A DNA stretch of 64,000 bases from a virus: IMG/VR virus record IMGVR_UViG_3300031951_000028. One strand, 5' to 3'. A program made the translations under genes and the position numbers. Within the stretch, counting starts at the first letter, position 1. Each line of letters begins with the position of its first letter. The notes under the pieces were generated by a model that was not told where the DNA came from, ran no database searches, and saw only the letters and a list, made by a program, of their open reading frames with translations. Positions 1 through 64,000 of this stretch are shown piece after piece.

Positions 1-738
1 GTCTGTGATTTTAGACATTGTGGTCAAAAAGCTGGTTGCGCAATAGGTATTAATGGTGATTATAAAGAAAGATATCAAGCATTATATGATAATGGATGCA
101 GGATTTTTCTAATAGATGTCGCAAATGGCGCCAATCTTAATATAGGAAAAATAGTTAATGAATTATATTCTGCTTATAGTGATATTTATATTATTGCCGG
201 TAATATAGCTTCTAGAGAAGGTTTAAAATTTCTTAATGATATAGGAGTTTATGCCGCTCGAGTTGGTATTGCTGGCGGCTCTGTTTGTAGTACAAAGATA
301 GCTACTGGTATATATACTCCAATGTTTTCTGTATTAAAAGATTTATATCAATATAAACAAGATTTTAATTTTGATATAAAAATTATAGCAGATGGAGGAA
401 TTAAAATTCCCGCAGATTATTGCAAGGCAATGTGTGTAGCAGATATAGCTATGGCTGGTGGAATTTTTGCCGGTACAGATGAATCTCCAGGCAATGTAAT
501 TAAAAACGATGGAAAATTATATAAAATTTTTAGGGGCGCTGCTTCATATGGAGTACAAAAATATGATGCGGGTAAAGAACCAAAGTATGTAGAAGGTTTA
601 GAAACTTTAGTAGAATATAAAGGCTCTTTAGAAAAAGTAGTAACATCATTTAATAATGGTTTAAAATCATGTCTTTCTTATATGAATGCAAAAGATATAG
701 ATGAATTGAAAACTAAATATCATTATGTTACTGCGTAA
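1..738 (+). CDS. IMP dehydrogenase / GMP reductase family protein (5'-truncated by window edge)
   Basis: Frame 1 is open from base 1: IDVANG, IAGNIA, RVGIAGGSVCSTK (catalytic Cys loop), IIADGGI, AGTDESPG, FRGAAS, VEG. GuaB vs GuaC cannot be resolved. Confidence 0.9.
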   Translation, partial: VCDFRHCGQKAGCAIGINGDYKERYQALYDNGCRIFLIDVANGANLNIGKIVNELYSAYSDIYIIAGNIASREGLKFLNDIGVYAARVGIAGGSVCSTKIATGIYTPMFSVLKDLYQYKQDFNFDIKIIADGGIKIPADYCKAMCVADIAMAGGIFAGTDESPGNVIKNDGKLYKIFRGAASYGVQKYDAGKEPKYVEGLETLVEYKGSLEKVVTSFNNGLKSCLSYMNAKDIDELKTKYHYVTA

Positions 739-753
739 CTAAGAATATAAATA

Positions 754-1227
754 ATGAATATATTTTACAGCGATCCATGCCCAGTAAAATGCGCAATTAA
801 TTTAGATTCAAAAAGAGTTGTCAAGATGACACTTGAAACATGTCAAATTTTAATGACTTCATTGAATTGCTATGGTGTGTCAACGCCATATAAAGCTACT
901 CACAAAAACCATCCGTGTTGCATCTGGGCCAGAGAAACTAGAGCTAATTTTGAATGGTTATTAAAACATTTTATAGCTTTGTTATCAGAGTATCAGTATA
1001 GATATGGGAAAAAGCATAAATGTTTTGGATATGTAAATTTTCTATATTCTAATATTAATGTAATTCCTACTGGTAATTTAACAGACCATAAAAATTGCAC
1101 AAAATTTAAAGAAGTTGATGATATTATATTAGCGTATAGAATGGCGTTAAAAGATAAGTGGATAAATGATAAAAGAAAACCAGTTTTTCACAAAAGGAAC
1201 CAGCCTAGTTGGTATAATAAAATATGA
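754..1227 (+). CDS. Pyrimidine-dimer DNA glycosylase / endonuclease V (DenV-like) family protein
   Basis: MNIF..D...CA..LD.KRVVKM.LE..Q.L and YKATHKNHPC..W motifs typical of this family. Confidence 0.8.
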   Translation: MNIFYSDPCPVKCAINLDSKRVVKMTLETCQILMTSLNCYGVSTPYKATHKNHPCCIWARETRANFEWLLKHFIALLSEYQYRYGKKHKCFGYVNFLYSNINVIPTGNLTDHKNCTKFKEVDDIILAYRMALKDKWINDKRKPVFHKRNQPSWYNKI

Positions 1228-1274
1228 AGTTATGACTGTTGATTTTAACATACGCAATAAAGGAAAATAATTAC

Positions 1275-1964
1275 ATGGAACTTCTTTCTATAGGCACTAA
1301 TGCAAAAACCATTAAGAGTGATGCTTTAGGTGTATATTTGACCGCAATACAATATTTGTCTCCGCATAAAATAAGTGGTAAGAATTTTTGTCCACAAGCT
1401 TCTAAAGGCTGCATAGCAACATGCTTAAATACAGCTGGGCGTGGAGCTTTTCATGTTGTTCAAAAATCGAGATTAAGAAAATCATTATTGTTTATTAATG
1501 ATAGAAAACAATACAAAGAATTATTATTACAAGATTTAAACACTTTCAAGAAAAAGTGCGAAAAAGAAAAAGTAAAACCCGCAGTCAGATTAAATGGAAC
1601 ATCTGATTTACAATGGGAAGATATATTTCCTGAAATTTTTGATAATTATAAAGATTTTCAATTTTATGATTATACAAAACAAAAAAGAAGATATCTAAAT
1701 TTTTTAGAAGGAAATTTTCCATCCAATTATCATCTTACTTTTTCAAGAAGTGAAAATAACGAAACAGCTTGTTTAGATTTTTTAAATAAATATAAACACG
1801 CAAGAATCGCAGTTGTCTTTGAAAAAGTGCCAAAAAAATGGAATAATTATGCGGTAAATACTGGTGATGAGAATGATTTACGTTTTTTAGATAAGAAACC
1901 AATATGTGGTTTGATAGCTAAAGGACGTGCCAAGAAAGATACAACTGGATTCGTAGTAAGATAA
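1275..1964 (+). CDS. GP88-family phage protein (Cys cluster)
   Basis: CP.AS.GC...CLNTAGRG, RLNGTSD, FYDYTK, YHLTFS motifs; ATG 1275 follows AAGGA. Confidence 0.7.
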   Translation: MELLSIGTNAKTIKSDALGVYLTAIQYLSPHKISGKNFCPQASKGCIATCLNTAGRGAFHVVQKSRLRKSLLFINDRKQYKELLLQDLNTFKKKCEKEKVKPAVRLNGTSDLQWEDIFPEIFDNYKDFQFYDYTKQKRRYLNFLEGNFPSNYHLTFSRSENNETACLDFLNKYKHARIAVVFEKVPKKWNNYAVNTGDENDLRFLDKKPICGLIAKGRAKKDTTGFVVR

Positions 1965-1975
1965 TAAGGATTAAT

Positions 1976-3034
1976 ATGTATAATTTAATGATGCCAATCA
2001 ATACAACATCTTATGGTATTGTAGGCTATAATATAGCAAAAAATTGGGATGAAGAATTTTCTCTTTTCCCAATTTATTCTATGAAAGATATTTATGTTGA
2101 AAAAGATGGCGAAGTTGATTTTATTAAAAACGCAATAACAAACTCAGACGCGTGGGATAGTAATAAACCAGCTTTAAAACTATGGCACCAACACTCAATG
2201 GAGTTATTTCCTAAATGTTCTAAGCGAGTTGGTTTTCCTATTTTTGAATTAGATGAATTTACTAGGAAAGAAAAACACAATTTACTAAGTTTAGATAAAA
2301 TTATTGTTTGTTCTAAATGGGCAAAAGATATAATTCATTCGCATGCTTTATTAGCAAATACTAATGTAGAGGTTGTGAATTTAGGCACGGATACATCTCT
2401 ATTTAATGATAATTGGCAAGATGCTAGAAAAGACGGTCCTTATGTATTCCTAAATATAGGAAAACTAGAAAAAAGAAAGGGTCATGATGTTTTATGCGAA
2501 ATGTTTAATCGAGCATTTAGCCCGACCGATGATGTAGCATTAGTAATTTATTGGGAAAATCATTTTCTTTCAAAAGAAGAGCATGAAAAAGTAGCATCTA
2601 TGTATAAATCATCTAAAATGGGTGATAAAATACATATAATGCCTAGAGTACCAAAACAAGCTGATGTAGCTAATATTATTAAAGCTGCGCAGGCGTATAT
2701 CTCTCCAGCTAGGGCAGAAGGATGGAATATGCCTCTTTATGATGCGATTGCTTGCAATAAACCAGTAATTACTACTAACTGCACTGCACATACAGAATAT
2801 TGTAATAAATCAAATTCATTTTTAGTAGATGCATCAGAAACAGAAATTGCTCATGATGGTTTATTCTTTAAGCAGTATGTTGGAAGCTGGCATAAAATAA
2901 CAAATAAGCAAATTGATGAATTTGCGGAATACATGAGGCATTGTTATAAGAATGATATAACAAGAATGCAGAAAACGGAGGTCAATACGTGGAAAAATGT
3001 GGCCCAGAATCTCAAGAACTCTCTACAGAATTAG
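1976..3034 (+). CDS. Glycosyltransferase, GT-B fold (GT4-like)
   Basis: FLNIGKLEKRKG and RAEGWNMPLYDAIACNKPVI motifs. Confidence 0.85.
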   Translation: MYNLMMPINTTSYGIVGYNIAKNWDEEFSLFPIYSMKDIYVEKDGEVDFIKNAITNSDAWDSNKPALKLWHQHSMELFPKCSKRVGFPIFELDEFTRKEKHNLLSLDKIIVCSKWAKDIIHSHALLANTNVEVVNLGTDTSLFNDNWQDARKDGPYVFLNIGKLEKRKGHDVLCEMFNRAFSPTDDVALVIYWENHFLSKEEHEKVASMYKSSKMGDKIHIMPRVPKQADVANIIKAAQAYISPARAEGWNMPLYDAIACNKPVITTNCTAHTEYCNKSNSFLVDASETEIAHDGLFFKQYVGSWHKITNKQIDEFAEYMRHCYKNDITRMQKTEVNTWKNVAQNLKNSLQN

Positions 3035-3438
3035 TAAACGAATATAAGCAAATAATTAGAAAAACATTGCATTATTTTTATATTCCTGATTTGTATAAAG
3101 AAGATCTTGAAGTAGATTTATTATATGTTCTTTTTAAAGCAGATAAAGATTTTAATGGAGTTGGTTCAATTCATGGTTATAGAAAAACTATGATGGGTTA
3201 TTATATTAAAAACTTTTTACGGAAGCTAAAAAGAGAAAATGAAATTAAAAAAGTACAAATTCATGAGAACATTCAAGCAAAAGATATCAAAGATTTTGAT
3301 TACCTTTCATATGAGGAAAAGCGCCTCTTATTAGATAAGTATGTCTATAAAAATCCTATGTCATCTTTTTCTAAAAATGAAAAGAAATCTTTAGAATTAG
3401 CTTTAGAAAAGGTGAAATATAATGAAAATAACAGTTGA
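2989..3438 (+). CDS. Putative sigma-70-like phage transcription factor
   Basis: EDLEVDLLYVLFKADKDFNG..S..GY resembles region 2; LSYEEKRLL resembles the start of region 4; GTG start with GGAGG upstream. Confidence 0.45.
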   Translation: MEKCGPESQELSTELVNEYKQIIRKTLHYFYIPDLYKEDLEVDLLYVLFKADKDFNGVGSIHGYRKTMMGYYIKNFLRKLKRENEIKKVQIHENIQAKDIKDFDYLSYEEKRLLLDKYVYKNPMSSFSKNEKKSLELALEKVKYNENNS

Positions 3439-3649
3439 AGTATTAGATGACAGTATAAATTTTGATTTTACAGAAGGTACTGAAGCAGAATACGCAGAGG
3501 TCATGGCAGATATTTTTAGTGTAGATTTATTATATTTCTTTATTAATAATAAACAAGAGCAATATCAAAAAACTATTGATTTATTAAAAGAGATAATTAA
3601 AAATAGGAAACCAGTTGTAAATCCAAAAAATATTTTTAAAACAGATTAA
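3422..3649 (+). CDS. Hypothetical protein
   Basis: 75-aa ORF in a tightly packed operon. Confidence 0.6.
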   Translation: MKITVEVLDDSINFDFTEGTEAEYAEVMADIFSVDLLYFFINNKQEQYQKTIDLLKEIIKNRKPVVNPKNIFKTD

Positions 3650-3650
3650 T

Positions 3651-4082
3651 ATGACAGATAAAAAAATAATTTGGCAGCATTTTGCCAATCCGTTTGAAAC
3701 AAAAATTGAACCAAGACTCGGTTTTATTGACCCTTCAGCCATTGAAAAAGAAATGGATGAATCTGACAATTTAGCTATGTTAGAAGAAGATGAGTTAAAT
3801 AAAAAAGATTTTTTAGAAGGAATTATTACGCAACATGGAGTTATAGGGATTAATGAATCTTATAATCCTTATGATTTTTGGGTTGGGCACTGTTCTTTTA
3901 AAATAACCGATCATATTGAGCATATTATAGAAAACTCAGAAGGCGTAGAATATTTAAAGGTTCTTTCTCCATACCGATTTAAAATTGCTGTAGCAAGGTA
4001 CTTTTCACAACATAATTTACGTGGAAAAGTGCTTAAAAACATTGAAATGAGAATTTTCCAATTTTTAGATTGCGTATCATAA
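3651..4082 (+). CDS. Hypothetical protein
   Basis: 143-aa ORF, packed. Confidence 0.7.
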   Translation: MTDKKIIWQHFANPFETKIEPRLGFIDPSAIEKEMDESDNLAMLEEDELNKKDFLEGIITQHGVIGINESYNPYDFWVGHCSFKITDHIEHIIENSEGVEYLKVLSPYRFKIAVARYFSQHNLRGKVLKNIEMRIFQFLDCVS

Positions 4083-4087
4083 CTGGT

Positions 4088-4095
4088 GGTGTATA
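4088..4095 (+). promoter_or_regulatory. Candidate phage late-promoter motif GGTGTATA
   Basis: Intergenic, upstream of the 4164 gene; the same octamer lies upstream of the major tail gene (62148-62155, minus). Confidence 0.35.
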
Positions 4096-4163
4096 TACTC
4101 TTTATAAGACCGGATTAAAATATTAGGAAATAGGAAAAAGAAAATTCTTATAAGGTTGTAATA

Positions 4164-4598
4164 ATGCGTACTGTAGTTAATCGTTTGGCTTCAAATCCAT
4201 CATATTTTAAATTATCTGATGGTACTGCTGTAAGTACTCCTACTGAAATTGTAGTTGACGGCGGTGTTTATATGGGCGGTCCTTCTGGAGATAAACTAAG
4301 TGGTATATCTTTAGGTGGAACTTACTATGATTTAGTTGATACTGGTAATTATCCAGATGTAATGTTTAAAGGTTTGCCAGGAATACCATATTCTTCATAT
4401 GGTGGCGATGCTATTCATTACTTTAATTCTGACTACGCTGATGGCGTTGGTCCTGCTATACGAGAAGGTTATTGGAATCCAGTTGAAGGCGCTTGGACTA
4501 CTTCACCAAGTGGTGATATAACCACCTTTGCTGCTGATACTACTAACTTTATTGTATTCACTTACGGTGCTCCGAATCCAGATTCAAGCACTATCTAG
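4164..4598 (+). CDS. Hypothetical Gly/Ser/Thr/Asp-rich protein, possibly virion structural
   Basis: Composition unlike the Lys-rich neighbours; has its own upstream gap and downstream terminator. Confidence 0.6.
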   Translation: MRTVVNRLASNPSYFKLSDGTAVSTPTEIVVDGGVYMGGPSGDKLSGISLGGTYYDLVDTGNYPDVMFKGLPGIPYSSYGGDAIHYFNSDYADGVGPAIREGYWNPVEGAWTTSPSGDITTFAADTTNFIVFTYGAPNPDSSTI

Positions 4599-4626
4599 TT
4601 CACCGCCGTAAACACGGCTTTATACT

Positions 4627-4660
4627 ACCGCTCTAAAATAAAATTTAGGGCGGTTTTTTT
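4627..4660 (+). terminator. Rho-independent terminator
   Basis: ACCGCTCTAAA...TTTAGGGCGGT stem followed by a T run. Confidence 0.85.
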
Positions 4661-4679
4661 ATACAAAAAAGGAATAAAA

Positions 4680-4871
4680 ATGTTTGAAATAGTACTTCTA
4701 GAAAGATATAAAGACGGAAAACCAACCGGAAAGAAAATATCAAAACAGTCAGATAAAGGTATAGATTTATGGTATTTTATGCATAAAAATATGCCTAAAA
4801 GTATACAAGAAAAAAATGGTTTAGATAAAAACGATTTTAAGAAAGATAAAAAAGAAAAGAGAGAAGAATAA
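4680..4871 (+). CDS. Small basic hypothetical protein
   Basis: AAGGA RBS; TAATG overlap with nrdB. Confidence 0.65.
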   Translation: MFEIVLLERYKDGKPTGKKISKQSDKGIDLWYFMHKNMPKSIQEKNGLDKNDFKKDKKEKREE

Positions 4872-5851
4872 TGGGTGTTTATGATAAAAGAAAGGCTTTT
4901 AAACCTTATGAATATCCAGAAGTTTTAGAATTTAGAGAAGCTATTAAACATTCTAGATGGGATGTAGAAGAGTTTAATTTAGAAGCAGACGCTTTTGAAT
5001 TCAATCATAAACTGAGTCAAAGCGAACAAGAGCTAATTAAACGCGCACTTCTCGCAATATCTCAAATAGAAATTGCGGTAAAAACTTTTTGGGCAAAACT
5101 TGGTGAACATTTACCTAAACCTGAATTTAATTCAGTTGGTATTACATTTGCTGAGAATGAAATAGTGCATGCCGAAGCGTATTCTAAATTATTAGAAGTG
5201 TTAGGTTTTAATAATGAATTCGACCAACTTTTAACTAATCCAGTTATTGGTGGGCGCGTTGATTATTTAACTAAATATTTAAAGAATGAAGCAGATTCAG
5301 TCAAAGAAGCATATACTCTTAATTTAACTCTCTTTTCTCTATTTATAGAAAACGTATCTCTATTTTCTCAATTTGCAATTATTAAATCTTTTTTGCAAAA
5401 TAAGAATTATTTAAAAGAAGTAGATACAATAGTTGAAGCGACCATGAAAGAAGAAACTATTCATGGTAAATTTGGAGTCTATCTTATCAATCTTATTAAA
5501 AAAGAATATCCTAAATGGTTTAATGAAGATTTTTATGAAAAGATAGAGAAAGCCTGTAAGAAAGCTTTTAATGCAGAAATGAAAATTATAGATTGGATGT
5601 TTGAAGCTGGAGAAGTAGACTCCGTTTCAAAAGAAGCTATAATTGAATTTATTAAACATAGATTTAATTCCTCTCTTAAAGATATCGGAGCTAAAGAAAT
5701 TTTTGAGATTGACGATAAAAAGTTAAGCTCATTGTATTGGATGGTTGAAGCAATTTATGCTTATACTAGAAATGATTTCTTCTGTACTCAGAGCACAAAC
5801 TACACAAAATTTAACAAATCAGTAACAATTAACGATTTATTTGATGACTAA
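4871..5851 (+). CDS. nrdB: Ribonucleotide reductase beta subunit (class Id-like)
   Basis: KPYEYP, SQIEIAVKTFW, EIVHAEAY, ENVSLFSQF, EETIH, DFF..Y tail. Confidence 0.95.
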   Translation: MGVYDKRKAFKPYEYPEVLEFREAIKHSRWDVEEFNLEADAFEFNHKLSQSEQELIKRALLAISQIEIAVKTFWAKLGEHLPKPEFNSVGITFAENEIVHAEAYSKLLEVLGFNNEFDQLLTNPVIGGRVDYLTKYLKNEADSVKEAYTLNLTLFSLFIENVSLFSQFAIIKSFLQNKNYLKEVDTIVEATMKEETIHGKFGVYLINLIKKEYPKWFNEDFYEKIEKACKKAFNAEMKIIDWMFEAGEVDSVSKEAIIEFIKHRFNSSLKDIGAKEIFEIDDKKLSSLYWMVEAIYAYTRNDFFCTQSTNYTKFNKSVTINDLFDD

Positions 5852-7494
5852 TGGCAAAATTTGATTGGTATAACGACACCTCTAAAGAATTTCTCGATAG
5901 AGGTTATTTAAATAATAAGACTATTTATCAAAGAATCGATGATATAGCTAATACTGTATATCACGTTTACAATGATACCGAAGTTAGAGACAAAGTTAAA
6001 GAATATATTGAACTTGGTTATTATGTATTACCAAGCCCAGTATGGTCTAATGTAGGTACAGGTAAAGCTGCAGGCATTAGTTGCTTTAATTCATATATAG
6101 AAGATAGTGTTAAATCTATTCTACATACAGCCGCAGAGGTTGGTATGTTATGTAAAATAGGTGGTGGAACATCTGCGTATTTTGGTAATATCCGTCCAGC
6201 TGGTAGTAACATATCCGTTGGCGGAACTACTTATGGCAGTGTCCATTTTATGAAAATCTTTGATGTAATTAAGAATACTATAAGCCAAGGTTCAACTAGA
6301 AGAGGTGAGTTTGCAGCTTATCTAGATATATCTCATGGAGACATAGAAGAATTTTTAAGAATTAATCAAGAAGGACATCCTCTCCAAAGATTTCCTTTTG
6401 GAGTATGCGTATCTGATGAATGGCTAGAGAGCATGAAAAATGGAGATGCTCATAAGAGAAAAATATGGGCGTCTTTATTAGAAGCGCGAGGTAAGACCGG
6501 CTTCCCTTATATTATGTTTTCAGATACAGTAAATAATAATACTGTAGATGTGTATAAAGATAAAGGAATGAGAATATATTCATCTAATATGTGTTCTGAA
6601 ATTTTATTACCAACTAATTCCGAAGAGACGTTTGTCTGTGATTTAATTGGTATGAATTTAACTAAATATGATGAGTGGAAAAATACCGATGCCGTAAGAA
6701 TTGCCACTTATATTGCAGATGCAGTTTTAGAAGAATTTATTGAACTTTATGAAAATGAAGACTTGATTAAAAGATCAATTAACTTTGCAAAAAGACATAG
6801 GGCGCTTGGTATAGGCGCAAGTGGATATCATTCATTACTTCAAAGTAAAATGATTGCGTTTGAGAGTATGGAGGCTAAATTTTTAAATTTAGAAATGTTT
6901 AAGCATATACAAACAAATGCGTGGAAAGCCTCGAAAGAACTCGCTGAAAGATACGGTGCGCCAGAACTCCTGCGAGATTATGGCCGACGCAATACTACTC
7001 TTACCGCTATTGCTCCAAATACTTCTTCTTCTATGATTATGGGACAACATTCTCAATCAATAGAACCTTATACGGCAAATTATTATATTAAAAAATCTGC
7101 CAAAAAGAAGTTAAGTGTAAAAAATCCATACTTAGAAAAAGTATTAGATGCTAAAAATCATAATACTATGGATGTGTGGGAATCTATATTAATTAAGGGT
7201 GGCAGCGTACAACATTTACCATTTTTATCAGAGCAAGAGAAAAAGATTTTTAGAACTTTTGGAGAAATATCTCAAAAAGAGATATTGATACAAGCCAGTC
7301 AAAGACAACAATATGTTGACCAAGGGCAGTCTTTAAATCTTATGATTCATCCAAATACTTCAATTAAAGATATTAACAAGTTAATGTTGGAAGCTCATGA
7401 AATGGGGATTAAAACTTTATATTATCAATTAAGTACTAATGCGGCCCAAGAATTTATTAGAGATATATTATCTTGTGATAATTGCGCTGGATAG
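5851..7494 (+). CDS. nrdA: Ribonucleotide reductase alpha subunit (short, no ATP cone)
   Basis: ISCF, GGGT, SQGSTRRG, SNMCSEI (catalytic NxCxE), AIAPN, KTLYY, C-terminal CDNC. Confidence 0.95.
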   Translation: MAKFDWYNDTSKEFLDRGYLNNKTIYQRIDDIANTVYHVYNDTEVRDKVKEYIELGYYVLPSPVWSNVGTGKAAGISCFNSYIEDSVKSILHTAAEVGMLCKIGGGTSAYFGNIRPAGSNISVGGTTYGSVHFMKIFDVIKNTISQGSTRRGEFAAYLDISHGDIEEFLRINQEGHPLQRFPFGVCVSDEWLESMKNGDAHKRKIWASLLEARGKTGFPYIMFSDTVNNNTVDVYKDKGMRIYSSNMCSEILLPTNSEETFVCDLIGMNLTKYDEWKNTDAVRIATYIADAVLEEFIELYENEDLIKRSINFAKRHRALGIGASGYHSLLQSKMIAFESMEAKFLNLEMFKHIQTNAWKASKELAERYGAPELLRDYGRRNTTLTAIAPNTSSSMIMGQHSQSIEPYTANYYIKKSAKKKLSVKNPYLEKVLDAKNHNTMDVWESILIKGGSVQHLPFLSEQEKKIFRTFGEISQKEILIQASQRQQYVDQGQSLNLMIHPNTSIKDINKLMLEAHEMGIKTLYYQLSTNAAQEFIRDILSCDNCAG

Positions 7495-7501
7495 GAGTTA
7501 T

Positions 7502-7717
7502 ATGCCAATACCAAAAAGAGAAAAAAGCGAAAAAGTCAAAAAATTCATAAGTAGATGTATGGATGACTCTGTAATGAAAGAAGAATATCCAGATATTAAA
7601 CAAAGATTTGCAATTTGTAAATCAAACGCTCAAATAGAAAATAATCTTGCTAGTGAAATAGAAGATAATTTAGAATTAAATAATATTGAAAAGGAATATT
7701 TCAATGGACAAAGTTAA
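7502..7717 (+). CDS. Small phage protein (MPIP...FISRCM...QR.AIC)
   Basis: ATG 7502 after GGAG. Confidence 0.65.
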   Translation: MPIPKREKSEKVKKFISRCMDDSVMKEEYPDIKQRFAICKSNAQIENNLASEIEDNLELNNIEKEYFNGQS

Positions 7718-8129
7718 TGCAGAAAGAGCGTATTCTTGGGAATGTCTAGGGTGCGGCGAGCAACACTTTTTTAAAGTTGATTTTGATAGTAATATAGATA
7801 ATCCTAATGCTGAAAAACATATTAGAGACTATCTTGAATTAGAAGAGTGGCAAGACATTCCAGAAAATCATGGATTAGAAGTCGCCCGTCTACCTACTGA
7901 AGTAATATGCAATAGTTGTGGAATGGCTTTTGCTATTTATTACGATGATGCATATTATGAAGATGAAGATGAGGATGAGGATGGATCAGATGATAACGAT
8001 CAATTTATCGATGAAGATGAAGATGATATTTTGGACACCTCGTACGATATTACAAGATCATCACAGGAAGATCTTTTATTTGAAGATGATGATGATAACG
8101 AGTTCGGAGAATATGAGGATGAGTCATGA
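7704..8129 (+). CDS. Zn-ribbon protein with very acidic C-terminal tail
   Basis: CLGC...CNSC followed by a D/E-rich tail; AAGGA upstream of ATG 7704. Confidence 0.7.
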   Translation: MDKVNAERAYSWECLGCGEQHFFKVDFDSNIDNPNAEKHIRDYLELEEWQDIPENHGLEVARLPTEVICNSCGMAFAIYYDDAYYEDEDEDEDGSDDNDQFIDEDEDDILDTSYDITRSSQEDLLFEDDDDNEFGEYEDES

Positions 8130-8704
8130 ATTTGTCAATTAAACTTGATATGGATGGCGTAATAGCCGATTTCATTGGCGGCGTATTTAAAATCATGAAA
8201 GAAAGAAAAATGATTAAAGATACTGTCACTAAAGAAATGTGGACTGAATTTAATGCACACGGCAATTTAGGTATTACAGATTTTCAATGGCAAACATTAT
8301 TTAAAGAAATATCTTACGATTCTTTCTTTTGGTCGAAATTAGATAAAGAACCTCATTTTGATGATTTAATTAAAATAGTAAATGATTTTGATATAGATTA
8401 TGAAATAGTAACAGATGCACCGTCTATATACGCTTCTCATGGCAAACAAGTATGGTTAAGGAATCATGGTATATATAATAACATGCATACTGAAAAAAAT
8501 AAATATAAACATGCTTCGCCACACGCCGTGTTAATAGATGATAAACCACTTAATTGTGATTTATTTATTAAATATGGTGGAAAAGCAATATTATATGCCC
8601 AACCATGGAATGCAACATATAAAGGATTGGCCCCAAGATTAAGTGTAGATAATAAAGAAGAATTTATAAATATATTGCAAGGATATGAACTTGCAGCAAA
8701 ATAA
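8126..8704 (+). CDS. 5'(3')-deoxyribonucleotidase (NT5C-type HAD)
   Basis: LDMDGVIADF, K..WL, LIDDKP.N, QPWN. Confidence 0.85.
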   Translation: MNLSIKLDMDGVIADFIGGVFKIMKERKMIKDTVTKEMWTEFNAHGNLGITDFQWQTLFKEISYDSFFWSKLDKEPHFDDLIKIVNDFDIDYEIVTDAPSIYASHGKQVWLRNHGIYNNMHTEKNKYKHASPHAVLIDDKPLNCDLFIKYGGKAILYAQPWNATYKGLAPRLSVDNKEEFINILQGYELAAK

Positions 8705-8882
8705 TTTAAAATATAAACTAGTCTATATATGGTATATCTAAGTAATAATAATTGTATATTAAATAATATAAATAGTAAATTTACACTTATGTATGAAAGA
8801 ACGCCCAAAAATTATATAGATGCGATTAGATTCTTTTTTATGTTAGAGCAATGTTTAGATTATGAAATGGATTCGTTCGAAG

Positions 8883-9986
8883 ATGAAATTCCCAAAACTA
8901 TACAAAAAGACAGCGACAGGTGCGACCCAAACTTGGGAAATAGAGGTTCTAGATAATAAATTTAGAACCTACAGCGGCCAAGTAGATGGTATTATTACTA
9001 TCTCTGAATGGACTTATTGCGCTGGTAAGAATATTGGTAAGAAAAATGAAACTTCTCCAGACCAACAGGCTTATAAAGAAGCAGAAGCCAAATGGACAAA
9101 AAAACAAGAAAGGGAAACTTATGTTAAAAATATTGATGACGTAGATACATTAATTTATCATAAGCCAATGTTAGCCCATATTTACAATGATTATAAAGAC
9201 AGATTGAATTTTAAAGACGGAGTCTGGACTAATATTAAATATAATGGTGTCAGATGTATAGCAACTAAAAATGGGTTGTTTTCTAGAAAAGGAAAAGAAA
9301 TTAAAAGTTGTCCGCATATCAACCAAGCTTTAAAAGCAATTTTTGAAGAGCATCCAAATCTCATTTTAGATGGCGAATTATTTAATGATGATTTAAAGCA
9401 AAATCTTGGAGAACTAATATCCTTAGTAGCGAAGAAAGAGCCTGACCCAAAAGCAAAGGATATTGTTCAGTATTGGATTTATGATATTATTGATATTTCA
9501 AAAAACTATAATGAAAGATATTCATTCATAAAAAAATCAATAAAAGAAAATAAAATTATAAAAAAGTGCCCAAGAACTCAAGTTTCCGACTATATTAGTA
9601 TAGACCAACATTTGGCCGAGGCTGAAAAAAATGGCCAAGAAGGAATTATGGTCCGCACCAACGGTGTATATCAATGCAAGAGATCAAAACATCTTCTAAA
9701 ATATAAAAGTTTTTTTGATGAAGAATTCAAAATTATTGATATAGAAGAAGGTAAAGGTAACTTAGCTGGAATGGCTGGTACTATTATCCTTCTAGCTAAG
9801 AATGGCGAACCTTTTGGTGCGTCACCCACCGGATCTCATGAGTCTTGGTCATCAATGTGGGCAAATAGGCAAAGCTTAATAGGTAAAATGGCTACTGTTA
9901 AATACAAGGAGCTAACTCCTGTAACTAAACGGGGTGGCGGAGTGCCAAGTTTTGCCAAAGTAATATCTATAAGAGACTATGAATAA
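8883..9986 (+). CDS. ATP-dependent DNA ligase
   Basis: PMLA, KYNGVRC (motif I), LDGEL, YDI, EGIMVR, LLKYK, C-terminal OB domain. Confidence 0.92.
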   Translation: MKFPKLYKKTATGATQTWEIEVLDNKFRTYSGQVDGIITISEWTYCAGKNIGKKNETSPDQQAYKEAEAKWTKKQERETYVKNIDDVDTLIYHKPMLAHIYNDYKDRLNFKDGVWTNIKYNGVRCIATKNGLFSRKGKEIKSCPHINQALKAIFEEHPNLILDGELFNDDLKQNLGELISLVAKKEPDPKAKDIVQYWIYDIIDISKNYNERYSFIKKSIKENKIIKKCPRTQVSDYISIDQHLAEAEKNGQEGIMVRTNGVYQCKRSKHLLKYKSFFDEEFKIIDIEEGKGNLAGMAGTIILLAKNGEPFGASPTGSHESWSSMWANRQSLIGKMATVKYKELTPVTKRGGGVPSFAKVISIRDYE

Positions 9987-10671
9987 TAAACGACAAACGA
10001 AAAAAAGCAAGCGTGTCGATGAAGCTCAAGAAAATAAAGTTGAATTAATTAAATACATTAAACCAAAAACAAGGGGTCAATATAATTACTATAAAGCTAT
10101 AGAAAATAATAGAATTGTTCTTGTAAGTGGTCCAGCAGGTACTGGAAAAACAAGCCTATCATGTTATTATGCAGCTAAGTCTTTAATAGCAAATAAGTAT
10201 AGAAAAGTAATAATCACTAGACCAGCTATTGAAGCGTGTAATGAAAATTTTGGTTTCTTAAAAGGCGATATTGATTCGAAAATTTATCCATATTTAATAC
10301 CAATTTACGAAGAATTAGAAAAGTACGTAGATAAACAAGTAGTGCAAAGGTGGAAAGCAGATAAAACAATTGAGATTGCTCCACTTGCTTTCATGAGAGG
10401 AAGAAATTTAGAATCTTGTTTTATCATTGCTGATGAATGTCAAAATATGAGTATGGAGCAATTTAAAATGATTCTAACAAGAATGCACGATGATAGTAAA
10501 ATAGTTCTATGCGGTGACTTTGAACAATCGGATTTAAAAAATAAAGGAAATGATTTCAGAACAGCTTGTGAAAGATTAGATGGTATGGAAAGTGCCGCCT
10601 ATATTAATCTAACAGACGACGATATTGTTAGAAGCAGGTTTATATCTGAAATCTTAGACAGATTAAGATAA
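9979..10671 (+). CDS. phoH: PhoH-family ATPase
   Basis: GPAGTGKT, ITRP, APLAFMRGR, DECQN, LTR, GD..QSDL, DIVRS. Confidence 0.95.
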   Translation: MNNKRQTKKSKRVDEAQENKVELIKYIKPKTRGQYNYYKAIENNRIVLVSGPAGTGKTSLSCYYAAKSLIANKYRKVIITRPAIEACNENFGFLKGDIDSKIYPYLIPIYEELEKYVDKQVVQRWKADKTIEIAPLAFMRGRNLESCFIIADECQNMSMEQFKMILTRMHDDSKIVLCGDFEQSDLKNKGNDFRTACERLDGMESAAYINLTDDDIVRSRFISEILDRLR

Positions 10672-10919
10672 TGCCTATATATTTATACAAGTGTGAGCAG
10701 TGTGATGATTCTTTTGATATTATCGCACCTATGAAAGACGCATCAGTCAAGCGCAAGTGCCCTAAGTGTAAAAGTTGTAAAACTTATAGAGATTATGCTG
10801 GAGAAAAACATCATAATTTCATTCCTCATACACTAGGGCACTTGGCTGATGTAAATGCATCAAAACTATCACAAGAAGCAAAAGATTTTAAATCAGGACA
10901 GAATAGGAAAAATGATTAA
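10671..10919 (+). CDS. FmdB-family Zn-ribbon protein
   Basis: MPIYLYKCEQC...CPKC. Confidence 0.8.
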   Translation: MPIYLYKCEQCDDSFDIIAPMKDASVKRKCPKCKSCKTYRDYAGEKHHNFIPHTLGHLADVNASKLSQEAKDFKSGQNRKND

Positions 10920-11214
10920 CACTTTTTATTTTACAACAGGTAAAGAAAAATTAACAGATAATGAAAAGGTGGCATTGGCTTGTAAAGAAGTTTCGCCACA
11001 AGAAATAAGATATTATCTAAGAATTTCTATAAGAGATCATACATTGTTATCTTATGATACTATGCCGGATTTTAGAGAGAACAATATTAATTTAAATCTT
11101 ATTACAAAATGGAAGAAAGTCAGCGAAAAAGCTTTTACTCATTATATTAATTATCTGTCGAATAAACATCAACAGAATTATAGATACGCGACATTAGAAT
11201 TAACTGGAGGATAA
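10912..11214 (+). CDS. Hypothetical protein
   Basis: Packed ORF; ATG 10912 after AGGA. Confidence 0.65.
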   Translation: MINTFYFTTGKEKLTDNEKVALACKEVSPQEIRYYLRISIRDHTLLSYDTMPDFRENNINLNLITKWKKVSEKAFTHYINYLSNKHQQNYRYATLELTGG

Positions 11215-11215
11215 T

Positions 11216-11698
11216 ATGACAGATAAATTAGCAAGTGAGATTTTACGTAATGTGTATAAAGGTGGAACTCTGGCAGACATTCTTAATAAAATTGGAGCTT
11301 CTGAGAAAGAAGTCTTATTAGTCTTGAATAAAACTAAGATTAATTTAGATGCTTTATTAGTAAAAGATGAGCCAAAAACTAATAGTAAAGTTGAAGAATG
11401 GGATGCTCAAAGTAGAAATCTAAAAATTGAAGCGGTCCAAAAGTTGATAGAAAAGGGTTATAATGAAGTAGTGGCGGCAAATTTAGTAGAAAAGGGTTAT
11501 GAAAATTTCATTATAGATGAAAACACTAGCTCTGACATGATCGTTAATGCCGCCCTGCTTAAAGCTAGGAAAAATGATTTAATTAGTGTAAAACCAGGAA
11601 TCGCCGTTATGAATCAGGCAGCATCTCAATTAGTAGATGCCCAGAAGAAAAATATTTCAAACAAGTCAGTTAAAGATGACGGAATCTATAAAATATGA
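11216..11698 (+). CDS. Hypothetical protein
   Basis: GGAGG RBS, 160 aa. Confidence 0.7.
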   Translation: MTDKLASEILRNVYKGGTLADILNKIGASEKEVLLVLNKTKINLDALLVKDEPKTNSKVEEWDAQSRNLKIEAVQKLIEKGYNEVVAANLVEKGYENFIIDENTSSDMIVNAALLKARKNDLISVKPGIAVMNQAASQLVDAQKKNISNKSVKDDGIYKI

Positions 11699-12056
11699 TT
11701 CTAAATATTCTCCTGGTAAAAAAGTAAGTGGCCTTAAACTAATAATAGAAATAGTATGCGAAAACAAAGCTAAAAAAGATAATAAGGAACTCCCCATTCA
11801 ATTCTGGAAAATTAAAGAGTGGGAAAATTATTATAAATCGCAGCTTCGTGCTGGTTCTAAACTATGTAAAGAATTCGGTGAAAATCGAGTTCTTTCTTTT
11901 ATAAGAAAAAATACAGTGTATTCACTGCATCCTAAATGGATTAAAGAAGCTATTGCAAAAATACCAGAAGAAAAAATACAAGAATCAAAATTAAAAATAC
12001 CAGAAACAGCAAAAGTTAAAACTAAAAAAATAGATAAATTAAAAGGTTTAGAATAA
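11676..12056 (+). CDS. Hypothetical basic protein
   Basis: Packed ORF; TAATG coupling to recA. Confidence 0.65.
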   Translation: MTESIKYDSKYSPGKKVSGLKLIIEIVCENKAKKDNKELPIQFWKIKEWENYYKSQLRAGSKLCKEFGENRVLSFIRKNTVYSLHPKWIKEAIAKIPEEKIQESKLKIPETAKVKTKKIDKLKGLE

Positions 12057-13054
12057 TGGCTAAAACCAAAAATATAGAACAAGATATTTTTAAGGAATTC
12101 GGAATAGACCCGAATAAATATTTAAATGATGTTATTACGTCAGATGATTATGCTACTTTCAGCATTTCTCCTAGGATTGATGTTACTTGTGGCGGTGGTA
12201 TAAAAGAGGGTAGTTTAGTATTAGTTTCAGGACAAGAGAAGCTAGGTAAAACTACATTATGTTTAGCCGCGGCTGCTTCTGCACAGAACCAAAAAGATGG
12301 TATTCATAGAAAAGTATATTACATAGATGTTGAGAATAGAATCCAACCAAGAGATTTAAAGGCTTTTGGTTTAAAAACAGATGAAGATAGTCTGTGTGTA
12401 ATAGGTTCTGTATCTGGCAGATTATTGTCTGCTGAAGATGTTTTTAAAATCTGTGAGAAGCTTGTATCTAATGTTAGAAATGCCGTAATAATTATAGATT
12501 CTATTTCTATGCTTTGCACAAAATCAGAAATGGATTATGATTACGAAAACCAGTTCAGGCAAGACGTGCAAAAATTAACAGCTATTTTTTGCAGGAAGAT
12601 GGCCCAAGTATTAAGACCTAGTAAAAATACTATTTTTGGTATTTTACATATGCACGCCAATCAAAATGCTAATAGTCCATATGCTCCTAAAACTATCGAA
12701 CAAGGCGGCACTAAGTTAAAATATGCGGCCAACTATCAGTTTAAATTAACTCATAAAGAAGAAGTTAAGAACGGTGATGAACATATAGGTAATAAAGTAC
12801 ATTTTAAGTGCTTATATCATCCTGGAGAGGGTCCAGCGACTACAAGTTATTTTCAGCATAGATTTGGATATGGGATAGATATTGTGAAAGAAACAATAGA
12901 ATTAGCTAAAGATATTGGCGCTATTAAGAGCGCAGGAGCTTGGTTAAAATTACCAGATGGTACACAATACCAAGGTCTGGAAAACCTAACAGAAGCTTGT
13001 CGCAATAACAAAGAAGTTTTTGATTTGATTAAAACTTCTATAGAAAATATATGA
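12056..13054 (+). CDS. recA: RecA/UvsX-like recombinase
   Basis: GGGI..G, GQEKLGKTT (Walker A), YIDVE, IIIDSI, GG..LKY, YGID, KSAGAW, QG. Confidence 0.88.
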   Translation: MAKTKNIEQDIFKEFGIDPNKYLNDVITSDDYATFSISPRIDVTCGGGIKEGSLVLVSGQEKLGKTTLCLAAAASAQNQKDGIHRKVYYIDVENRIQPRDLKAFGLKTDEDSLCVIGSVSGRLLSAEDVFKICEKLVSNVRNAVIIIDSISMLCTKSEMDYDYENQFRQDVQKLTAIFCRKMAQVLRPSKNTIFGILHMHANQNANSPYAPKTIEQGGTKLKYAANYQFKLTHKEEVKNGDEHIGNKVHFKCLYHPGEGPATTSYFQHRFGYGIDIVKETIELAKDIGAIKSAGAWLKLPDGTQYQGLENLTEACRNNKEVFDLIKTSIENI

Positions 13055-13443
13055 AATTAAATCTAATAACGTTAGATGGACACAGCTTATCTCATAAAAT
13101 TGAATCTAATATATTAACTACAAGGTCTGAGCTGCATTTAAAAGCCAGAGAATTACTTCAACAAGAATTCCCTTTTGTTTCTATATTAGAAGAAGTTTAT
13201 ATGCCTGTGTTAAAAAAGAAAAAACTTCCTTTTGATTTTTTTATTCCTAAAAATAATTTAATTATAGAAGTTCATGGCGAGCAACATTTTAAATACATTC
13301 CTTTTTATCATAAAACTAAATTCGACTATTTGCGAAGTAAAGTAAGAGATAATGATAAAAAAGAATGGTGCAATTTAAATAAGTTTAGGTTAGTTGAATT
13401 TTTATGGAATGAGAATATAGAAACATGGAAAATGAAGCTATAA
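13051..13443 (+). CDS. PD-(D/E)xK / Vsr-like endonuclease
   Basis: LPFDFFIP...IIEVHGEQHF...RD..K..WC. Confidence 0.75.
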   Translation: MKLNLITLDGHSLSHKIESNILTTRSELHLKARELLQQEFPFVSILEEVYMPVLKKKKLPFDFFIPKNNLIIEVHGEQHFKYIPFYHKTKFDYLRSKVRDNDKKEWCNLNKFRLVEFLWNENIETWKMKL

Positions 13444-13886
13444 TAGAAAAAGTTACAAAACTACATAAAGATGTTGTTGGTTTTGATAAAATAGATAAGT
13501 GCAAGCAAGAAGATATAGAAACATATCTACAATATAGTGGAGAAGATTTAAAAAATCTTTCAGAAAATGAATGCGAGCTCATCTCAATCAAAATTTTACA
13601 ACACTGCTTATTCATCCAACGAAAAGTTAATTGTATTAAAGCTGCATCTGATTGGATACAGTACGAACTCAAAAAAATCATATCAAGAGACATACAAAAT
13701 ATCAAAGGTGTTAGCTGGGAAAATGCGGAACAAATAGTTATTAATAATAATCCCACTGCATTAATGATGCAAGAAAAAATACAAAATTATAAAATAATGC
13801 TTAACACTTCATATAATATAGTTAACTTGTTAGATAATTTTTCTAAAAGAATAGATAGTATAAAATTTAGTAAAAAAGGAAGATAG
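13425..13886 (+). CDS. Hypothetical helical protein (possible recombination mediator)
   Basis: Packed ORF near recA; function inferred from position only. Confidence 0.55.
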   Translation: MENEAIIEKVTKLHKDVVGFDKIDKCKQEDIETYLQYSGEDLKNLSENECELISIKILQHCLFIQRKVNCIKAASDWIQYELKKIISRDIQNIKGVSWENAEQIVINNNPTALMMQEKIQNYKIMLNTSYNIVNLLDNFSKRIDSIKFSKKGR

Positions 13887-13887
13887 C

Positions 13888-14262
13888 ATGATTAGAATGA
13901 CAGAATCTATGCTTAATAAATTAAGTAAAAAAGAATTAATACAGTTAATTCTAGATGCTCAAGAAGTAAAGGAAAAGGTTTATCCTCCTAATAAGGTTAT
14001 AATTAATGAGCCTACTCAAATAATTAAACCTACACAGACTAAGCATGGTTCACAAGTATTAGCTCAAATTGATTATGATGATGTCCCTGTCGAAGTCGAG
14101 TGGAAAGAAGGCGCAAAACCTATTCCACGACGACCTTCTGATGAAACAACGTATATTTGTCGTAGATGTACGACGAAGTTTAAAGCTAAAGCCGGACTGT
14201 TTGCTAAAGATAGAAATGAACCCATATGTAATAGGTGTATGAATGGAAGTGCTGGCGGATAG
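13888..14262 (+). CDS. Hypothetical protein with C-terminal Zn finger
   Basis: CRRC...CNRC. Confidence 0.65.
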   Translation: MIRMTESMLNKLSKKELIQLILDAQEVKEKVYPPNKVIINEPTQIIKPTQTKHGSQVLAQIDYDDVPVEVEWKEGAKPIPRRPSDETTYICRRCTTKFKAKAGLFAKDRNEPICNRCMNGSAGG

Positions 14263-15607
14263 TAATAGTGAACATTCCATAATTGGATGTTTAATTAAAA
14301 ATGGTCCAGATGCATTTTTTGATTCTGCAGATATGCTGTCAATTAATACTTTTACAGACATCACAAATTCATCTCTGTTTAAAATTATAAAAACTAGTTA
14401 TGAAACTGATGTTAAAGTATTAGATGCCCCATTAATTTTGTCTTTAGCTAAACAAGAGAAATTAGATACTTTTATTAAAATAAAAGATATTAAAGATAAG
14501 ATTAATACAGCTTGTGAATTATCTAGTTTACAATCTCTAGTGGCAAAAATTAGAAAGCTAGAAATAGCTAGAATTTTACATGATGAGCTTGAGAATAGAA
14601 GAAAAACAATAGAAGGTATTACTGGTGGCGAATCTATCAATAATATTTTAGCAAATATAGAATTTAATCTTGACTCATTATTTAATAATGTTAAACAAAC
14701 TAAAAAGATGGGAGATGGGTTAAAAGCTAGGCTTAAAGAATTAGCTGACAATCCAGTAACGCAAGTCGGTTTATCTACTGGATATCCAATTTATGATGCA
14801 GCTATTGGCGGCGGATTAAGAGGAGGTTCAGTTAATGTTGTGGGCGCCAGAATAAAAGTAGGTAAAAGCCATTTCTTAAATAATATAGCATTAAATACTT
14901 CGAAGAATAATATTAAAGTTCTTTATTTAGATACAGAGATGAAAACTGAAGAACAGGAAAATAGATGTGTATCTAATTTAGCTGAAGTTGATATTAACTT
15001 AATTGAAACTGGTGTTTTTGGTGAAAAAGAGGCGACCGCTGCAAAAATATATGGGGCTGCTGATAAATTAACAGAATTGCCTTATGAGCATATTAATGTT
15101 TCTGGTATGCCTTTTGAAGAGCAAATATCTATAATGTCTAGATGGTTAAGAAAAAACCAAGTAGTAAAAGATGGTAAAGTAGCAGAATGTATCATTATTT
15201 ATGATTATTTAAAATTAACTAGTTCAGACGGTATTAACTCCAATCTAGCAGAATATCAATTGCTGGGTTTTATGATTACTACTCTGCATAATTTATCTGT
15301 CAGATATGATATTCCTATTATGACGGCAGTTCAATTAAATAGAGATGGTATAGATAAAGAAAGTACTGGTGTCGCAGCTGGTTCTGATAGGATTCTTTGG
15401 TTGTGCTCTAATTTTTCTATATTTAAATTTAAATCTCCAGAAGAATTAGCATTAGACCCAATAGAAAATGGGAATAGAAAATTAGTTATTATGGCTGCGC
15501 GACACGGACCTGGCCTAAGTGAATTTGATTATATCAATTTCTTATTAGATACATATAAATGCAAATTAATGGAAGGAAAGCTCAGGTCTCAGAATGTTAA
15601 AAAATAA
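14243..15607 (+). CDS. dnaB: Replicative DNA helicase
   Basis: GLSTGY, GARIKVGKS, LDTEM, YDYLKL, AVQLNR, ARHGP. Confidence 0.93.
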   Translation: MEVLADSNSEHSIIGCLIKNGPDAFFDSADMLSINTFTDITNSSLFKIIKTSYETDVKVLDAPLILSLAKQEKLDTFIKIKDIKDKINTACELSSLQSLVAKIRKLEIARILHDELENRRKTIEGITGGESINNILANIEFNLDSLFNNVKQTKKMGDGLKARLKELADNPVTQVGLSTGYPIYDAAIGGGLRGGSVNVVGARIKVGKSHFLNNIALNTSKNNIKVLYLDTEMKTEEQENRCVSNLAEVDINLIETGVFGEKEATAAKIYGAADKLTELPYEHINVSGMPFEEQISIMSRWLRKNQVVKDGKVAECIIIYDYLKLTSSDGINSNLAEYQLLGFMITTLHNLSVRYDIPIMTAVQLNRDGIDKESTGVAAGSDRILWLCSNFSIFKFKSPEELALDPIENGNRKLVIMAARHGPGLSEFDYINFLLDTYKCKLMEGKLRSQNVKK

Positions 15608-16613
15608 AGATTATATACCAAACATTATTGAGTTTTTTGGGCTAGATTTAAGATTATATGGAAATAAAATGATAGGGTGTTGTCCAGTCCATAAAGGTGA
15701 CAATAAAACAGCTTTTAATTTATGGCCGCGTTCTGGATTTTGGGTTTGTAGATCTCATAATTGCCATGAAGTTTTTGATAAAACTTTTGATGGCTTTTTA
15801 AAAGGGTTGTATGCAGCGAACTATAAAAATTGGGATGGAGGGGCAAGTATAGATATTTCTGATAAAGAAATAGATACTTTTTATAATCAAATTATTAAAG
15901 GAAATGCTCCAACACCAATATCTATACAACCAACTATTATCAAAAAAACAAAACAATTCAAACCATTAACAGTAGATTATTTTTTACGCAATCTTATATA
16001 TCCATGCCCTTTCTTTTCTAAAAAATTCTCTGAAAAAATTATAAGAGATTTTAAAATTGGATATTGTAATAATCCCAGATACCCAATGTTTGGGAGGAGC
16101 GTGGTCCCGATTATTGAAATGAATAAAGTAATCGGATATCAGGGGCGTTCTGTATTTGAACAGTGTAAAAAATGTTCTGGCTATCATCACCCAAATTCGA
16201 TGTGCGGAGAATTTTTTGAAGGAAAATGGAAATTTAATCCAGGTTTTCATTCAAATAATCATCTTTTTAACTATACTAATGTAGCGGTCGTCCAACCTAA
16301 AACGATCTTTCTTACCGAAAGCGTTGGTAATGTTTTTAGATTAATAGAATTTGGCATACCAAATGCGCTTGCAACTTTTGGGGCAAGATTCTCTCCTTAC
16401 CAAGAAGATAAGGTTAGAATATTACAACCAGAACGTATAGTTTATATAAAAGATAAAGGTCCTGCTGGTGATAAAATCAGCGATTTAATTAAAAAAATAA
16501 CATGGGCAGAAGTAATTATCCCAGAATTAGAATATGAAGATGATGTAGCGGCAGTGACAAAAGAATATTTTCAGGATAAGTTGTTAAAAGATTTGATGGA
16601 ATTAAATATATAA
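15594..16613 (+). CDS. DNA primase (CHC2 Zn finger + Toprim)
   Basis: CPVH...C...C at the N-terminus, GRSVVPI, GYQGR, LTES, ALATFG; directly follows dnaB. Confidence 0.85.
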   Translation: MLKNKDYIPNIIEFFGLDLRLYGNKMIGCCPVHKGDNKTAFNLWPRSGFWVCRSHNCHEVFDKTFDGFLKGLYAANYKNWDGGASIDISDKEIDTFYNQIIKGNAPTPISIQPTIIKKTKQFKPLTVDYFLRNLIYPCPFFSKKFSEKIIRDFKIGYCNNPRYPMFGRSVVPIIEMNKVIGYQGRSVFEQCKKCSGYHHPNSMCGEFFEGKWKFNPGFHSNNHLFNYTNVAVVQPKTIFLTESVGNVFRLIEFGIPNALATFGARFSPYQEDKVRILQPERIVYIKDKGPAGDKISDLIKKITWAEVIIPELEYEDDVAAVTKEYFQDKLLKDLMELNI

Positions 16614-16614
16614 T

Positions 16615-17364
16615 ATGATTATAGCATTCTCTGGAAGAAAAACCGCAGGAAAAAATACATGCGGTAATTATGTTCTAGGCACTATTTTATGGATGTCTGG
16701 AGTAGTAAAAAATACTTATAAGATAAGTGATAAAGGTGATTTATTAATATCTGATATTTTTGGCGACACGTCAAAAAATGGAGTATTTGATTTAAAATTA
16801 GAATCCCCGTCTTTCCAAGATTTTTTAAATAAGGAAGTCTATCCAATAGTTAAAGTATATAGCTTTGCTGATCCATTAAAGGAGATGTGTAGAGATATAT
16901 TTGGATTAGACCCTCATTTATTGTGGGGCAGTAATGAACAAAAAAATACCTCAACTAATTTAAAATGGGAAGACGTGCCAACTAAAACTTCTAAAAAAGG
17001 CTATATGTCTGTTAGAGAAGTATTAGAATACGTTGGTACTGATTTATTTAGAACAATGTATCAAAACGTGTGGTGCGATGCTTTAATAAGAAAAATTAAA
17101 AATGACAATAGTATGTTCGCAATTATTACTGATGCGCGTTTTGAAAATGAATTTGAGGCCATCCAAAATAATGGTGGAAAAGTAATAAAATTGACCAGAG
17201 GAATAGCTGGTGAGAAAAACGATGTAGATAAATATGAAAATTATGACTATATAATCGATAATAAAAATTTAACAATACCACAACAAAATTTAGAAATAGA
17301 TAAGATTCTTCAAGAAATTAGATTGCATAACTTATTTGGAATAAAGCAAAATGTATATAACTAG
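16615..17364 (+). CDS. Deoxynucleoside monophosphate kinase
   Basis: GRKTAGKNT, SFADPLK, REVLEYVGTD, ITDARFENE. Confidence 0.88.
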   Translation: MIIAFSGRKTAGKNTCGNYVLGTILWMSGVVKNTYKISDKGDLLISDIFGDTSKNGVFDLKLESPSFQDFLNKEVYPIVKVYSFADPLKEMCRDIFGLDPHLLWGSNEQKNTSTNLKWEDVPTKTSKKGYMSVREVLEYVGTDLFRTMYQNVWCDALIRKIKNDNSMFAIITDARFENEFEAIQNNGGKVIKLTRGIAGEKNDVDKYENYDYIIDNKNLTIPQQNLEIDKILQEIRLHNLFGIKQNVYN

Positions 17365-19267
17365 TATGTCTCCCTCTTCTTATAATGTTGTTGATGAGTG
17401 CCAAATGAAGTATTTCATTGGTAATATTTTAAGAATTAGAGAGCCTGAAAAAATTGCTGCTGAAAAAGGCACCTTCATCCATGAGTATTTAGAAATACTA
17501 GCGCTGTATAAGAAAGCTCATCAAGAAGGTTTACAGACAGTTAGTAACGGCTATCATGAAGTAGAAGTTGTCCCACCAGATGAAATCGATACTCAAGCTT
17601 TGTTTGATATGTTAAAAGCAAACTTTAAGTATAAAAATACTTTTTCTGATAAAGATTATAAAGAATGCAGGGCTTCAATAGATACTGTTTTAGCTTCTTC
17701 AGAAGACCCTAGAAAATTAGAAATAGTAGAAACAGAGCATAAATTCTCTCTAGAAATAGATGAGCCTTGGGCTAACTATTATCATGAAACAGATAAGGGT
17801 ATAGAAAAAGGTAAATATAAAATTAATGGTATCATTGACTTAATTACTAAAGTTGATGATGATACATATAAATTTATAGACTGGAAGCACTTACCTATAA
17901 ATACCAAGATTCCAACTATAGATGGTTGGACTACTATGGGAAAAGTAAAAGTTGGCGACACTTTATTTGATAAAGACGGCAATCCAACAAAAGTCTTAGG
18001 TAAATCAAAAACAAAAGTAAAACCATGTCTAAAGATTAAGTTCGATGATAAAACTGAAGTAATATGTTCTGAAGAACATTTATGGACTCTTGCTGATGGT
18101 TCTGTAAAAATGGCTTGCGAATTAAATTATAGAGATGAGATTCCAGTAGCTAAACCTTTACAGTTAAAAGATATAGAATTGCCTATAGACCCATATTTAC
18201 TTGGTGCTTGGCTTGGAGATGGTAGAAACAGGTCTTGCGAACTCACCAGCGGGGATTTGCAAGTTTTTACTAAATTAAGACATAAAGAATTTAAATTAGG
18301 TAAAAATTTAGAAAAAAGAACTGATACTTATGAAACTAGAACCGTTTTAAATCAGACAGATAAGTTTAGAAAACTTGGGCTGCTAAATAATAAACACATT
18401 CCTAAAATTTATTTTCGCGCATCTGTTAAGCAAAGACTTGAGTTGCTTCAAGGTTTGATGGATACAGATGGTAATATAAATAGAGGTAGAAAACAAGCTG
18501 TTTTTACTAACTGTAGGAAAAGACTTTCTAGTGATGTAAAGGCATTATTATTAACTTTGGGCCAGCGCCCTAATATGTCTAAAATTCATAGAGATACTAT
18601 CTTTAAAAAAGATATAACTGTATATCCTATAGCTTTTAGACCAATAGGTATTAATCCTTTTTCTCTTAAAAGGAAAAGTCCTGACCCTTCTTGGGGTTCT
18701 GGCAATTCTTCTGTGCGTAGAATAGTATCTATTACTAAACTTCGTAAGAATAGAGAAGTCTGTTGTATTTTAGTTGATAGTCCAAGTAATACATTCTTAT
18801 GCACTAAGAATATGATACCTACACACAATTCTGGCAGTAGAAAAGATTGGATTACTGGCGAGATTAAAGATTATGATAAATTATATAATGATATTCAGTT
18901 AAATATTTATCATTATTGTTTGCGTAGATTATATCCACAGACAAAGAATTTTATTGTTACAATTTTCTATACTAAAGATGGTGGGCCGTTTGATTTAGTT
19001 TTTGAAGAGAAAAATGCTCAAGAAACTTTAGAGCGTTTGAAAAAGCAATTTAGAAAAATATCAGAAATAGAAATTCCAAAATTAAGTAGGACTTGGAAAT
19101 GTAAAAATTTCTGTTATTATAGCAAACTCAAGTTAGATAATGCTCCAAACGAGTTTAGAAAAAATCAATTAGATGAAATGGGCGCCCCTATGTGCGCGTG
19201 CAGTCATTTACATGAATTAGTTAAGTTAAATGGTACTTCACAAATTATAAAGGATTTTAAAAAGTAA
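17351..19267 (+). CDS. PD-(D/E)xK (RecB/Cas4-like) exonuclease precursor containing an intein
   Basis: SPSS...C, GTFIHE, GIIDL...IDWK^S, QLNIY, C-terminal CKNFC. Confidence 0.85.
   Translation: MYITSMSPSSYNVVDECQMKYFIGNILRIREPEKIAAEKGTFIHEYLEILALYKKAHQEGLQTVSNGYHEVEVVPPDEIDTQALFDMLKANFKYKNTFSDKDYKECRASIDTVLASSEDPRKLEIVETEHKFSLEIDEPWANYYHETDKGIEKGKYKINGIIDLITKVDDDTYKFIDWKHLPINTKIPTIDGWTTMGKVKVGDTLFDKDGNPTKVLGKSKTKVKPCLKIKFDDKTEVICSEEHLWTLADGSVKMACELNYRDEIPVAKPLQLKDIELPIDPYLLGAWLGDGRNRSCELTSGDLQVFTKLRHKEFKLGKNLEKRTDTYETRTVLNQTDKFRKLGLLNNKHIPKIYFRASVKQRLELLQGLMDTDGNINRGRKQAVFTNCRKRLSSDVKALLLTLGQRPNMSKIHRDTIFKKDITVYPIAFRPIGINPFSLKRKSPDPSWGSGNSSVRRIVSITKLRKNREVCCILVDSPSNTFLCTKNMIPTHNSGSRKDWITGEIKDYDKLYNDIQLNIYHYCLRRLYPQTKNFIVTIFYTKDGGPFDLVFEEKNAQETLERLKKQFRKISEIEIPKLSRTWKCKNFCYYSKLKLDNAPNEFRKNQLDEMGAPMCACSHLHELVKLNGTSQIIKDFKK
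17888..18829 (+). mobile_element. Class 3 intein with LAGLIDADG homing endonuclease (314 aa)
   Basis: Block A HLPINTKIPT..GW..M..VKVGD; block B SEEHLW; YLLGAWLGDG and LLQGLMDTDG; block F VCCILVD; block G PTHN with +1 Ser. Confidence 0.92.
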
Positions 19268-19545
19268 TGGTTAGAATAACAATATTAGGAGTAGTTAGTT
19301 CTGTAAATTTAAGAACGGTTGGAGCAAAGCAGTTAAAATTACTTGAGGGGGTAGTATCTTCGCAAGATAAGACTATGATTGAATTTGCATTTCAAACATG
19401 GGGTAAACAAGCGGAAGCGATTTTTGAAAATATCAAAGACGGCGACCAAGTATTAATAGATGGTAAAATTGCTATCGATACTTTTGGTAAGGACAACAAG
19501 ATGTATATAGATGTTTCAGATTTAAGAAAGTGTACGTACAAATAA
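19267..19545 (+). CDS. Small OB-fold, SSB-like protein
   Basis: ITILG..., WGKQAE, GDQVLIDGKI pattern of bacterial SSB/PriB. Confidence 0.6.
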   Translation: MVRITILGVVSSVNLRTVGAKQLKLLEGVVSSQDKTMIEFAFQTWGKQAEAIFENIKDGDQVLIDGKIAIDTFGKDNKMYIDVSDLRKCTYK

Positions 19546-20213
19546 TGTTTAACACAATTAGTTATTACTATGGTTATTTAAAGTCTGTATTAGGTTTTAA
19601 TAAGATTAATCCAGATAATGTAAAAGTATTTTTAGATGAGTCTCCTGATGATGAGCCGCCAACTTCTGAAAAAATGAATTATAGTGAATATGAGGTTATG
19701 ACAAATACTCAGCCTTATGCTGAAGATTTAGGAGTAGAGGCGCCTAATGAAACTTTTATGGCGGCCAAGAATTATACTTATATGTATTATTCTTACAAAA
19801 ACTATAACAGTAGTTTTGCTGTGAGAGGTTTCTCAAGAGATAAGACAAATCTAATGATACAAAATGCATTAAATGAAATGTCTAAAGTTAGTGGTTTAAA
19901 GATTGTGCCTTGGAAAAAAGGTAAGCCAGTGCATTTTAGTATTCAATTTTCATCTAAAGTATCGCAAAATGCTTTAGCTGTTATGGATAAAAATAATATG
20001 ATTATTTCAACGGTGAGACCAATGACAGAAGCAGTTGTAAAAACTGTAATTCAACATGAGACTTTACATTATTTAAAGTATAAAGCTAATCCTCCAGCAG
20101 ATAAGTGGTATCATTCGCAGGATAAAAAGTGTGTTTATAATATTAATGGCAATGCGCTTTCGTTATGTGCAGCAGAGCAGAATTGGTTGAGGAGTAAATA
20201 TGGACAAGCGTAA
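19545..20213 (+). CDS. Zinc metallopeptidase (zincin/matrixin-like)
   Basis: VIQHETLHYL (HExxH) with a downstream His; C-terminal L...YG typical of matrixins. Confidence 0.6.
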   Translation: MFNTISYYYGYLKSVLGFNKINPDNVKVFLDESPDDEPPTSEKMNYSEYEVMTNTQPYAEDLGVEAPNETFMAAKNYTYMYYSYKNYNSSFAVRGFSRDKTNLMIQNALNEMSKVSGLKIVPWKKGKPVHFSIQFSSKVSQNALAVMDKNNMIISTVRPMTEAVVKTVIQHETLHYLKYKANPPADKWYHSQDKKCVYNINGNALSLCAAEQNWLRSKYGQA

Positions 20214-20445
20214 GAAAATGAGTATGGTAACAAGAAAAGAAGAATTTTGGACAAGAAAAGATAAGCAAAAAGTAACTGTAGAAAGCATGAATGAATATCA
20301 TGCAAAGAACGCTCTCAGAAAAATGCTGCGCGAAAATCGAACGCTGCGGTCTAAACTAAAGCAAACACAAAAGAATAATAAAGAAATAATTTCTTTTATC
20401 AGAGATATTGGAAAAGAATTTACTAGGATTATAAATAATGGATAA
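20200..20445 (+). CDS. Hypothetical basic protein
   Basis: GAGGAG RBS. Confidence 0.65.
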   Translation: MDKRKKMSMVTRKEEFWTRKDKQKVTVESMNEYHAKNALRKMLRENRTLRSKLKQTQKNNKEIISFIRDIGKEFTRIINNG

Positions 20446-20728
20446 TAATTTTATGATGCAAGTGCATTATTCTGTTGGTACAGGCGCAGGCCAAATAATA
20501 GATGAAAACGATATAGAAAAACCTATTGTAATGATGTATTTTGCAAAAAATAAAGAAATTCTAGAGCAGATTGAAAATGAAACAGCTGAATACGATCCAA
20601 CAGACACTAATAATTGGCTTGGTATAGCGCTAACTATTGATGGCGCTAGACATTTGATAGAAGATTTGCAAGAAATGATAGATGAGGCTATACAAGGTCC
20701 TCCTTTAGATAACGAAAATGAATATTAA
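20438..20728 (+). CDS. Hypothetical protein
   Basis: Packed ORF. Confidence 0.65.
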   Translation: MDNNFMMQVHYSVGTGAGQIIDENDIEKPIVMMYFAKNKEILEQIENETAEYDPTDTNNWLGIALTIDGARHLIEDLQEMIDEAIQGPPLDNENEY

Positions 20729-21098
20729 AAATTTAATTGGCGAAACTCTTGAGTATATTGATATAGACGAAGATAATAATCAAATTTTACTAACTACTAA
20801 AAGTGGTAAAAGAATTATGATTTATCATGGTCAAGATTGTTGTGAAAACGTTCGTATTGTTGATACAATCGGTAATTGGAATAATCTTATAGGTAAAGTA
20901 ATCATTGATACTGATGAAGAAATTATTAGCTCTTCTGATAAAGATGGTTATGATTATAGAACTGAAATTAATTTAACTTTTAAAGTAGATAGTGATACAG
21001 TTATTAGTAAATGGATAGGTGAGTCAAATGGCTACTACAGTGAAAACGTAGATATACAAGAGTTTTCAGTTTATGAATTATTAAAATATTTTGGATAA
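20718..21098 (+). CDS. Conserved phage hypothetical protein (YHxQDCCE...WxGESNGYYSE)
   Basis: Motif pair familiar from many phage hypotheticals; function unknown. Confidence 0.7.
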   Translation: MNIKNLIGETLEYIDIDEDNNQILLTTKSGKRIMIYHGQDCCENVRIVDTIGNWNNLIGKVIIDTDEEIISSSDKDGYDYRTEINLTFKVDSDTVISKWIGESNGYYSENVDIQEFSVYELLKYFG

Positions 21099-21105
21099 GG
21101 GAAAA

Positions 21106-21396
21106 ATGGTTAATTATTTTGTAGGACTGCTTATTTATATAAGCCAAGGTTTTTTAGTTATATTGACTGGTGAGCCAGATATTATGTTCTGCGCCATGGC
21201 TTGGCAAAAAAGAAATGAAAGTAAATTTTGGTCTACATCAAGATATATTGTAGACAATTATGTGTGGCCATTAAGTGTTTGGCGTTATGAAGGTATGACG
21301 CATTGTGAAAGTTGTTTTTGGGCTGAGCAAAAAAGATTAACTGAGCGTATTGAAGAATATGCAAAGTATATAGCAGAAGGTAAACATAAGGACTAA
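21106..21396 (+). CDS. Hypothetical protein, hydrophobic N-terminus
   Basis: Packed ORF. Confidence 0.6.
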   Translation: MVNYFVGLLIYISQGFLVILTGEPDIMFCAMAWQKRNESKFWSTSRYIVDNYVWPLSVWRYEGMTHCESCFWAEQKRLTERIEEYAKYIAEGKHKD

Positions 21397-21399
21397 AAC

Positions 21400-21591
21400 A
21401 TGAGAAAGTTAAAGAATTATATAGTTAATTTTACTTATTCAGATGGCCAAGTAAAAGAGGTCGCTATTAGCGCAATGAATAAGCAGACAGCAGAAAAAAA
21501 ACTGCGCAAGCTGCATAGTGTAGCTGCTGTTAATAATATTGTAGAATCTACAGAAGAAAAAATAAATAATAATGTTCCTTTTGATATATAA
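21400..21591 (+). CDS. Hypothetical protein
   Basis: AAGGA RBS. Confidence 0.6.
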   Translation: MRKLKNYIVNFTYSDGQVKEVAISAMNKQTAEKKLRKLHSVAAVNNIVESTEEKINNNVPFDI

Positions 21592-21606
21592 TATAAAGGC
21601 TTCAAA

Positions 21607-22284
21607 TTGAAAAATTCAGTTGAATTATTAGGCTATTATGGTTCAGATGAAGTAATAGCTTGTAGCGCTTGGACTTCTACTAATCGTGAATTGACAGATG
21701 AAAAACGTGAGCGCATACCAAAGTTAATAAAAATGCTTTGGGAAAATGGCCATGAAACTCCTTTTGAAAAAGGCTCGGTCCATTTTCTAGTAAATTGTGA
21801 TATAGCATCACATATTCATCTATTAAAACATAGAATTAGTAGCCTAAACGCTGAGTCTGCCCGATACAAAGAGTTAAAAGAAGATAAGTATTACTTGCCG
21901 GAAGATTGGAATAATATTAAAATATCACATTTAGATCTTGGCTCTCCATCAGACAGTTGGATAGATAGGTTAAAAGAATATACCGAAGAAGGAAATAGAT
22001 TATATCATAAATGTCTTGAAGACCTAACGCCAGTTCTTGGTCGCAAGCGAGCAAAAGAATCGGCCCGTTTCTTCAAAACATACAACAGTCAGATTCAGGC
22101 CGATATAATGTTTAACATGCGCAGCTTTGCGAATTTCTTAAAATTAAGAAGATGCGAACACGCTCAGTTAGAGATTAAAATGATAGCCGATGAAATGTAT
22201 AATATGGTTAAAAATATTGAAGGGCAGCCTTTTAAACATACTTTAGATGTTTGGGCTCAGACTGGGGTTATTAAAAACATATAA
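21607..22284 (+). CDS. thyX: FAD-dependent thymidylate synthase
   Basis: GHETPFE, LLKHR.SS.NAESARY, KESARF, NMRS..NFLKLR...HAQ.EI. Confidence 0.92.
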   Translation: MKNSVELLGYYGSDEVIACSAWTSTNRELTDEKRERIPKLIKMLWENGHETPFEKGSVHFLVNCDIASHIHLLKHRISSLNAESARYKELKEDKYYLPEDWNNIKISHLDLGSPSDSWIDRLKEYTEEGNRLYHKCLEDLTPVLGRKRAKESARFFKTYNSQIQADIMFNMRSFANFLKLRRCEHAQLEIKMIADEMYNMVKNIEGQPFKHTLDVWAQTGVIKNI

Positions 22285-22286
22285 TA

Positions 22287-23891
22287 ATGAAATATATACC
22301 TTTAAATTGTAAAACACATTATTCTGTAAGACAAGCGATGTCTAAACCCACAGATATCAAAACTAGATTAAATAAAATAGGTCTAGATTTGTGCGGTATT
22401 GCTGATTATAGTATTGTTAGCGGGGCGGTTAAATTTAAGGATTCAATCCCTAATGGTATTATAGGTACGGAAATTTGTGATTTAGCTGGAAATAAGACTT
22501 TAATATATGCTAAAAACTATGATGGTTGGAAGCAGTTGTTAAAAATTACTTCTGTAGCTAACAGTAAAAGCGATACTTGTCTTGACAGATATTTATTAGA
22601 TGCGCTGATTACAAATGATTTACTAGTTATATATCTTTATGAGGAAAATAATCCTAAGCATAATTCTTATTATGGTGTTGATTTAAACGCTGATAATTAT
22701 GTTGAAATTAGAAGAATGGCTGCGGCAAAAAATAAAAAAACTGTCGCAGTTCATTCTTCTTTTTTCTCTTCTCCTGAAGATATAGAAGATTTTACAATAT
22801 TATTATCTATCGCTCATAATATCTCTTCTGAGTTAGTAAGATCTGAATTTGCTGAAATCTATAATAAAAAGTATCATATCTTGTCTTATGAAGAAGCGTT
22901 AGAATATGGATACTTGGAACAGGAGTTGCAAAATACTCTAGAACTTGAGTTTGAAGAATATAAACTTAACCGCAATCCTATGCTCCCAAAATTTACTGAT
23001 AAAGGCGATTCAAGCGCTTTATTAAAACAAATTTGTGAAGAGAATTTAGTTGGAAAAGATGAAAGATACAAAAAACAACTAGATTATGAATTAGATGTTA
23101 TAAATCAATACGGTTTAGCAGACTATTTCCTTATAGTTCAAGATGTTATTAAGTACACTAATACTAAACATGGTATGTGTGGCATTAGAGGTTCTGGTGC
23201 TGGTTCAGTCATTTCATTTTTGTCTGGTATTACAGAAGTAGACCCAATTAAATATGGGTTATATTTTGAAAGATTTATTAATCCAGGTAGAATGTCTACT
23301 ACCCATATTCAGCTTCCAGATATTGATATAGATGTCCCGGCTGAAGGGAGAGAGGACGTGATCGAATATATTAAAGAAAAATATGGTAGAGATCGCGTAG
23401 GTCAAATTTTGACATACCAAAGAATTAAAACTCACGCCGCGTTAAAGGCGGTGTTCAGGTCTAATAATAAATTAAGTTTTGATGAAGTCAATCAAATAAC
23501 CAAGTTAATCCCAGACGAAGCTAAAGTAGCTGATAAATTAAAAGAGCATAACTATTCTTCACTTCTTTTGTATGCAATAGAAAATTCTCCTGAAGAATTC
23601 AGACAATGGGTTTATATTAATGATAGAGATGAAATTGATGGAGAATTTAAAAATGAGTTTAATCAAGCCCTTAGACTTGAAGGATTAAATTCTGCAAGAT
23701 CAAAACATGCTGCCGGTGTAATTATAGGACAGGTGCCATTAGATGAAGTTTGCCCAATGATTTGGGACAACTCAAGCAAATCTTTGATTTGCGGTATGGA
23801 AATGGGCGACCTTGAATCTTTAGGATGTATGAAATTAGACATTTTAGGTTTAAGACTGTTCGATAAATTAATTGAAATCTTTGGAGAATAA
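22287..23891 (+). CDS. dnaE: DNA polymerase III alpha, N-terminal half (PHP + palm/thumb)
   Basis: THYS, YFLIV.D, RGSGAGS, FERF.NP.R, PDIDID, HAAGVII, KLDILGL. Confidence 0.92.
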   Translation: MKYIPLNCKTHYSVRQAMSKPTDIKTRLNKIGLDLCGIADYSIVSGAVKFKDSIPNGIIGTEICDLAGNKTLIYAKNYDGWKQLLKITSVANSKSDTCLDRYLLDALITNDLLVIYLYEENNPKHNSYYGVDLNADNYVEIRRMAAAKNKKTVAVHSSFFSSPEDIEDFTILLSIAHNISSELVRSEFAEIYNKKYHILSYEEALEYGYLEQELQNTLELEFEEYKLNRNPMLPKFTDKGDSSALLKQICEENLVGKDERYKKQLDYELDVINQYGLADYFLIVQDVIKYTNTKHGMCGIRGSGAGSVISFLSGITEVDPIKYGLYFERFINPGRMSTTHIQLPDIDIDVPAEGREDVIEYIKEKYGRDRVGQILTYQRIKTHAALKAVFRSNNKLSFDEVNQITKLIPDEAKVADKLKEHNYSSLLLYAIENSPEEFRQWVYINDRDEIDGEFKNEFNQALRLEGLNSARSKHAAGVIIGQVPLDEVCPMIWDNSSKSLICGMEMGDLESLGCMKLDILGLRLFDKLIEIFGE

Positions 23892-23892
23892 T

Positions 23893-24081
23893 ATGGTCTT
23901 TAAAGAACTAGCAGTTGGTGATTTATTCACAACAAATAATAATCAAGATATAGTTTATAAAAAGATAGAGCCACAAAAAAGAAACCCAAGAGGGTGTGGT
24001 TGCGATAAGGTAAATGCTGAAAATACGGCCGATAATACAAGGTTGAAATTTTCAGATTTTATGACAGTGCAAAAGATATAG
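23893..24081 (+). CDS. Small hypothetical protein
   Basis: GGAG RBS; GCGC motif. Confidence 0.6.
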   Translation: MVFKELAVGDLFTTNNNQDIVYKKIEPQKRNPRGCGCDKVNAENTADNTRLKFSDFMTVQKI

Positions 24082-24088
24082 GATAATT

Positions 24089-24772
24089 ATGGATAGTACA
24101 ATAATAGTATTTGATTTTGAAACAACTCATTTGGACGCTGGAACCGCCGCGTGTGATGCAATAGAGTTGGCGGCTTGCGCGATTCACTCTAAAACTTTAG
24201 AAATTGTGAAAGACAGCGAATTTTTTGTAAATATTAGGCCAGATAATATAGAAGACCCAGATTATTACAAGAATCATAAGTCTACTATAGACTGGCATGT
24301 TGGTTTACAAAAAGGTAATACTGTAGATAGACTGATTGAAAAGTGGAAGGCTGGTACTCCTGAGAAACAAGCGTGGAAAATGTTCCATGATTATGTTAAC
24401 CAGTATAATCACACTAAAACTTGGCGAACAGCGCCAATCGCAGCTGGTACAAATATTTCTGATTTCGATTTAAAGATTTATGATTATTTAAATCAAAAAC
24501 ATAAGATGAAACCTTGTTTTCATAAGAGGGATAAGATAGATATTAAAGATTTATGTTTTTATTGGTTCGCGTTTAATCCAGACCCACCAAAATCTTTTAA
24601 AATGGATGATTTAAGACCTTATTTTGCTCTTGGTACAGAAAAAGCTCATAATGCATTGTTTGACGTACAACAAGAAGCAACTATTATATCTAATTTCTTA
24701 AAAGTGTTTAAGAAGTATGGTAAGCAAGTAACATTAAGAGGAATGTGCGGAAAAACTGCAAGCGCTTATTAA
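24089..24772 (+). CDS. DEDDh 3'-5' exonuclease (DnaQ-like)
   Basis: VFDFETT (ExoI), N...FD (ExoII), HNALFD (ExoIII). Confidence 0.88.
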   Translation: MDSTIIVFDFETTHLDAGTAACDAIELAACAIHSKTLEIVKDSEFFVNIRPDNIEDPDYYKNHKSTIDWHVGLQKGNTVDRLIEKWKAGTPEKQAWKMFHDYVNQYNHTKTWRTAPIAAGTNISDFDLKIYDYLNQKHKMKPCFHKRDKIDIKDLCFYWFAFNPDPPKSFKMDDLRPYFALGTEKAHNALFDVQQEATIISNFLKVFKKYGKQVTLRGMCGKTASAY

Positions 24773-24780
24773 TAAATATT

Positions 24781-26268
24781 ATGGAAATTGATTATAATTA
24801 CGGACCTGCTTGGGATTTGATATGTTCCGGCAATACTATTGGTATTTTCCAATTAGAAAGTAGTATTGGCCAACATTATAGTAAACTTATTAAGCCAAGA
24901 AGTATAGAAGAATTGGCAGACGTTATCAGTCTAATTAGACCTGGTTGTCTTCAAGCATATATGGAAGATGGTAAAAATCTTACAGAACATTATGCAATGC
25001 GCAAGCATGGTCATGAAGAAGCCTCGTATCTAATTCCTCAATTAGAATCTGTATTGAAAGATACTTATGGTATCTTAGTATATCAAGAACAAGCAATTTC
25101 TATCGGTACAAAACTGGCTGGTTTATCTCCTGGCGATGCTGATTATTATATTAGAAAAGTCATCGGTAAAAAGAAAACTGATATGATAGAGCAAACTGTC
25201 AAGTTAATTCTAGATGGTTTTAAAAAGAATGGTATTAACGAGAAGAAAGGCTTAGAGTTAGTTAATTGGATTAAAGCAGGTCAACGCTATTCGTTTAATA
25301 AGTCTCACGCAGTCGCGTTCGCATATCATTCATATAAATCAGCTTACGCAAAAGCTTTAAAGATGGAAAAGTTTTTCCAAGTTTATTTAAAGCACGCGAA
25401 GCATAAAATTAAACCGAAGATAGAAATTAGAAAGATAGTGCAAAATGCACGCGCCTCTGAAATAGATATAGGCCAGCCAGACATCAGACTTAAAAATAAA
25501 GAGTTTGATATTATTAATGGTAAAATTCATGTTGGCATAACTGATATAAAAGGTGTAGGAGATAGAATCTATACTATCATAGAGCAGTCTGAGATACCAG
25601 ACACTTGGTTTGGGTTTTTGACAAACTTGGCACCTAAATTAAAAAGCTCAGCAATTCCATTAATTCAAGCCGGATGTTGTGATTTCTATCATTTAGATAG
25701 GAAAAGAATGGAGTATGAGGTCAAGATTTTTGAGCGATTTTCGGATTTAGAAAAAAAGAAAATTAAAGATTTAAGCAAGCCAGATTTACTTTCATCTGTA
25801 TCTATGGCTGTTGATACTTTGAAATTAGCTAAAAATAGAAAAATTGTATTTGAGGCAGCTTTAAAGGATTTAGAACAACCGGCCTATACTTTAGAATATA
25901 GTTGCGAACAACTAGAAAAAATGGAAATTGACCTGATTGGCGCTCCTTTGTCTTGTACTAGATTAGATGGTAATATTAAAACAGCAGTAACAAATGTATA
26001 CTGTATTGATGTTATAAAAGGAAATATTCCTAAAAAGGCTATTTTGGCTGGTATAGTTAGGGAGCCACGATTTATCAAAACTAAAAAAGGTGATGATATG
26101 TGCTTCTTTAGTTTAGAAGATCATACAGGAACAGTATCAGATTTAGTTGCATTTAAAGAATGTGTGGAAGAATATAGATATAATATAGTTGAAGATTTAA
26201 CTGTATTAGTTGAGGGCGTTAAATCAAATAAAGGAACTCTAATTATAAACAGAGTAATAGAAATATAA
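24781..26268 (+). CDS. dnaE: DNA polymerase III alpha, C-terminal half (fingers, HhH, OB)
   Basis: GIFQLES, IRPG, TYGILVYQEQ, YSFNKSHA, IKGVG, TKKGDDMCF..LED. Confidence 0.92.
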   Translation: MEIDYNYGPAWDLICSGNTIGIFQLESSIGQHYSKLIKPRSIEELADVISLIRPGCLQAYMEDGKNLTEHYAMRKHGHEEASYLIPQLESVLKDTYGILVYQEQAISIGTKLAGLSPGDADYYIRKVIGKKKTDMIEQTVKLILDGFKKNGINEKKGLELVNWIKAGQRYSFNKSHAVAFAYHSYKSAYAKALKMEKFFQVYLKHAKHKIKPKIEIRKIVQNARASEIDIGQPDIRLKNKEFDIINGKIHVGITDIKGVGDRIYTIIEQSEIPDTWFGFLTNLAPKLKSSAIPLIQAGCCDFYHLDRKRMEYEVKIFERFSDLEKKKIKDLSKPDLLSSVSMAVDTLKLAKNRKIVFEAALKDLEQPAYTLEYSCEQLEKMEIDLIGAPLSCTRLDGNIKTAVTNVYCIDVIKGNIPKKAILAGIVREPRFIKTKKGDDMCFFSLEDHTGTVSDLVAFKECVEEYRYNIVEDLTVLVEGVKSNKGTLIINRVIEI

Positions 26269-27872
26269 TGGAAAAGAGAATATTATTATTAAATGAAGCC
26301 TCAATGTTTAATAGCGGGCTTGGTAAATATGGGAAGAATCTTTTATTTAAATTAAAAGAAAGAGGATATAAAGTCGCAGAGCTGGGTTTCGGCGCAGGTG
26401 TCAACCCTCCTAATGACCAAGATATTCCTTGGCGCACCTATTATAATGAGGTGCTAGATTCCGACCCAAGAAAGCAAGTTTATAATCAAGATCCAGATAA
26501 TAGATTTGGTAAGTGGAGATTCGAAAAAACTCTACTTGATTTTAAACCACATTATGTTTTATCTATTTTAGACCCATGGAATACAATGTTTATTCCTAAG
26601 TCGCCTATGAGAAAGTATTTTAACTACATTTTTATGCCTACATTTGACTCCTTTCCAGTGAAAGAAGAGTGGATGTCTAGCATAGCCGATGCTGATAGAG
26701 TGCTTACTTATAGTGATTGGGCCGCTAAAAAGTGTCCGATACCTATATTTGGAACACCTAAATACGGCGTGAATGGATTAGAATTTTTCCCTGTGCAGAA
26801 TAAGAAAATGCACAAGTCAAGATTTGGAATAAATTCCAATAAAACTATAATTGGAAGCATTATGAAAAATCAACCTAGAAAAAAGATAGCTGATTTATTT
26901 AGAATGTATAAAATGATTCTAGATAAAAATCCTAATACTATGTTGTATTTACACGCGGAGTGGCCAGGTAAAAATCCTTGGAATATACCAAAGTTATTAC
27001 TAGAGTATGAAATACAAAATCATGTATTATTAACATACTACTGTATTTCATGTGAAAAGTTTTATCCATCAGTATACCAAGGTGATTGCGCTCCATGCCA
27101 ACATTGCTATAGAAATGCCGCTTATATAAAAAGCTCAGCATATTCTATATCTGACACTAGTTTTAATGATATATATAATCTTTTTGATTTATATGTACAA
27201 TATTCTAATTCAGAAGGCGCGGGCATGCCAGTCGCGGAAGCTGCTTATTGTGGTTTGCCAACATTTGTTGTAGACTATACTGCAATGGAAGATTATAAAA
27301 ATACTATAAGTTCTATTCCTTTACCAATATTAGATGATAGTTGGGATATGCAGATAGATGCTTATAGAGCTTTAGTTGATAATAAAAAATCTGCGGAAAT
27401 TATTTTAGATTATATTGATAAAGGTAGCGATGTTCTTCAAGCTTGTGGAGATAGATCTAGAGCACAAGCTTTAGAAATATATAATTGGGATAGAGTTGCT
27501 GATGAATGGGAAAAGGCTATAGAGTCTATACCATTAAATGATAAATGGAATAATAAAATTGATTATATAACAACTAAACTAGCAGATAATAGTTCTCCAA
27601 CTGATATAGCTTTTTTTATAAAGAGAATTATGAAAATTAATGACCCAGTATCTTTATTAGGAATTCATGAGTCAGTTATTAATAAAGAAGTTGTTAATAA
27701 ATATATGGTTAAAAATGATCCACAAAGAGTTGTTAAAGATTTAAATAATTGGATCGATTATTATAACAAATGTGAAAATATAAGAACTGGGCTAGAAACT
27801 CAAATTGAAGAAGATTTTATAGAATATGCGCACGTAAAGGAAAAAGTCCATGAAGATAACAATATCTCTTGA
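26268..27872 (+). CDS. Glycosyltransferase, GT-B (GT4-like) with Cys-rich insert
   Basis: KNQPRKK, SEGAGMPVAEAAYCG; CISC...CQHC insert. Confidence 0.85.
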   Translation: MEKRILLLNEASMFNSGLGKYGKNLLFKLKERGYKVAELGFGAGVNPPNDQDIPWRTYYNEVLDSDPRKQVYNQDPDNRFGKWRFEKTLLDFKPHYVLSILDPWNTMFIPKSPMRKYFNYIFMPTFDSFPVKEEWMSSIADADRVLTYSDWAAKKCPIPIFGTPKYGVNGLEFFPVQNKKMHKSRFGINSNKTIIGSIMKNQPRKKIADLFRMYKMILDKNPNTMLYLHAEWPGKNPWNIPKLLLEYEIQNHVLLTYYCISCEKFYPSVYQGDCAPCQHCYRNAAYIKSSAYSISDTSFNDIYNLFDLYVQYSNSEGAGMPVAEAAYCGLPTFVVDYTAMEDYKNTISSIPLPILDDSWDMQIDAYRALVDNKKSAEIILDYIDKGSDVLQACGDRSRAQALEIYNWDRVADEWEKAIESIPLNDKWNNKIDYITTKLADNSSPTDIAFFIKRIMKINDPVSLLGIHESVINKEVVNKYMVKNDPQRVVKDLNNWIDYYNKCENIRTGLETQIEEDFIEYAHVKEKVHEDNNIS

Positions 27873-28254
27873 AAATGATTATAAGGGTGATCCTACTGAA
27901 ATTTTTGAAAAGATAAAAAGGAAAGCGAAAAAAATTACAGAAGTTTATTTATTAGGTTTTAGCCAAAGTGATAAGCAAATAGAGCGTTTTGCAAAAACAA
28001 AAAAGATAAATGTTACTACTAAACTCCCTAATTGGGACGATGTAGATATTAAGGGTGCTTCTGTCAAAACTAAAGTTGATAAAGATGGAAAAGAAAAACA
28101 ATACAACGCTAGAGCAGGCTTCCAGCGCAACGAGGAAGTTATTGCTAATACAGATATCCTCGTATGGCAAGGTGCTCCGAAAGATTATAGAGCAGATATA
28201 TTGGAAAAAGCGCGGTTAGCTAATATAGAGATTATTTATTTAGATGAGGTGTAA
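27850..28254 (+). CDS. SLOG/YspA-like protein
   Basis: PNW...YNARAGFQRNEEV...D motif. Confidence 0.5.
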   Translation: MKITISLENDYKGDPTEIFEKIKRKAKKITEVYLLGFSQSDKQIERFAKTKKINVTTKLPNWDDVDIKGASVKTKVDKDGKEKQYNARAGFQRNEEVIANTDILVWQGAPKDYRADILEKARLANIEIIYLDEV

Positions 28255-28255
28255 G

Positions 28256-28879
28256 ATGCAAGAAGAAGTAATGGTTGTAAGTAGAGAAATATTTGATGAT
28301 GCTGGCGCTTTTCAAGGCTTCTCGTCAGACCTAGAAAAAATAGGTCAGATTTTAGATTCTAAGAATATTTCTTTTATGCCTAGAGATGAAATGGAAAAAG
28401 ACCCTTCTTATAAACAAATAATTCCTTATTGCGTGTTTGGAGTTTTTAAAGAAGGGATCCCATACTTATTCTCTTATACTAGAGGCTCAAAAGGTGGAGA
28501 AAATAGGCTACATGCTAAAAAGAGTATAGGTGTAGGAGGTCATATTAATCCTATTGATTCTAACCATATAGGAGATAAGCCATCTGATATTTATGTTAAT
28601 GGAATGATGCGCGAGCTTCAAGAAGAGGTTGGTTTATACTCAGGTTTTGCGCGCAAGACTATTGGGTTAGTAAATGATGATGAGGATGACGTCGGAAAAG
28701 TCCATTTGGGCGTAGTAGAGATGTTTGAGTTGGAAAACCTATTTTTAGCCATAAAAGACGAAGCGCTAGAAAGTGGTAATTTTATCCCATTAGAAGAAAT
28801 TTTACAGGATAAAGATAGTTATGAAAATTGGTCAAAACTGGTTTTGGAGTATATAGATGGCTACATTAATAATAAGTGA
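28256..28879 (+). CDS. NUDIX-family phosphoesterase (YmaB-like)
   Basis: EKDPSYKQIIPY, SIGVGGHIN, RELQEEVG, VGKVHLG, ENWS. Confidence 0.88.
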   Translation: MQEEVMVVSREIFDDAGAFQGFSSDLEKIGQILDSKNISFMPRDEMEKDPSYKQIIPYCVFGVFKEGIPYLFSYTRGSKGGENRLHAKKSIGVGGHINPIDSNHIGDKPSDIYVNGMMRELQEEVGLYSGFARKTIGLVNDDEDDVGKVHLGVVEMFELENLFLAIKDEALESGNFIPLEEILQDKDSYENWSKLVLEYIDGYINNK

Positions 28880-29609
28880 GCAAGACAGTAGCCTTAATGC
28901 GTTAATAGAGGCCCTTAGCGCTTCATTAGACGCGACTTCGTGTACGATTTATACTGGAAGACCAGTAGATAAGAATTATGTCGGCACAAGCCAAATATAC
29001 GAAAATTATGACTCTACCATCCAAATCTTACCTCCAGAGGAAATGTATCAATTTCCTGGCAAAAAGAATATAGCTCTGGTAAAGTCAAAGCTCGCAAATG
29101 ACGATAAGCACTTTCTTAAAAAGTTTGACTTGGTATTACCAATAGAAAGACCTTTAGATTCGGCCATTTATACAAAAACTGAGCAGTTATTCAATCACAA
29201 AAATGAACGTCTAAGATTATATTATGAGGAAGATGATAATGCTTATGAAGTATTAAAAGCTTATTATTCTGAATTTGTTAGGGATGAAAGTGTAATATTG
29301 TATTATATTGGTGATAATTATGATGATCATGGTAAGTATGTAAAGAAAATCTTAGATAAAGATAATTATCCACATACTATGGTATTTAATAATGCTTTGT
29401 ATCATAATAAAGTATCAATCTTGCAAAATGCAAATGCTACGCTTACTGAAAACGAGGAAGCTATTTTTTATAGCAAGCCATATATTTGGTATAATCAAAT
29501 GCGCAATGCATGGCTTTCATTAAAAGATTTTGAAAATAATAGAGAGTTTGTTAAAAACCCAGATTGTAATGAAATGATTAAGAGGATTAAATGCGCATTA
29601 GAAACGTAG
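28857..29609 (+). CDS. Hypothetical protein (possibly a degenerate GT-B)
   Basis: VLKAYYSEF...V.L resembles a phage GT-B C-domain; weak. Confidence 0.5.
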   Translation: MATLIISEQDSSLNALIEALSASLDATSCTIYTGRPVDKNYVGTSQIYENYDSTIQILPPEEMYQFPGKKNIALVKSKLANDDKHFLKKFDLVLPIERPLDSAIYTKTEQLFNHKNERLRLYYEEDDNAYEVLKAYYSEFVRDESVILYYIGDNYDDHGKYVKKILDKDNYPHTMVFNNALYHNKVSILQNANATLTENEEAIFYSKPYIWYNQMRNAWLSLKDFENNREFVKNPDCNEMIKRIKCALET

Positions 29610-30058
29610 CAAATAAGTTTCTCTATCCTCATAGGATGCCAGCAGTTATAGTTGATATCCATGAAGATAATGAGTTAATGAAAACTTTTCTAGAAGTAGC
29701 TAAAAAGAGAGATTTTTTTATATATTCTTTAGAAGAAAGCAAGATTTTAAAAAAATATAACCCCGAAACTCCGTATGATGGGTGTATAATTAATAATAGG
29801 TACAGGTACAGGAACGCAAATAAGATATCTGAATTTCTTAATATACCAATCTTTCTTCTCCAAAAAGACGAGCTGCCCGATAAAAAGGAACATGGGTATT
29901 TAATGAATAAGCAGCAGCATTTTGATGCTTCTTTCTTTTTATCTGAAAAGACCGCAAAGTCTTGGTATAGCGTTCCGACTGAAATTGTAAATTTTTACGA
30001 TTCTGATGAACTTAATAGGATTATAGACATTGTCAAACAACAAAAATATAGTAGGTGA
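29591..30058 (+). CDS. Hypothetical protein
   Basis: Packed ORF. Confidence 0.65.
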   Translation: MRIRNVANKFLYPHRMPAVIVDIHEDNELMKTFLEVAKKRDFFIYSLEESKILKKYNPETPYDGCIINNRYRYRNANKISEFLNIPIFLLQKDELPDKKEHGYLMNKQQHFDASFFLSEKTAKSWYSVPTEIVNFYDSDELNRIIDIVKQQKYSR

Positions 30059-30764
30059 AAAATTCACTTCTTGTAAAGATTGTAAATTTGCTACTTGGGA
30101 TGGAAACACTCAAGTCGGTTGTGAACAAGGGGTAATGGATAAGTATAAAAATATTATTGCTGCCTATGATGAAGAAAAAGAATTTAATATTATTAATAAT
30201 GATGTATGCTTATTAAAACGCGCGACTAATTCAAAATGCTCGTTAGAACAAGCCAGAAAAGAAATAAGTATAAGATATAATTCTATTATTTTATACAAAG
30301 AAAAAACTACTAAGAAACAGTTAGAAAAAACTATAAAAGCTTTACAAGCACAGTCAATACAACCATCTTTAATATGTATTATTATACCTTTTGGTCTTGA
30401 AGTAGATATAGAAAATATCGCTACTTTATTTAAAAAATTAGAAATTAAAAATTGGAAAGTTGAATATCAATTAAATGAAGATTCGACAGAAAATTATATT
30501 GATCGATTTATAGAAACTACAACTGAAAAGCAGCCTTGGTATTTATTAATCAACTCAGACTATCTTTTACCAAAAGATTATTTAGAACAGATTAATAAAA
30601 GATATACTCTAGAATTAGAACAATTTGGTTTAATAAAACCAGTAGATGAAGAGCGTAATGGATTGTTAGTAAAGACTATTTTCCATGCTTATCTTGGCGG
30701 CTCTAGACAAAAATTAATTGAAAATAAATTTAACAATACGTTTGCATATTATGAAAAAAAGTGA
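30030..30764 (+). CDS. Hypothetical protein: N-terminal Cys cluster plus GT-A-like segment
   Basis: CKDCKFA...QVGC...C; L.KTI.AL..Q...P resembles a GT2 N-terminus. Confidence 0.55.
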   Translation: MSNNKNIVGEKFTSCKDCKFATWDGNTQVGCEQGVMDKYKNIIAAYDEEKEFNIINNDVCLLKRATNSKCSLEQARKEISIRYNSIILYKEKTTKKQLEKTIKALQAQSIQPSLICIIIPFGLEVDIENIATLFKKLEIKNWKVEYQLNEDSTENYIDRFIETTTEKQPWYLLINSDYLLPKDYLEQINKRYTLELEQFGLIKPVDEERNGLLVKTIFHAYLGGSRQKLIENKFNNTFAYYEKK

Positions 30765-31407
30765 TGTTATAATTTTGGCGGCTTCGCCATCAAGTTATAA
30801 TATATACACTCCTCTTATGAAAGTTAAGAGGAAAACATTGATTCACAACTTAGTTAAAAAAATAAGTAACAATCCAAATGTAAATAAGATAATAGTGGTT
30901 GGCGGTCATAATTTTGAGGAATTAAAAAGAGCTTTGTCAGACGTAGATGTACATTTTGTATATAATAAAAATTATAGCAATGGTATTTGTTCATCTATTA
31001 AAGCTGGAGTCGCGAGTGTCGAGTCAGATTCATTAATGGTTATGCATGGAGATTTGTGGTTCAAAAATTTACAAATTAGTAAGATTTTAAAGAATCAAAA
31101 ATCCTTAATTGTAGCAACTGAATGTAGACATATGAAAGCGAAGGAAATAGGAATTAGAGATTATAATGGGCAGCTACTTTATTTTGGTTGGCGCCAAAAA
31201 TTAAAATGGGGAAAAATTTTCTATATTCACCAAGATTTTCGTCAAATTTTTGAGAATGTTTTGTATAATAATAGTACAGGGAATTGGTTCTCGTTTGAAA
31301 TTTTGGGCTATATGTTAAAAGCGGGCTGTAGCTTTGAAATTTTAAACCATAAGAATAGCTTGTTTGATATAGACTGCTATCAAGACTTAAGGAAGATAAT
31401 TTTATGA
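30751..31407 (+). CDS. Sugar-phosphate/NTP nucleotidyltransferase family (MobA/LicC-like)
   Basis: VIILAA, IIVVGG, N.NY..G..SSI..G, HGD, DID. Confidence 0.75.
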   Translation: MKKSDVIILAASPSSYNIYTPLMKVKRKTLIHNLVKKISNNPNVNKIIVVGGHNFEELKRALSDVDVHFVYNKNYSNGICSSIKAGVASVESDSLMVMHGDLWFKNLQISKILKNQKSLIVATECRHMKAKEIGIRDYNGQLLYFGWRQKLKWGKIFYIHQDFRQIFENVLYNNSTGNWFSFEILGYMLKAGCSFEILNHKNSLFDIDCYQDLRKIIL

Positions 31408-31637
31408 AATATTTTGGTTGTTATGAAGTTAACCCCGATGTGGTAGGTTTTTTATCTACAATTGAAGGCGATAAAACTTTATTTTGTTGCTTGAATAATC
31501 ATCATGGAGTTAATTTGAAAAACGTGGCCATTTTTCCTATGAGAAATGGTTACTACCATGATATAACTTTTTTAGATAAATTGTCATATGAATTGACAGA
31601 AGGTTTTTTAGGTAAAAGACAATGTTTGAAGGTATAA
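31404..31637 (+). CDS. Hypothetical protein
   Basis: Packed ORF. Confidence 0.55.
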   Translation: MKYFGCYEVNPDVVGFLSTIEGDKTLFCCLNNHHGVNLKNVAIFPMRNGYYHDITFLDKLSYELTEGFLGKRQCLKV

Positions 31638-32416
31638 ATTATAATAATATGAACTTGCAAGATCGAGGCAAGTTAATTAAAAAATACCATATAGATGGCG
31701 ATTGGTCGATGAATAGATTGGCTACTGCGCTCGGTATTTATGTTAATAAAATTAAAAGAGATGCTGCTAAGCTTGGATTAAAGACAAATTCTTTATCAGA
31801 AGCTCAAAAGAAAGCTCTATCTACAGGAATTTCTAAACATCCGACTGAGGGAACTAAACGTCCTGCTGAAACTGTCGCTAAAATGTCTAAAAATATTAGA
31901 GAGGCGTTTCTAAAATGGGATGATAAGAAGCGTGCGCAAGATAAGTTAAGAAAATCTGCTAAATTAAAAAAGCAAAAAAATAAGCCATACTTATCTGCAA
32001 AGAAAATTGAAGGTATTCAAAAAGCTGCCAGACAAGGTTCTAAATTAGAGAAGCATATCTTTAGCGAATTAGCTAAGAAATATAATGTTGAATTCCATAA
32101 GGAAGATACTTTAGGACAGACTGAATTCCATATCGACTTATTCTTACCTAAATTTAAAATAGCAATTGAAGTTGATGGTCCAGCTCATTATAAAAATATT
32201 TGGGGCGAAGATAAGTTAGAAAAAAATAAAGAAAAGGATAATAGAAAAACAGGCTATATTTTACAGAAAGGTTATTACTTAATTCGTTTTATTAATGACA
32301 AGAAGTTTTCTATAGCTTATGGTAATAGTGTTGTAGAACTATTGACTAAATATATAGAAAATATCAAGAATAAGAATCAAAAAGAGAAGCAAATTATATG
32401 CCGCCTAGAAAGATGA
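31622..32416 (+). CDS. Putative free-standing homing endonuclease (HTH + NUMOD3-like + DUF559/Vsr-like)
   Basis: GTKRPAETVAKMS; SKLE; IDLFLP...IAIEVDG..H; D..K...GY.LIRF. Confidence 0.7.
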   Translation: MFEGINYNNMNLQDRGKLIKKYHIDGDWSMNRLATALGIYVNKIKRDAAKLGLKTNSLSEAQKKALSTGISKHPTEGTKRPAETVAKMSKNIREAFLKWDDKKRAQDKLRKSAKLKKQKNKPYLSAKKIEGIQKAARQGSKLEKHIFSELAKKYNVEFHKEDTLGQTEFHIDLFLPKFKIAIEVDGPAHYKNIWGEDKLEKNKEKDNRKTGYILQKGYYLIRFINDKKFSIAYGNSVVELLTKYIENIKNKNQKEKQIICRLER

Positions 32417-33096
32417 AACAAGAATTATCTATAGAGCCTATACTGCCAGACGCAAAAATAATTGAGGGCGAATTAGTTGAACCGCCATCTTACATGGACC
32501 CTGAATGGACTGATTATGTTATTAGCCAGTTAGATGAAAGCGAGTTTTGGGAAGGTATTCCTAAACTTGATGGTCTTAGACGATTGGTTGAAAAACTTAT
32601 CAGCCCAATAGTAAGAGTTAATGTAGATATTAAACCAGTGATAGGAAATAGCGTAGCTATCATTGCTACTGCAACTGTTTTATTAAGAAATGGTGATGAA
32701 TTTTCTGCTGCGTCAGACGCTACTCCTAGCTCTTCTCCAGAAGGGTTTAGGAATAGATTAACTGCGCTCGCAGATAGTCGCGCCAAATCAAAAGTTTATA
32801 GAGAAATTCTAAGACTTAGAAATATTAGTACAACTGAGGAAGTCAATCAATCTATTGACACAGATGAGCATGAGCCTATAGTTGGAAGTCAAACAATATT
32901 AATTAACAACTTAATTAAAGATATTTCAAATACTCATAAAAAGAGAATATTTATTGGAAAATTAATTAAAGAGTTGTTCCCTAGCCAAAATGGAGATATA
33001 AATGTATTAAAATACTCTGAGGCAGGAAAGATTATTCAAAAGTTAAGTGATTTTAAAGCAAAAAGACAAGATATCCCAGATTCAGTATTGGAGTAA
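32398..33096 (+). CDS. Putative ssDNA-annealing (Rad52-like) protein
   Basis: GLRRL...beta strands...ALADSRAKSK..R..L pattern; adjacent to SSB. Confidence 0.45.
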   Translation: MPPRKMKQELSIEPILPDAKIIEGELVEPPSYMDPEWTDYVISQLDESEFWEGIPKLDGLRRLVEKLISPIVRVNVDIKPVIGNSVAIIATATVLLRNGDEFSAASDATPSSSPEGFRNRLTALADSRAKSKVYREILRLRNISTTEEVNQSIDTDEHEPIVGSQTILINNLIKDISNTHKKRIFIGKLIKELFPSQNGDINVLKYSEAGKIIQKLSDFKAKRQDIPDSVLE

Positions 33097-33099
33097 AGT

Positions 33100-33501
33100 A
33101 TGATTAAAGTTAATTGTTCAATTCATTGGTGCCATCACAGCAAGCCAGGTTCTATGAGTAATAAGTATGAAGTTACTCTTGGTGGCTTATCAGAAAGCGC
33201 TGTAGCAGCATTGAAGGAAGTAGGTATTGTAGCATTAGACAAGACAGATAAAGGTATGGGCTGGTGCATTGCTCCTAAAAGCAATATCCCATTGCCAGTT
33301 TTTGACGAAGCTGGCGAATCTTTGGAAGGAGCGATTGTTGGTAATGGCAGCCGTGGCGTTGCTATTGTTACCCCATATGAATGGGAATATAAAAATAGGT
33401 CAGGAATTTCTCCTAATCTAGCGCGCCTAATTGTTACTGATTTAATTCAGTACTCAACAGCCGCTGACATCGCATCTAATCCAGATGTTCCAGCTCTATA
33501 A
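33100..33501 (+). CDS. Single-stranded DNA-binding protein (T7 gp2.5-like)
   Basis: KYEV.L..LS, KS..P, VGNGS, Y.W....G.SP.L..L.V.DL..Y. Confidence 0.65.
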   Translation: MIKVNCSIHWCHHSKPGSMSNKYEVTLGGLSESAVAALKEVGIVALDKTDKGMGWCIAPKSNIPLPVFDEAGESLEGAIVGNGSRGVAIVTPYEWEYKNRSGISPNLARLIVTDLIQYSTAADIASNPDVPAL

Positions 33502-33514
33502 TTTAATCCTTGGG

Positions 33515-33542
33515 GGCGCGGGTAACCCCCGCGCCTTTTTTT
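33515..33542 (+). terminator. Rho-independent terminator
   Basis: GGCGCGGG-TAACC-CCCGCGCC followed by T7. Confidence 0.9.
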
Positions 33543-34631
33543 ATGATACCGATTTATACTCCTTGGATTGCAACAAATCAAAAGAAATATGTAAATGAAT
33601 GTCTAGATACTAACTGGATATCTTCTAGAGGTGGGTTTGTTGAGCGATTTGAGGAAGAATTATCAAAATATTTAAATGTTAAACACGTATTGACTGTATC
33701 TAATGGTACAGTATCTTTACAGCTAATATTAGCTGCGCTTGGGATAGGACATGGTGATGAAGTTCTAGTTCCAGAATTAACTTATGCTGCCTGCTTTTCT
33801 GCCATTCATTGGTCTGGCGCAAAAATTGCAACATTGCCTGTCGATGATAATGGGCAATGCATATCTAATTTAGATATTATAAAAAGATATATACAACCAA
33901 ACACTAAAGCTTTATTATTACCACACCTCTATGGTAATTGTGCAGATGTTGAAGCTATTAGAAGTTTTTGTGAGTTAAAAAGAATCTATTTAATAGAAGA
34001 TGCGGCCGAAGCTTTCGGTTGCGCAGTCAATGGACAAAAATTAGGAACTTTTGGTGTCGCTGGGTCTTTTTCTTTTTTCTCTAATAAAGTTATTACAACT
34101 GGAGAAGGCGGGGCGGTAGTCACTAATAATACTAACTTGTATGAAAAAATGAAATTAATGAGGTCTCAAAGCCATGTCAGCAATTTTTATCATCCAATGC
34201 CTGGTTTTAATTTTAGAATGACTAATATACAAGCCGCAATAGGCTGTGCTCAATTAGAAGATATAAATGAAATTGTATTTAGGAAAAAAGCAATAGCTGA
34301 TTTTTATAGACTGTCTTTGGCCGGCCATGTAAAGTATTTTCCTAATAACTGCGAATCGACTGAGTGGATGCCTTTATTTGTTCATGATAGATATTTTTAT
34401 GATACTATAAAAGATAAATTAAACAGTAAAGGTATAGATACACGTCCATGTTTTATGCCTCTTAGATCTATGTGTTCTAGTGATAGTGATATAAAATGGA
34501 ATTGTAATAAGCAATTTTATGAATCTTATTTTATTACTAGTGTATATCGCAAAGCTTTTAATTTACCATGTTATCCTAGTATGAGCAGTCAAGATTTATT
34601 AAAAGTAGTAGAAGAAGTAAGGAATATATAA
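33543..34631 (+). CDS. DegT/DnrJ/EryC1/StrS PLP aminotransferase (perosamine-synthase-like)
   Basis: WISS.G..V..FE, SNGT, GDEV, HLYG, IEDAAEA, SFFSNKVITTGEGG, GFNFRMTNIQAAIG; start moved to the ATG after the terminator. Confidence 0.93.
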   Translation: MIPIYTPWIATNQKKYVNECLDTNWISSRGGFVERFEEELSKYLNVKHVLTVSNGTVSLQLILAALGIGHGDEVLVPELTYAACFSAIHWSGAKIATLPVDDNGQCISNLDIIKRYIQPNTKALLLPHLYGNCADVEAIRSFCELKRIYLIEDAAEAFGCAVNGQKLGTFGVAGSFSFFSNKVITTGEGGAVVTNNTNLYEKMKLMRSQSHVSNFYHPMPGFNFRMTNIQAAIGCAQLEDINEIVFRKKAIADFYRLSLAGHVKYFPNNCESTEWMPLFVHDRYFYDTIKDKLNSKGIDTRPCFMPLRSMCSSDSDIKWNCNKQFYESYFITSVYRKAFNLPCYPSMSSQDLLKVVEEVRNI

Positions 34632-35152
34632 TGTTATTTAATTTAGATAAGTGGCGCCCAAAAATTCAAGAATATATAACAAAACATTTAGTTAATCAAA
34701 AAGATAAAACTATTCTTGATGTTGGGTTTGGAGATTCGACTGGAGTTGCTTTAGGTTTAGGTTTAAATGTCCATGCGATGGATAAAAATACTTTTGGCAA
34801 GGCGCTGCCAGAATGTGTTAAATATATAGAATCTATATTAGATCCAGATATAGATAAAAAAGTGCCTCAGTATGATATTGTTATGGCTTGTGAAATGCTA
34901 GAGCATTGTGAAGATTTAAAACTTGCGTCTCAAAATATTATGAAATTAGTTAAACCAGGAGGTTTTGCTTTAATTACTATGCCTTGTTATTTACCTTGGC
35001 ATCCCGGCGGCGACTATTATGGAGATTATTATAGGGTAATGCCTACTGGTTTAGTCAAATTATTCACTCCTCATAGAGTTATAGAAACTATATACCATTC
35101 AGAGTTAAAAGATATGCCTTATGGTATCGGCGCTATAGTTTATAAGAAATAA
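34631..35152 (+). CDS. Class I SAM-dependent methyltransferase
   Basis: ILDVGFG, YDIV..EMLEH, VKPGG, H...GDYYR. Confidence 0.85.
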   Translation: MLFNLDKWRPKIQEYITKHLVNQKDKTILDVGFGDSTGVALGLGLNVHAMDKNTFGKALPECVKYIESILDPDIDKKVPQYDIVMACEMLEHCEDLKLASQNIMKLVKPGGFALITMPCYLPWHPGGDYYGDYYRVMPTGLVKLFTPHRVIETIYHSELKDMPYGIGAIVYKK

Positions 35153-35155
35153 GCC

Positions 35156-36022
35156 ATGAACATTTTATTATATATATTTGCTGGAAATGGTGATTTAATT
35201 AATACTACTGGAGTTATTAAACAACTTAAATCACAATATCCTAATCTAACAATAGATTTTCTTGTAAAAGGCAGTCAAGCTTATTTACTTAAAAATAATC
35301 TATATATCAGACAAGTTTTATCTTTAGAAGATTATGGTTTAGTTTTTACTGGCAAAGACCCACGATCTCTTGATATAAACGTATTAAATAAATTTAAAGA
35401 TTATAATAAATGTATTAATATGTGGAGCAAAAAACACCATGAGGATTTTCCAATATCTAAAACTATTATCTTAAAAGAACACGGTTTTAATCTTAAATTT
35501 AATAGAGAAGATATTAATGGAATATTATATCCAGACGAAGAAGATCGGAATATTGTCTTTGATTTTATTAATGAAAATTTGGGTTTTTGGCAAGAAAAAG
35601 AAGTTGTGCTGATAGAAGATGACTCTATTAATGGAAGAACATTTAATTTTAAAGATCAGCTGGCGCAAATTAATCATCAAAAAAATATAGCGGCGAAATT
35701 GATTGAAAAAGGATATGCCGTAATCAGCAACAGTATACCTAATACTATTCATTGTAATAATTTATCTCTAGTACAAATAAAACTTTTATTTGAATTAGTA
35801 GGTGATATTTTTCTAGGATTAAGCTCTGGAATGACTACAGTCTTCTTCACAGAAGGTAATTATGACAATAAAATGTTTATTATTGCTGGCAGAAAAGAAT
35901 GGAATTATTGTAAACATATTAAAAGTATGAAAAAACATGCTTTTATTAAAAATTATACTTGGGAGACTTTAAATGCAGACCTTGGGATCTTTAATAGACC
36001 AATTGAGCGTAGTAAATCTTAA
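35156..36022 (+). CDS. GT9-like glycosyltransferase
   Basis: GD...T..I..LK..YP...IDF, L.NN.YI, F.G.SSG. Confidence 0.65.
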   Translation: MNILLYIFAGNGDLINTTGVIKQLKSQYPNLTIDFLVKGSQAYLLKNNLYIRQVLSLEDYGLVFTGKDPRSLDINVLNKFKDYNKCINMWSKKHHEDFPISKTIILKEHGFNLKFNREDINGILYPDEEDRNIVFDFINENLGFWQEKEVVLIEDDSINGRTFNFKDQLAQINHQKNIAAKLIEKGYAVISNSIPNTIHCNNLSLVQIKLLFELVGDIFLGLSSGMTTVFFTEGNYDNKMFIIAGRKEWNYCKHIKSMKKHAFIKNYTWETLNADLGIFNRPIERSKS

Positions 36023-36275
36023 AATGTGGAATGCGCAAGAGTCATTATATGAAGTGAGAAAAATGACTTATGAAGAGTTTGAAAAAGAATTCTTTAATAA
36101 AGAAAATTTTGAAAAGCTTTATAATTATTTTAAGAATGCGTGTGATTTAAATGTTCAGCGAAATGATCTAATTGACGAAATAGATGAGACGTTTGCTGAA
36201 ATCGTTATAAAAGTTGTAGAAAATAAAAAAATAGATACTGATAAGTTAAAAAGAAAGAAACACAAAACATATTAA
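35973..36275 (+). CDS. Small helical protein (DUF4254-like)
   Basis: TLGSLIDQLS...K.W...E; LN.QRNDLIDEID. Confidence 0.6.
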   Translation: MQTLGSLIDQLSVVNLKMWNAQESLYEVRKMTYEEFEKEFFNKENFEKLYNYFKNACDLNVQRNDLIDEIDETFAEIVIKVVENKKIDTDKLKRKKHKTY

Positions 36276-36276
36276 T

Positions 36277-37353
36277 ATGAAACTTTTATTCATCCCTTCT
36301 GGTCATCCTTTAATGGAGGCAGATTTATGTTTGATGTGGGAAAAGTTAGGTATAGATTGGATATCTACTGGATACTACTCTAAGTCAGAAAAGCCAGGCG
36401 ATCTCCCATATATAAATTCAATGAAGCATAAAAATTTATTGAATCTATTAGATAAAGAAACTAAATGGACTTATGATTCTGATAGGCCAAATCATCATTG
36501 TGGACAAAAAAATTTTCAATGGACCGGTCAAGTAATTAATAACTGTTTTTCTTTTTCTAGAAAATTTATAGAGAATTTTGACTGTGTAGTGGCCACTCAT
36601 TTTGTTGATACTATATATAATAATATTAATGTTTTACGAAATAAAAGATTATTTTTATATACTTATGGAATGCATTATTTAGAAGATGAGAAAAAAATTA
36701 TTGAATTAAAAGAAAAACATGGGCTAACTGTTATTAGAAATTCGCCAATGGAAAAGTTGCGACCAGGAGCAATCGCGGCAAACGATCCTGTTATACGTGG
36801 TTGTATAGTTAAAGACCATGAAGAATTATCTGGGTGGAACGGTGAGACAAATAATTTTTGTACTTTTTCTTCTTTTATTAATTTGCCTGATAAATTATGC
36901 CAAACTCGTAGGAAATATTATACAGAGATTATTAAGAAAACTAAAAGAGAGTGCCATTTATTTGGCATCAATAGTGGCACATTTTTAAAACACGAAGATA
37001 AACTTAATGTTCTTAGAAACTATAGGGCTAATCTAGTAATAGGCTCTCCTAATGCCAATAATACATACAGTTTTGTTGAAGCGTGGGTTATGGGGCAGCC
37101 AGTAGTATGCTTTGGGCCAGAAATGTGGCAAACTAAATATTCTGAGCCAGCTACATTAATTGAAAATGGAGTTAATGGTTTTATAGGAAATACTGTTGAT
37201 GAATGTATTGAATACTTGAATTTATTAGGTGATGATTTTGAGTTGGCTAAGAAAATAGGCGCGGCAGGCAGAGCTTCTGCCTTACAATATTATAGTAGAG
37301 ATATATTAGCTGATAAGTGGAAAACTTTATTTGTACAAAATGGATTAATTTAA
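36277..37353 (+). CDS. Glycosyltransferase, GT-B (GT4-like)
   Basis: SFVEAWVMGQPVV, IENGVNGF, IGAAGR. Confidence 0.8.
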   Translation: MKLLFIPSGHPLMEADLCLMWEKLGIDWISTGYYSKSEKPGDLPYINSMKHKNLLNLLDKETKWTYDSDRPNHHCGQKNFQWTGQVINNCFSFSRKFIENFDCVVATHFVDTIYNNINVLRNKRLFLYTYGMHYLEDEKKIIELKEKHGLTVIRNSPMEKLRPGAIAANDPVIRGCIVKDHEELSGWNGETNNFCTFSSFINLPDKLCQTRRKYYTEIIKKTKRECHLFGINSGTFLKHEDKLNVLRNYRANLVIGSPNANNTYSFVEAWVMGQPVVCFGPEMWQTKYSEPATLIENGVNGFIGNTVDECIEYLNLLGDDFELAKKIGAAGRASALQYYSRDILADKWKTLFVQNGLI

Positions 37354-38198
37354 TGGATATTTTATTATTAGGCGCTGGAAGAAGAATATCTTTAATTGAG
37401 CGTTTTCAGAAAAAAGGGTTTAATGTTTCAGTATATGAAACTGAAGACAACGCCCCTTCAAATTTAATAGCTAAAAATTGTAAACATCTTTATAATAATG
37501 ATAAAGAGGTTTGCGCGGCCCATCCTTGGTATCTAGCTTGTATGGATAAATTAACTATATTAGATTATCCTAATTATATAGGAAGCCCATTCACTGCATC
37601 TTATGCTTGTTATGATAAGGCTGGTTTTGAAGCTATTGTTGGTTTTTACTTTGCTAAATATTATCCTTTTTCCAGAATGTGGGATTCCAAAATTATTAAA
37701 CCGCGTTTTGGCAATAGTAGTAAAGGGTTTAGGCCAGCTAATTGGAATGAAGATTTTAATTATAAAACCGAAGTAATGCAAAAAAAACTTGATGGGGCCG
37801 AATACTCAGTAGATTGTTATTTCAATAGAAATTCAAAATTTATTGGTGGCGTATCTAGAATTAGACAAAGAGTCGCGGGCGGCGAGGTTATAGACTCACA
37901 AGTAGATATGAAATATGATATGCTTGAAGTCACTGCCACTATTGGTGAATTTTTTAATATGAGAGGTCCCGCATGCTTCCAATATATGCTTGCTGATGAT
38001 GGGTCTTTCAAATTATTTGAGATAAACGCTAGGGCCGGTGGAGGAATTATTTTATCTATGGAAGCTGGATTAGATATCGCAGAATATATAAAACAGGAAT
38101 ATTATTTAGAAAAAGAAGTAAAGCCAATAGATTTAAATTCTATTAATAATGGCTTAATTATGAGAAGAGTTAATAAGGAGTTTTTCTTTAATGCCTAA
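37353..38198 (+). CDS. ATP-grasp protein
   Basis: AGRR, C.DK, IKPRFG.SSKG, EYSVD, FEINAR.GGG. Confidence 0.85.
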   Translation: MDILLLGAGRRISLIERFQKKGFNVSVYETEDNAPSNLIAKNCKHLYNNDKEVCAAHPWYLACMDKLTILDYPNYIGSPFTASYACYDKAGFEAIVGFYFAKYYPFSRMWDSKIIKPRFGNSSKGFRPANWNEDFNYKTEVMQKKLDGAEYSVDCYFNRNSKFIGGVSRIRQRVAGGEVIDSQVDMKYDMLEVTATIGEFFNMRGPACFQYMLADDGSFKLFEINARAGGGIILSMEAGLDIAEYIKQEYYLEKEVKPIDLNSINNGLIMRRVNKEFFFNA

Positions 38199-38508
38199 AA
38201 CTATAGTAATTGATATGGATGGAACTATATGTGAAGAGTGTAGCACTTTTGATAAGTATTGTGCGCAACCGAAGATTGGCGCGATTCAATCAATAAATCA
38301 TTTATATGAAGAAGGTAATATAATTATTATTTATACGGCTCGCGCATGGCCTATGTTTAAAATGACTAAAGACTGGCTTGAAAAATATGGAGTAAACTAC
38401 CATACTTTAATTTGTGGGAAGCCTCAAGCTGATTATTTTATAGATGATAGATCATTTACATCTATAAATCAATTTATGAATTATAAGAAGGATCATTTAA
38501 ATGGCTAA
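38191..38508 (+). CDS. Small HAD phosphatase (capsule-biosynthesis type)
   Basis: IDMDGTIC, YTAR, T..WL, GKP.AD.FIDDR. Confidence 0.85.
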   Translation: MPKTIVIDMDGTICEECSTFDKYCAQPKIGAIQSINHLYEEGNIIIIYTARAWPMFKMTKDWLEKYGVNYHTLICGKPQADYFIDDRSFTSINQFMNYKKDHLNG

Positions 38509-39226
38509 GCCAAAAATTGCAGTATGCTCAATGTTTAGAGATTCACAGGTTTGGTTTAATAAACAAACTAATCAAGTATACAGATTGTTTTCATCTCTAT
38601 TAGATCAAACATATGGATTTGAAAATTTACAATGTTATTTTTTAGAGGGTGACTCGTTAGATAACACTAATGAAGTTTTACAAAATCTTGTAGAAAAATA
38701 TAGTAATGTAAAACTCTTTAATAAAGAGGCAACATTTAACAGCGTGGTCTCAACCACTAATAAAAATAGAATTAAATCAATGTCAAATTTAGGTTCGTAT
38801 TTAATTAACCAAGTGGAAGAAGATTTAATATTTTGGGTAGAATCAGATCTTATTATAAAACCAGATATTATACAAAGACTTTATGATAGAATGACTAAAA
38901 TTCCTGAAAGTGTTAGTTCTGTTATTTCCGCTCCTTGTTATTATGGTAAAGATGGCCAATTTTATGATACTTGGGCCTATAGGAATCTAGATGGTTCTAA
39001 CTGGCGTCCAGATACTAATATGAGAAATTCTGGTATGGTAAAAATGCAGAGCGTTGGTTCTTGCGCGTTAATACGCCGAGCTAATAATCTCGCTGTTAAT
39101 TTTGGTGACGGGGCTTTTGTTGAATTGTGTGAACGAGTTAATAATTCTGGTGGAGTTGTATACGCTGATTGCAATCAATCGGTAGAGCATCCAAGAAACG
39201 AATTCATATCAGGGAGATGGATATGA
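38501..39226 (+). CDS. GT-A fold glycosyltransferase (Anp1-like/GT2-like)
   Basis: EGDSLDNT, WVESDL, FYDTWAYR, SVGSC. Confidence 0.65.
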   Translation: MAKPKIAVCSMFRDSQVWFNKQTNQVYRLFSSLLDQTYGFENLQCYFLEGDSLDNTNEVLQNLVEKYSNVKLFNKEATFNSVVSTTNKNRIKSMSNLGSYLINQVEEDLIFWVESDLIIKPDIIQRLYDRMTKIPESVSSVISAPCYYGKDGQFYDTWAYRNLDGSNWRPDTNMRNSGMVKMQSVGSCALIRRANNLAVNFGDGAFVELCERVNNSGGVVYADCNQSVEHPRNEFISGRWI

Positions 39227-39978
39227 TAGGTATAATGATAACTGCAACAAATAATTATTTCCCTTTAGGGTTAAGATTTGTTCATAGATATCTTAGGTTT
39301 TCTAAACAGGCAGAAGAAACTTTATTCTTTTTCTTTTCTGAAAAGGATCCTAGTGAATACCTTAAACAGCATGAATCTACTAAAGTGATATGGATAAAAA
39401 CAGAACATAGTAATTGGTTAGAGGGCGTAAATAATAGATTCAAAAATACTATAGATTTTGTTTTTGGAAAAAATATAGATTATATATATAATATAGATTC
39501 TGACACTAATTTTGATAAAAGTTTTGAATTGCCAAAAGTTAATGGTATTGTGGCTGGTGAACATTTTGGTAATAATAGCTGGATGAAAGATAGAAAAAAT
39601 TACGATAGAAATCCTCAATCTATGTCATACGTTCCAGAAAATACTCAATTACCACAAATGTATTATTTGGGCGCGTTTTGGGGAGGTGAGGTATCAAAAG
39701 TAAAAGAGATGTGCGCAACCCTCTATTTTTGGCAAGTGCAAGATAAAACAATTAATTATGAGCCAGGAGTAAATGATGAAAGTTATTTAAATAAATATCT
39801 TCATTATAATCCTCCAAACTATACAATCTTATATAAAGATTTCCCAATGATGATATCTTGTAAAGGGGGAATACAGAATATAAGATATAATAATCCTGCC
39901 CAAATAGAAAAACTTTTAAAAGATATTAAAATTGCTAATAATTGGAATATATTAAATGGAGTAGTACAACATGATTAA
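39223..39978 (+). CDS. Family 6 glycosyltransferase (ABO/alpha-1,3-Gal(NAc) transferase-like)
   Basis: IG....ATNNY, DSD, YDRNP.S..Y, YYLGAFWGG, NDESYLNKY. Confidence 0.85.
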   Translation: MIGIMITATNNYFPLGLRFVHRYLRFSKQAEETLFFFFSEKDPSEYLKQHESTKVIWIKTEHSNWLEGVNNRFKNTIDFVFGKNIDYIYNIDSDTNFDKSFELPKVNGIVAGEHFGNNSWMKDRKNYDRNPQSMSYVPENTQLPQMYYLGAFWGGEVSKVKEMCATLYFWQVQDKTINYEPGVNDESYLNKYLHYNPPNYTILYKDFPMMISCKGGIQNIRYNNPAQIEKLLKDIKIANNWNILNGVVQHD

Positions 39979-40258
39979 AAAAATATTAAAGTTTTTATCT
40001 GAATATTGGCCATTAGCTCTTGGAAGTTTATGTGCTTTATTTTTTGTAGGAGTGTCTATTGCTTTTTATTGTTCTGTAATAGCTTTTCAAGACTCTCGAA
40101 AAGCGCATAAAAACACACAAAAATTAGAACCTTTTATTGTTCTCGGTCAAGATTTGCGTGGTTATGAAATAAGGAAAGATCAAAGCAAATATTGGATTTT
40201 TACTAATGGTTCTGGTGAACCTGTAGTTGTAGATGTAACTTACAAGCCGGGGTTTTAA
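39971..40258 (+). CDS. Membrane-anchored hypothetical protein
   Basis: N-terminal hydrophobic helix. Confidence 0.6.
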   Translation: MIKKILKFLSEYWPLALGSLCALFFVGVSIAFYCSVIAFQDSRKAHKNTQKLEPFIVLGQDLRGYEIRKDQSKYWIFTNGSGEPVVVDVTYKPGF

Positions 40259-41199
40259 TGAGATTATTTATTACTGGTGGTAGTGGTTATTTAGGCAAGC
40301 ACTTAATAAAACACTACTATAATAAAGCAGACATCACTATTTTTTCTAGAGATGAAGCTAAGCAGTTTTTAATTAAGCAGCAATATCCAGATGTCAAATG
40401 CGTACTTGGAGATGTAAGAAATTATGATAGTCTTTTAAGAGCAATGAGACAATATTGGCCTACGCACGCAGTGTTTGCTGCTTCTATGAAACATATAGAT
40501 GCTTGTAGAGATAATTATCAAGAAGCTAATGATATTATAGTTAAGGGCGCTTTCAATAGTAGACAAGCTGCTGAAGAATGCGGAGTAGATGCTGCATGTT
40601 TTATTTCTTCTGATAAAAGTAGAGCAGCGACAACTATTTATGGCTCAATGAAATACACGGCTGGTGAAGCTTTTATTACAAATCCAACTGATATGAAAGT
40701 TAATACTTTAGTATATGGAAATGTAATGAATAGTACTGGATCTATAATTCCTAAAATTTGGGAGACTATTAGATCTAACACCAATAGTTATGGTCGTTAT
40801 CTATCTTTATATCATTCAGATATGACTAGATTTTTATATGATATTAAAGATGCTGTATCTTTAATTGATTATGCACTATCTCCGGAAGCTCCTAATGGAA
40901 CTACTATGGTGCCATATATCAAAAGTTTTAAAATTATAGATTTATTTAATTTATATACCCAGCAATTTGGCTTGACATGGAATCTAAGCTCGCCAAGGCC
41001 TGGTGAAAAACTTCACGAAATTCTTATTTCTAAAGAAGAATGGGCTCGGACGACAGAAGATCCTTATAGATCATTATATTTTATCCATAATGATTTCCAG
41101 AATAAATTAAATTTTGATACAGATTTCTCAAGTAGAGATTATTGTATAAGCAAAACAGAATTAAAAATGTATTTAGAACAAAATGGATGGTTTAAATGA
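40258..41199 (+). CDS. UDP-GlcNAc 4,6-dehydratase (PseB/FnlA/CapD family)
   Basis: TGGSGYLG, SRDEAKQ, GDVR, AAS.KH, SSDK, YGSMK, YGNV..S.GS, MTRF, RPGEKLHE. Confidence 0.9.
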   Translation: MRLFITGGSGYLGKHLIKHYYNKADITIFSRDEAKQFLIKQQYPDVKCVLGDVRNYDSLLRAMRQYWPTHAVFAASMKHIDACRDNYQEANDIIVKGAFNSRQAAEECGVDAACFISSDKSRAATTIYGSMKYTAGEAFITNPTDMKVNTLVYGNVMNSTGSIIPKIWETIRSNTNSYGRYLSLYHSDMTRFLYDIKDAVSLIDYALSPEAPNGTTMVPYIKSFKIIDLFNLYTQQFGLTWNLSSPRPGEKLHEILISKEEWARTTEDPYRSLYFIHNDFQNKLNFDTDFSSRDYCISKTELKMYLEQNGWFK

Positions 41200-42041
41200 A
41201 GATATTTATATTCGGCGCGAATGGAATGCTGGGGTCATATTTAAGTAATTTTTTCTCTAACGCAAATGCCGTACCAATCACAAGACAAGATATAGATATA
41301 ACTAAAGTAAATGCAAGATCTATTTCTTCATTTCTTAGAAACCGAGGGCTTAAATATGGAGACGTTGTTATTAATGCTGCTGGCATAATCAAACAACGCA
41401 AGTCAACGCCCGAGGAAATGTTTTTAGTTAATACCGTATTTCCTAAATATTTATCTGACATCTGCACAAAACTTGGGTCCAAAAATATACATATCTCTAC
41501 TGATTGTGTATTTAGTGGTTTAGACAATAGTGTATATATGGAATCAGATTACCCTACTCCTAATGATTATTATGGTTTTACAAAATATGCTGGTGAACAG
41601 CATAATGTAACTTTAATCAGAACCTCAATAATTGGTGAAGATAAGACTGGCTTAAGTTTATTAGGCTGGGCGCGCAAAAACGCAGGTAAAGAGATAGACG
41701 GTTATATTAATCATTATTGGAATGGTTTAACTTGTTTAGAGTTGTGTAAGTATATAGATTGTTTATTAATAAAAGATAGGTTATTTACTGGTTTACAGCA
41801 TGTGGCTACTAGCATAAAAATAAGTAAATATGAATTATTAAATATATATAACGAAGTATTTGATTTAGGATTAACTATCAAACCACTTCATGCTACCTAT
41901 ACTTGTGATAGATCATTATGGTCTATGAAAGAGAATACTTATGATAATATTGTTTATATTAAAAACGATTATCACCAGCAAATGAAAGAACTTAAAGATG
42001 CGAAAAATATTTATAGTGACTTCGGTCATAGAGGCATCTAA
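41196..42041 (+). CDS. NDP-4-keto-6-deoxyhexose reductase (RmlD-like)
   Basis: GANGMLG, INAAG, ISTDCVFSG, YGFTK.AGE, RTSIIG. Confidence 0.9.
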   Translation: MKIFIFGANGMLGSYLSNFFSNANAVPITRQDIDITKVNARSISSFLRNRGLKYGDVVINAAGIIKQRKSTPEEMFLVNTVFPKYLSDICTKLGSKNIHISTDCVFSGLDNSVYMESDYPTPNDYYGFTKYAGEQHNVTLIRTSIIGEDKTGLSLLGWARKNAGKEIDGYINHYWNGLTCLELCKYIDCLLIKDRLFTGLQHVATSIKISKYELLNIYNEVFDLGLTIKPLHATYTCDRSLWSMKENTYDNIVYIKNDYHQQMKELKDAKNIYSDFGHRGI

Positions 42042-42729
42042 TTCAGTATTTTCAACTGAAATTAGATTAACCCAAACAATAGATACTATTGAATCTATAA
42101 GTAGACAGCAGCCGTCAGCAGATATTATATTTGTTGACGGCTCGCCTAATTCTTATGCTAAAATTATCAAGCGGATCAATCCAAAAATAAATTATATGCA
42201 TATAGCGCGCGAGCGGCCTGATTTGCTTAATGATGTATTATATAGTGATAATAAAAGTATAGGCGAGGCTACTTTAATTAAAGCAGTTATAGACCGTGAT
42301 TTACTTAAATTATTAGATTATGATTTTATTATTAAGGCCACAGGTAGATATTATTATGAGAATTTAAATGATAAATATTTTCAAGAATCCTCTGTTAATA
42401 AATTTCTTTTTATACAGAGCAAAGATGATGTTAGAGAATGGAATAATGGGCGTGTGGATTACTCCTTAATTAAGGACCTAAGATACCCTGATGGCAAGCG
42501 CCATATATTTAAAACTGGTTTGTACGCATTATCTACTAAAAAACTTTGGCGTTTTAGGGATAAGCTTGCAAACATTATTACCAAACTAAAAAATCCTCTA
42601 TACCAGAATTATGATATAGAGAATTTATTATATAATGAATTATTAGATGAGGTGGTGTCTAATAATATCATCAATGTTGATTGGAAAATTTTAGGTTGGT
42701 GCGCTAATGGTATTTTTGTTAATACTTAA
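41998..42729 (+). CDS. Putative glycosyltransferase-associated protein
   Basis: VTS.I...R..QT..TI.S, D.S, KSIGE, K.TGRY, DIE motifs seen in phage glycan loci. Confidence 0.55.
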   Translation: MRKIFIVTSVIEASNSVFSTEIRLTQTIDTIESISRQQPSADIIFVDGSPNSYAKIIKRINPKINYMHIARERPDLLNDVLYSDNKSIGEATLIKAVIDRDLLKLLDYDFIIKATGRYYYENLNDKYFQESSVNKFLFIQSKDDVREWNNGRVDYSLIKDLRYPDGKRHIFKTGLYALSTKKLWRFRDKLANIITKLKNPLYQNYDIENLLYNELLDEVVSNNIINVDWKILGWCANGIFVNT

Positions 42730-42956
42730 TCTTTGCGCCAAAAATAAGGAAATAATATATTTAATATATACTTTCTAGTTTCACAACTACAAGTGATATT
42801 ATTTATATCTCTACCCCAATTCCATGGAAGATATTTTTTCTTCCATTTAATATAAGACGCGCTGGTTATCCCTACGCAATGAAGCCAGTGCTCAACTGAG
42901 TCGCCCAAGCCACCTGGGCGGCTTTTTAATTCTTTATATTGTGGATATAGTTTCAT
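42726..42956 (-). CDS. Small phage protein with GLGD...CSC..R...LN motif
   Basis: TAATG coupling to the upstream gene. Confidence 0.7.
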   Translation of the reverse strand: MKLYPQYKELKSRPGGLGDSVEHWLHCVGITSASYIKWKKKYLPWNWGRDINNITCSCETRKYILNILFPYFWRKD

Positions 42957-43294
42957 TAATAAAACCAATTATAAACTAGAAAAGTTAATAATATAGCTTG
43001 ACATAGAGCTAGTGCATTAATTATTGTAAATGCATATTTTGGATTTAAATAAAGAATCCATCTCACGATTCCTAGTACAAGTATCGTCATAAACACTTTT
43101 ATTGCTACGAACCGTGAAACGTCCCATTCATCACAATGTAGAATTAAACGAGCTATTGGATTAAGCTCATATTCTGGTAAATTATCACAATATTTAATTG
43201 TTAAATATACGTCTACAGAACTAACAAAACCTATGAAAAGCCAGCATAGATAAAACCAAACACATTTAATTTTGTCTGAGTATTTTTTCAGCAT
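42956..43294 (-). CDS. Membrane protein (DUF5658-like)
   Basis: Three hydrophobic segments; D..LT...ELNP.A motif. Confidence 0.6.
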   Translation of the reverse strand: MLKKYSDKIKCVWFYLCWLFIGFVSSVDVYLTIKYCDNLPEYELNPIARLILHCDEWDVSRFVAIKVFMTILVLGIVRWILYLNPKYAFTIINALALCQAILLTFLVYNWFY

Positions 43295-44993
43295 TTTTTA
43301 TAGCTCTTTTAACTACTAGACGCGCTCCAGCCCTAATAAATGGCAGTTTGCGCCTATCTGCTTCGCTCTTTAACCAATCTAAAATAGTTTCTATATTATT
43401 ATTACACCATTCGCAGCCATTAATATTCATCATGGCGGCATATCTATTGCATGAGCAGTTAGGTGTAGCTTCTATTCCAAACATTTTAAGAACTTTTTTC
43501 AACTCAGTACCGGGCCCGATTTGAGGGTCCCATAAATAAATTGGTTTGGTTGGCCTATCTTCTTTCTGTTTAGAAAGCATTAATTGGCCAGAACCTTCAG
43601 AGTTTATTTCTGCAATAAACCACTCTGGATTCGCATCTACCCATTTCTTCACGTAAGCAATAAACTCAACTCCACCAGAAGTGTAGTTATTGAATATAAT
43701 TCTCTTTTGAGCCGAAGGTCCGGCCGCAGCTAAAAATGTATATAGATTAGTTTTATCCATTCCTAGTAATAATAGTACATCTACAGGTTCGATTTTCTGA
43801 GGGCGTTTAAAACCAAATCTTAAATCTATTAGATTATCTTTTGGTTTAATATTTTCAATACGCTCTATACTATTAGTATAAATCCAGTAAGTATCTGGTT
43901 TAGCTACTACTACAGGGATAGAATAATCTACAGTATCTCCAAACTCGCATACTGTTTTCATACCATCTATCTTTGATTTTAACCAAGCAAGTTCTGGCCT
44001 GTTTTTAGATATTATATCATAGGCTTCTTCTAAAGTTAAAGGTGTTTTAGATTTGGTTTCCATTAATAATTTTTCCCAATCCATTTCTTTAAATAAACCA
44101 GAACCAACAAAATGTTCTTTAACGGGTGTTAAATCTAACCCAAGCTCAGTGAAGCCAAGAATATAATTTCTTACTTTATTTTCTCTAGTTAGAGGATATT
44201 TAACTCCGCCCGGACGACCAAATCTATGCAACCATCTTAAAAATGGTAAACATATAGCTTTATGGCCTGCTTTTCTGAACTTCTCATGGATATAACCCTC
44301 TTCACCACCAAATCCGCGCATATCAGGATTAAACCCAAGCCACGCATGCTTCATACAAGTGAATAGACCTAATCCTTGTGCGGGAATTTCAAAAGGCTCT
44401 TCGTTGGGATCAGTAGCAAGTTCTTGATTAAACGTAAGTTTTTCTCCACAACTACATTTATTATCAACTATAGTTTGAGGGTTTAACTCCATAGTACAAG
44501 CTTGGCCTTCATTATTCTTACTATAAATAACGCCGCATTTGCATTTATACGCACTACCCCAAGTGCCCCACATTTCACTTCGCCAATATAAATTAAAGTG
44601 AGTGGCATAATTTTTTAAATTATCATAAAGCATTGGTCCAGAATATAAATTTTTAGTTTCTGGATCAGCGGTGTAAAATTCTATTAGTTTTTTAATAGCT
44701 TCTTTATCTAATAGAACATGACAGTCAATACATAGAACTGCATCGCCACTAGCTTCTTCAAACACCCTTTGTCTAGTTTGCGTAGTGCCGGTGCTTTCTT
44801 TCATTGCTATGTATTTAGCATTTGGCACCCAGCCCATAAATGATTTTACTGATTGGCCATGTGGCGAATCAGGAGAATTGTCAACCACTATAATTTCTAC
44901 ATCATTCAATTCATGATGCATTCTAAGTGATTGAATTGTAAAATAAACGCCGTCAAAATCCTCAAAATGAGCCATTCCAATTGTTAGTTTCAT
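43266..44993 (-). CDS. GT-A glycosyltransferase with ppGalNAc-T-like motifs, fused to a degenerate methyltransferase-like domain and a Cys-containing tail
   Basis: EIIVVDN, IDCH (DxH), GLGLF, GFGGEE, LHRF; GAGGA RBS. Confidence 0.8.
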   Translation of the reverse strand: MKLTIGMAHFEDFDGVYFTIQSLRMHHELNDVEIIVVDNSPDSPHGQSVKSFMGWVPNAKYIAMKESTGTTQTRQRVFEEASGDAVLCIDCHVLLDKEAIKKLIEFYTADPETKNLYSGPMLYDNLKNYATHFNLYWRSEMWGTWGSAYKCKCGVIYSKNNEGQACTMELNPQTIVDNKCSCGEKLTFNQELATDPNEEPFEIPAQGLGLFTCMKHAWLGFNPDMRGFGGEEGYIHEKFRKAGHKAICLPFLRWLHRFGRPGGVKYPLTRENKVRNYILGFTELGLDLTPVKEHFVGSGLFKEMDWEKLLMETKSKTPLTLEEAYDIISKNRPELAWLKSKIDGMKTVCEFGDTVDYSIPVVVAKPDTYWIYTNSIERIENIKPKDNLIDLRFGFKRPQKIEPVDVLLLLGMDKTNLYTFLAAAGPSAQKRIIFNNYTSGGVEFIAYVKKWVDANPEWFIAEINSEGSGQLMLSKQKEDRPTKPIYLWDPQIGPGTELKKVLKMFGIEATPNCSCNRYAAMMNINGCEWCNNNIETILDWLKSEADRRKLPFIRAGARLVVKRAIKNAEKILRQN

Positions 44994-45030
44994 AATATCC
45001 TCTATCTTTTATCTTAAAACACTATCTTGT

Positions 45031-47886
45031 TTATGGAGGGGTTGTAGTGGTTGTAGTAGGAGTCGCGCATGGTAGGCTTGAAGGCCCTTCACAAGGCGAT
45101 CCAATTACTCCGTATGGACACAGGCATTGAATTAATGTGCCAGCTACGCAATTACTGCTATCCAAATAATATTGATTAAATTCATTACATAAATAATTAC
45201 ATGATCCTGTACATGGTCCGTAACACACATCACAATCTGTTGCTGCTCCTTGCCATATACCTCCATTAGCTATACAGTTAGCTTCAGTAGTTTGTGTACA
45301 GCTATCTACTGGATAACCACAACAAGCGCCTTCTGGACCAGCTGTAGTGGTTGTAGTAGGAGCGGCTGTTGTAGTAGTGGTAGGTGCCGCAGTTGTTGTC
45401 GTGGTTGTAGTAGTTGTAGTTGTAGTTGCTGGAGGTTCTCCCGCGCATTCTGGATCTATAGCCCCAGAACAAGTTTCGCCTTCTGTCCAAGTACCAGATA
45501 CTAAATTACAATGCGCCTCAGAGACATATTGACAATTATCTGTTGTCCAAGGAAGATTATAACAACATCTTCCACAAGGTGGTGGGCAACTTTCAACACA
45601 AGTTTCTCCTGGGTGCCATGCTCCACTAACAGCATTACATTGTGCTAATGTATAACCTTCAATACATTCTCCACATTCACCAGCTAAAACAATGTTAAAA
45701 CAACAAGCGCCAGTAGGTGCTGAGGTTGTTGTTGTGCTTGTTGTAGTACTATTAGTAGTATCGCATCTAAAATATAAGCTTTGTGCTGGAAAACACGGTC
45801 CTCTAGCGTCTGGACAAGGACATCCTACATCACAAGTATCAGAACTTTTAACCCAAACTCCAGCCCAGCAAAAATAGTAACAACCTCCATTACAAGGAGC
45901 TGAAGTAGTGCTAGTAGTAGTTGAATTACAGCATTCCCAACAAGGATCTGGAGTCGTAGTCGGTTCAAGAGTGGTTGTAGTATTTAACGGTATACATGGA
46001 CTAAAAGTTTTTACACAATCTTGTAACTCAGTTGGTTGTGGACAATAACACCTGTCACCATTAGGCGCTGGCGATGCACAATTTTGCACTGACAAGCAAA
46101 TACCATAGCCAGGAATTTTTAACCACATGCAACCACCACCACAGCCTGGAGGCGCTATAGTTGTTGTAGTAGTAGCCGGTAATCTGTCACAGTCTGAAGT
46201 GTATGTATCACAAAAATCATTAGGTACACGATCAGGAGGTGTACATGTACATAGTTCAGTAGTTAAACCACCTATAGGACAATCATTATGTACAACGGCC
46301 CATGTTCTACCAGTATACCAACAATCTATATAAACCCATTCGCAATTTCCCTCGCATGGAGCTTCTGTTGTTGTTGTAGTAGTACTACCAGGATGAATAG
46401 TGGTAGTTGTTGTTGTATAACTTCCACAGTCACATGGTGGACATGTAGTAGTAGTACAATTAGGAGGCTCGCCTGGATTATATTCTGTACAAGATGTTGT
46501 AGTTTTTTGTCCAGTAAAAGTGGGACAGAATATTGGTTGAACACATTCACAATCACCAGGTGCTGGTGTAGTTGTAGTAGTGCTAGTTGTACTAGTAGTT
46601 GTTGTTTGTGATGGATTACAATCTATAGTAGTAGTTGTAGTACTAGTGGTTGTTGGCCCATCTGTTGTTGTAGTAGTAGTGCTAGTAGTTGTAGTACTTG
46701 TAGTAGTTGTAGTGGTGCCTTCACCACATGTATCACTTAATAATGTCCATGTTTTTCCATCATTAGATATCCATTCACAAGAGCCTGTGCATTTAGTTGG
46801 ATATACTGGTGATAGTGTTGTTGTTGTGGTAGTTGACTCTATAGTTTCATAGCCATTTAATACCCAATACTCACAAGCATCAGTATCCCAATAGCAGATG
46901 ACATGATCGCCGCCTTCATAAGCCTCATTTGTTTTGTTATTTACAACTATATTATTAGTACTATCTAAATAAATAGTGTTTCCATCACTGTCCCATAATG
47001 CAGAGCCTTTATCTTGATAAGCATTAGCTGAGCCGCCTACAGCCAAATCTTCTTTAAGAGTCGCGCTAATCATTTTATAAGCAGGTCTAGCAGTCCAAAC
47101 TCTTCTGCTTCTATCCCACACTAAATCTACCGGGCCTACTGGCCAAGTTTTTGATTTTTTAAGCCAATTATCTAAGAACTGATCTTTTAAATTTTGTGTA
47201 GTAAATATACCGCTTTCGGCATCTTCTTCTGTATCAGAAGCATTTGGCACTGGTTTTCCATCTGTATCATAACCCCATCCTTGAATAACCATTGGGCCTT
47301 TAAAAGCGAAAAATCTATAATCTTCAGAATACGGATCTCCACTATTTAATTCTGTTACTATAGATGAAATATGGCTGTTAATTCCTGTATCAGCGTCCCC
47401 ATCTCTAGCTATAATATCAAAATCATGGCCGCTTTGATATCCATAAGTAAAATCTGCTGGATTGGTTAGCGGGTTTAAATAATCAGCAGTGATTAGTATA
47501 TCATAACTAGATAAACTTCCACTATCATAAGTAATAGGCGGTTGAGCGCCTCTAGGAGCGTGTTGCGAGCAATTTTCGCATTCAATTGGTTGAGCAAATC
47601 TAGGAAGCCCGCCACTACCGTGTAAAGATACTGGCCTAAAAATGCCATCTAATGACATTGCGGCTTTTTCATCCCAGTCTGAAGCCATTTCCTCTCTTAA
47701 AGTCGAGGCGTTTGCTATAACTACAGTAGCCGCGTCTTCTGTTTGGCCAGTATCTCTAGGGTTCCATATGCCTATAATAACTTCACTATAGGCTAATGGC
47801 GAGCGTTGTGTGCTTTTATTTTCTCGATTTCTTCTATCGTGCGGTTTATTGCCGCCTTTTGTGAAATCATTAAACCCTTTACTCAC
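45031..47886 (-). CDS. Putative tail fibre/appendage protein with mucin-like poly-Thr and Cys-rich repeats
   Basis: 951 aa; C-terminal ~600 aa alternate Thr runs and Cys modules; located at the end of the tail operon. Confidence 0.75.
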   Translation of the reverse strand: MSKGFNDFTKGGNKPHDRRNRENKSTQRSPLAYSEVIIGIWNPRDTGQTEDAATVVIANASTLREEMASDWDEKAAMSLDGIFRPVSLHGSGGLPRFAQPIECENCSQHAPRGAQPPITYDSGSLSSYDILITADYLNPLTNPADFTYGYQSGHDFDIIARDGDADTGINSHISSIVTELNSGDPYSEDYRFFAFKGPMVIQGWGYDTDGKPVPNASDTEEDAESGIFTTQNLKDQFLDNWLKKSKTWPVGPVDLVWDRSRRVWTARPAYKMISATLKEDLAVGGSANAYQDKGSALWDSDGNTIYLDSTNNIVVNNKTNEAYEGGDHVICYWDTDACEYWVLNGYETIESTTTTTTLSPVYPTKCTGSCEWISNDGKTWTLLSDTCGEGTTTTTTSTTTTSTTTTTTDGPTTTSTTTTTIDCNPSQTTTTSTTSTTTTTPAPGDCECVQPIFCPTFTGQKTTTSCTEYNPGEPPNCTTTTCPPCDCGSYTTTTTTIHPGSTTTTTTEAPCEGNCEWVYIDCWYTGRTWAVVHNDCPIGGLTTELCTCTPPDRVPNDFCDTYTSDCDRLPATTTTTIAPPGCGGGCMWLKIPGYGICLSVQNCASPAPNGDRCYCPQPTELQDCVKTFSPCIPLNTTTTLEPTTTPDPCWECCNSTTTSTTSAPCNGGCYYFCWAGVWVKSSDTCDVGCPCPDARGPCFPAQSLYFRCDTTNSTTTSTTTTSAPTGACCFNIVLAGECGECIEGYTLAQCNAVSGAWHPGETCVESCPPPCGRCCYNLPWTTDNCQYVSEAHCNLVSGTWTEGETCSGAIDPECAGEPPATTTTTTTTTTTTAAPTTTTTAAPTTTTTAGPEGACCGYPVDSCTQTTEANCIANGGIWQGAATDCDVCYGPCTGSCNYLCNEFNQYYLDSSNCVAGTLIQCLCPYGVIGSPCEGPSSLPCATPTTTTTTPP
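45034..46845 (-). repeat. Coding poly-Thr tracts (mixed ACT/ACA/ACC codons) interspersed with Cys-rich modules
   Basis: Imperfect GTA/GTT triplet runs on the plus strand, e.g. 45343-45428 and 46567-46716. Confidence 0.9.
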
Positions 47887-50657
47887 TATTTCTGCCCTGT
47901 ACCAAATTTATTGAATAATTCTTGTCTTATATTTCCTATCTCTTTAACTCTATCTATTTTAGCTTTAGCGAAACGTCTAAAGCCTTTAGTATAAAGTTGG
48001 AAAACATAAGTGGTGGTAATGCCATCAGCACCGTAATTAATATTCATACTAGATATAATAGGTCCTAAAGTACCGGTCCATCCTACGGCCATTAAATCTA
48101 CTGTACCCCAAGTTATTCCTGGAAAACTTAAAGAACTATTAGAAGTCATTGTCCTAGTGGCTATAATTCTCTGGCCCGCAATATAGCCAGAACCATTAAA
48201 AGCCATCATTTCCTCGCCTAATCTTCCTTTTGGTATCCCCGGAACTGTTATTGTTCCACTTTGACTCTTATACATTGTAGATACACCAAAAGTGACTTGG
48301 TCCAAGGCAGCAGCATTCAAAGCTGTCATACTCCCAAAATTCCATGGAGTTAAGCTATAATCGCTATTTACAGCTGTTGGGCCAGAGCCGTTGCCAAAAT
48401 ACCAAGGTCCATAAACTTCTTCATTATTAGTTAAAGCAACTGTCGCTGCGCTAGGAGTTCTTGGTCTACGAGCGCTCCATAAACTAACTGTAGAACCGCC
48501 AACACTTCTAACGCTTGGGTCTGCTTCTTGCTGAGCTTGTCTTAATATTGGGTTTGTGCCATCTATAACTTTACCATTTCTATTCCATAAATCGAATTGA
48601 CCTTTTTCATTTATGGATTGCGGCAATTCTATAACTACTCTTGGGTCTGTTAAATTAGCAGCATCTCCAAACACGAACTGAGATTGTGTAGAGCATTTAG
48701 CCCATAAAATACCGTAATTGCCAGAATTAAAGTCTACATAACCATATTGGTCTTCATCTAAATTTTTAAAATCTATAGTTTGACCACTATCATATCTGAC
48801 AAATGGCCTAATTCTACCATCGCCCAATCTAAAGAAATCCATAGCTACAGAAGTAGTGTCTATACCTAATAAATTAAAAAACTCAGTTCCACTATCTTCA
48901 TTCCAACCGCCATCAGATACACTTCTACTAAAAGTAATTTCTCCAGTATCAGGGTCTCTTTTAGCACATAGCCAAGGTATTCTTACTTGGAACTTTTTAC
49001 CATAATAATTTGATGCTAAATCTAAAACCCAGTTATACAATAAGTCTTCATCATTTTCTATAAGATTTTGTAAATCTTGGGCTGTTTTTACTTTCTTTAA
49101 ATTTAAATAATGAAAGGGTTTTAGTATTTGATTTGCTACCGCTGGGCTATTATTCATTACGGTCATCCAATGAGCCATATCCCATAAACCTAATTGTGAG
49201 GTAGCATTACCTACAGAATGAACTGCTCTCAATAACTGCGCGGTTGGCCTATTATGAGTAAAAACATAACTTTTCCAAGACTCTTCTCCATCTAAAGCAG
49301 CTATTAGTTCATATTCTTCTAACTCTATATAATCTGGCACGTTCAATACTACTGTTTGATATTTTAAGGCTGCAGTATTAGCATCAAAATATACAGTAAC
49401 AGGATCTGAAGTCATAGTTTTGGCGTCTAAATTCAAATCAACACCATTTGGTGTACACCAATCTATTCCACGACTCATTAACACATTACCATTATTATCT
49501 AGACCCCAATAAGGTTGTATAAAATCATCACTTAAATCATAATTGTATATATCTACTTCTTCAAACTCTTGAGTTGTAGGATTCCAATACTCTCCAGTTG
49601 TTTCAGAATAACCATTTGTCCCGCGCACATTTTCAACATAATACATTTGCTCTTTTCTAGGACCAAGTGTAAAATTATTAAAAGTGCCAATTCTTAATTC
49701 TTCCCCTACATTGGCAGATATTCTTCCGCACCCGCTATTATAAGAATCTAAAAATTGCGCAAGGGTATAGCTAGTGATTGGGCCAGTTCTATCTATAGTT
49801 CTTATTTTTATAAATTTATAGACAGTATTATCTTCACATACAGGAATTAGTTCTACCATAAACTCCATACCAGCATCTTCAATCACTTGAGAAATCATAT
49901 CCCCAAGTATTGCTGATTGCCCCTCAAATCTATAATAATCTGGAGCTATAGGCACCTCTGATATATCTAATATATATCCTACATCATCTTCTCTTATTAA
50001 ACCAAAACCACCACTTAGCCCAGGGATGAATTTAATTCTATTATTTTGTAAAAAATTAGATGTTGGAATTGATCCAGTATTAGCAACTAACCCACTAAGT
50101 AACACTACAGCGGTTCTAATCTTTACCCAAGGCATGCCTTTACCATAATTAGACGCGCCACCAAAAGACGCGCACGCCTGATATTCCCATAGCCCATAAG
50201 CATTAATAACATTAGGAACTGTAAAAGTGCCACCTTTATAATCATCTAAAATAACAGAGATGGAATTTAGTATATCTGTTGGGGCAGAAATATCTACAGT
50301 ATAAATATTTAAACCGCCTGTACTATCATCTTTACTTACTTTTTGCACTATTCCTGAAAATTCAAAATCTCCATGTTTAAAGCAAACAGGGACGCCAATA
50401 AGATTCTGAGACTCGCCAATAAAACCTGGGTCAGCACCTGTCCACTCTTGTGTTTGAAAACATTCATCTAAATATAATTTAGGTAAATTTTCTGGACATA
50501 CCGCTTTTGGATCTTCAACTAATACTACTGTTACGTTACCGCCTCCACCGAGCGCTTGCATGTCACCAGAAAAGCTTTTAACACTCAATCCTAAAAACAA
50601 CCACTGGCGCGGGCATGAATCCGCACACGGCGTACAATTTACATAAGGTCCAGGCAT
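47886..50657 (-). CDS. Tail tip / baseplate-hub-like structural protein
   Basis: 923 aa, second gene after the tape measure; beta-rich composition. Confidence 0.55.
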   Translation of the reverse strand: MPGPYVNCTPCADSCPRQWLFLGLSVKSFSGDMQALGGGGNVTVVLVEDPKAVCPENLPKLYLDECFQTQEWTGADPGFIGESQNLIGVPVCFKHGDFEFSGIVQKVSKDDSTGGLNIYTVDISAPTDILNSISVILDDYKGGTFTVPNVINAYGLWEYQACASFGGASNYGKGMPWVKIRTAVVLLSGLVANTGSIPTSNFLQNNRIKFIPGLSGGFGLIREDDVGYILDISEVPIAPDYYRFEGQSAILGDMISQVIEDAGMEFMVELIPVCEDNTVYKFIKIRTIDRTGPITSYTLAQFLDSYNSGCGRISANVGEELRIGTFNNFTLGPRKEQMYYVENVRGTNGYSETTGEYWNPTTQEFEEVDIYNYDLSDDFIQPYWGLDNNGNVLMSRGIDWCTPNGVDLNLDAKTMTSDPVTVYFDANTAALKYQTVVLNVPDYIELEEYELIAALDGEESWKSYVFTHNRPTAQLLRAVHSVGNATSQLGLWDMAHWMTVMNNSPAVANQILKPFHYLNLKKVKTAQDLQNLIENDEDLLYNWVLDLASNYYGKKFQVRIPWLCAKRDPDTGEITFSRSVSDGGWNEDSGTEFFNLLGIDTTSVAMDFFRLGDGRIRPFVRYDSGQTIDFKNLDEDQYGYVDFNSGNYGILWAKCSTQSQFVFGDAANLTDPRVVIELPQSINEKGQFDLWNRNGKVIDGTNPILRQAQQEADPSVRSVGGSTVSLWSARRPRTPSAATVALTNNEEVYGPWYFGNGSGPTAVNSDYSLTPWNFGSMTALNAAALDQVTFGVSTMYKSQSGTITVPGIPKGRLGEEMMAFNGSGYIAGQRIIATRTMTSNSSLSFPGITWGTVDLMAVGWTGTLGPIISSMNINYGADGITTTYVFQLYTKGFRRFAKAKIDRVKEIGNIRQELFNKFGTGQK

Positions 50658-50658
50658 C

Positions 50659-52152
50659 TTATCCTACTCCAGTACAACAATCTGAGAATGAAAAGGAGAT
50701 ACTTCTAGAGTAAGCTCCAGTTTTTGGGTTCCAACTTTCCTGATCTACATCTGTATACACCGAATCATACTGTCCAGTTAAATAATCATACCAATCATTA
50801 ATTAAGTCATCTAATGTTGGTTTTGCTGGGCTAGTAATAAAACCACTATCTCCAGGGCAAAGCTTACCACAATCTAATACTAAAGTTGCATTTATAGTTT
50901 TACTACCTTTAGTTTTGATTCCTAAACATTGTAAAATAGGGCAAGGCCTGCCTAAAATTTGCAGCTCTGCATAAACATCTGTTGGATATTGATCTGTAAC
51001 ATCAATACTTTCATTTAATATCGTACAACCTGAAGGTGCTTCTAAACAGAAATTATCTGTTTCATAACTTGCTGCATAGGTTATTTGGCCAGCTACAGGA
51101 GAATGGGTGTGTGAAAATGTTGTGTAAACTGGTGTTAAACTTTCACCAGATATTGTTTGGCATCTTGTATGTAAAATACCGCTAGTATAACCCCAATATT
51201 CTAGCGCGCTTTCATATTTATTTTTAGTAATAGTATAGCAATTGCCGCTGTAATAACCACTCTCATAACCAACGATTGTACCTTGAACACTAATATTTCT
51301 AAGGCGACTATCTCTTGATGCTTGAATATCTACAGTAAAATCTTCTCTTGCGCTGTAAATATCTCCAGTATTTTGTGCTAATACCCAAGTTTCTGTGACT
51401 GAATACTCTCCAGCTGTAACACCAATTGAATTCGTTCTTATATGATTAAATAAATCATAAGAACCTATACAACCACCGCCTACATTAGTATTATACCATA
51501 TTCCAGTATCCCATCCTAAAGCGCTTTCTACTTTATCTTTAGCTATCTTCCATCCTTCTACAAAAGAGATATCTCCAGTTGTACAAGTGTCTTTAGCTTG
51601 CGCTCTTACATTGTGTGTTATATTAAAAGTGCGTTTAGGACTTAGCTCCCCGGCAATATTAAAAAAGTTTTGCTCTACATCTAAAATTATATCCCAGCTT
51701 TCATCATAGCTAGTTATAGACGAGTCTACACAACATGTAATATCTGGAGAAGATATGCTATTAGTCTCTAGTTCTATTGTATATGGTAATGAAAAGACCA
51801 TATTGTCTGGACTTTGCTGAAAAGATATATTTAATACTCTACAGCAAGCTTTAAATATCTCATCACCATCGCACTCTATTAATAGATCGCCGTCGCAGTT
51901 AAAAGTATCTAATAAAGTTTTTTTGGCTTCCATTATATTAGATATGCCGGCAGCAGTATCTACATTTAATGGAGGAAAAGCTGTTGGGTCTGGTCTTAAA
52001 ATTAAACCTTGCAAACTAATAGTATATCCACACCCAATCTGCATTCCAGCTTGTGTTCTAGATATTTGTTTTGCTATAGATGTAATTAATGGACTCGGTG
52101 TTACCGGGGTTCCATTATAATATAGTATAACTGCTTGATTTTCTATTGGCAT
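50659..52152 (-). CDS. Tail structural protein (distal-tail-like by position)
   Basis: Directly downstream of the tape measure; repeated strand motifs ESW/ETW. Confidence 0.55.
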   Translation of the reverse strand: MPIENQAVILYYNGTPVTPSPLITSIAKQISRTQAGMQIGCGYTISLQGLILRPDPTAFPPLNVDTAAGISNIMEAKKTLLDTFNCDGDLLIECDGDEIFKACCRVLNISFQQSPDNMVFSLPYTIELETNSISSPDITCCVDSSITSYDESWDIILDVEQNFFNIAGELSPKRTFNITHNVRAQAKDTCTTGDISFVEGWKIAKDKVESALGWDTGIWYNTNVGGGCIGSYDLFNHIRTNSIGVTAGEYSVTETWVLAQNTGDIYSAREDFTVDIQASRDSRLRNISVQGTIVGYESGYYSGNCYTITKNKYESALEYWGYTSGILHTRCQTISGESLTPVYTTFSHTHSPVAGQITYAASYETDNFCLEAPSGCTILNESIDVTDQYPTDVYAELQILGRPCPILQCLGIKTKGSKTINATLVLDCGKLCPGDSGFITSPAKPTLDDLINDWYDYLTGQYDSVYTDVDQESWNPKTGAYSRSISFSFSDCCTGVG

Positions 52153-52161
52153 CTTAAATCC

Positions 52162-55100
52162 TTAACTTAGTTTTGAATAATTCATATTATTTGCGGTGGC
52201 AAAATCACTCAAAGCTTTATCTACTACGCTTTGGACGCTAGCTAAGACTGCATCATTTGCCCCGCCTCCTCCGCCTCCAGTAACAGCTCCAGTAACAGTA
52301 ACATTTCCTTCTATATTAACTTTAGCAGAAGCTAGTAAACTGGCCGCTTTTTCAAAAGTTTGAGCGGCTGCTATAGCTGGTTCAAAATTAATACTACCAA
52401 AATCAATTTTACCTAATTGTTGTACGCTTTCGTTGAGACTATTAAACGCGTTTGATATATCAGTGATTACTTGTTTATCTTGGTCATTAAAGTATTGAGC
52501 CGCTTCTTCATTAGTTTTTAAAGCTTTTTCTAATTGATCTTTTTCTGGAGCGGTCGCGGCAACCTCATCTGTTCTTAAAGCAAGTTCGCTAATTTTTTTA
52601 CCTTCGAACTCATAACCACTAGTATCTACACCTAATCTTTCGGTAGCCTTACCAAACTTATCTAAAGCTCTTCTAGCTTTTCTAGCCTGTCTAGAATCTC
52701 CACTTTGCTCTGCATTAGCTAGTTGTTCTTCTAAACGTTTCTTGATTTCACCTCTGTCAATATCAGATAAATTACTAATATTTCCACCGGCTTGGAATTG
52801 TTGTAATGAAGCATCTCCACGAGCATCAGCAGTCCCTAAAAGAACTTGCTTTTCTAATTCTTCAGCTTTTTTAGGATCTTTCTGTCTTTCATTCTCAATT
52901 GCTGCAGATAAACTACCTCTTTCTTCTTCTGTTAATTGACTGTAGTTTATTTGTCCAGTTTCTAAAGCTTTAAGTGCCTGCTGTCTTTTTTGTATTTGCT
53001 CTCTTTGTTGGTCTGAACCTAAAGCAAATTCCAGAGCTCCCTTTCTATCAACCGCTCTTGCTCTTAGTCTCTCTTCAAATTTAGTTAAAGCTAAAGCCGC
53101 ATCTGCTGTATTAGTACTTAATACATTCATTGCCGCATCAACTGCTTTTATCTCAGTTGTAAGATTTGCCATCTCTTGCTGAGCATTTTTATTATTTATA
53201 TCTAATTCATTTCTACGCTCTTCAAGTTTACTCTTTCTGTCTGTAAGTTCTTGAACAGAATAGTCTTGTCCAGTAGATTTATTAACACCTACTAAGTTTC
53301 TAACTTCTTGATTTTTTAAATCTACTTGTCGAGCTGCTAAATCAGTTGCTGTTGCTCCACTTAATGAGGCGTACTGATCTCTAAATTGAGCTGATTGTCT
53401 AACTGGATTAAATCTATTCTTTCTAGCTGTTAAACGAGCATCTGAATACTGATTCATTAATTGGACGCGCTGTCCAGTTAATTGATCTGCTGCTTGTGCT
53501 GCTTGTAATACTGTACCTTGATCTTCTGAAACTGTATCGTCAATAACTTTTTGAAAATCGCCAACTCTAAGTTTATCAGCGACTACATCTTCATTAGTAC
53601 TTGTATTTCCAAGAATAGTTTGACTAAAACCTTCTCTTAATTTTTGGGCTTTTGTTGAATCATTTTCTAAATTTCTAGATATAAAATTTTCTAAAACTTT
53701 TTTAGATGCGGATGTTACATCACGACCGCTTGTTCCAATTTCTTTTTGGACTAAATCATTAAAATTCTGGCCAAAATCTTGTACTGTCCCAACTTCATCT
53801 GCCAATTTAGCCACTCTACTACCTTTACCAAAAACACTTTTAAGTTGTTCTTGGGCTTTATCTTTTGTAGCTTGGTCATAACCACCTCTATTACCTAATA
53901 CTTGAGCTATGTTTGTAGCTCTACCAGCAGATGTTAAATCCCCAGTTCTTCTTGCTTGCGCCTGCTCTTGAAAATTAGCTATATTAAAACTTGAGGCGTC
54001 AGTAATAGCTTGAATTTTTGGAGCTATACTTTTTCTATTGTAAAATTCTTGTTCAGTTAAATCTTGTACTTTATCAGAAGATTGTTTTAATTGATTATCT
54101 ATATCAAGTTGTTTTAGTCCAAGATTATTTCTATTTTCTAATTCTTTCTTTGTGGAATCAAATGTATCTGCATATTTATTATATCTTTGTCTCTTAATTT
54201 TTTTAGTTTTACCAGTGCTAGGGTCAAAAAAATCAAATTCATCTTCTCTAGATGTAAATTTTTTAATTAATTCATCTGTAGACAATTCTTGATTTTCTGC
54301 TTGCGATCTAAACGCGTCAAAAGCTGCTACGCCTTCAGTGCCTATATTGCCAAAAAATTCACTTTGTAATTGCAATTTATCTACAGAGCCTACTCGCTCT
54401 TCTGCTTTTTTTAATCTTTCTTGATCTCTTACACTAAAACTGGCGCTGCCTTGCGTAAATCTTTTCTTTCTAAGAAGAGCTATTTCATTTCTATCGACAT
54501 CAGCTTGTCGTGTTAGTTCTGGCAACTGCTCATCTAATTTACCAATATAGTCTCCAGTGATTTGTTTCGCAATACCAATATCTTCATCTCTGCTTTCATA
54601 ATATCTTTCTAAAGCTCTATCTGAATAACTTTTCCCCCGTCCAACACCAGTTAAATTTGAAAAAGCGGTAGTATATGTACTTCCAGAAAGAGGATTAACA
54701 AAATCTTTTACTTGTTGTATAGCTATCCCAGTATCATCTAAAACATCATTTTTAGTAGTAAAGGATAAATCCGCTCCTAGTTGTCCAGTATTTAATAGCG
54801 CTTGTTGTAATTGATTTTTATCATAGGAGGCTCCTGGAATACCTATATCAAAACCAAATGTTTCTTTATAATTATTAGCACTCCCACTTCTAGAAAAATT
54901 ATCAAATTGTTTCTGTAAGCCGCCATAATTACGATCTTTAACACTAGTCGTAATTTGATCAGCAAGCTGTGTTTTTTGTAAATCTTGTTGTCTTTTAATA
55001 GCTTGATTTCTTAATTCAAAAATACTTATCCCAGCACCAGCTATTCCACCAGCTATTGCGCCGGGTATACCGGCGAATTGTGAACCAGTAGCTATACCAC

Positions 55101-58100
55101 CGCCAATATTAGCAATTACAGATCCTGCTCCAGATATATATTGGTTTTCTGATGATGCTAGCACTGAACCAAGTGTAGTTGCTGCTAAACCACCTATGCC
55201 AACTTTTTGTAATCTGGCTTGTCTACGCAATTCCATACCTTGTCTTTTTTTCGCAACCGCTTTGGCTTGGCTTCTAGCTTGTTTCCTAGTTTTTTTATCG
55301 CCTTCTCCACTAGATAAAAATTCTAATGCGGCCTGCTCTTCGGCTATATCGCTATCGCTAAGTTTTTCTGACATAACTCCAGACTTAATAGCCGCCCCAG
55401 CTCTTAATAAAGCGCCTCTAATCCTTCCAGGTTTTTTATTTTTTGAACTTCTTATATCATCTAGACTAGCCATACTATTAAAGATTGGAGATGAACTAGC
55501 TCTAACATCCGCGTATGGATCGTCGGCTAATGCAGCTCTTTTTGCTGTTGTACCGCTTTGATCTTCTATTTTACTTAATTGCTCTGCAGCTTTTGCAGCT
55601 TTTTCTTGCGAAATAGTTGTTGTTTTTGTTTGTTCAGATAGAACTTGGAAAAATTTTGTAGTATCCGCACTTACACCTTGTAATTTAGATAAAGATATAG
55701 TGCCTTTTTGTACAGCGCTGGCAAACTCTTTAATATTATTAATGCCTGCTTTATTTAGTTCAGACCTGTTTGCTTTAAAAATTTGAGCAATATTATTTCT
55801 TAAATCTTCATTCCCGCCACCAATAACATTATTATTAGCGTCTCTTTGTATAGGAGCTAATTGAGATCTTAGCATATTTAATTTGCCTTGATCCATATCA
55901 CTAACTTGTTGAGCTGCTATACTTGCAGATCTTGCTTCGTCTTCAGCATTAGCTAATTGGCCAGCATCTAAATAAGATTGAGCTCTTCCTGCGCTATAAT
56001 CTCTGAAAGCTTCTGTTTTTTGCTTTCTTGTTAATGTATATGTATTTAGAAACTGTTGTCTGTTTAATAATTTTTGTTCTTTTGCTTCTACATCAGATAA
56101 CTGTTTTAATAATGGGGCTTTTTGTTGTTGATTGCGAACTTGTTGAAATGTACTATTTTTACCTGACGGAGGATTGGCTGCGTCTATAGCATCTATTTGC
56201 TGCTGCAAAGATTCTTTTTGCTTTCCTGTTTTAGATAGAGCTTTTTCTACTCTTTTTTTCTCTTCATTATTAATAACATCTCTATTCAATGCTCCCATAG
56301 CTTTGTTAGCATTTATTGATGTGGCTCTTCTTTCACCTTCTTCTTTTACTAATCTAATGCCAAGTTCTGTGATTCTTTCTCTATTGCCTCTTATATTTGG
56401 ATCTAGTTTTTCAGCTAGCCGTAAAGTTTTTTCTTCTATTGTATCATAAAAATCTAGGAATTTTTGTTCTGCTTTCGCTACTTTTTCTTTAGAAGCTCCG
56501 CTTGCTTTTAATTGTTCCGCCTCTTTTAATAAATTATCAGCTGCGAATCTTAAAGCTTGATTATATTTACTTAAAGCTTTTGATTGACCTGTTGTAATAC
56601 TAGTTGTTAAATTTTCTACTGCTTTACCAAACTCTTTATTAGTTTCTAGAAATGTAGCTATTCCTTCAATTCTTGGAATTTGGCTAACATCTTCCATAGC
56701 TCTTTTAGCATACTTTTCTCTTTCTGGTTGAAAATAACTTCCATAGTCTTTCACTGTTGCTTTATCTATATTTAAAGCATGCGCCATTTCATGAGGAATT
56801 GTGTTATTATCCTCATAATAAAATTTATTTTTTTTGTTAAGGCCTATAGCATTACCATTTCTTACTGCGTAACCGACTCTATTTTGTGGTTTTGTGGCTA
56901 CTTCTGCTGCGGGGATTGCGGCTATGCCAGCGGCCATCATATTCATTTCATCAATATTTGGCACCTTCCTACCAGTAGTTAAGAGGCTCATCATATTTTT
57001 GAAAAGGCCGCCCTTAGCCATTCTTCTAACTCTACCACCCCTTAACATATTTGAGGCTCTCTTATTTAATACATAAGAGCCTTCTGCTAAGAATGTTGGA
57101 AAGCTATCTGTATTTCCAGAACCTGGAACTGTTTTTAATCCTTGTCTATTTAATCTCTCTAAATTAGGAAGTCCTATTTGCTTAACTTCTTCTGGACTAA
57201 ATACAATTTCTCCAGGCATGAGCATTGCATTAACATAGCCGCCGCGAGCGTAGCCCATATAATCATCATCATCACCATAATCAACCGTTCTTCTTTTCCT
57301 TTTAGTTTTATTATAAATTTCATCTACCATATCTGATGGCACAACAGGAGGTCTACCTAGAAATTTATCCATAAAAGGAATAGCGCTAACTACACCTGCC
57401 TGCCTGCGTGTAATTAAATCACTTGGGTTCTGCCCTCTCAAAATTGAAGCAGTTCCTTGAAGCACATTATATGCTTTTGGTGCTAAAATACTACCAACAC
57501 CAGCAGCAAAACCAATTTGAAGTGTTGGGCTTAAAGTATCTATTAAAAATGTAACTGCTTGTGTTACACTTCTAATTTGATCAAGCATTATTTTAAAACC
57601 ACTGCTCTCAGCAATTTTTGTACCGAAAGCTGCTAAATCCTGTCCTATTTTTGTTATTTTGACAGATAAGGATTCTGATGCTAATTCTGCATCTTTAGCT
57701 AAAGAATTATCGCCTTTTCTTGCTTCAGCTAGCGCTTCATAAGCATCTGCTACACCAGTAATAAGAGGTATGGCAATTTTAGCTTGTCTTACGCCACCAC
57801 CGATAGCATTAGCTACTTCAATATATGTCGCAGTATTAGAACCTACATCTTGTAATGCTTTATTTAATTTAAGGGCCGCTTCTAATGTTCCAATAAATTC
57901 TCCTCTAGTATCTCTAAGAGAGAGATTTGCCCCTAATATTTCTTGTACTTTTTTTTCAACTGATGGGTCTTGTAATCTATTTATGACAGTTCTTAAACCA
58001 GTAGATATAACAGTATCTGGCAAACGTGTTGTGCTACGAATACTGGTGGTTATTGCAGCAAATTTTCTTAATGTGTCTAAATTTTTATTAGCGTTAGTTG

Positions 58101-58989
58101 ATTTACCTAAACCTAAAGCATCTTCACTTAAAATACCTTCTGAAGCAGCAAAAACACCACCAGCGCTTTTAATACCTTCAATAATGTTACTGGCTTCAAC
58201 AGCATATTTTTTAGATAGAGTATTTAATGTACTTAAAAATTTATCTACGTTTTTAGTAGAGCCATTTACATCTAATAATCTAAATTGTGAAATAGCAGAC
58301 ACAACACCTTCAGTAGTTTTTTCTAAATTACCGAATGTAGGCACTAATTGGGTATTAGCTAAACTCTTCATTAATCCTTGAATAGTTTTTAATCCAAAAC
58401 CTGCCTGTGCTAAAGTATCTGAAGCTTCAAGCAAATCAGTTGATGCGACACCAACATTACGACTTAATTGAATAATACTAGATGAAAATCTATTAACTTC
58501 TGCTGCAGTATTACCAGTAATCTGTTGCAACTTAATTTGAGCACTATTAATTTTAATAATAGCATCAAAACCATAATCAATAGCCTGAACAATTTTCTGA
58601 ACGCCTGCAGAAGCAATAGCGAATTTAGCAAATTGCGCAAATCTTGTGCTAATACCTCCGACAAACGAGTCAAATAAGTTAACTGTTTTATTTAACTTCT
58701 TTGTTTCTTTTTCTATTTCAGATGTAAAACTTCTATAACTAGAAATAGCTTTTTGAGTATTTCTTTCAATAGAAGATGACATTCCTTTTCCAAGATTTTC
58801 AGTCTCTCTAACAGCCTCTCTAATTTTATTTTTAATAGGGTCAATAGACTGAGCATTAACCCCTCTAACTGCCAAATCAACAGGAATAGAGCCGCCCAAC
58901 TCTTTACGAATTTGAGCGGCTATCGCTGAGACACCTTTGTTCGGACTGAAGTTTAATTCAACTTGCCCGCGCAGTTTAAAATCGGCCAT
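52162..58989 (-). CDS. Tail tape measure protein
   Basis: 2275 aa, Ala/Gln/Lys-rich helical; TP901-like core (LAQAG, ISTGLRTVINRL); Gly-rich hydrophobic segments; GG...GxGxxDS..GE/GSYV motifs. Confidence 0.9.
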   Translation of the reverse strand: MADFKLRGQVELNFSPNKGVSAIAAQIRKELGGSIPVDLAVRGVNAQSIDPIKNKIREAVRETENLGKGMSSSIERNTQKAISSYRSFTSEIEKETKKLNKTVNLFDSFVGGISTRFAQFAKFAIASAGVQKIVQAIDYGFDAIIKINSAQIKLQQITGNTAAEVNRFSSSIIQLSRNVGVASTDLLEASDTLAQAGFGLKTIQGLMKSLANTQLVPTFGNLEKTTEGVVSAISQFRLLDVNGSTKNVDKFLSTLNTLSKKYAVEASNIIEGIKSAGGVFAASEGILSEDALGLGKSTNANKNLDTLRKFAAITTSIRSTTRLPDTVISTGLRTVINRLQDPSVEKKVQEILGANLSLRDTRGEFIGTLEAALKLNKALQDVGSNTATYIEVANAIGGGVRQAKIAIPLITGVADAYEALAEARKGDNSLAKDAELASESLSVKITKIGQDLAAFGTKIAESSGFKIMLDQIRSVTQAVTFLIDTLSPTLQIGFAAGVGSILAPKAYNVLQGTASILRGQNPSDLITRRQAGVVSAIPFMDKFLGRPPVVPSDMVDEIYNKTKRKRRTVDYGDDDDYMGYARGGYVNAMLMPGEIVFSPEEVKQIGLPNLERLNRQGLKTVPGSGNTDSFPTFLAEGSYVLNKRASNMLRGGRVRRMAKGGLFKNMMSLLTTGRKVPNIDEMNMMAAGIAAIPAAEVATKPQNRVGYAVRNGNAIGLNKKNKFYYEDNNTIPHEMAHALNIDKATVKDYGSYFQPEREKYAKRAMEDVSQIPRIEGIATFLETNKEFGKAVENLTTSITTGQSKALSKYNQALRFAADNLLKEAEQLKASGASKEKVAKAEQKFLDFYDTIEEKTLRLAEKLDPNIRGNRERITELGIRLVKEEGERRATSINANKAMGALNRDVINNEEKKRVEKALSKTGKQKESLQQQIDAIDAANPPSGKNSTFQQVRNQQQKAPLLKQLSDVEAKEQKLLNRQQFLNTYTLTRKQKTEAFRDYSAGRAQSYLDAGQLANAEDEARSASIAAQQVSDMDQGKLNMLRSQLAPIQRDANNNVIGGGNEDLRNNIAQIFKANRSELNKAGINNIKEFASAVQKGTISLSKLQGVSADTTKFFQVLSEQTKTTTISQEKAAKAAEQLSKIEDQSGTTAKRAALADDPYADVRASSSPIFNSMASLDDIRSSKNKKPGRIRGALLRAGAAIKSGVMSEKLSDSDIAEEQAALEFLSSGEGDKKTRKQARSQAKAVAKKRQGMELRRQARLQKVGIGGLAATTLGSVLASSENQYISGAGSVIANIGGGIATGSQFAGIPGAIAGGIAGAGISIFELRNQAIKRQQDLQKTQLADQITTSVKDRNYGGLQKQFDNFSRSGSANNYKETFGFDIGIPGASYDKNQLQQALLNTGQLGADLSFTTKNDVLDDTGIAIQQVKDFVNPLSGSTYTTAFSNLTGVGRGKSYSDRALERYYESRDEDIGIAKQITGDYIGKLDEQLPELTRQADVDRNEIALLRKKRFTQGSASFSVRDQERLKKAEERVGSVDKLQLQSEFFGNIGTEGVAAFDAFRSQAENQELSTDELIKKFTSREDEFDFFDPSTGKTKKIKRQRYNKYADTFDSTKKELENRNNLGLKQLDIDNQLKQSSDKVQDLTEQEFYNRKSIAPKIQAITDASSFNIANFQEQAQARRTGDLTSAGRATNIAQVLGNRGGYDQATKDKAQEQLKSVFGKGSRVAKLADEVGTVQDFGQNFNDLVQKEIGTSGRDVTSASKKVLENFISRNLENDSTKAQKLREGFSQTILGNTSTNEDVVADKLRVGDFQKVIDDTVSEDQGTVLQAAQAADQLTGQRVQLMNQYSDARLTARKNRFNPVRQSAQFRDQYASLSGATATDLAARQVDLKNQEVRNLVGVNKSTGQDYSVQELTDRKSKLEERRNELDINNKNAQQEMANLTTEIKAVDAAMNVLSTNTADAALALTKFEERLRARAVDRKGALEFALGSDQQREQIQKRQQALKALETGQINYSQLTEEERGSLSAAIENERQKDPKKAEELEKQVLLGTADARGDASLQQFQAGGNISNLSDIDRGEIKKRLEEQLANAEQSGDSRQARKARRALDKFGKATERLGVDTSGYEFEGKKISELALRTDEVAATAPEKDQLEKALKTNEEAAQYFNDQDKQVITDISNAFNSLNESVQQLGKIDFGSINFEPAIAAAQTFEKAASLLASAKVNIEGNVTVTGAVTGGGGGGANDAVLASVQSVVDKALSDFATANNMNYSKLS

Positions 58990-59009
58990 TATTTTTTACA
59001 ACCTTATAA

Positions 59010-59702
59010 CTAAGTTGCGACAGTTTCTGCGGTAACTACTACAGGATTATCATTTTCATCAAGGAATGGTTTAAACTCTTCTGGTTTAGGAGCGTCTACA
59101 GGAGTTAAATCTTTATTATAAAACCCGTATTTAACTAAGAATTCATTCTCAGGTAAAGTAGAAAAGAAATTACCTCTATCTGGATATAGTATTTCTACCA
59201 TGGATGAAGCAGCCTTCTCTAATAACTCACTATCAGTGCAGTTCTCCCAATCTTGATATGTATTAAATACTTTCTTGCCTTCGGCATCAAATAAGCATGA
59301 ATAAACTAAGAAATTAAACTTAGCATCTTCAGCCACGCTTTCTGCAGTCAAATCATCATATTTTGTTCTATAGCTAATCAAGCCATAAAGTTGCAATCTT
59401 AAAAGCTGCGCCTTTTCTGCACGCTCCTTCATCTCTTTAAGTTTAATTCCGCCAGTCTTTAAAGGCCTGATAAGCTCATCAATTTCATTACGCAGCTTAT
59501 CCATCTTATCATAATCTTCTTGAGATAATAGTCCTAACTCTTTAAGCTTATCATCTAACCTATCTCTAGGCACGCTATCATTCTTAAGAGCTTTGTTATA
59601 CTCAGTCATATATATCTTTTTGGCCGCGCTCTCAATATTAATAGTCGGCTCTATGACTTTGTAAGACTTGCTATTCAACTCAAAAGTTTTTGTAGTATTC
59701 AT
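59010..59702 (-). CDS. Putative tail assembly chaperone (short form)
   Basis: Directly upstream of the TMP; helical; similar to the 60008-60964 N-terminal region. Confidence 0.55.
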   Translation of the reverse strand: MNTTKTFELNSKSYKVIEPTINIESAAKKIYMTEYNKALKNDSVPRDRLDDKLKELGLLSQEDYDKMDKLRNEIDELIRPLKTGGIKLKEMKERAEKAQLLRLQLYGLISYRTKYDDLTAESVAEDAKFNFLVYSCLFDAEGKKVFNTYQDWENCTDSELLEKAASSMVEILYPDRGNFFSTLPENEFLVKYGFYNKDLTPVDAPKPEEFKPFLDENDNPVVVTAETVAT

Positions 59703-59703
59703 C

Positions 59704-60027
59704 CTATTGATCCTCTTTTCTTAAATTAAAATCATAACTAAAATTTGCATGTTCAATAATAAAATAGCTAAACTCTTTTTCTACTAAAGAAATCCTGCTA
59801 TTGCCTAAATCTAATATTTTTGTTCTAGTGACTTGCCAAGCATCTCGCATCTTTTTTTGATTCTCGGTCAACTCATCATAATCTTTGCCATGTCCCCATA
59901 AAAATCCAAAATTATCTTCTATGGCGGCTAGCGCTCCTATCATTATAGTTTGCGCTTGTTTTTCTGTATAATTAAAAAGACTCCGCTTAGCTTGCTGAGC
60001 GTATCTTTCATTTCTTTGTCTTTTCAT
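59704..60027 (-). CDS. Hypothetical protein
   Basis: 107 aa, packed in the tail operon. Confidence 0.7.
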   Translation of the reverse strand: MKRQRNERYAQQAKRSLFNYTEKQAQTIMIGALAAIEDNFGFLWGHGKDYDELTENQKKMRDAWQVTRTKILDLGNSRISLVEKEFSYFIIEHANFSYDFNLRKEDQ

Positions 60028-60964
60028 TTAATTTTCCTAAAAAGTTTTTGGCAACCATTTTATTTGCCTGATTATTCATATTATTAATTCTCTTGGCGTC
60101 GTCCGAATCTTTAGCAACAACAAATATATTACCGCCCTTTACGCCAGATCTATCTAATTGTTTGTCTATATCTCTTTTAGCTATATCGCCGTCACGCTTT
60201 CTACTATTATTGATTAACCAACCATCTAATAAATCTGAATCGTCTAATACTTCTTTATCTGGACAATTTGGATTTTGTTGAATCGCATCAAACATTTTAG
60301 AAGTATTAATAATAGTTATTTGTTCTTCATTCAATGAATTGGCGGCACGATTAAACAAGTTATCTTTGCATCCCCAATATAAAGACCATTCTTGATGCCT
60401 TGCTATTTTTCTATAAAAATCACTAGGTATCTGGTCAAAATTATTATACACCTTATTAACAAAAACATATGAATCAGTATTGATTTTTACCATGTTTTTA
60501 TCATATAAACATTCAGATACAGTCCATAATTTAGTATTATAATCTGCCCATGCATCAGCAGTAATATTATAATAAGTATTCTTTTTACTTAATAATTTAG
60601 ATAACTTTTTCCGCATGGCGTCTATAGTCTTTTTTAAGACCTTCATACTAAATTCAGATTTTTGCTGATATGCGAAAAGATAATCAACCTTAATATCATC
60701 TATTTTTGCCGGCAATTGATCTATCTCGTCTAATTCATTATTTGTAACCATCTTTTTAGATAGAGCTAAATCATAAGAATCTTCTAAAGTTATAAAACTA
60801 TTAGCCAATCCTTCAAAATACTTCTCTTCATAAAAAAACTCCGCCTGGTGCAGTAAATCTACACAAGGCGGAGTATATATCACAAATTCATCGTTTAGTT
60901 TTAAATATGCTTTTCCTGAAAGCAAACGATAAATATATTTTTTTATCCTAGTATCATCAAACAT
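60008..60964 (-). CDS. Putative tail assembly chaperone (long form)
   Basis: Between the tail-tube gene and the TMP; paralog-like to 59010-59702 with a C-terminal extension. Confidence 0.5.
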   Translation of the reverse strand: MFDDTRIKKYIYRLLSGKAYLKLNDEFVIYTPPCVDLLHQAEFFYEEKYFEGLANSFITLEDSYDLALSKKMVTNNELDEIDQLPAKIDDIKVDYLFAYQQKSEFSMKVLKKTIDAMRKKLSKLLSKKNTYYNITADAWADYNTKLWTVSECLYDKNMVKINTDSYVFVNKVYNNFDQIPSDFYRKIARHQEWSLYWGCKDNLFNRAANSLNEEQITIINTSKMFDAIQQNPNCPDKEVLDDSDLLDGWLINNSRKRDGDIAKRDIDKQLDRSGVKGGNIFVVAKDSDDAKRINNMNNQANKMVAKNFLGKLNEKTKK

Positions 60965-60966
60965 TA

Positions 60967-62115
60967 TTATAGCAAGAAGCTTGCTCGGTTAGTCCACCAA
61001 GTAGAACCTGAACTATGAGGATCAGCATCATGGATGACAGTAAAGTCATTGAAAGTTCTAAAAGTGTAACTTACATTGACTGAACCACCACCAGCATCAC
61101 CGCCTGAATAATTCAATGATTGAAGCTTATTCTTTTTACCAAGGTAAATTCTAGTACCTTCGCAAGAAGCTATACGGATAGTATGATTCTTCAAATTCAT
61201 ATCGCCATTCCAGCAAGCGCTGTTACCAGTATTAAGAATACCATTTGCGGTAGCAGACACCAAACCGTGTGAGCGAGGTACAACCTGAATTTCAGTAGTG
61301 ACTTCAACTGGGAACTGAATATAACGACAAACAGGTTCTAGAGTACCTAACTGGTCAGTTCGTTCACGAGTAACGTTAGCTGAAACAGTAATACTTTGAA
61401 CATTAGATTCATAAGCATTGTCTACGAACTCATTAGTGCCTGAATTGCTAATACCATCAACTATACTTGGGAGAATAGTTGCATCTGGTTCAGCAACTTG
61501 TCCATTAGAATCCAAGCTAGCGGCATCATAAGCGAATATCAAATGTTGCTTACGATTAACACCATCAGGAGGATCTTGAACGCCAGTAAACTGACCATTA
61601 ACAGTAATACCAGTAGAACGAGCTTGATCAGTGGCATTAAGAATATTAGCATCATTTGATACTAAAATATCATTACCAATGAAACCAATACTTTCACGGA
61701 AAGCATCTCCAACACTAAAAGTATAAGAAATGTTCTGATAATACATACCAGTCATCTGAACGGTAAATTCAGGAACGCCGCTAGCAGCATCATTAGTTGA
61801 ATCAAAAATAGATAAAGCCAATGAGCAACGAGCATTTGCGCGACCTGCTAAAGTTGGGGTGGTCGCGTCACGGGTGGCAAGATGATAAATCAAAGGATTG
61901 CCATCTAATACTTTGTCTACAGTAACATTAGTATCTGGCAAGTCTTCTAACTGCTGATAAACTTCTAGTTTACCTAATTCGAATATTTCCTGCAATGGAA
62001 CATCTAAACCTAGTGATAAGGTTTGGGCGCCTTTTACTGCAGTATATGTGCTGCTGCCTTCTCGTGCAATAGCTAATTGCTGGACAGCGAAATAAATACG
62101 ATCACAACGAGCCAT
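60967..62115 (-). CDS. Putative major tail tube protein
   Basis: G.Q.L....IFELG.LE.Y pattern; beta-rich with Thr/Ser/Gly; GGAG RBS; canonical position upstream of chaperones and TMP. Confidence 0.65.
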   Translation of the reverse strand: MARCDRIYFAVQQLAIAREGSSTYTAVKGAQTLSLGLDVPLQEIFELGKLEVYQQLEDLPDTNVTVDKVLDGNPLIYHLATRDATTPTLAGRANARCSLALSIFDSTNDAASGVPEFTVQMTGMYYQNISYTFSVGDAFRESIGFIGNDILVSNDANILNATDQARSTGITVNGQFTGVQDPPDGVNRKQHLIFAYDAASLDSNGQVAEPDATILPSIVDGISNSGTNEFVDNAYESNVQSITVSANVTRERTDQLGTLEPVCRYIQFPVEVTTEIQVVPRSHGLVSATANGILNTGNSACWNGDMNLKNHTIRIASCEGTRIYLGKKNKLQSLNYSGGDAGGGSVNVSYTFRTFNDFTVIHDADPHSSGSTWWTNRASFLL

Positions 62116-62147
62116 TATTATTTCTCCAAAAAAAAAGTACTATGTAT

Positions 62148-62155
62148 TATACACC
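62148..62155 (-). promoter_or_regulatory. Candidate late promoter GGTGTATA(AT)
   Basis: In the 47-bp gap upstream of the putative major tail gene; reads GGTGTATAAT on the minus strand. Confidence 0.4.
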
Positions 62156-62162
62156 GGTTTTG

Positions 62163-63062
62163 CTATTTTGATGGGTTAAATATCTCAAATCTTAACCTTA
62201 CCCTACCAATGTATAAACCTGGGGTAGGACTTTCAAACGATGATGAACCAACATTAACTATTCTAGTGCATTTCCAACCTGGTAAATCTGTGTATTGAGA
62301 GCCTGTCGGCACTCCATTGCAATTTAAGGGAAAAGCGCCGGAATCACTATTAAAAAGCGTAAAACTTTTATCATTTTGTAGTGTTAAAATAGATACAATT
62401 TTATCTCTTAAATGTGGATTTTCTGTAACTATATTAAATACTATGTCTTGGTAAACCCAATGGGCGCTACTGCCTAGCTGTGCCCCCTCTTGATATGAGG
62501 AAGATGTCTCTAAAACTATAGCTGGAGGTTGCACTCCATATTGTCTTAATAAATTATAAACTTCCTCATTAGATGGGGTGGTTTCTCCATTATACATACT
62601 ATCTATTAATTTAAACCACCACTCTCCAGCCCCTTCCATATATACTTGCATTATTCTAAAAGAATATGAGGCTGTAATATTTCCAGATGTAATTGTACTA
62701 CTTCTAACTTGTCCTAATGGATAATTGATCTCAAAATTATCTCCTGTATCTAGCACATTATTTACATAAATTTGTGGCTCTATTGGCTGTCCACTGTTGT
62801 ATGTAACTTCTTCCCAAACCCAATCTTTTCTAGGAGCGGCCCAAATTTTATATCCAACTCCCACAGGAAGATCCACAGCAGTAAGATTGTAATAGTTTGT
62901 CCCACAGTCATTATTAACCCCAGTTTCCACGTCTTCCCACGCGCCTATTTTAAGAAACGCGTAGTCCAGCCATGCTTTAATGTTACGCTGCAACTCAGTA
63001 GCAAAATCTACTGAGGAAAAATCGGTTATATTATTAAAATCCCAATTATCGCAGCAACTCAT
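62163..63062 (-). CDS. Putative tail terminator/completion protein
   Basis: PPAIVLE, QDIVFNI...RDKI resemble terminator folds; position upstream of the tail tube. Confidence 0.5.
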   Translation of the reverse strand: MSCCDNWDFNNITDFSSVDFATELQRNIKAWLDYAFLKIGAWEDVETGVNNDCGTNYYNLTAVDLPVGVGYKIWAAPRKDWVWEEVTYNSGQPIEPQIYVNNVLDTGDNFEINYPLGQVRSSTITSGNITASYSFRIMQVYMEGAGEWWFKLIDSMYNGETTPSNEEVYNLLRQYGVQPPAIVLETSSSYQEGAQLGSSAHWVYQDIVFNIVTENPHLRDKIVSILTLQNDKSFTLFNSDSGAFPLNCNGVPTGSQYTDLPGWKCTRIVNVGSSSFESPTPGLYIGRVRLRFEIFNPSK

Positions 63063-63751
63063 AGTTTATTTACTTTTGTTTTATTGATAATAATATCTAA
63101 AACTCTATCTTGAAAAGCGGCGCTTTCTAAAATATTATCAACAAAATTAACTTTGCCAACCGCTGGCATAGTCCAACTTTTACTTTTAGATGGCCTCATT
63201 ATTAAACCACCTACGCCAGATCTAGCATTTTTACGTCTTACGCCGTCAACATGCTCCACAGTCCAGTTACTAATAGTAATTGAATTTGCCTCTAATAATA
63301 GCCATTCCAGCCAATTGATTTCAGTGGCAGTGCCAAATCTTTTGCTGCGCCTATCATTATTAACAGATATATATTTAGACAGGGGTAAATTTAATACATC
63401 GCTATAATCTGAGCGTATAGCACCAATATTAATTACCATATCTAAATCTTTACCACTAGGACTTCTATCTTCTAGTGTTACTTTAATACCTTTTTGCCAA
63501 GTGTCTAATATATCATTTAAGCCTTGGTTTACTATATCATTACTTAAGCCTAAATGAGCCCTTAAATCATTTTTACCACTAGTGGTTAATGATTGCCAAG
63601 TTTCTGTATTTCTAACAAAACTTGTAAATAGCTCGCCTACAGCTACAGTAACTGGATATATTATTTTAGACAAAATGCGCCATACTTTTATCTTTACAGC
63701 GCGTGTCATCTCTATTTCATTTACATCAAATATTACTCTTGCATTTATCAT
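63059..63751 (-). CDS. Putative neck/tail-completion protein
   Basis: Position in the head-tail region; WLEWLL, SR.G...M motifs. Confidence 0.45.
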   Translation of the reverse strand: MINARVIFDVNEIEMTRAVKIKVWRILSKIIYPVTVAVGELFTSFVRNTETWQSLTTSGKNDLRAHLGLSNDIVNQGLNDILDTWQKGIKVTLEDRSPSGKDLDMVINIGAIRSDYSDVLNLPLSKYISVNNDRRSKRFGTATEINWLEWLLLEANSITISNWTVEHVDGVRRKNARSGVGGLIMRPSKSKSWTMPAVGKVNFVDNILESAAFQDRVLDIIINKTKVNKL

Positions 63752-63999
63752 TGCTTAATCCAAATAATAGAGTAATATTCATAACCGGGTCCAAAACCGC
63801 ATGGCTCAGGCACGCTATCTCTTCTATAAGATACACCATCTATTTTGATTTTTCCGATTTTTATTAGCTTTTCTTTATTTTCTAAATTAACTACAGTTCG
63901 TACAAAACTTTCATTAATTAAAGCTTGGTTCTTAAAAACATAAGCTTTTTCATTATAGAATACTGCTAAGTCCAGTGTTTCTTCTACTGTGGTAATATC
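63748..63999 (-). CDS. Partial ORF (5'-truncated), probable head-tail connector
   Basis: Open minus frame DITTVEETLDLAV...PEPCGFG...WIKQ* ending in an ATGA overlap with the next gene. Confidence 0.55.
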   Translation of the reverse strand, partial: DITTVEETLDLAVFYNEKAYVFKNQALINESFVRTVVNLENKEKLIKIGKIKIDGVSYRRDSVPEPCGFGPGYEYYSIIWIKQ

Positions 64000-64000
64000 A

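Follow-up and report, generated by a model that had tools for sequence, protein, structure and literature searches.

A GT27-like glycosyltransferase and a threonine-tract tail-tip protein as a candidate protein O-glycosylation pair of an uncultured freshwater phage

The window studied here, a 64,000-nucleotide stretch of the 128-kb virus record IMGVR_UViG_3300031951_000028 (IMG/VR), belongs to an uncultured freshwater phage, which probably infects Planctomycetota or other freshwater bacteria. The features discussed are listed in Table 1. Five genes on the minus strand follow one another in the order tape measure protein (TMP), 497-aa protein, 923-aa protein, P0002 and P0001, and the open reading frames of P0002 and P0001 were both found at the positions given in the table. 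The stop codon of the 923-aa gene overlaps the P0002 start in the sequence TAGTG, and P0002 is predicted to be translationally coupled to this Tal-position protein. In three relatives (L010, L027 and L033) the counterparts of these two proteins form one fused protein. Residues 17-901 of the 1985-aa fused protein of L010 align to residues 16-918 of the 923-aa protein and its residues 927-1273 match the N-terminus of P0002; in L010 and L033 a conserved counterpart of the 497-aa protein precedes this fusion. The gene order, together with these fused forms, indicates that P0002 is a tail-tip protein. None of P0001, P0002 and the 923-aa, 497-aa, 112-aa and 80-aa proteins matched a PHROG, Pfam gave no family match for the 497-aa protein, and neither Pfam nor NCBIfam matched P0002. 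Among INPHARED phage records, a set from which this genome itself may be missing, we found no protein match to P0001 and no DNA match to positions 43000-52200. The stretch between P0002 and P0001 contains no promoter or terminator of note.

Table 1. Features of the tail-tip locus and the neighbouring sugar cluster (positions in the window)
Feature	Position	Strand	Basis or remark
Convergent nucleotide-sugar and glycosyltransferase cluster	33510..42729	+	LegC/PseC-like aminotransferase, methyltransferase, ATP-grasp, GT2, GT6-like, PseB/FnlA-like dehydratase, RmlD-like reductase
P0001, 575 aa, soluble three-domain enzyme (GT-A, methyltransferase-like fold, helical C-terminal domain)	43266..44993	-
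P0001 aa 485-575, helical C-terminal domain, CxC-x11-CxxC	43269..43541	-	conserved; model pLDDT 77-93
P0001 aa 319-478, class I O-methyltransferase-like fold	43560..44039	-	VIA Z 13-15
P0001 GT-A catalytic domain, aa 1-317	44043..44993	-	fold match to GT27
P0001 GFGGEE (aa 227-232) to WLHRF (aa 254-258), putative Gal/GalNAc-T motif counterpart	44220..44315	-	phmmer alignment to 2d7i
P0001 D90-C91-H92, predicted DxH metal-binding motif replacing DxD	44718..44726	-	invariant in homologs
P0002, 951 aa, GTG start, tail-tip extension protein, candidate glycosylation substrate	45031..47886	-	tract/Cys composition, tail position
P0002 aa 351-951, mucin-like region, 16 Thr tracts and Cys modules	45034..46836	-
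P0002 aa 1-350, conserved tail-tip domain	46837..47886	-	common to many phages without Thr tracts
923-aa Tal-position tail-tip protein	47886..50657	-	position; fused to P0002 homolog in relatives
497-aa protein, Dit (distal tail) position	50659..52152	-	position only
Tape measure protein (TMP), 2275 aa	52162..58989	-	phrog_28, E 1e-19

An earlier note on this DNA had described P0002 as a protein with more than ten Thr tracts, often bounded by Pro and separated by Cys modules, and this description agrees with what we observed. Counting as a tract any run of at least four Thr/Ser residues, P0002 has 16 tracts, with 109 of its 172 Thr residues inside them, and an overall composition of 18% Thr and 7.5% Cys. 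Most tracts have the form P-T(n)-x-x-P, T-x-x-P ending 13 of them, so that P0002 shows the dense Thr/Ser tracts, with Pro at -1 and +3, of a mucin-like (PTS) protein. The Thr codons in the tracts are mixed (ACT 51, ACA 46, ACC 11) and DNA tandem repeats are weak. No other protein of the whole virus record has more than one such tract. The Cys modules between the tracts are of two kinds, module A (C-x-G-x-C-x-[WY], 5 copies) and module B (CC...C...C...W-x-G...C, 3 copies). ESM Atlas gave no usable match for the C-terminal part of P0002, and the AlphaFold model of its N-terminal domain (mean pLDDT 59) was too poor for a fold search.

P0001 has neither a hydrophobic segment nor a membrane anchor; averaged over 19 residues, its Kyte-Doolittle hydropathy reaches at most 1.2. 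The DxD of GT2-clan enzymes is not present in its GT-A domain; instead, D90-C-H92 is found at the CIDCH sequence that the earlier note had singled out as a DxH motif, and its His is invariant across the family. The stretch GFGGEE...RWLHRF, which the same note had placed after this motif, is likewise there. Among 41 homologs of 38-79% identity, D90, H92, E231, E232, H256, F258 and R260 are invariant; H256 is predicted to be the third metal-ligand His and F258 the aromatic residue at H+2. The middle domain folds like the O-methyltransferases 8c9v, 5zw3, 5x7f and 4cdz. Its glycine-rich SAM motif I is absent, most homologs having TEFTKRRES and P0001 CEFGDTVDYS at this place, and the HDT motif is lost in P0001; this domain is probably a pseudo-enzyme or scaffold. 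The helical C-terminal domain has invariant residues of its own in the same 41 homologs (C513, C515, C530, G493 and G495). ESM Atlas gave no usable match for aa 318-575, and the best BFVD match of P0001 was a GT-only protein of an uncultured phage.

Structural comparison places the catalytic domain of P0001 closest to the eukaryotic polypeptide GalNAc-transferases (GT27). When Foldseek was run against the PDB, all 31 entries listed among the top 50 ranks were GT27 enzymes, with E values down to 4e-13. In a representative-wide search with VIA-align, two GT27 clusters ranked first (mouse ppGalNAc-T1, 8v9q, Z 22.3; Toxoplasma GalNAc-T3, 8uhv, Z 21.7), aligning over 257-261 residues at an rmsd of about 3 (2.9 over 257 residues for 8v9q). 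The next-best folds, WrtF, RmlT, K4CP and B4GALNT1, scored Z 18.6-18.7, that is, at least 3 Z units lower. Over the whole catalytic domain the best-matching fold is that of GT27, a family to which human T2 (4d0t/2ffu) also belongs. A phmmer search with the single P0001 sequence returned GalNAc-T10 (2d7i) as the best PDB match (E 2e-4, two stretches). In this alignment D90-C-H92 faces the D-S-H of GalNAc-T10, and AQGLGLFT, GFGGEE and WLHRFGR face its GGLF, GGE and G-H-x-aromatic blocks (WGGEQ...GHIYRK in 2d7i), the stretch with these three blocks scoring only 8.5 bits. P0001 shares with GT27 the D-x-H and downstream His and has putative counterparts of the GGLF block, the GGE block and the aromatic residue two positions past the His.

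The differences from GT27 are also substantial. Identity is about 13-16%, and a profile of the P0001 family, searched against PDB sequences, retrieved no GT27 enzyme at E values up to 1; the GT27 likeness therefore rests on the fold and on short motifs. GT27 enzymes are Golgi type II membrane proteins with a ricin-type lectin domain, whereas P0001 is soluble, phage-encoded and predicted to act in a prokaryotic cytoplasm, and no ricin-type (CBM13) domain was found in it by Pfam or in the folds of aa 319-478 (methyltransferase) and aa 485-575 (helical, with CxC...CxxC). Finally, GT27 enzymes have Asn or Gln after the conserved Glu of the WGGE block (Gln in T10), where P0001 has a second Glu, E232. 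In inverting GT7 enzymes an acidic residue at the equivalent position acts as catalytic base, and the chemistry of P0001 may therefore differ from that of GT27. The claim of the earlier note that P0001 is ppGalNAc-T-like is supported by the closest folds and the aligned motif blocks; membership of GT27 itself does not follow, given the profile result and the missing lectin domain and membrane anchor.

The earlier note had proposed looking for co-occurrence of the enzyme and Thr-rich tail genes across related phages, and the outcome was strongly positive. In 80 IMG/VR viral loci carrying a P0001-like enzyme, the gene directly upstream of the enzyme (position -1) encodes at least three Thr tracts in 57 of 73 cases, as against 6/71 at -2, 9/70 at +1 and 6/583 (about 1%) at positions ±3 to ±8; because related loci share phylogeny and are not independent, these counts overstate the number of independent events. 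A hand tally, corrected for ORF-overlap artefacts, found a Ser/Thr-rich neighbour in roughly 75 of the 80 loci, with a few viral loci (L013, L058, L072 and L075) having none. No locus has a Cys-rich neighbour that lacks Thr tracts. The regions preceding the tracts in the partner proteins fall into about 25 clusters that BLAST does not link. Thus, judged from sequence, the partner is defined by its Thr/Cys region and not by one protein family. Most dereplicated Thr-rich partners are also Cys-rich (58 of 68), and both Cys modules are concentrated in partners (module A in 45/77 versus 5/507 other ORFs, module B in 36/77 versus 1/507). The Thr region of ten partners is Cys-poor; one of these has 21 tracts, 16 of them ending in T-x-x-P. 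The P0001 family numbers more than 2000 proteins in metagenome collections, freshwater and Planctomycetota-linked members included.

The converse comparison started from the N-terminal domain of P0002, a widespread tail-operon domain present in 255 viral stretches, which lies mid-protein in the fused forms of L010, L027 and L033. Thr arrays are lacking in 74 of its 82 homologs. Of 80 viral loci with such relatives, 76 have fewer than three tracts, and no P0001-like enzyme was found in the downstream 5-10 kb that was covered in most of them. Members that carry the enzyme have 8-16 tracts (the window, L010 and L033) or, in L027, one terminal TTTTQVP. The presence of the enzyme and that of the tracts co-vary among these relatives (Fisher p = 0.0014). 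Relatives that keep the enzyme but lack Thr tracts had been named beforehand as an argument against a role in modifying the tracts. In most of the viral loci the pairing holds, and relatives of P0002 without the enzyme are mostly poor in tracts; in cellular genomes, however, GT-only relatives (~45% identity) do exist, within glycan clusters without Thr-rich neighbours, for instance in Bradyrhizobium and Electrothrix.

The partner tracts share a signature at their ends. In 659 tracts of 63 dereplicated partner proteins, Pro occupies position +3 from the last Thr in 73%, compared with 16%, 12% and 6% at +1, +2 and +4, respectively. The +3 value is 61% in MAG loci, and control Thr tracts of the same loci already have a raised value of 21-33%. 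GT27 enzymes recognise T/S-P-x-P, the +3 Pro being bound in a pocket that is conserved among them (bioRxiv 10.1101/2020.06.25.171371). The +3 Pro of the partner tracts appears to fit this sequon, a correlative match, and the candidate substrate P0002 would resemble GT27 substrates in being Thr-rich and mucin-like as well.

The convergent sugar cluster was also examined, as the earlier note had assigned to it the supply of sugars and of the transferases that extend the glycan. The comparison did not support this assignment: when its 13 proteins were searched by BLAST against the 80 enzyme loci, just two loci had homologs at a distance of up to 10 kb from the enzyme, and the cluster was dropped as part of a conserved system. 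It is at most possibly accessory to the P0001/P0002 pair in this phage.

Since the pairing of enzyme and Thr tracts recurs in many phages, the tail tip is probably coated with sugars by the phage itself. We think it reasonably probable, from sequence and structure models, that P0001 attaches O-linked sugars to the T(n)-x-x-P tracts while the protein is still unassembled in the cytoplasm. P0001 would then start protein O-glycosylation as a soluble enzyme encoded by the phage, and its GT-A domain would combine a Mn2+-type D-x-H...H site with an acceptor side built like that of eukaryotic ppGalNAc-Ts. Acting inside the host cell at a late stage of infection, the enzyme would take a sugar, probably from UDP-hexose or UDP-HexNAc, and place it on Thr residues in the P-T(n)-x-x-P tracts of the C-terminal extension of P0002. 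The product would be a tail-tip appendage resembling beads on a string, in which small Cys-rich modules, probably disulfide- or metal-stabilised, alternate with stiff linkers of glycosylated Thr. A brush of this mucin-like kind might extend the reach of the tip, help it adhere or shield it from proteases.

Other explanations were considered. P0001 might be an ordinary GT2 enzyme with a sugar or polyol acceptor, acting on a host envelope polymer, as TarP does on teichoic acid, or extending a glycan, and happening to lie at the end of a tail operon, the Thr tracts being unglycosylated flexible linkers. Its Pfam and NCBIfam matches are indeed generic GT2, the PF00535 (Glycos_transf_2) match covering aa 13-132 (E 4e-12, 46.8 bits versus a cut-off of 23.3); this model also covers GT27 catalytic domains, and the match therefore does not discriminate between GT2 and GT27. 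The family profile finds TarP (E 1e-5), then DPMS and TarS, each match being confined to the nucleotide-binding half, and fold scores to TarP, TarS, RmlT and K4CP reach Z 16.6-18.7. TarP, which is prophage-encoded, TarS and RmlT moreover share the GT-A fold with P0001 and attach sugars to a linear polymer whose hydroxyl groups recur along the chain, and the cellular GT-only relatives lie in glycan clusters. These three enzymes differ from P0001, however, in having DxD and a poly-ribitol-phosphate acceptor and no GGE...H-x-F block, and GT27 folds clearly outrank them. An ordinary GT2 would leave unexplained the position-specific pairing with some 25 different N-terminal domains, the T-x-x-P signature and the joint absence of enzyme and tracts among relatives of the P0002 domain, and P0001 lacks a membrane segment with which to reach a lipid-linked acceptor. 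We therefore regard this explanation as unlikely.

It is highly improbable that P0001 modifies other residues or targets on P0002, for instance the Cys of the Cys modules by S-glycosylation as in SunS, with the Thr tracts as spacers. The Cys-richness of most partners and their enrichment in modules A and B would suit such a role, and the SunS-family glycocin S/O-glycosyltransferases (GT2) are soluble GT-A enzymes like P0001, come from bacteria and glycosylate a Cys-rich peptide to which they are genetically linked. SunS nevertheless scores only Z 14.7 to the P0001 model, far below GT27, and its family acts on short ribosomal peptides devoid of Thr-tract arrays, for which we know of no T-x-x-P motif. 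The partners with Cys-poor Thr regions also speak against Cys as the target, as do the anchoring of the conserved spacing on Thr and the lack of loci with Cys-rich, tract-free neighbours. Two further variants, which taken together seem to us distinctly improbable, are that the tracts are glycosylated while P0002 is non-structural (a released or cell-surface decoy, or an adhesin on the lysed cell), or that P0001 is a non-catalytic assembly chaperone for a repetitive protein. The proposed tail placement of P0002 indeed derives from gene order and fusions, no PHROG or Pfam family names the protein, and the middle domain of P0001 resembles a dead methyltransferase. A non-structural role of P0002 fits poorly, however, with its coupling, and in relatives its fusion, to the Tal-position protein and with the wide occurrence of its N-terminal domain in tail operons; a non-catalytic P0001 is disfavoured because its catalytic residues are invariant.

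To our knowledge, most documented cases of O-glycosylated phage-particle proteins come from mycobacteriophages, and the starting of mucin-type glycans by GT27 enzymes is seen as a feature of eukaryotes. Phage glycosyltransferases have been reported to modify mycobacteriophage virion proteins (Freeman et al. 2023, Cell Host Microbe 31:1216, as cited in PMC12582341 and PMC10568470). The system proposed here would likewise employ a phage-encoded glycosyltransferase on the phage's own virion protein inside the host; it differs in combining a GT27-like enzyme with a tail-tip extension bearing T(n)-x-x-P tracts and Cys modules. The mycobacteriophage targets are reportedly capsid and tail-tube subunits, modified by different enzymes. 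In the part of the literature that was searched, no published description of a phage system of GT27-like enzyme and Thr tracts was found.

Tentatively, the tailed phages and prophages of this large family may possess a self-contained cytoplasmic module for mucin-type O-glycosylation. Its two parts would be a soluble GT27-like initiator, which has a T(n)-x-x-P sequon of its own, and a Thr-tract/Cys-knot cassette that is portable and carried by many unrelated tail or fibre proteins. If true, bacterial viruses also use the proline-pocket logic known from mucin glycosylation in animals, and the viral and animal systems may have a common origin. The pair would offer a simple, soluble system in which to study how enzymes of the GalNAc-T kind recognise their peptides and a modular enzyme-plus-tag combination for protein glyco-engineering in bacteria, and it would explain the many Thr-rich low-complexity tails on metagenomic phage fibres. 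The prediction is that many uncultured phages have glycan brushes as tail tips, which would alter models of host recognition, particle adhesion and protease resistance of environmental phages.

P0002, the 951-aa candidate substrate, had been proposed in the earlier note to have mucin architecture, with more than 10 Thr tracts separated by Cys modules, and this was borne out by the counts. The protein contains 16 Thr/Ser tracts (at least 4 Thr/Ser each) that hold 109 of its 172 Thr residues, 7.5% of its residues are Cys, and two Cys modules recur between the tracts: C-x-G-x-C-x-[WY] (module A, five copies) and CC...C...C...W-x-G...C (module B, three copies). No second ORF with more than one Thr/Ser tract was found in the whole 128,386-base record, a linear IMG/VR virus record with an estimated completeness of 86%, of which the window (G+C ~31-39%) corresponds to positions 49731-113730. 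The tract codons are mixed and tandem repeats in the DNA are weak, which argues that the composition is kept up at the protein level.

The gene is located in the tail module, whose 2275-aa product was identified as tape measure protein by its match to phrog_28 (E 1e-19). The GTG start of P0002 overlaps the stop of the 923-aa gene. In the related viral contigs L010, L027 and L033, counterparts of the 923-aa protein and the N-terminal domain of P0002 are joined in a single protein of 1396-1985 aa, and in L010 and L033 this fused protein is immediately preceded by a homolog of the 497-aa protein. Together, these arrangements indicate that P0002 is the detached distal part of the protein following the tape measure/Dit-position genes, and that in the window phage the overlap marks either a fission of the gene or an unrecognised frameshift. 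At the other end of the operon a strong plus-strand terminator-like hairpin falls within an 80-aa ORF predicted on the minus strand, and this ORF is therefore possibly spurious. The 4.6-kb stretch with P0002 and P0001 was near-identical in 20 metagenome runs of 14 studies, mostly with freshwater labels and six labelled 'fungus metagenome'; 19 of the 20 are possibly the origin of the window DNA and thus are not independent occurrences.

Features of the window and of related loci (window positions unless a protein or locus is named)
Feature	Position	Strand	Content or basis
Tail module	63.7 kb down to 42.7 kb	minus	Gene order: 2275-aa tape measure protein, 497 aa, 923 aa, P0002 (951 aa, 45031-47886), P0001 (575 aa, 43266-44993), two small ORFs
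Start/stop overlap, P0002 and 923-aa gene	47884-47888	minus	TAGTG
D90-C-H92 motif of P0001	44718-44726	minus	Translation
GFGGEE...WLHRF motif of P0001	44220-44315	minus	Translation
GT-A domain	P0001 aa 1-317		AlphaFold model and fold searches
CxC...CxC insertion in GT-A domain	P0001 aa 150-185; 44439-44546		Zinc-ribbon-like; Cys absent from consensus of 41-sequence family alignment
O-methyltransferase-like fold	P0001 aa 319-478; 43560-44039		Z 13-15
Helical domain	P0001 aa 485-575		Conserved CxC-x11-CxxC motif
Terminator-like hairpin	42898-42924	plus	Within the predicted 80-aa minus-strand ORF; lies in the region 42591-42968
Terminator-like site	42626-42591	minus	
Overlap of sugar cluster and tail operon	42726-42729		4 nt
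Sugar cluster (convergent)	33510-42729	plus	PseB/FnlA-like dehydratase, LegC/PseC-like aminotransferase, RmlD-like reductase, ATP-grasp; further genes: methyltransferase, heptosyltransferase-like N-terminus, GT2, GT6-like
Enzyme/Thr-protein pair, L086 (Pirellulales MAG, 478-kb contig)	5823-14637		Thr protein of 717 aa (14 tracts) followed by 644-aa enzyme
Short-enzyme sublineage (viral L051, L055, L063-L068, L076)	~11046 onward		349-aa enzymes, Thr-tract proteins on both sides
L150, Bradyrhizobium diazoefficiens	6405-11196		GT fused to or adjoining NAD-epimerase; GT2-TPR and NTP_transf_5 (nucleotidyltransferase) proteins nearby
L099, Ca. Electrothrix	7017-8846		GT-only relative with uncharacterised 330-aa N-terminal domain

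Co-occurrence of the GT with a Thr-rich gene in related phages, a check the earlier note had called for, was clearly observed. Among 80 viral contigs encoding relatives of the enzyme P0001 (31-52% identity), at least three Thr tracts were present in the gene immediately upstream (-1) at 57/73 loci, compared with 6/583 at positions ±3 to ±8; the corresponding numbers were 6/71 at -2 and 9/70 at +1. Several apparent exceptions were artefactual, caused by overlapping ORFs or by the ends of contigs, and others had Ser/Thr/Pro-rich neighbours under the tract threshold, so that by hand tally roughly 75/80 loci have a Ser/Thr-rich neighbour, L013, L058, L072 and L075 being clear exceptions. In the short-enzyme sublineage the long Thr-tract protein lies upstream and one of 366-866 aa directly follows the enzyme stop. 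The partner regions preceding the first tract fell into 25 BLAST-unlinked clusters, which indicates that a Thr/Cys cassette, and not one protein family, travels with the enzyme. MAG contigs assigned by binning to Pirellulales, Pirellulaceae, Gemmataceae and other taxa share the arrangement. On one of these, L086, a tyrosine-integrase gene lies 3.5 kb downstream of the pair, so that this copy probably belongs to a prophage; this suggests Planctomycetota hosts for related phages.

The converse comparison was based on the P0002 N-terminal domain. Of 82 homologs of this domain in the protein collection, 74 have no Thr array and are scarce in Cys. The enzyme was found in 0/80 viral contigs with relatives of the domain (30-42% identity) within the downstream flank, 5-10 kb in most, and these relatives have fewer than three Thr tracts in 76 contigs and exactly three in four. 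Members of the domain family that do carry the enzyme (window, L010, L033) have 8-16 tracts, and enzyme-carrying L027 has one C-terminal TTTTQVP only. Association of enzyme and tracts in a conservative 2x2 table gave Fisher p = 0.0014, which is indicative only as the contigs share ancestry.

The tracts have a sequon-like signature. When 659 tracts of 63 dereplicated partner proteins were anchored on their last Thr, Pro was present at +3 in 73%, against 16%, 12% and 6% at +1, +2 and +4, and Pro preceded the first Thr in 41%. The median partner protein has Pro at +3 in 80% of its tracts, the MAG loci in 61%, and P0002 has 13 tracts with a T-x-x-P ending; control tracts, drawn from the same loci and not clean, gave 21-33% Pro at +3.

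P0001 has over 2,100 homologs in the metagenome protein collection, nearly all without a name, and its only Pfam match is the generic GT2 nucleotide-binding domain (aa 13-132). Translation confirmed both motifs described in the earlier note, D-C-H at the position it gave. Across 41 homologs (38-79% identity) D38, D90, H92, G229, E231, E232, H236, H256, F258 and R260 are invariant, as are W137, W142 and W145 and, near the C-terminus, C513, C515 and C530. The AlphaFold model (mean pLDDT 88) has three domains. The 31 entries among the Foldseek matches of the GT-A domain to PDB listed in the top 50 ranks were all GT27, the eukaryotic polypeptide GalNAc-transferases, and the best two of the 40%-cluster representatives were also GT27 (8v9q, Z 22.3 over 257 residues, rmsd 2.9; 8uhv, Z 21.7), with WrtF, RmlT, K4CP and B4GALNT1 (Z 18.6-18.7), TarS (17.9) and SunS (14.7) below. 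In the middle domain the SAM glycine-rich loop is absent across the family, being replaced by TEFTKRRES in most homologs, and the window protein is further degraded (HDT to NNY, GDDGG insert deleted); it is therefore probably no active methyltransferase, and looks like a pseudo-enzyme kept as scaffold.

The best single-sequence PDB match of P0001 was GalNAc-T10 (E 2e-4), aligned in two stretches comprising D-x-H and the AQGLGLF, GGE and H-x-aromatic blocks. In this alignment the acidic E232 occupies the position of a Gln. An acidic residue there goes with an inverting mechanism in GT7 enzymes, and by analogy P0001 might be inverting; it would then make a beta linkage, as GT2 and GT7 enzymes do, and not the alpha linkage of the retaining GT27 enzymes. 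Invariant F258 aligns with a GalNAc-T10 aromatic two residues after His, presumably the spacing of F361 from the metal-ligand His in GalNAc-T2. F361 forms one wall of the +1 pocket adjoining the conserved proline pocket in which GT27 enzymes, which recognise T/S-P-x-P, hold the +3 Pro (bioRxiv 10.1101/2020.06.25.171371). The family profile of P0001 matched TarP (E 1e-5), DPMS and TarS in PDB, over the nucleotide-binding half only, and GT27 was not among its PDB matches at E up to 1. GT27 enzymes have a lectin domain and a membrane anchor, whereas P0001 has neither; together with the ambiguous profile matches this means that P0001 is not assignable to GT27. The GT27-like assignment of the earlier note was borne out in fold and metal site, and as far as these two features tell, P0001 would be GT27-like in its working.

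The most likely explanation, which we consider probable, is that P0001 O-glycosylates the extension of the tail-tip protein at its T(n)-x-x-P tracts, in the cytoplasm and before assembly. That it is an ordinary GT2 with a sugar acceptor is unlikely. GT-only relatives (~43-45% identity) do occur in cellular glycan clusters without a Thr-rich neighbour, so that the wider GT-A family is not bound to Thr tracts; on the other side stand the pairing at -1 and the +3 Pro signature. A non-structural product, or a chaperone role, is distinctly unlikely, weighing the pseudo-enzyme-like middle domain against the fusion of P0002 with the 923-aa protein in relatives and the invariant catalytic residues. 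Glycosylation aimed at Cys is highly improbable: modules A and B do mark the partner proteins (45/77 and 36/77, versus 5/507 and 1/507 other long ORFs), but the Pro signature is that of the Thr tracts. A literature search found no description of phage enzymes resembling GT27 that are paired with Thr-tract proteins of the virion; the nearest published phage case, as cited in PMC12582341 and PMC10568470, is mycobacteriophage virion glycosylation.

The neighbouring sugar cluster, which the earlier note had made part of the system, falls outside its conserved form, having homologs near the enzyme at 2/80 loci only. By gene content, with every match under the equivalog cut-off, it is a cluster for a modified sugar of 6-deoxy-HexNAc type, and it could serve this phage by providing or extending sugars. 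With O-glycosylation by P0001 as the preferred reading, sugars would be placed on the Thr tracts in the cytoplasm ahead of assembly, and the product would be a mucin-like appendage of beads-on-a-string form.
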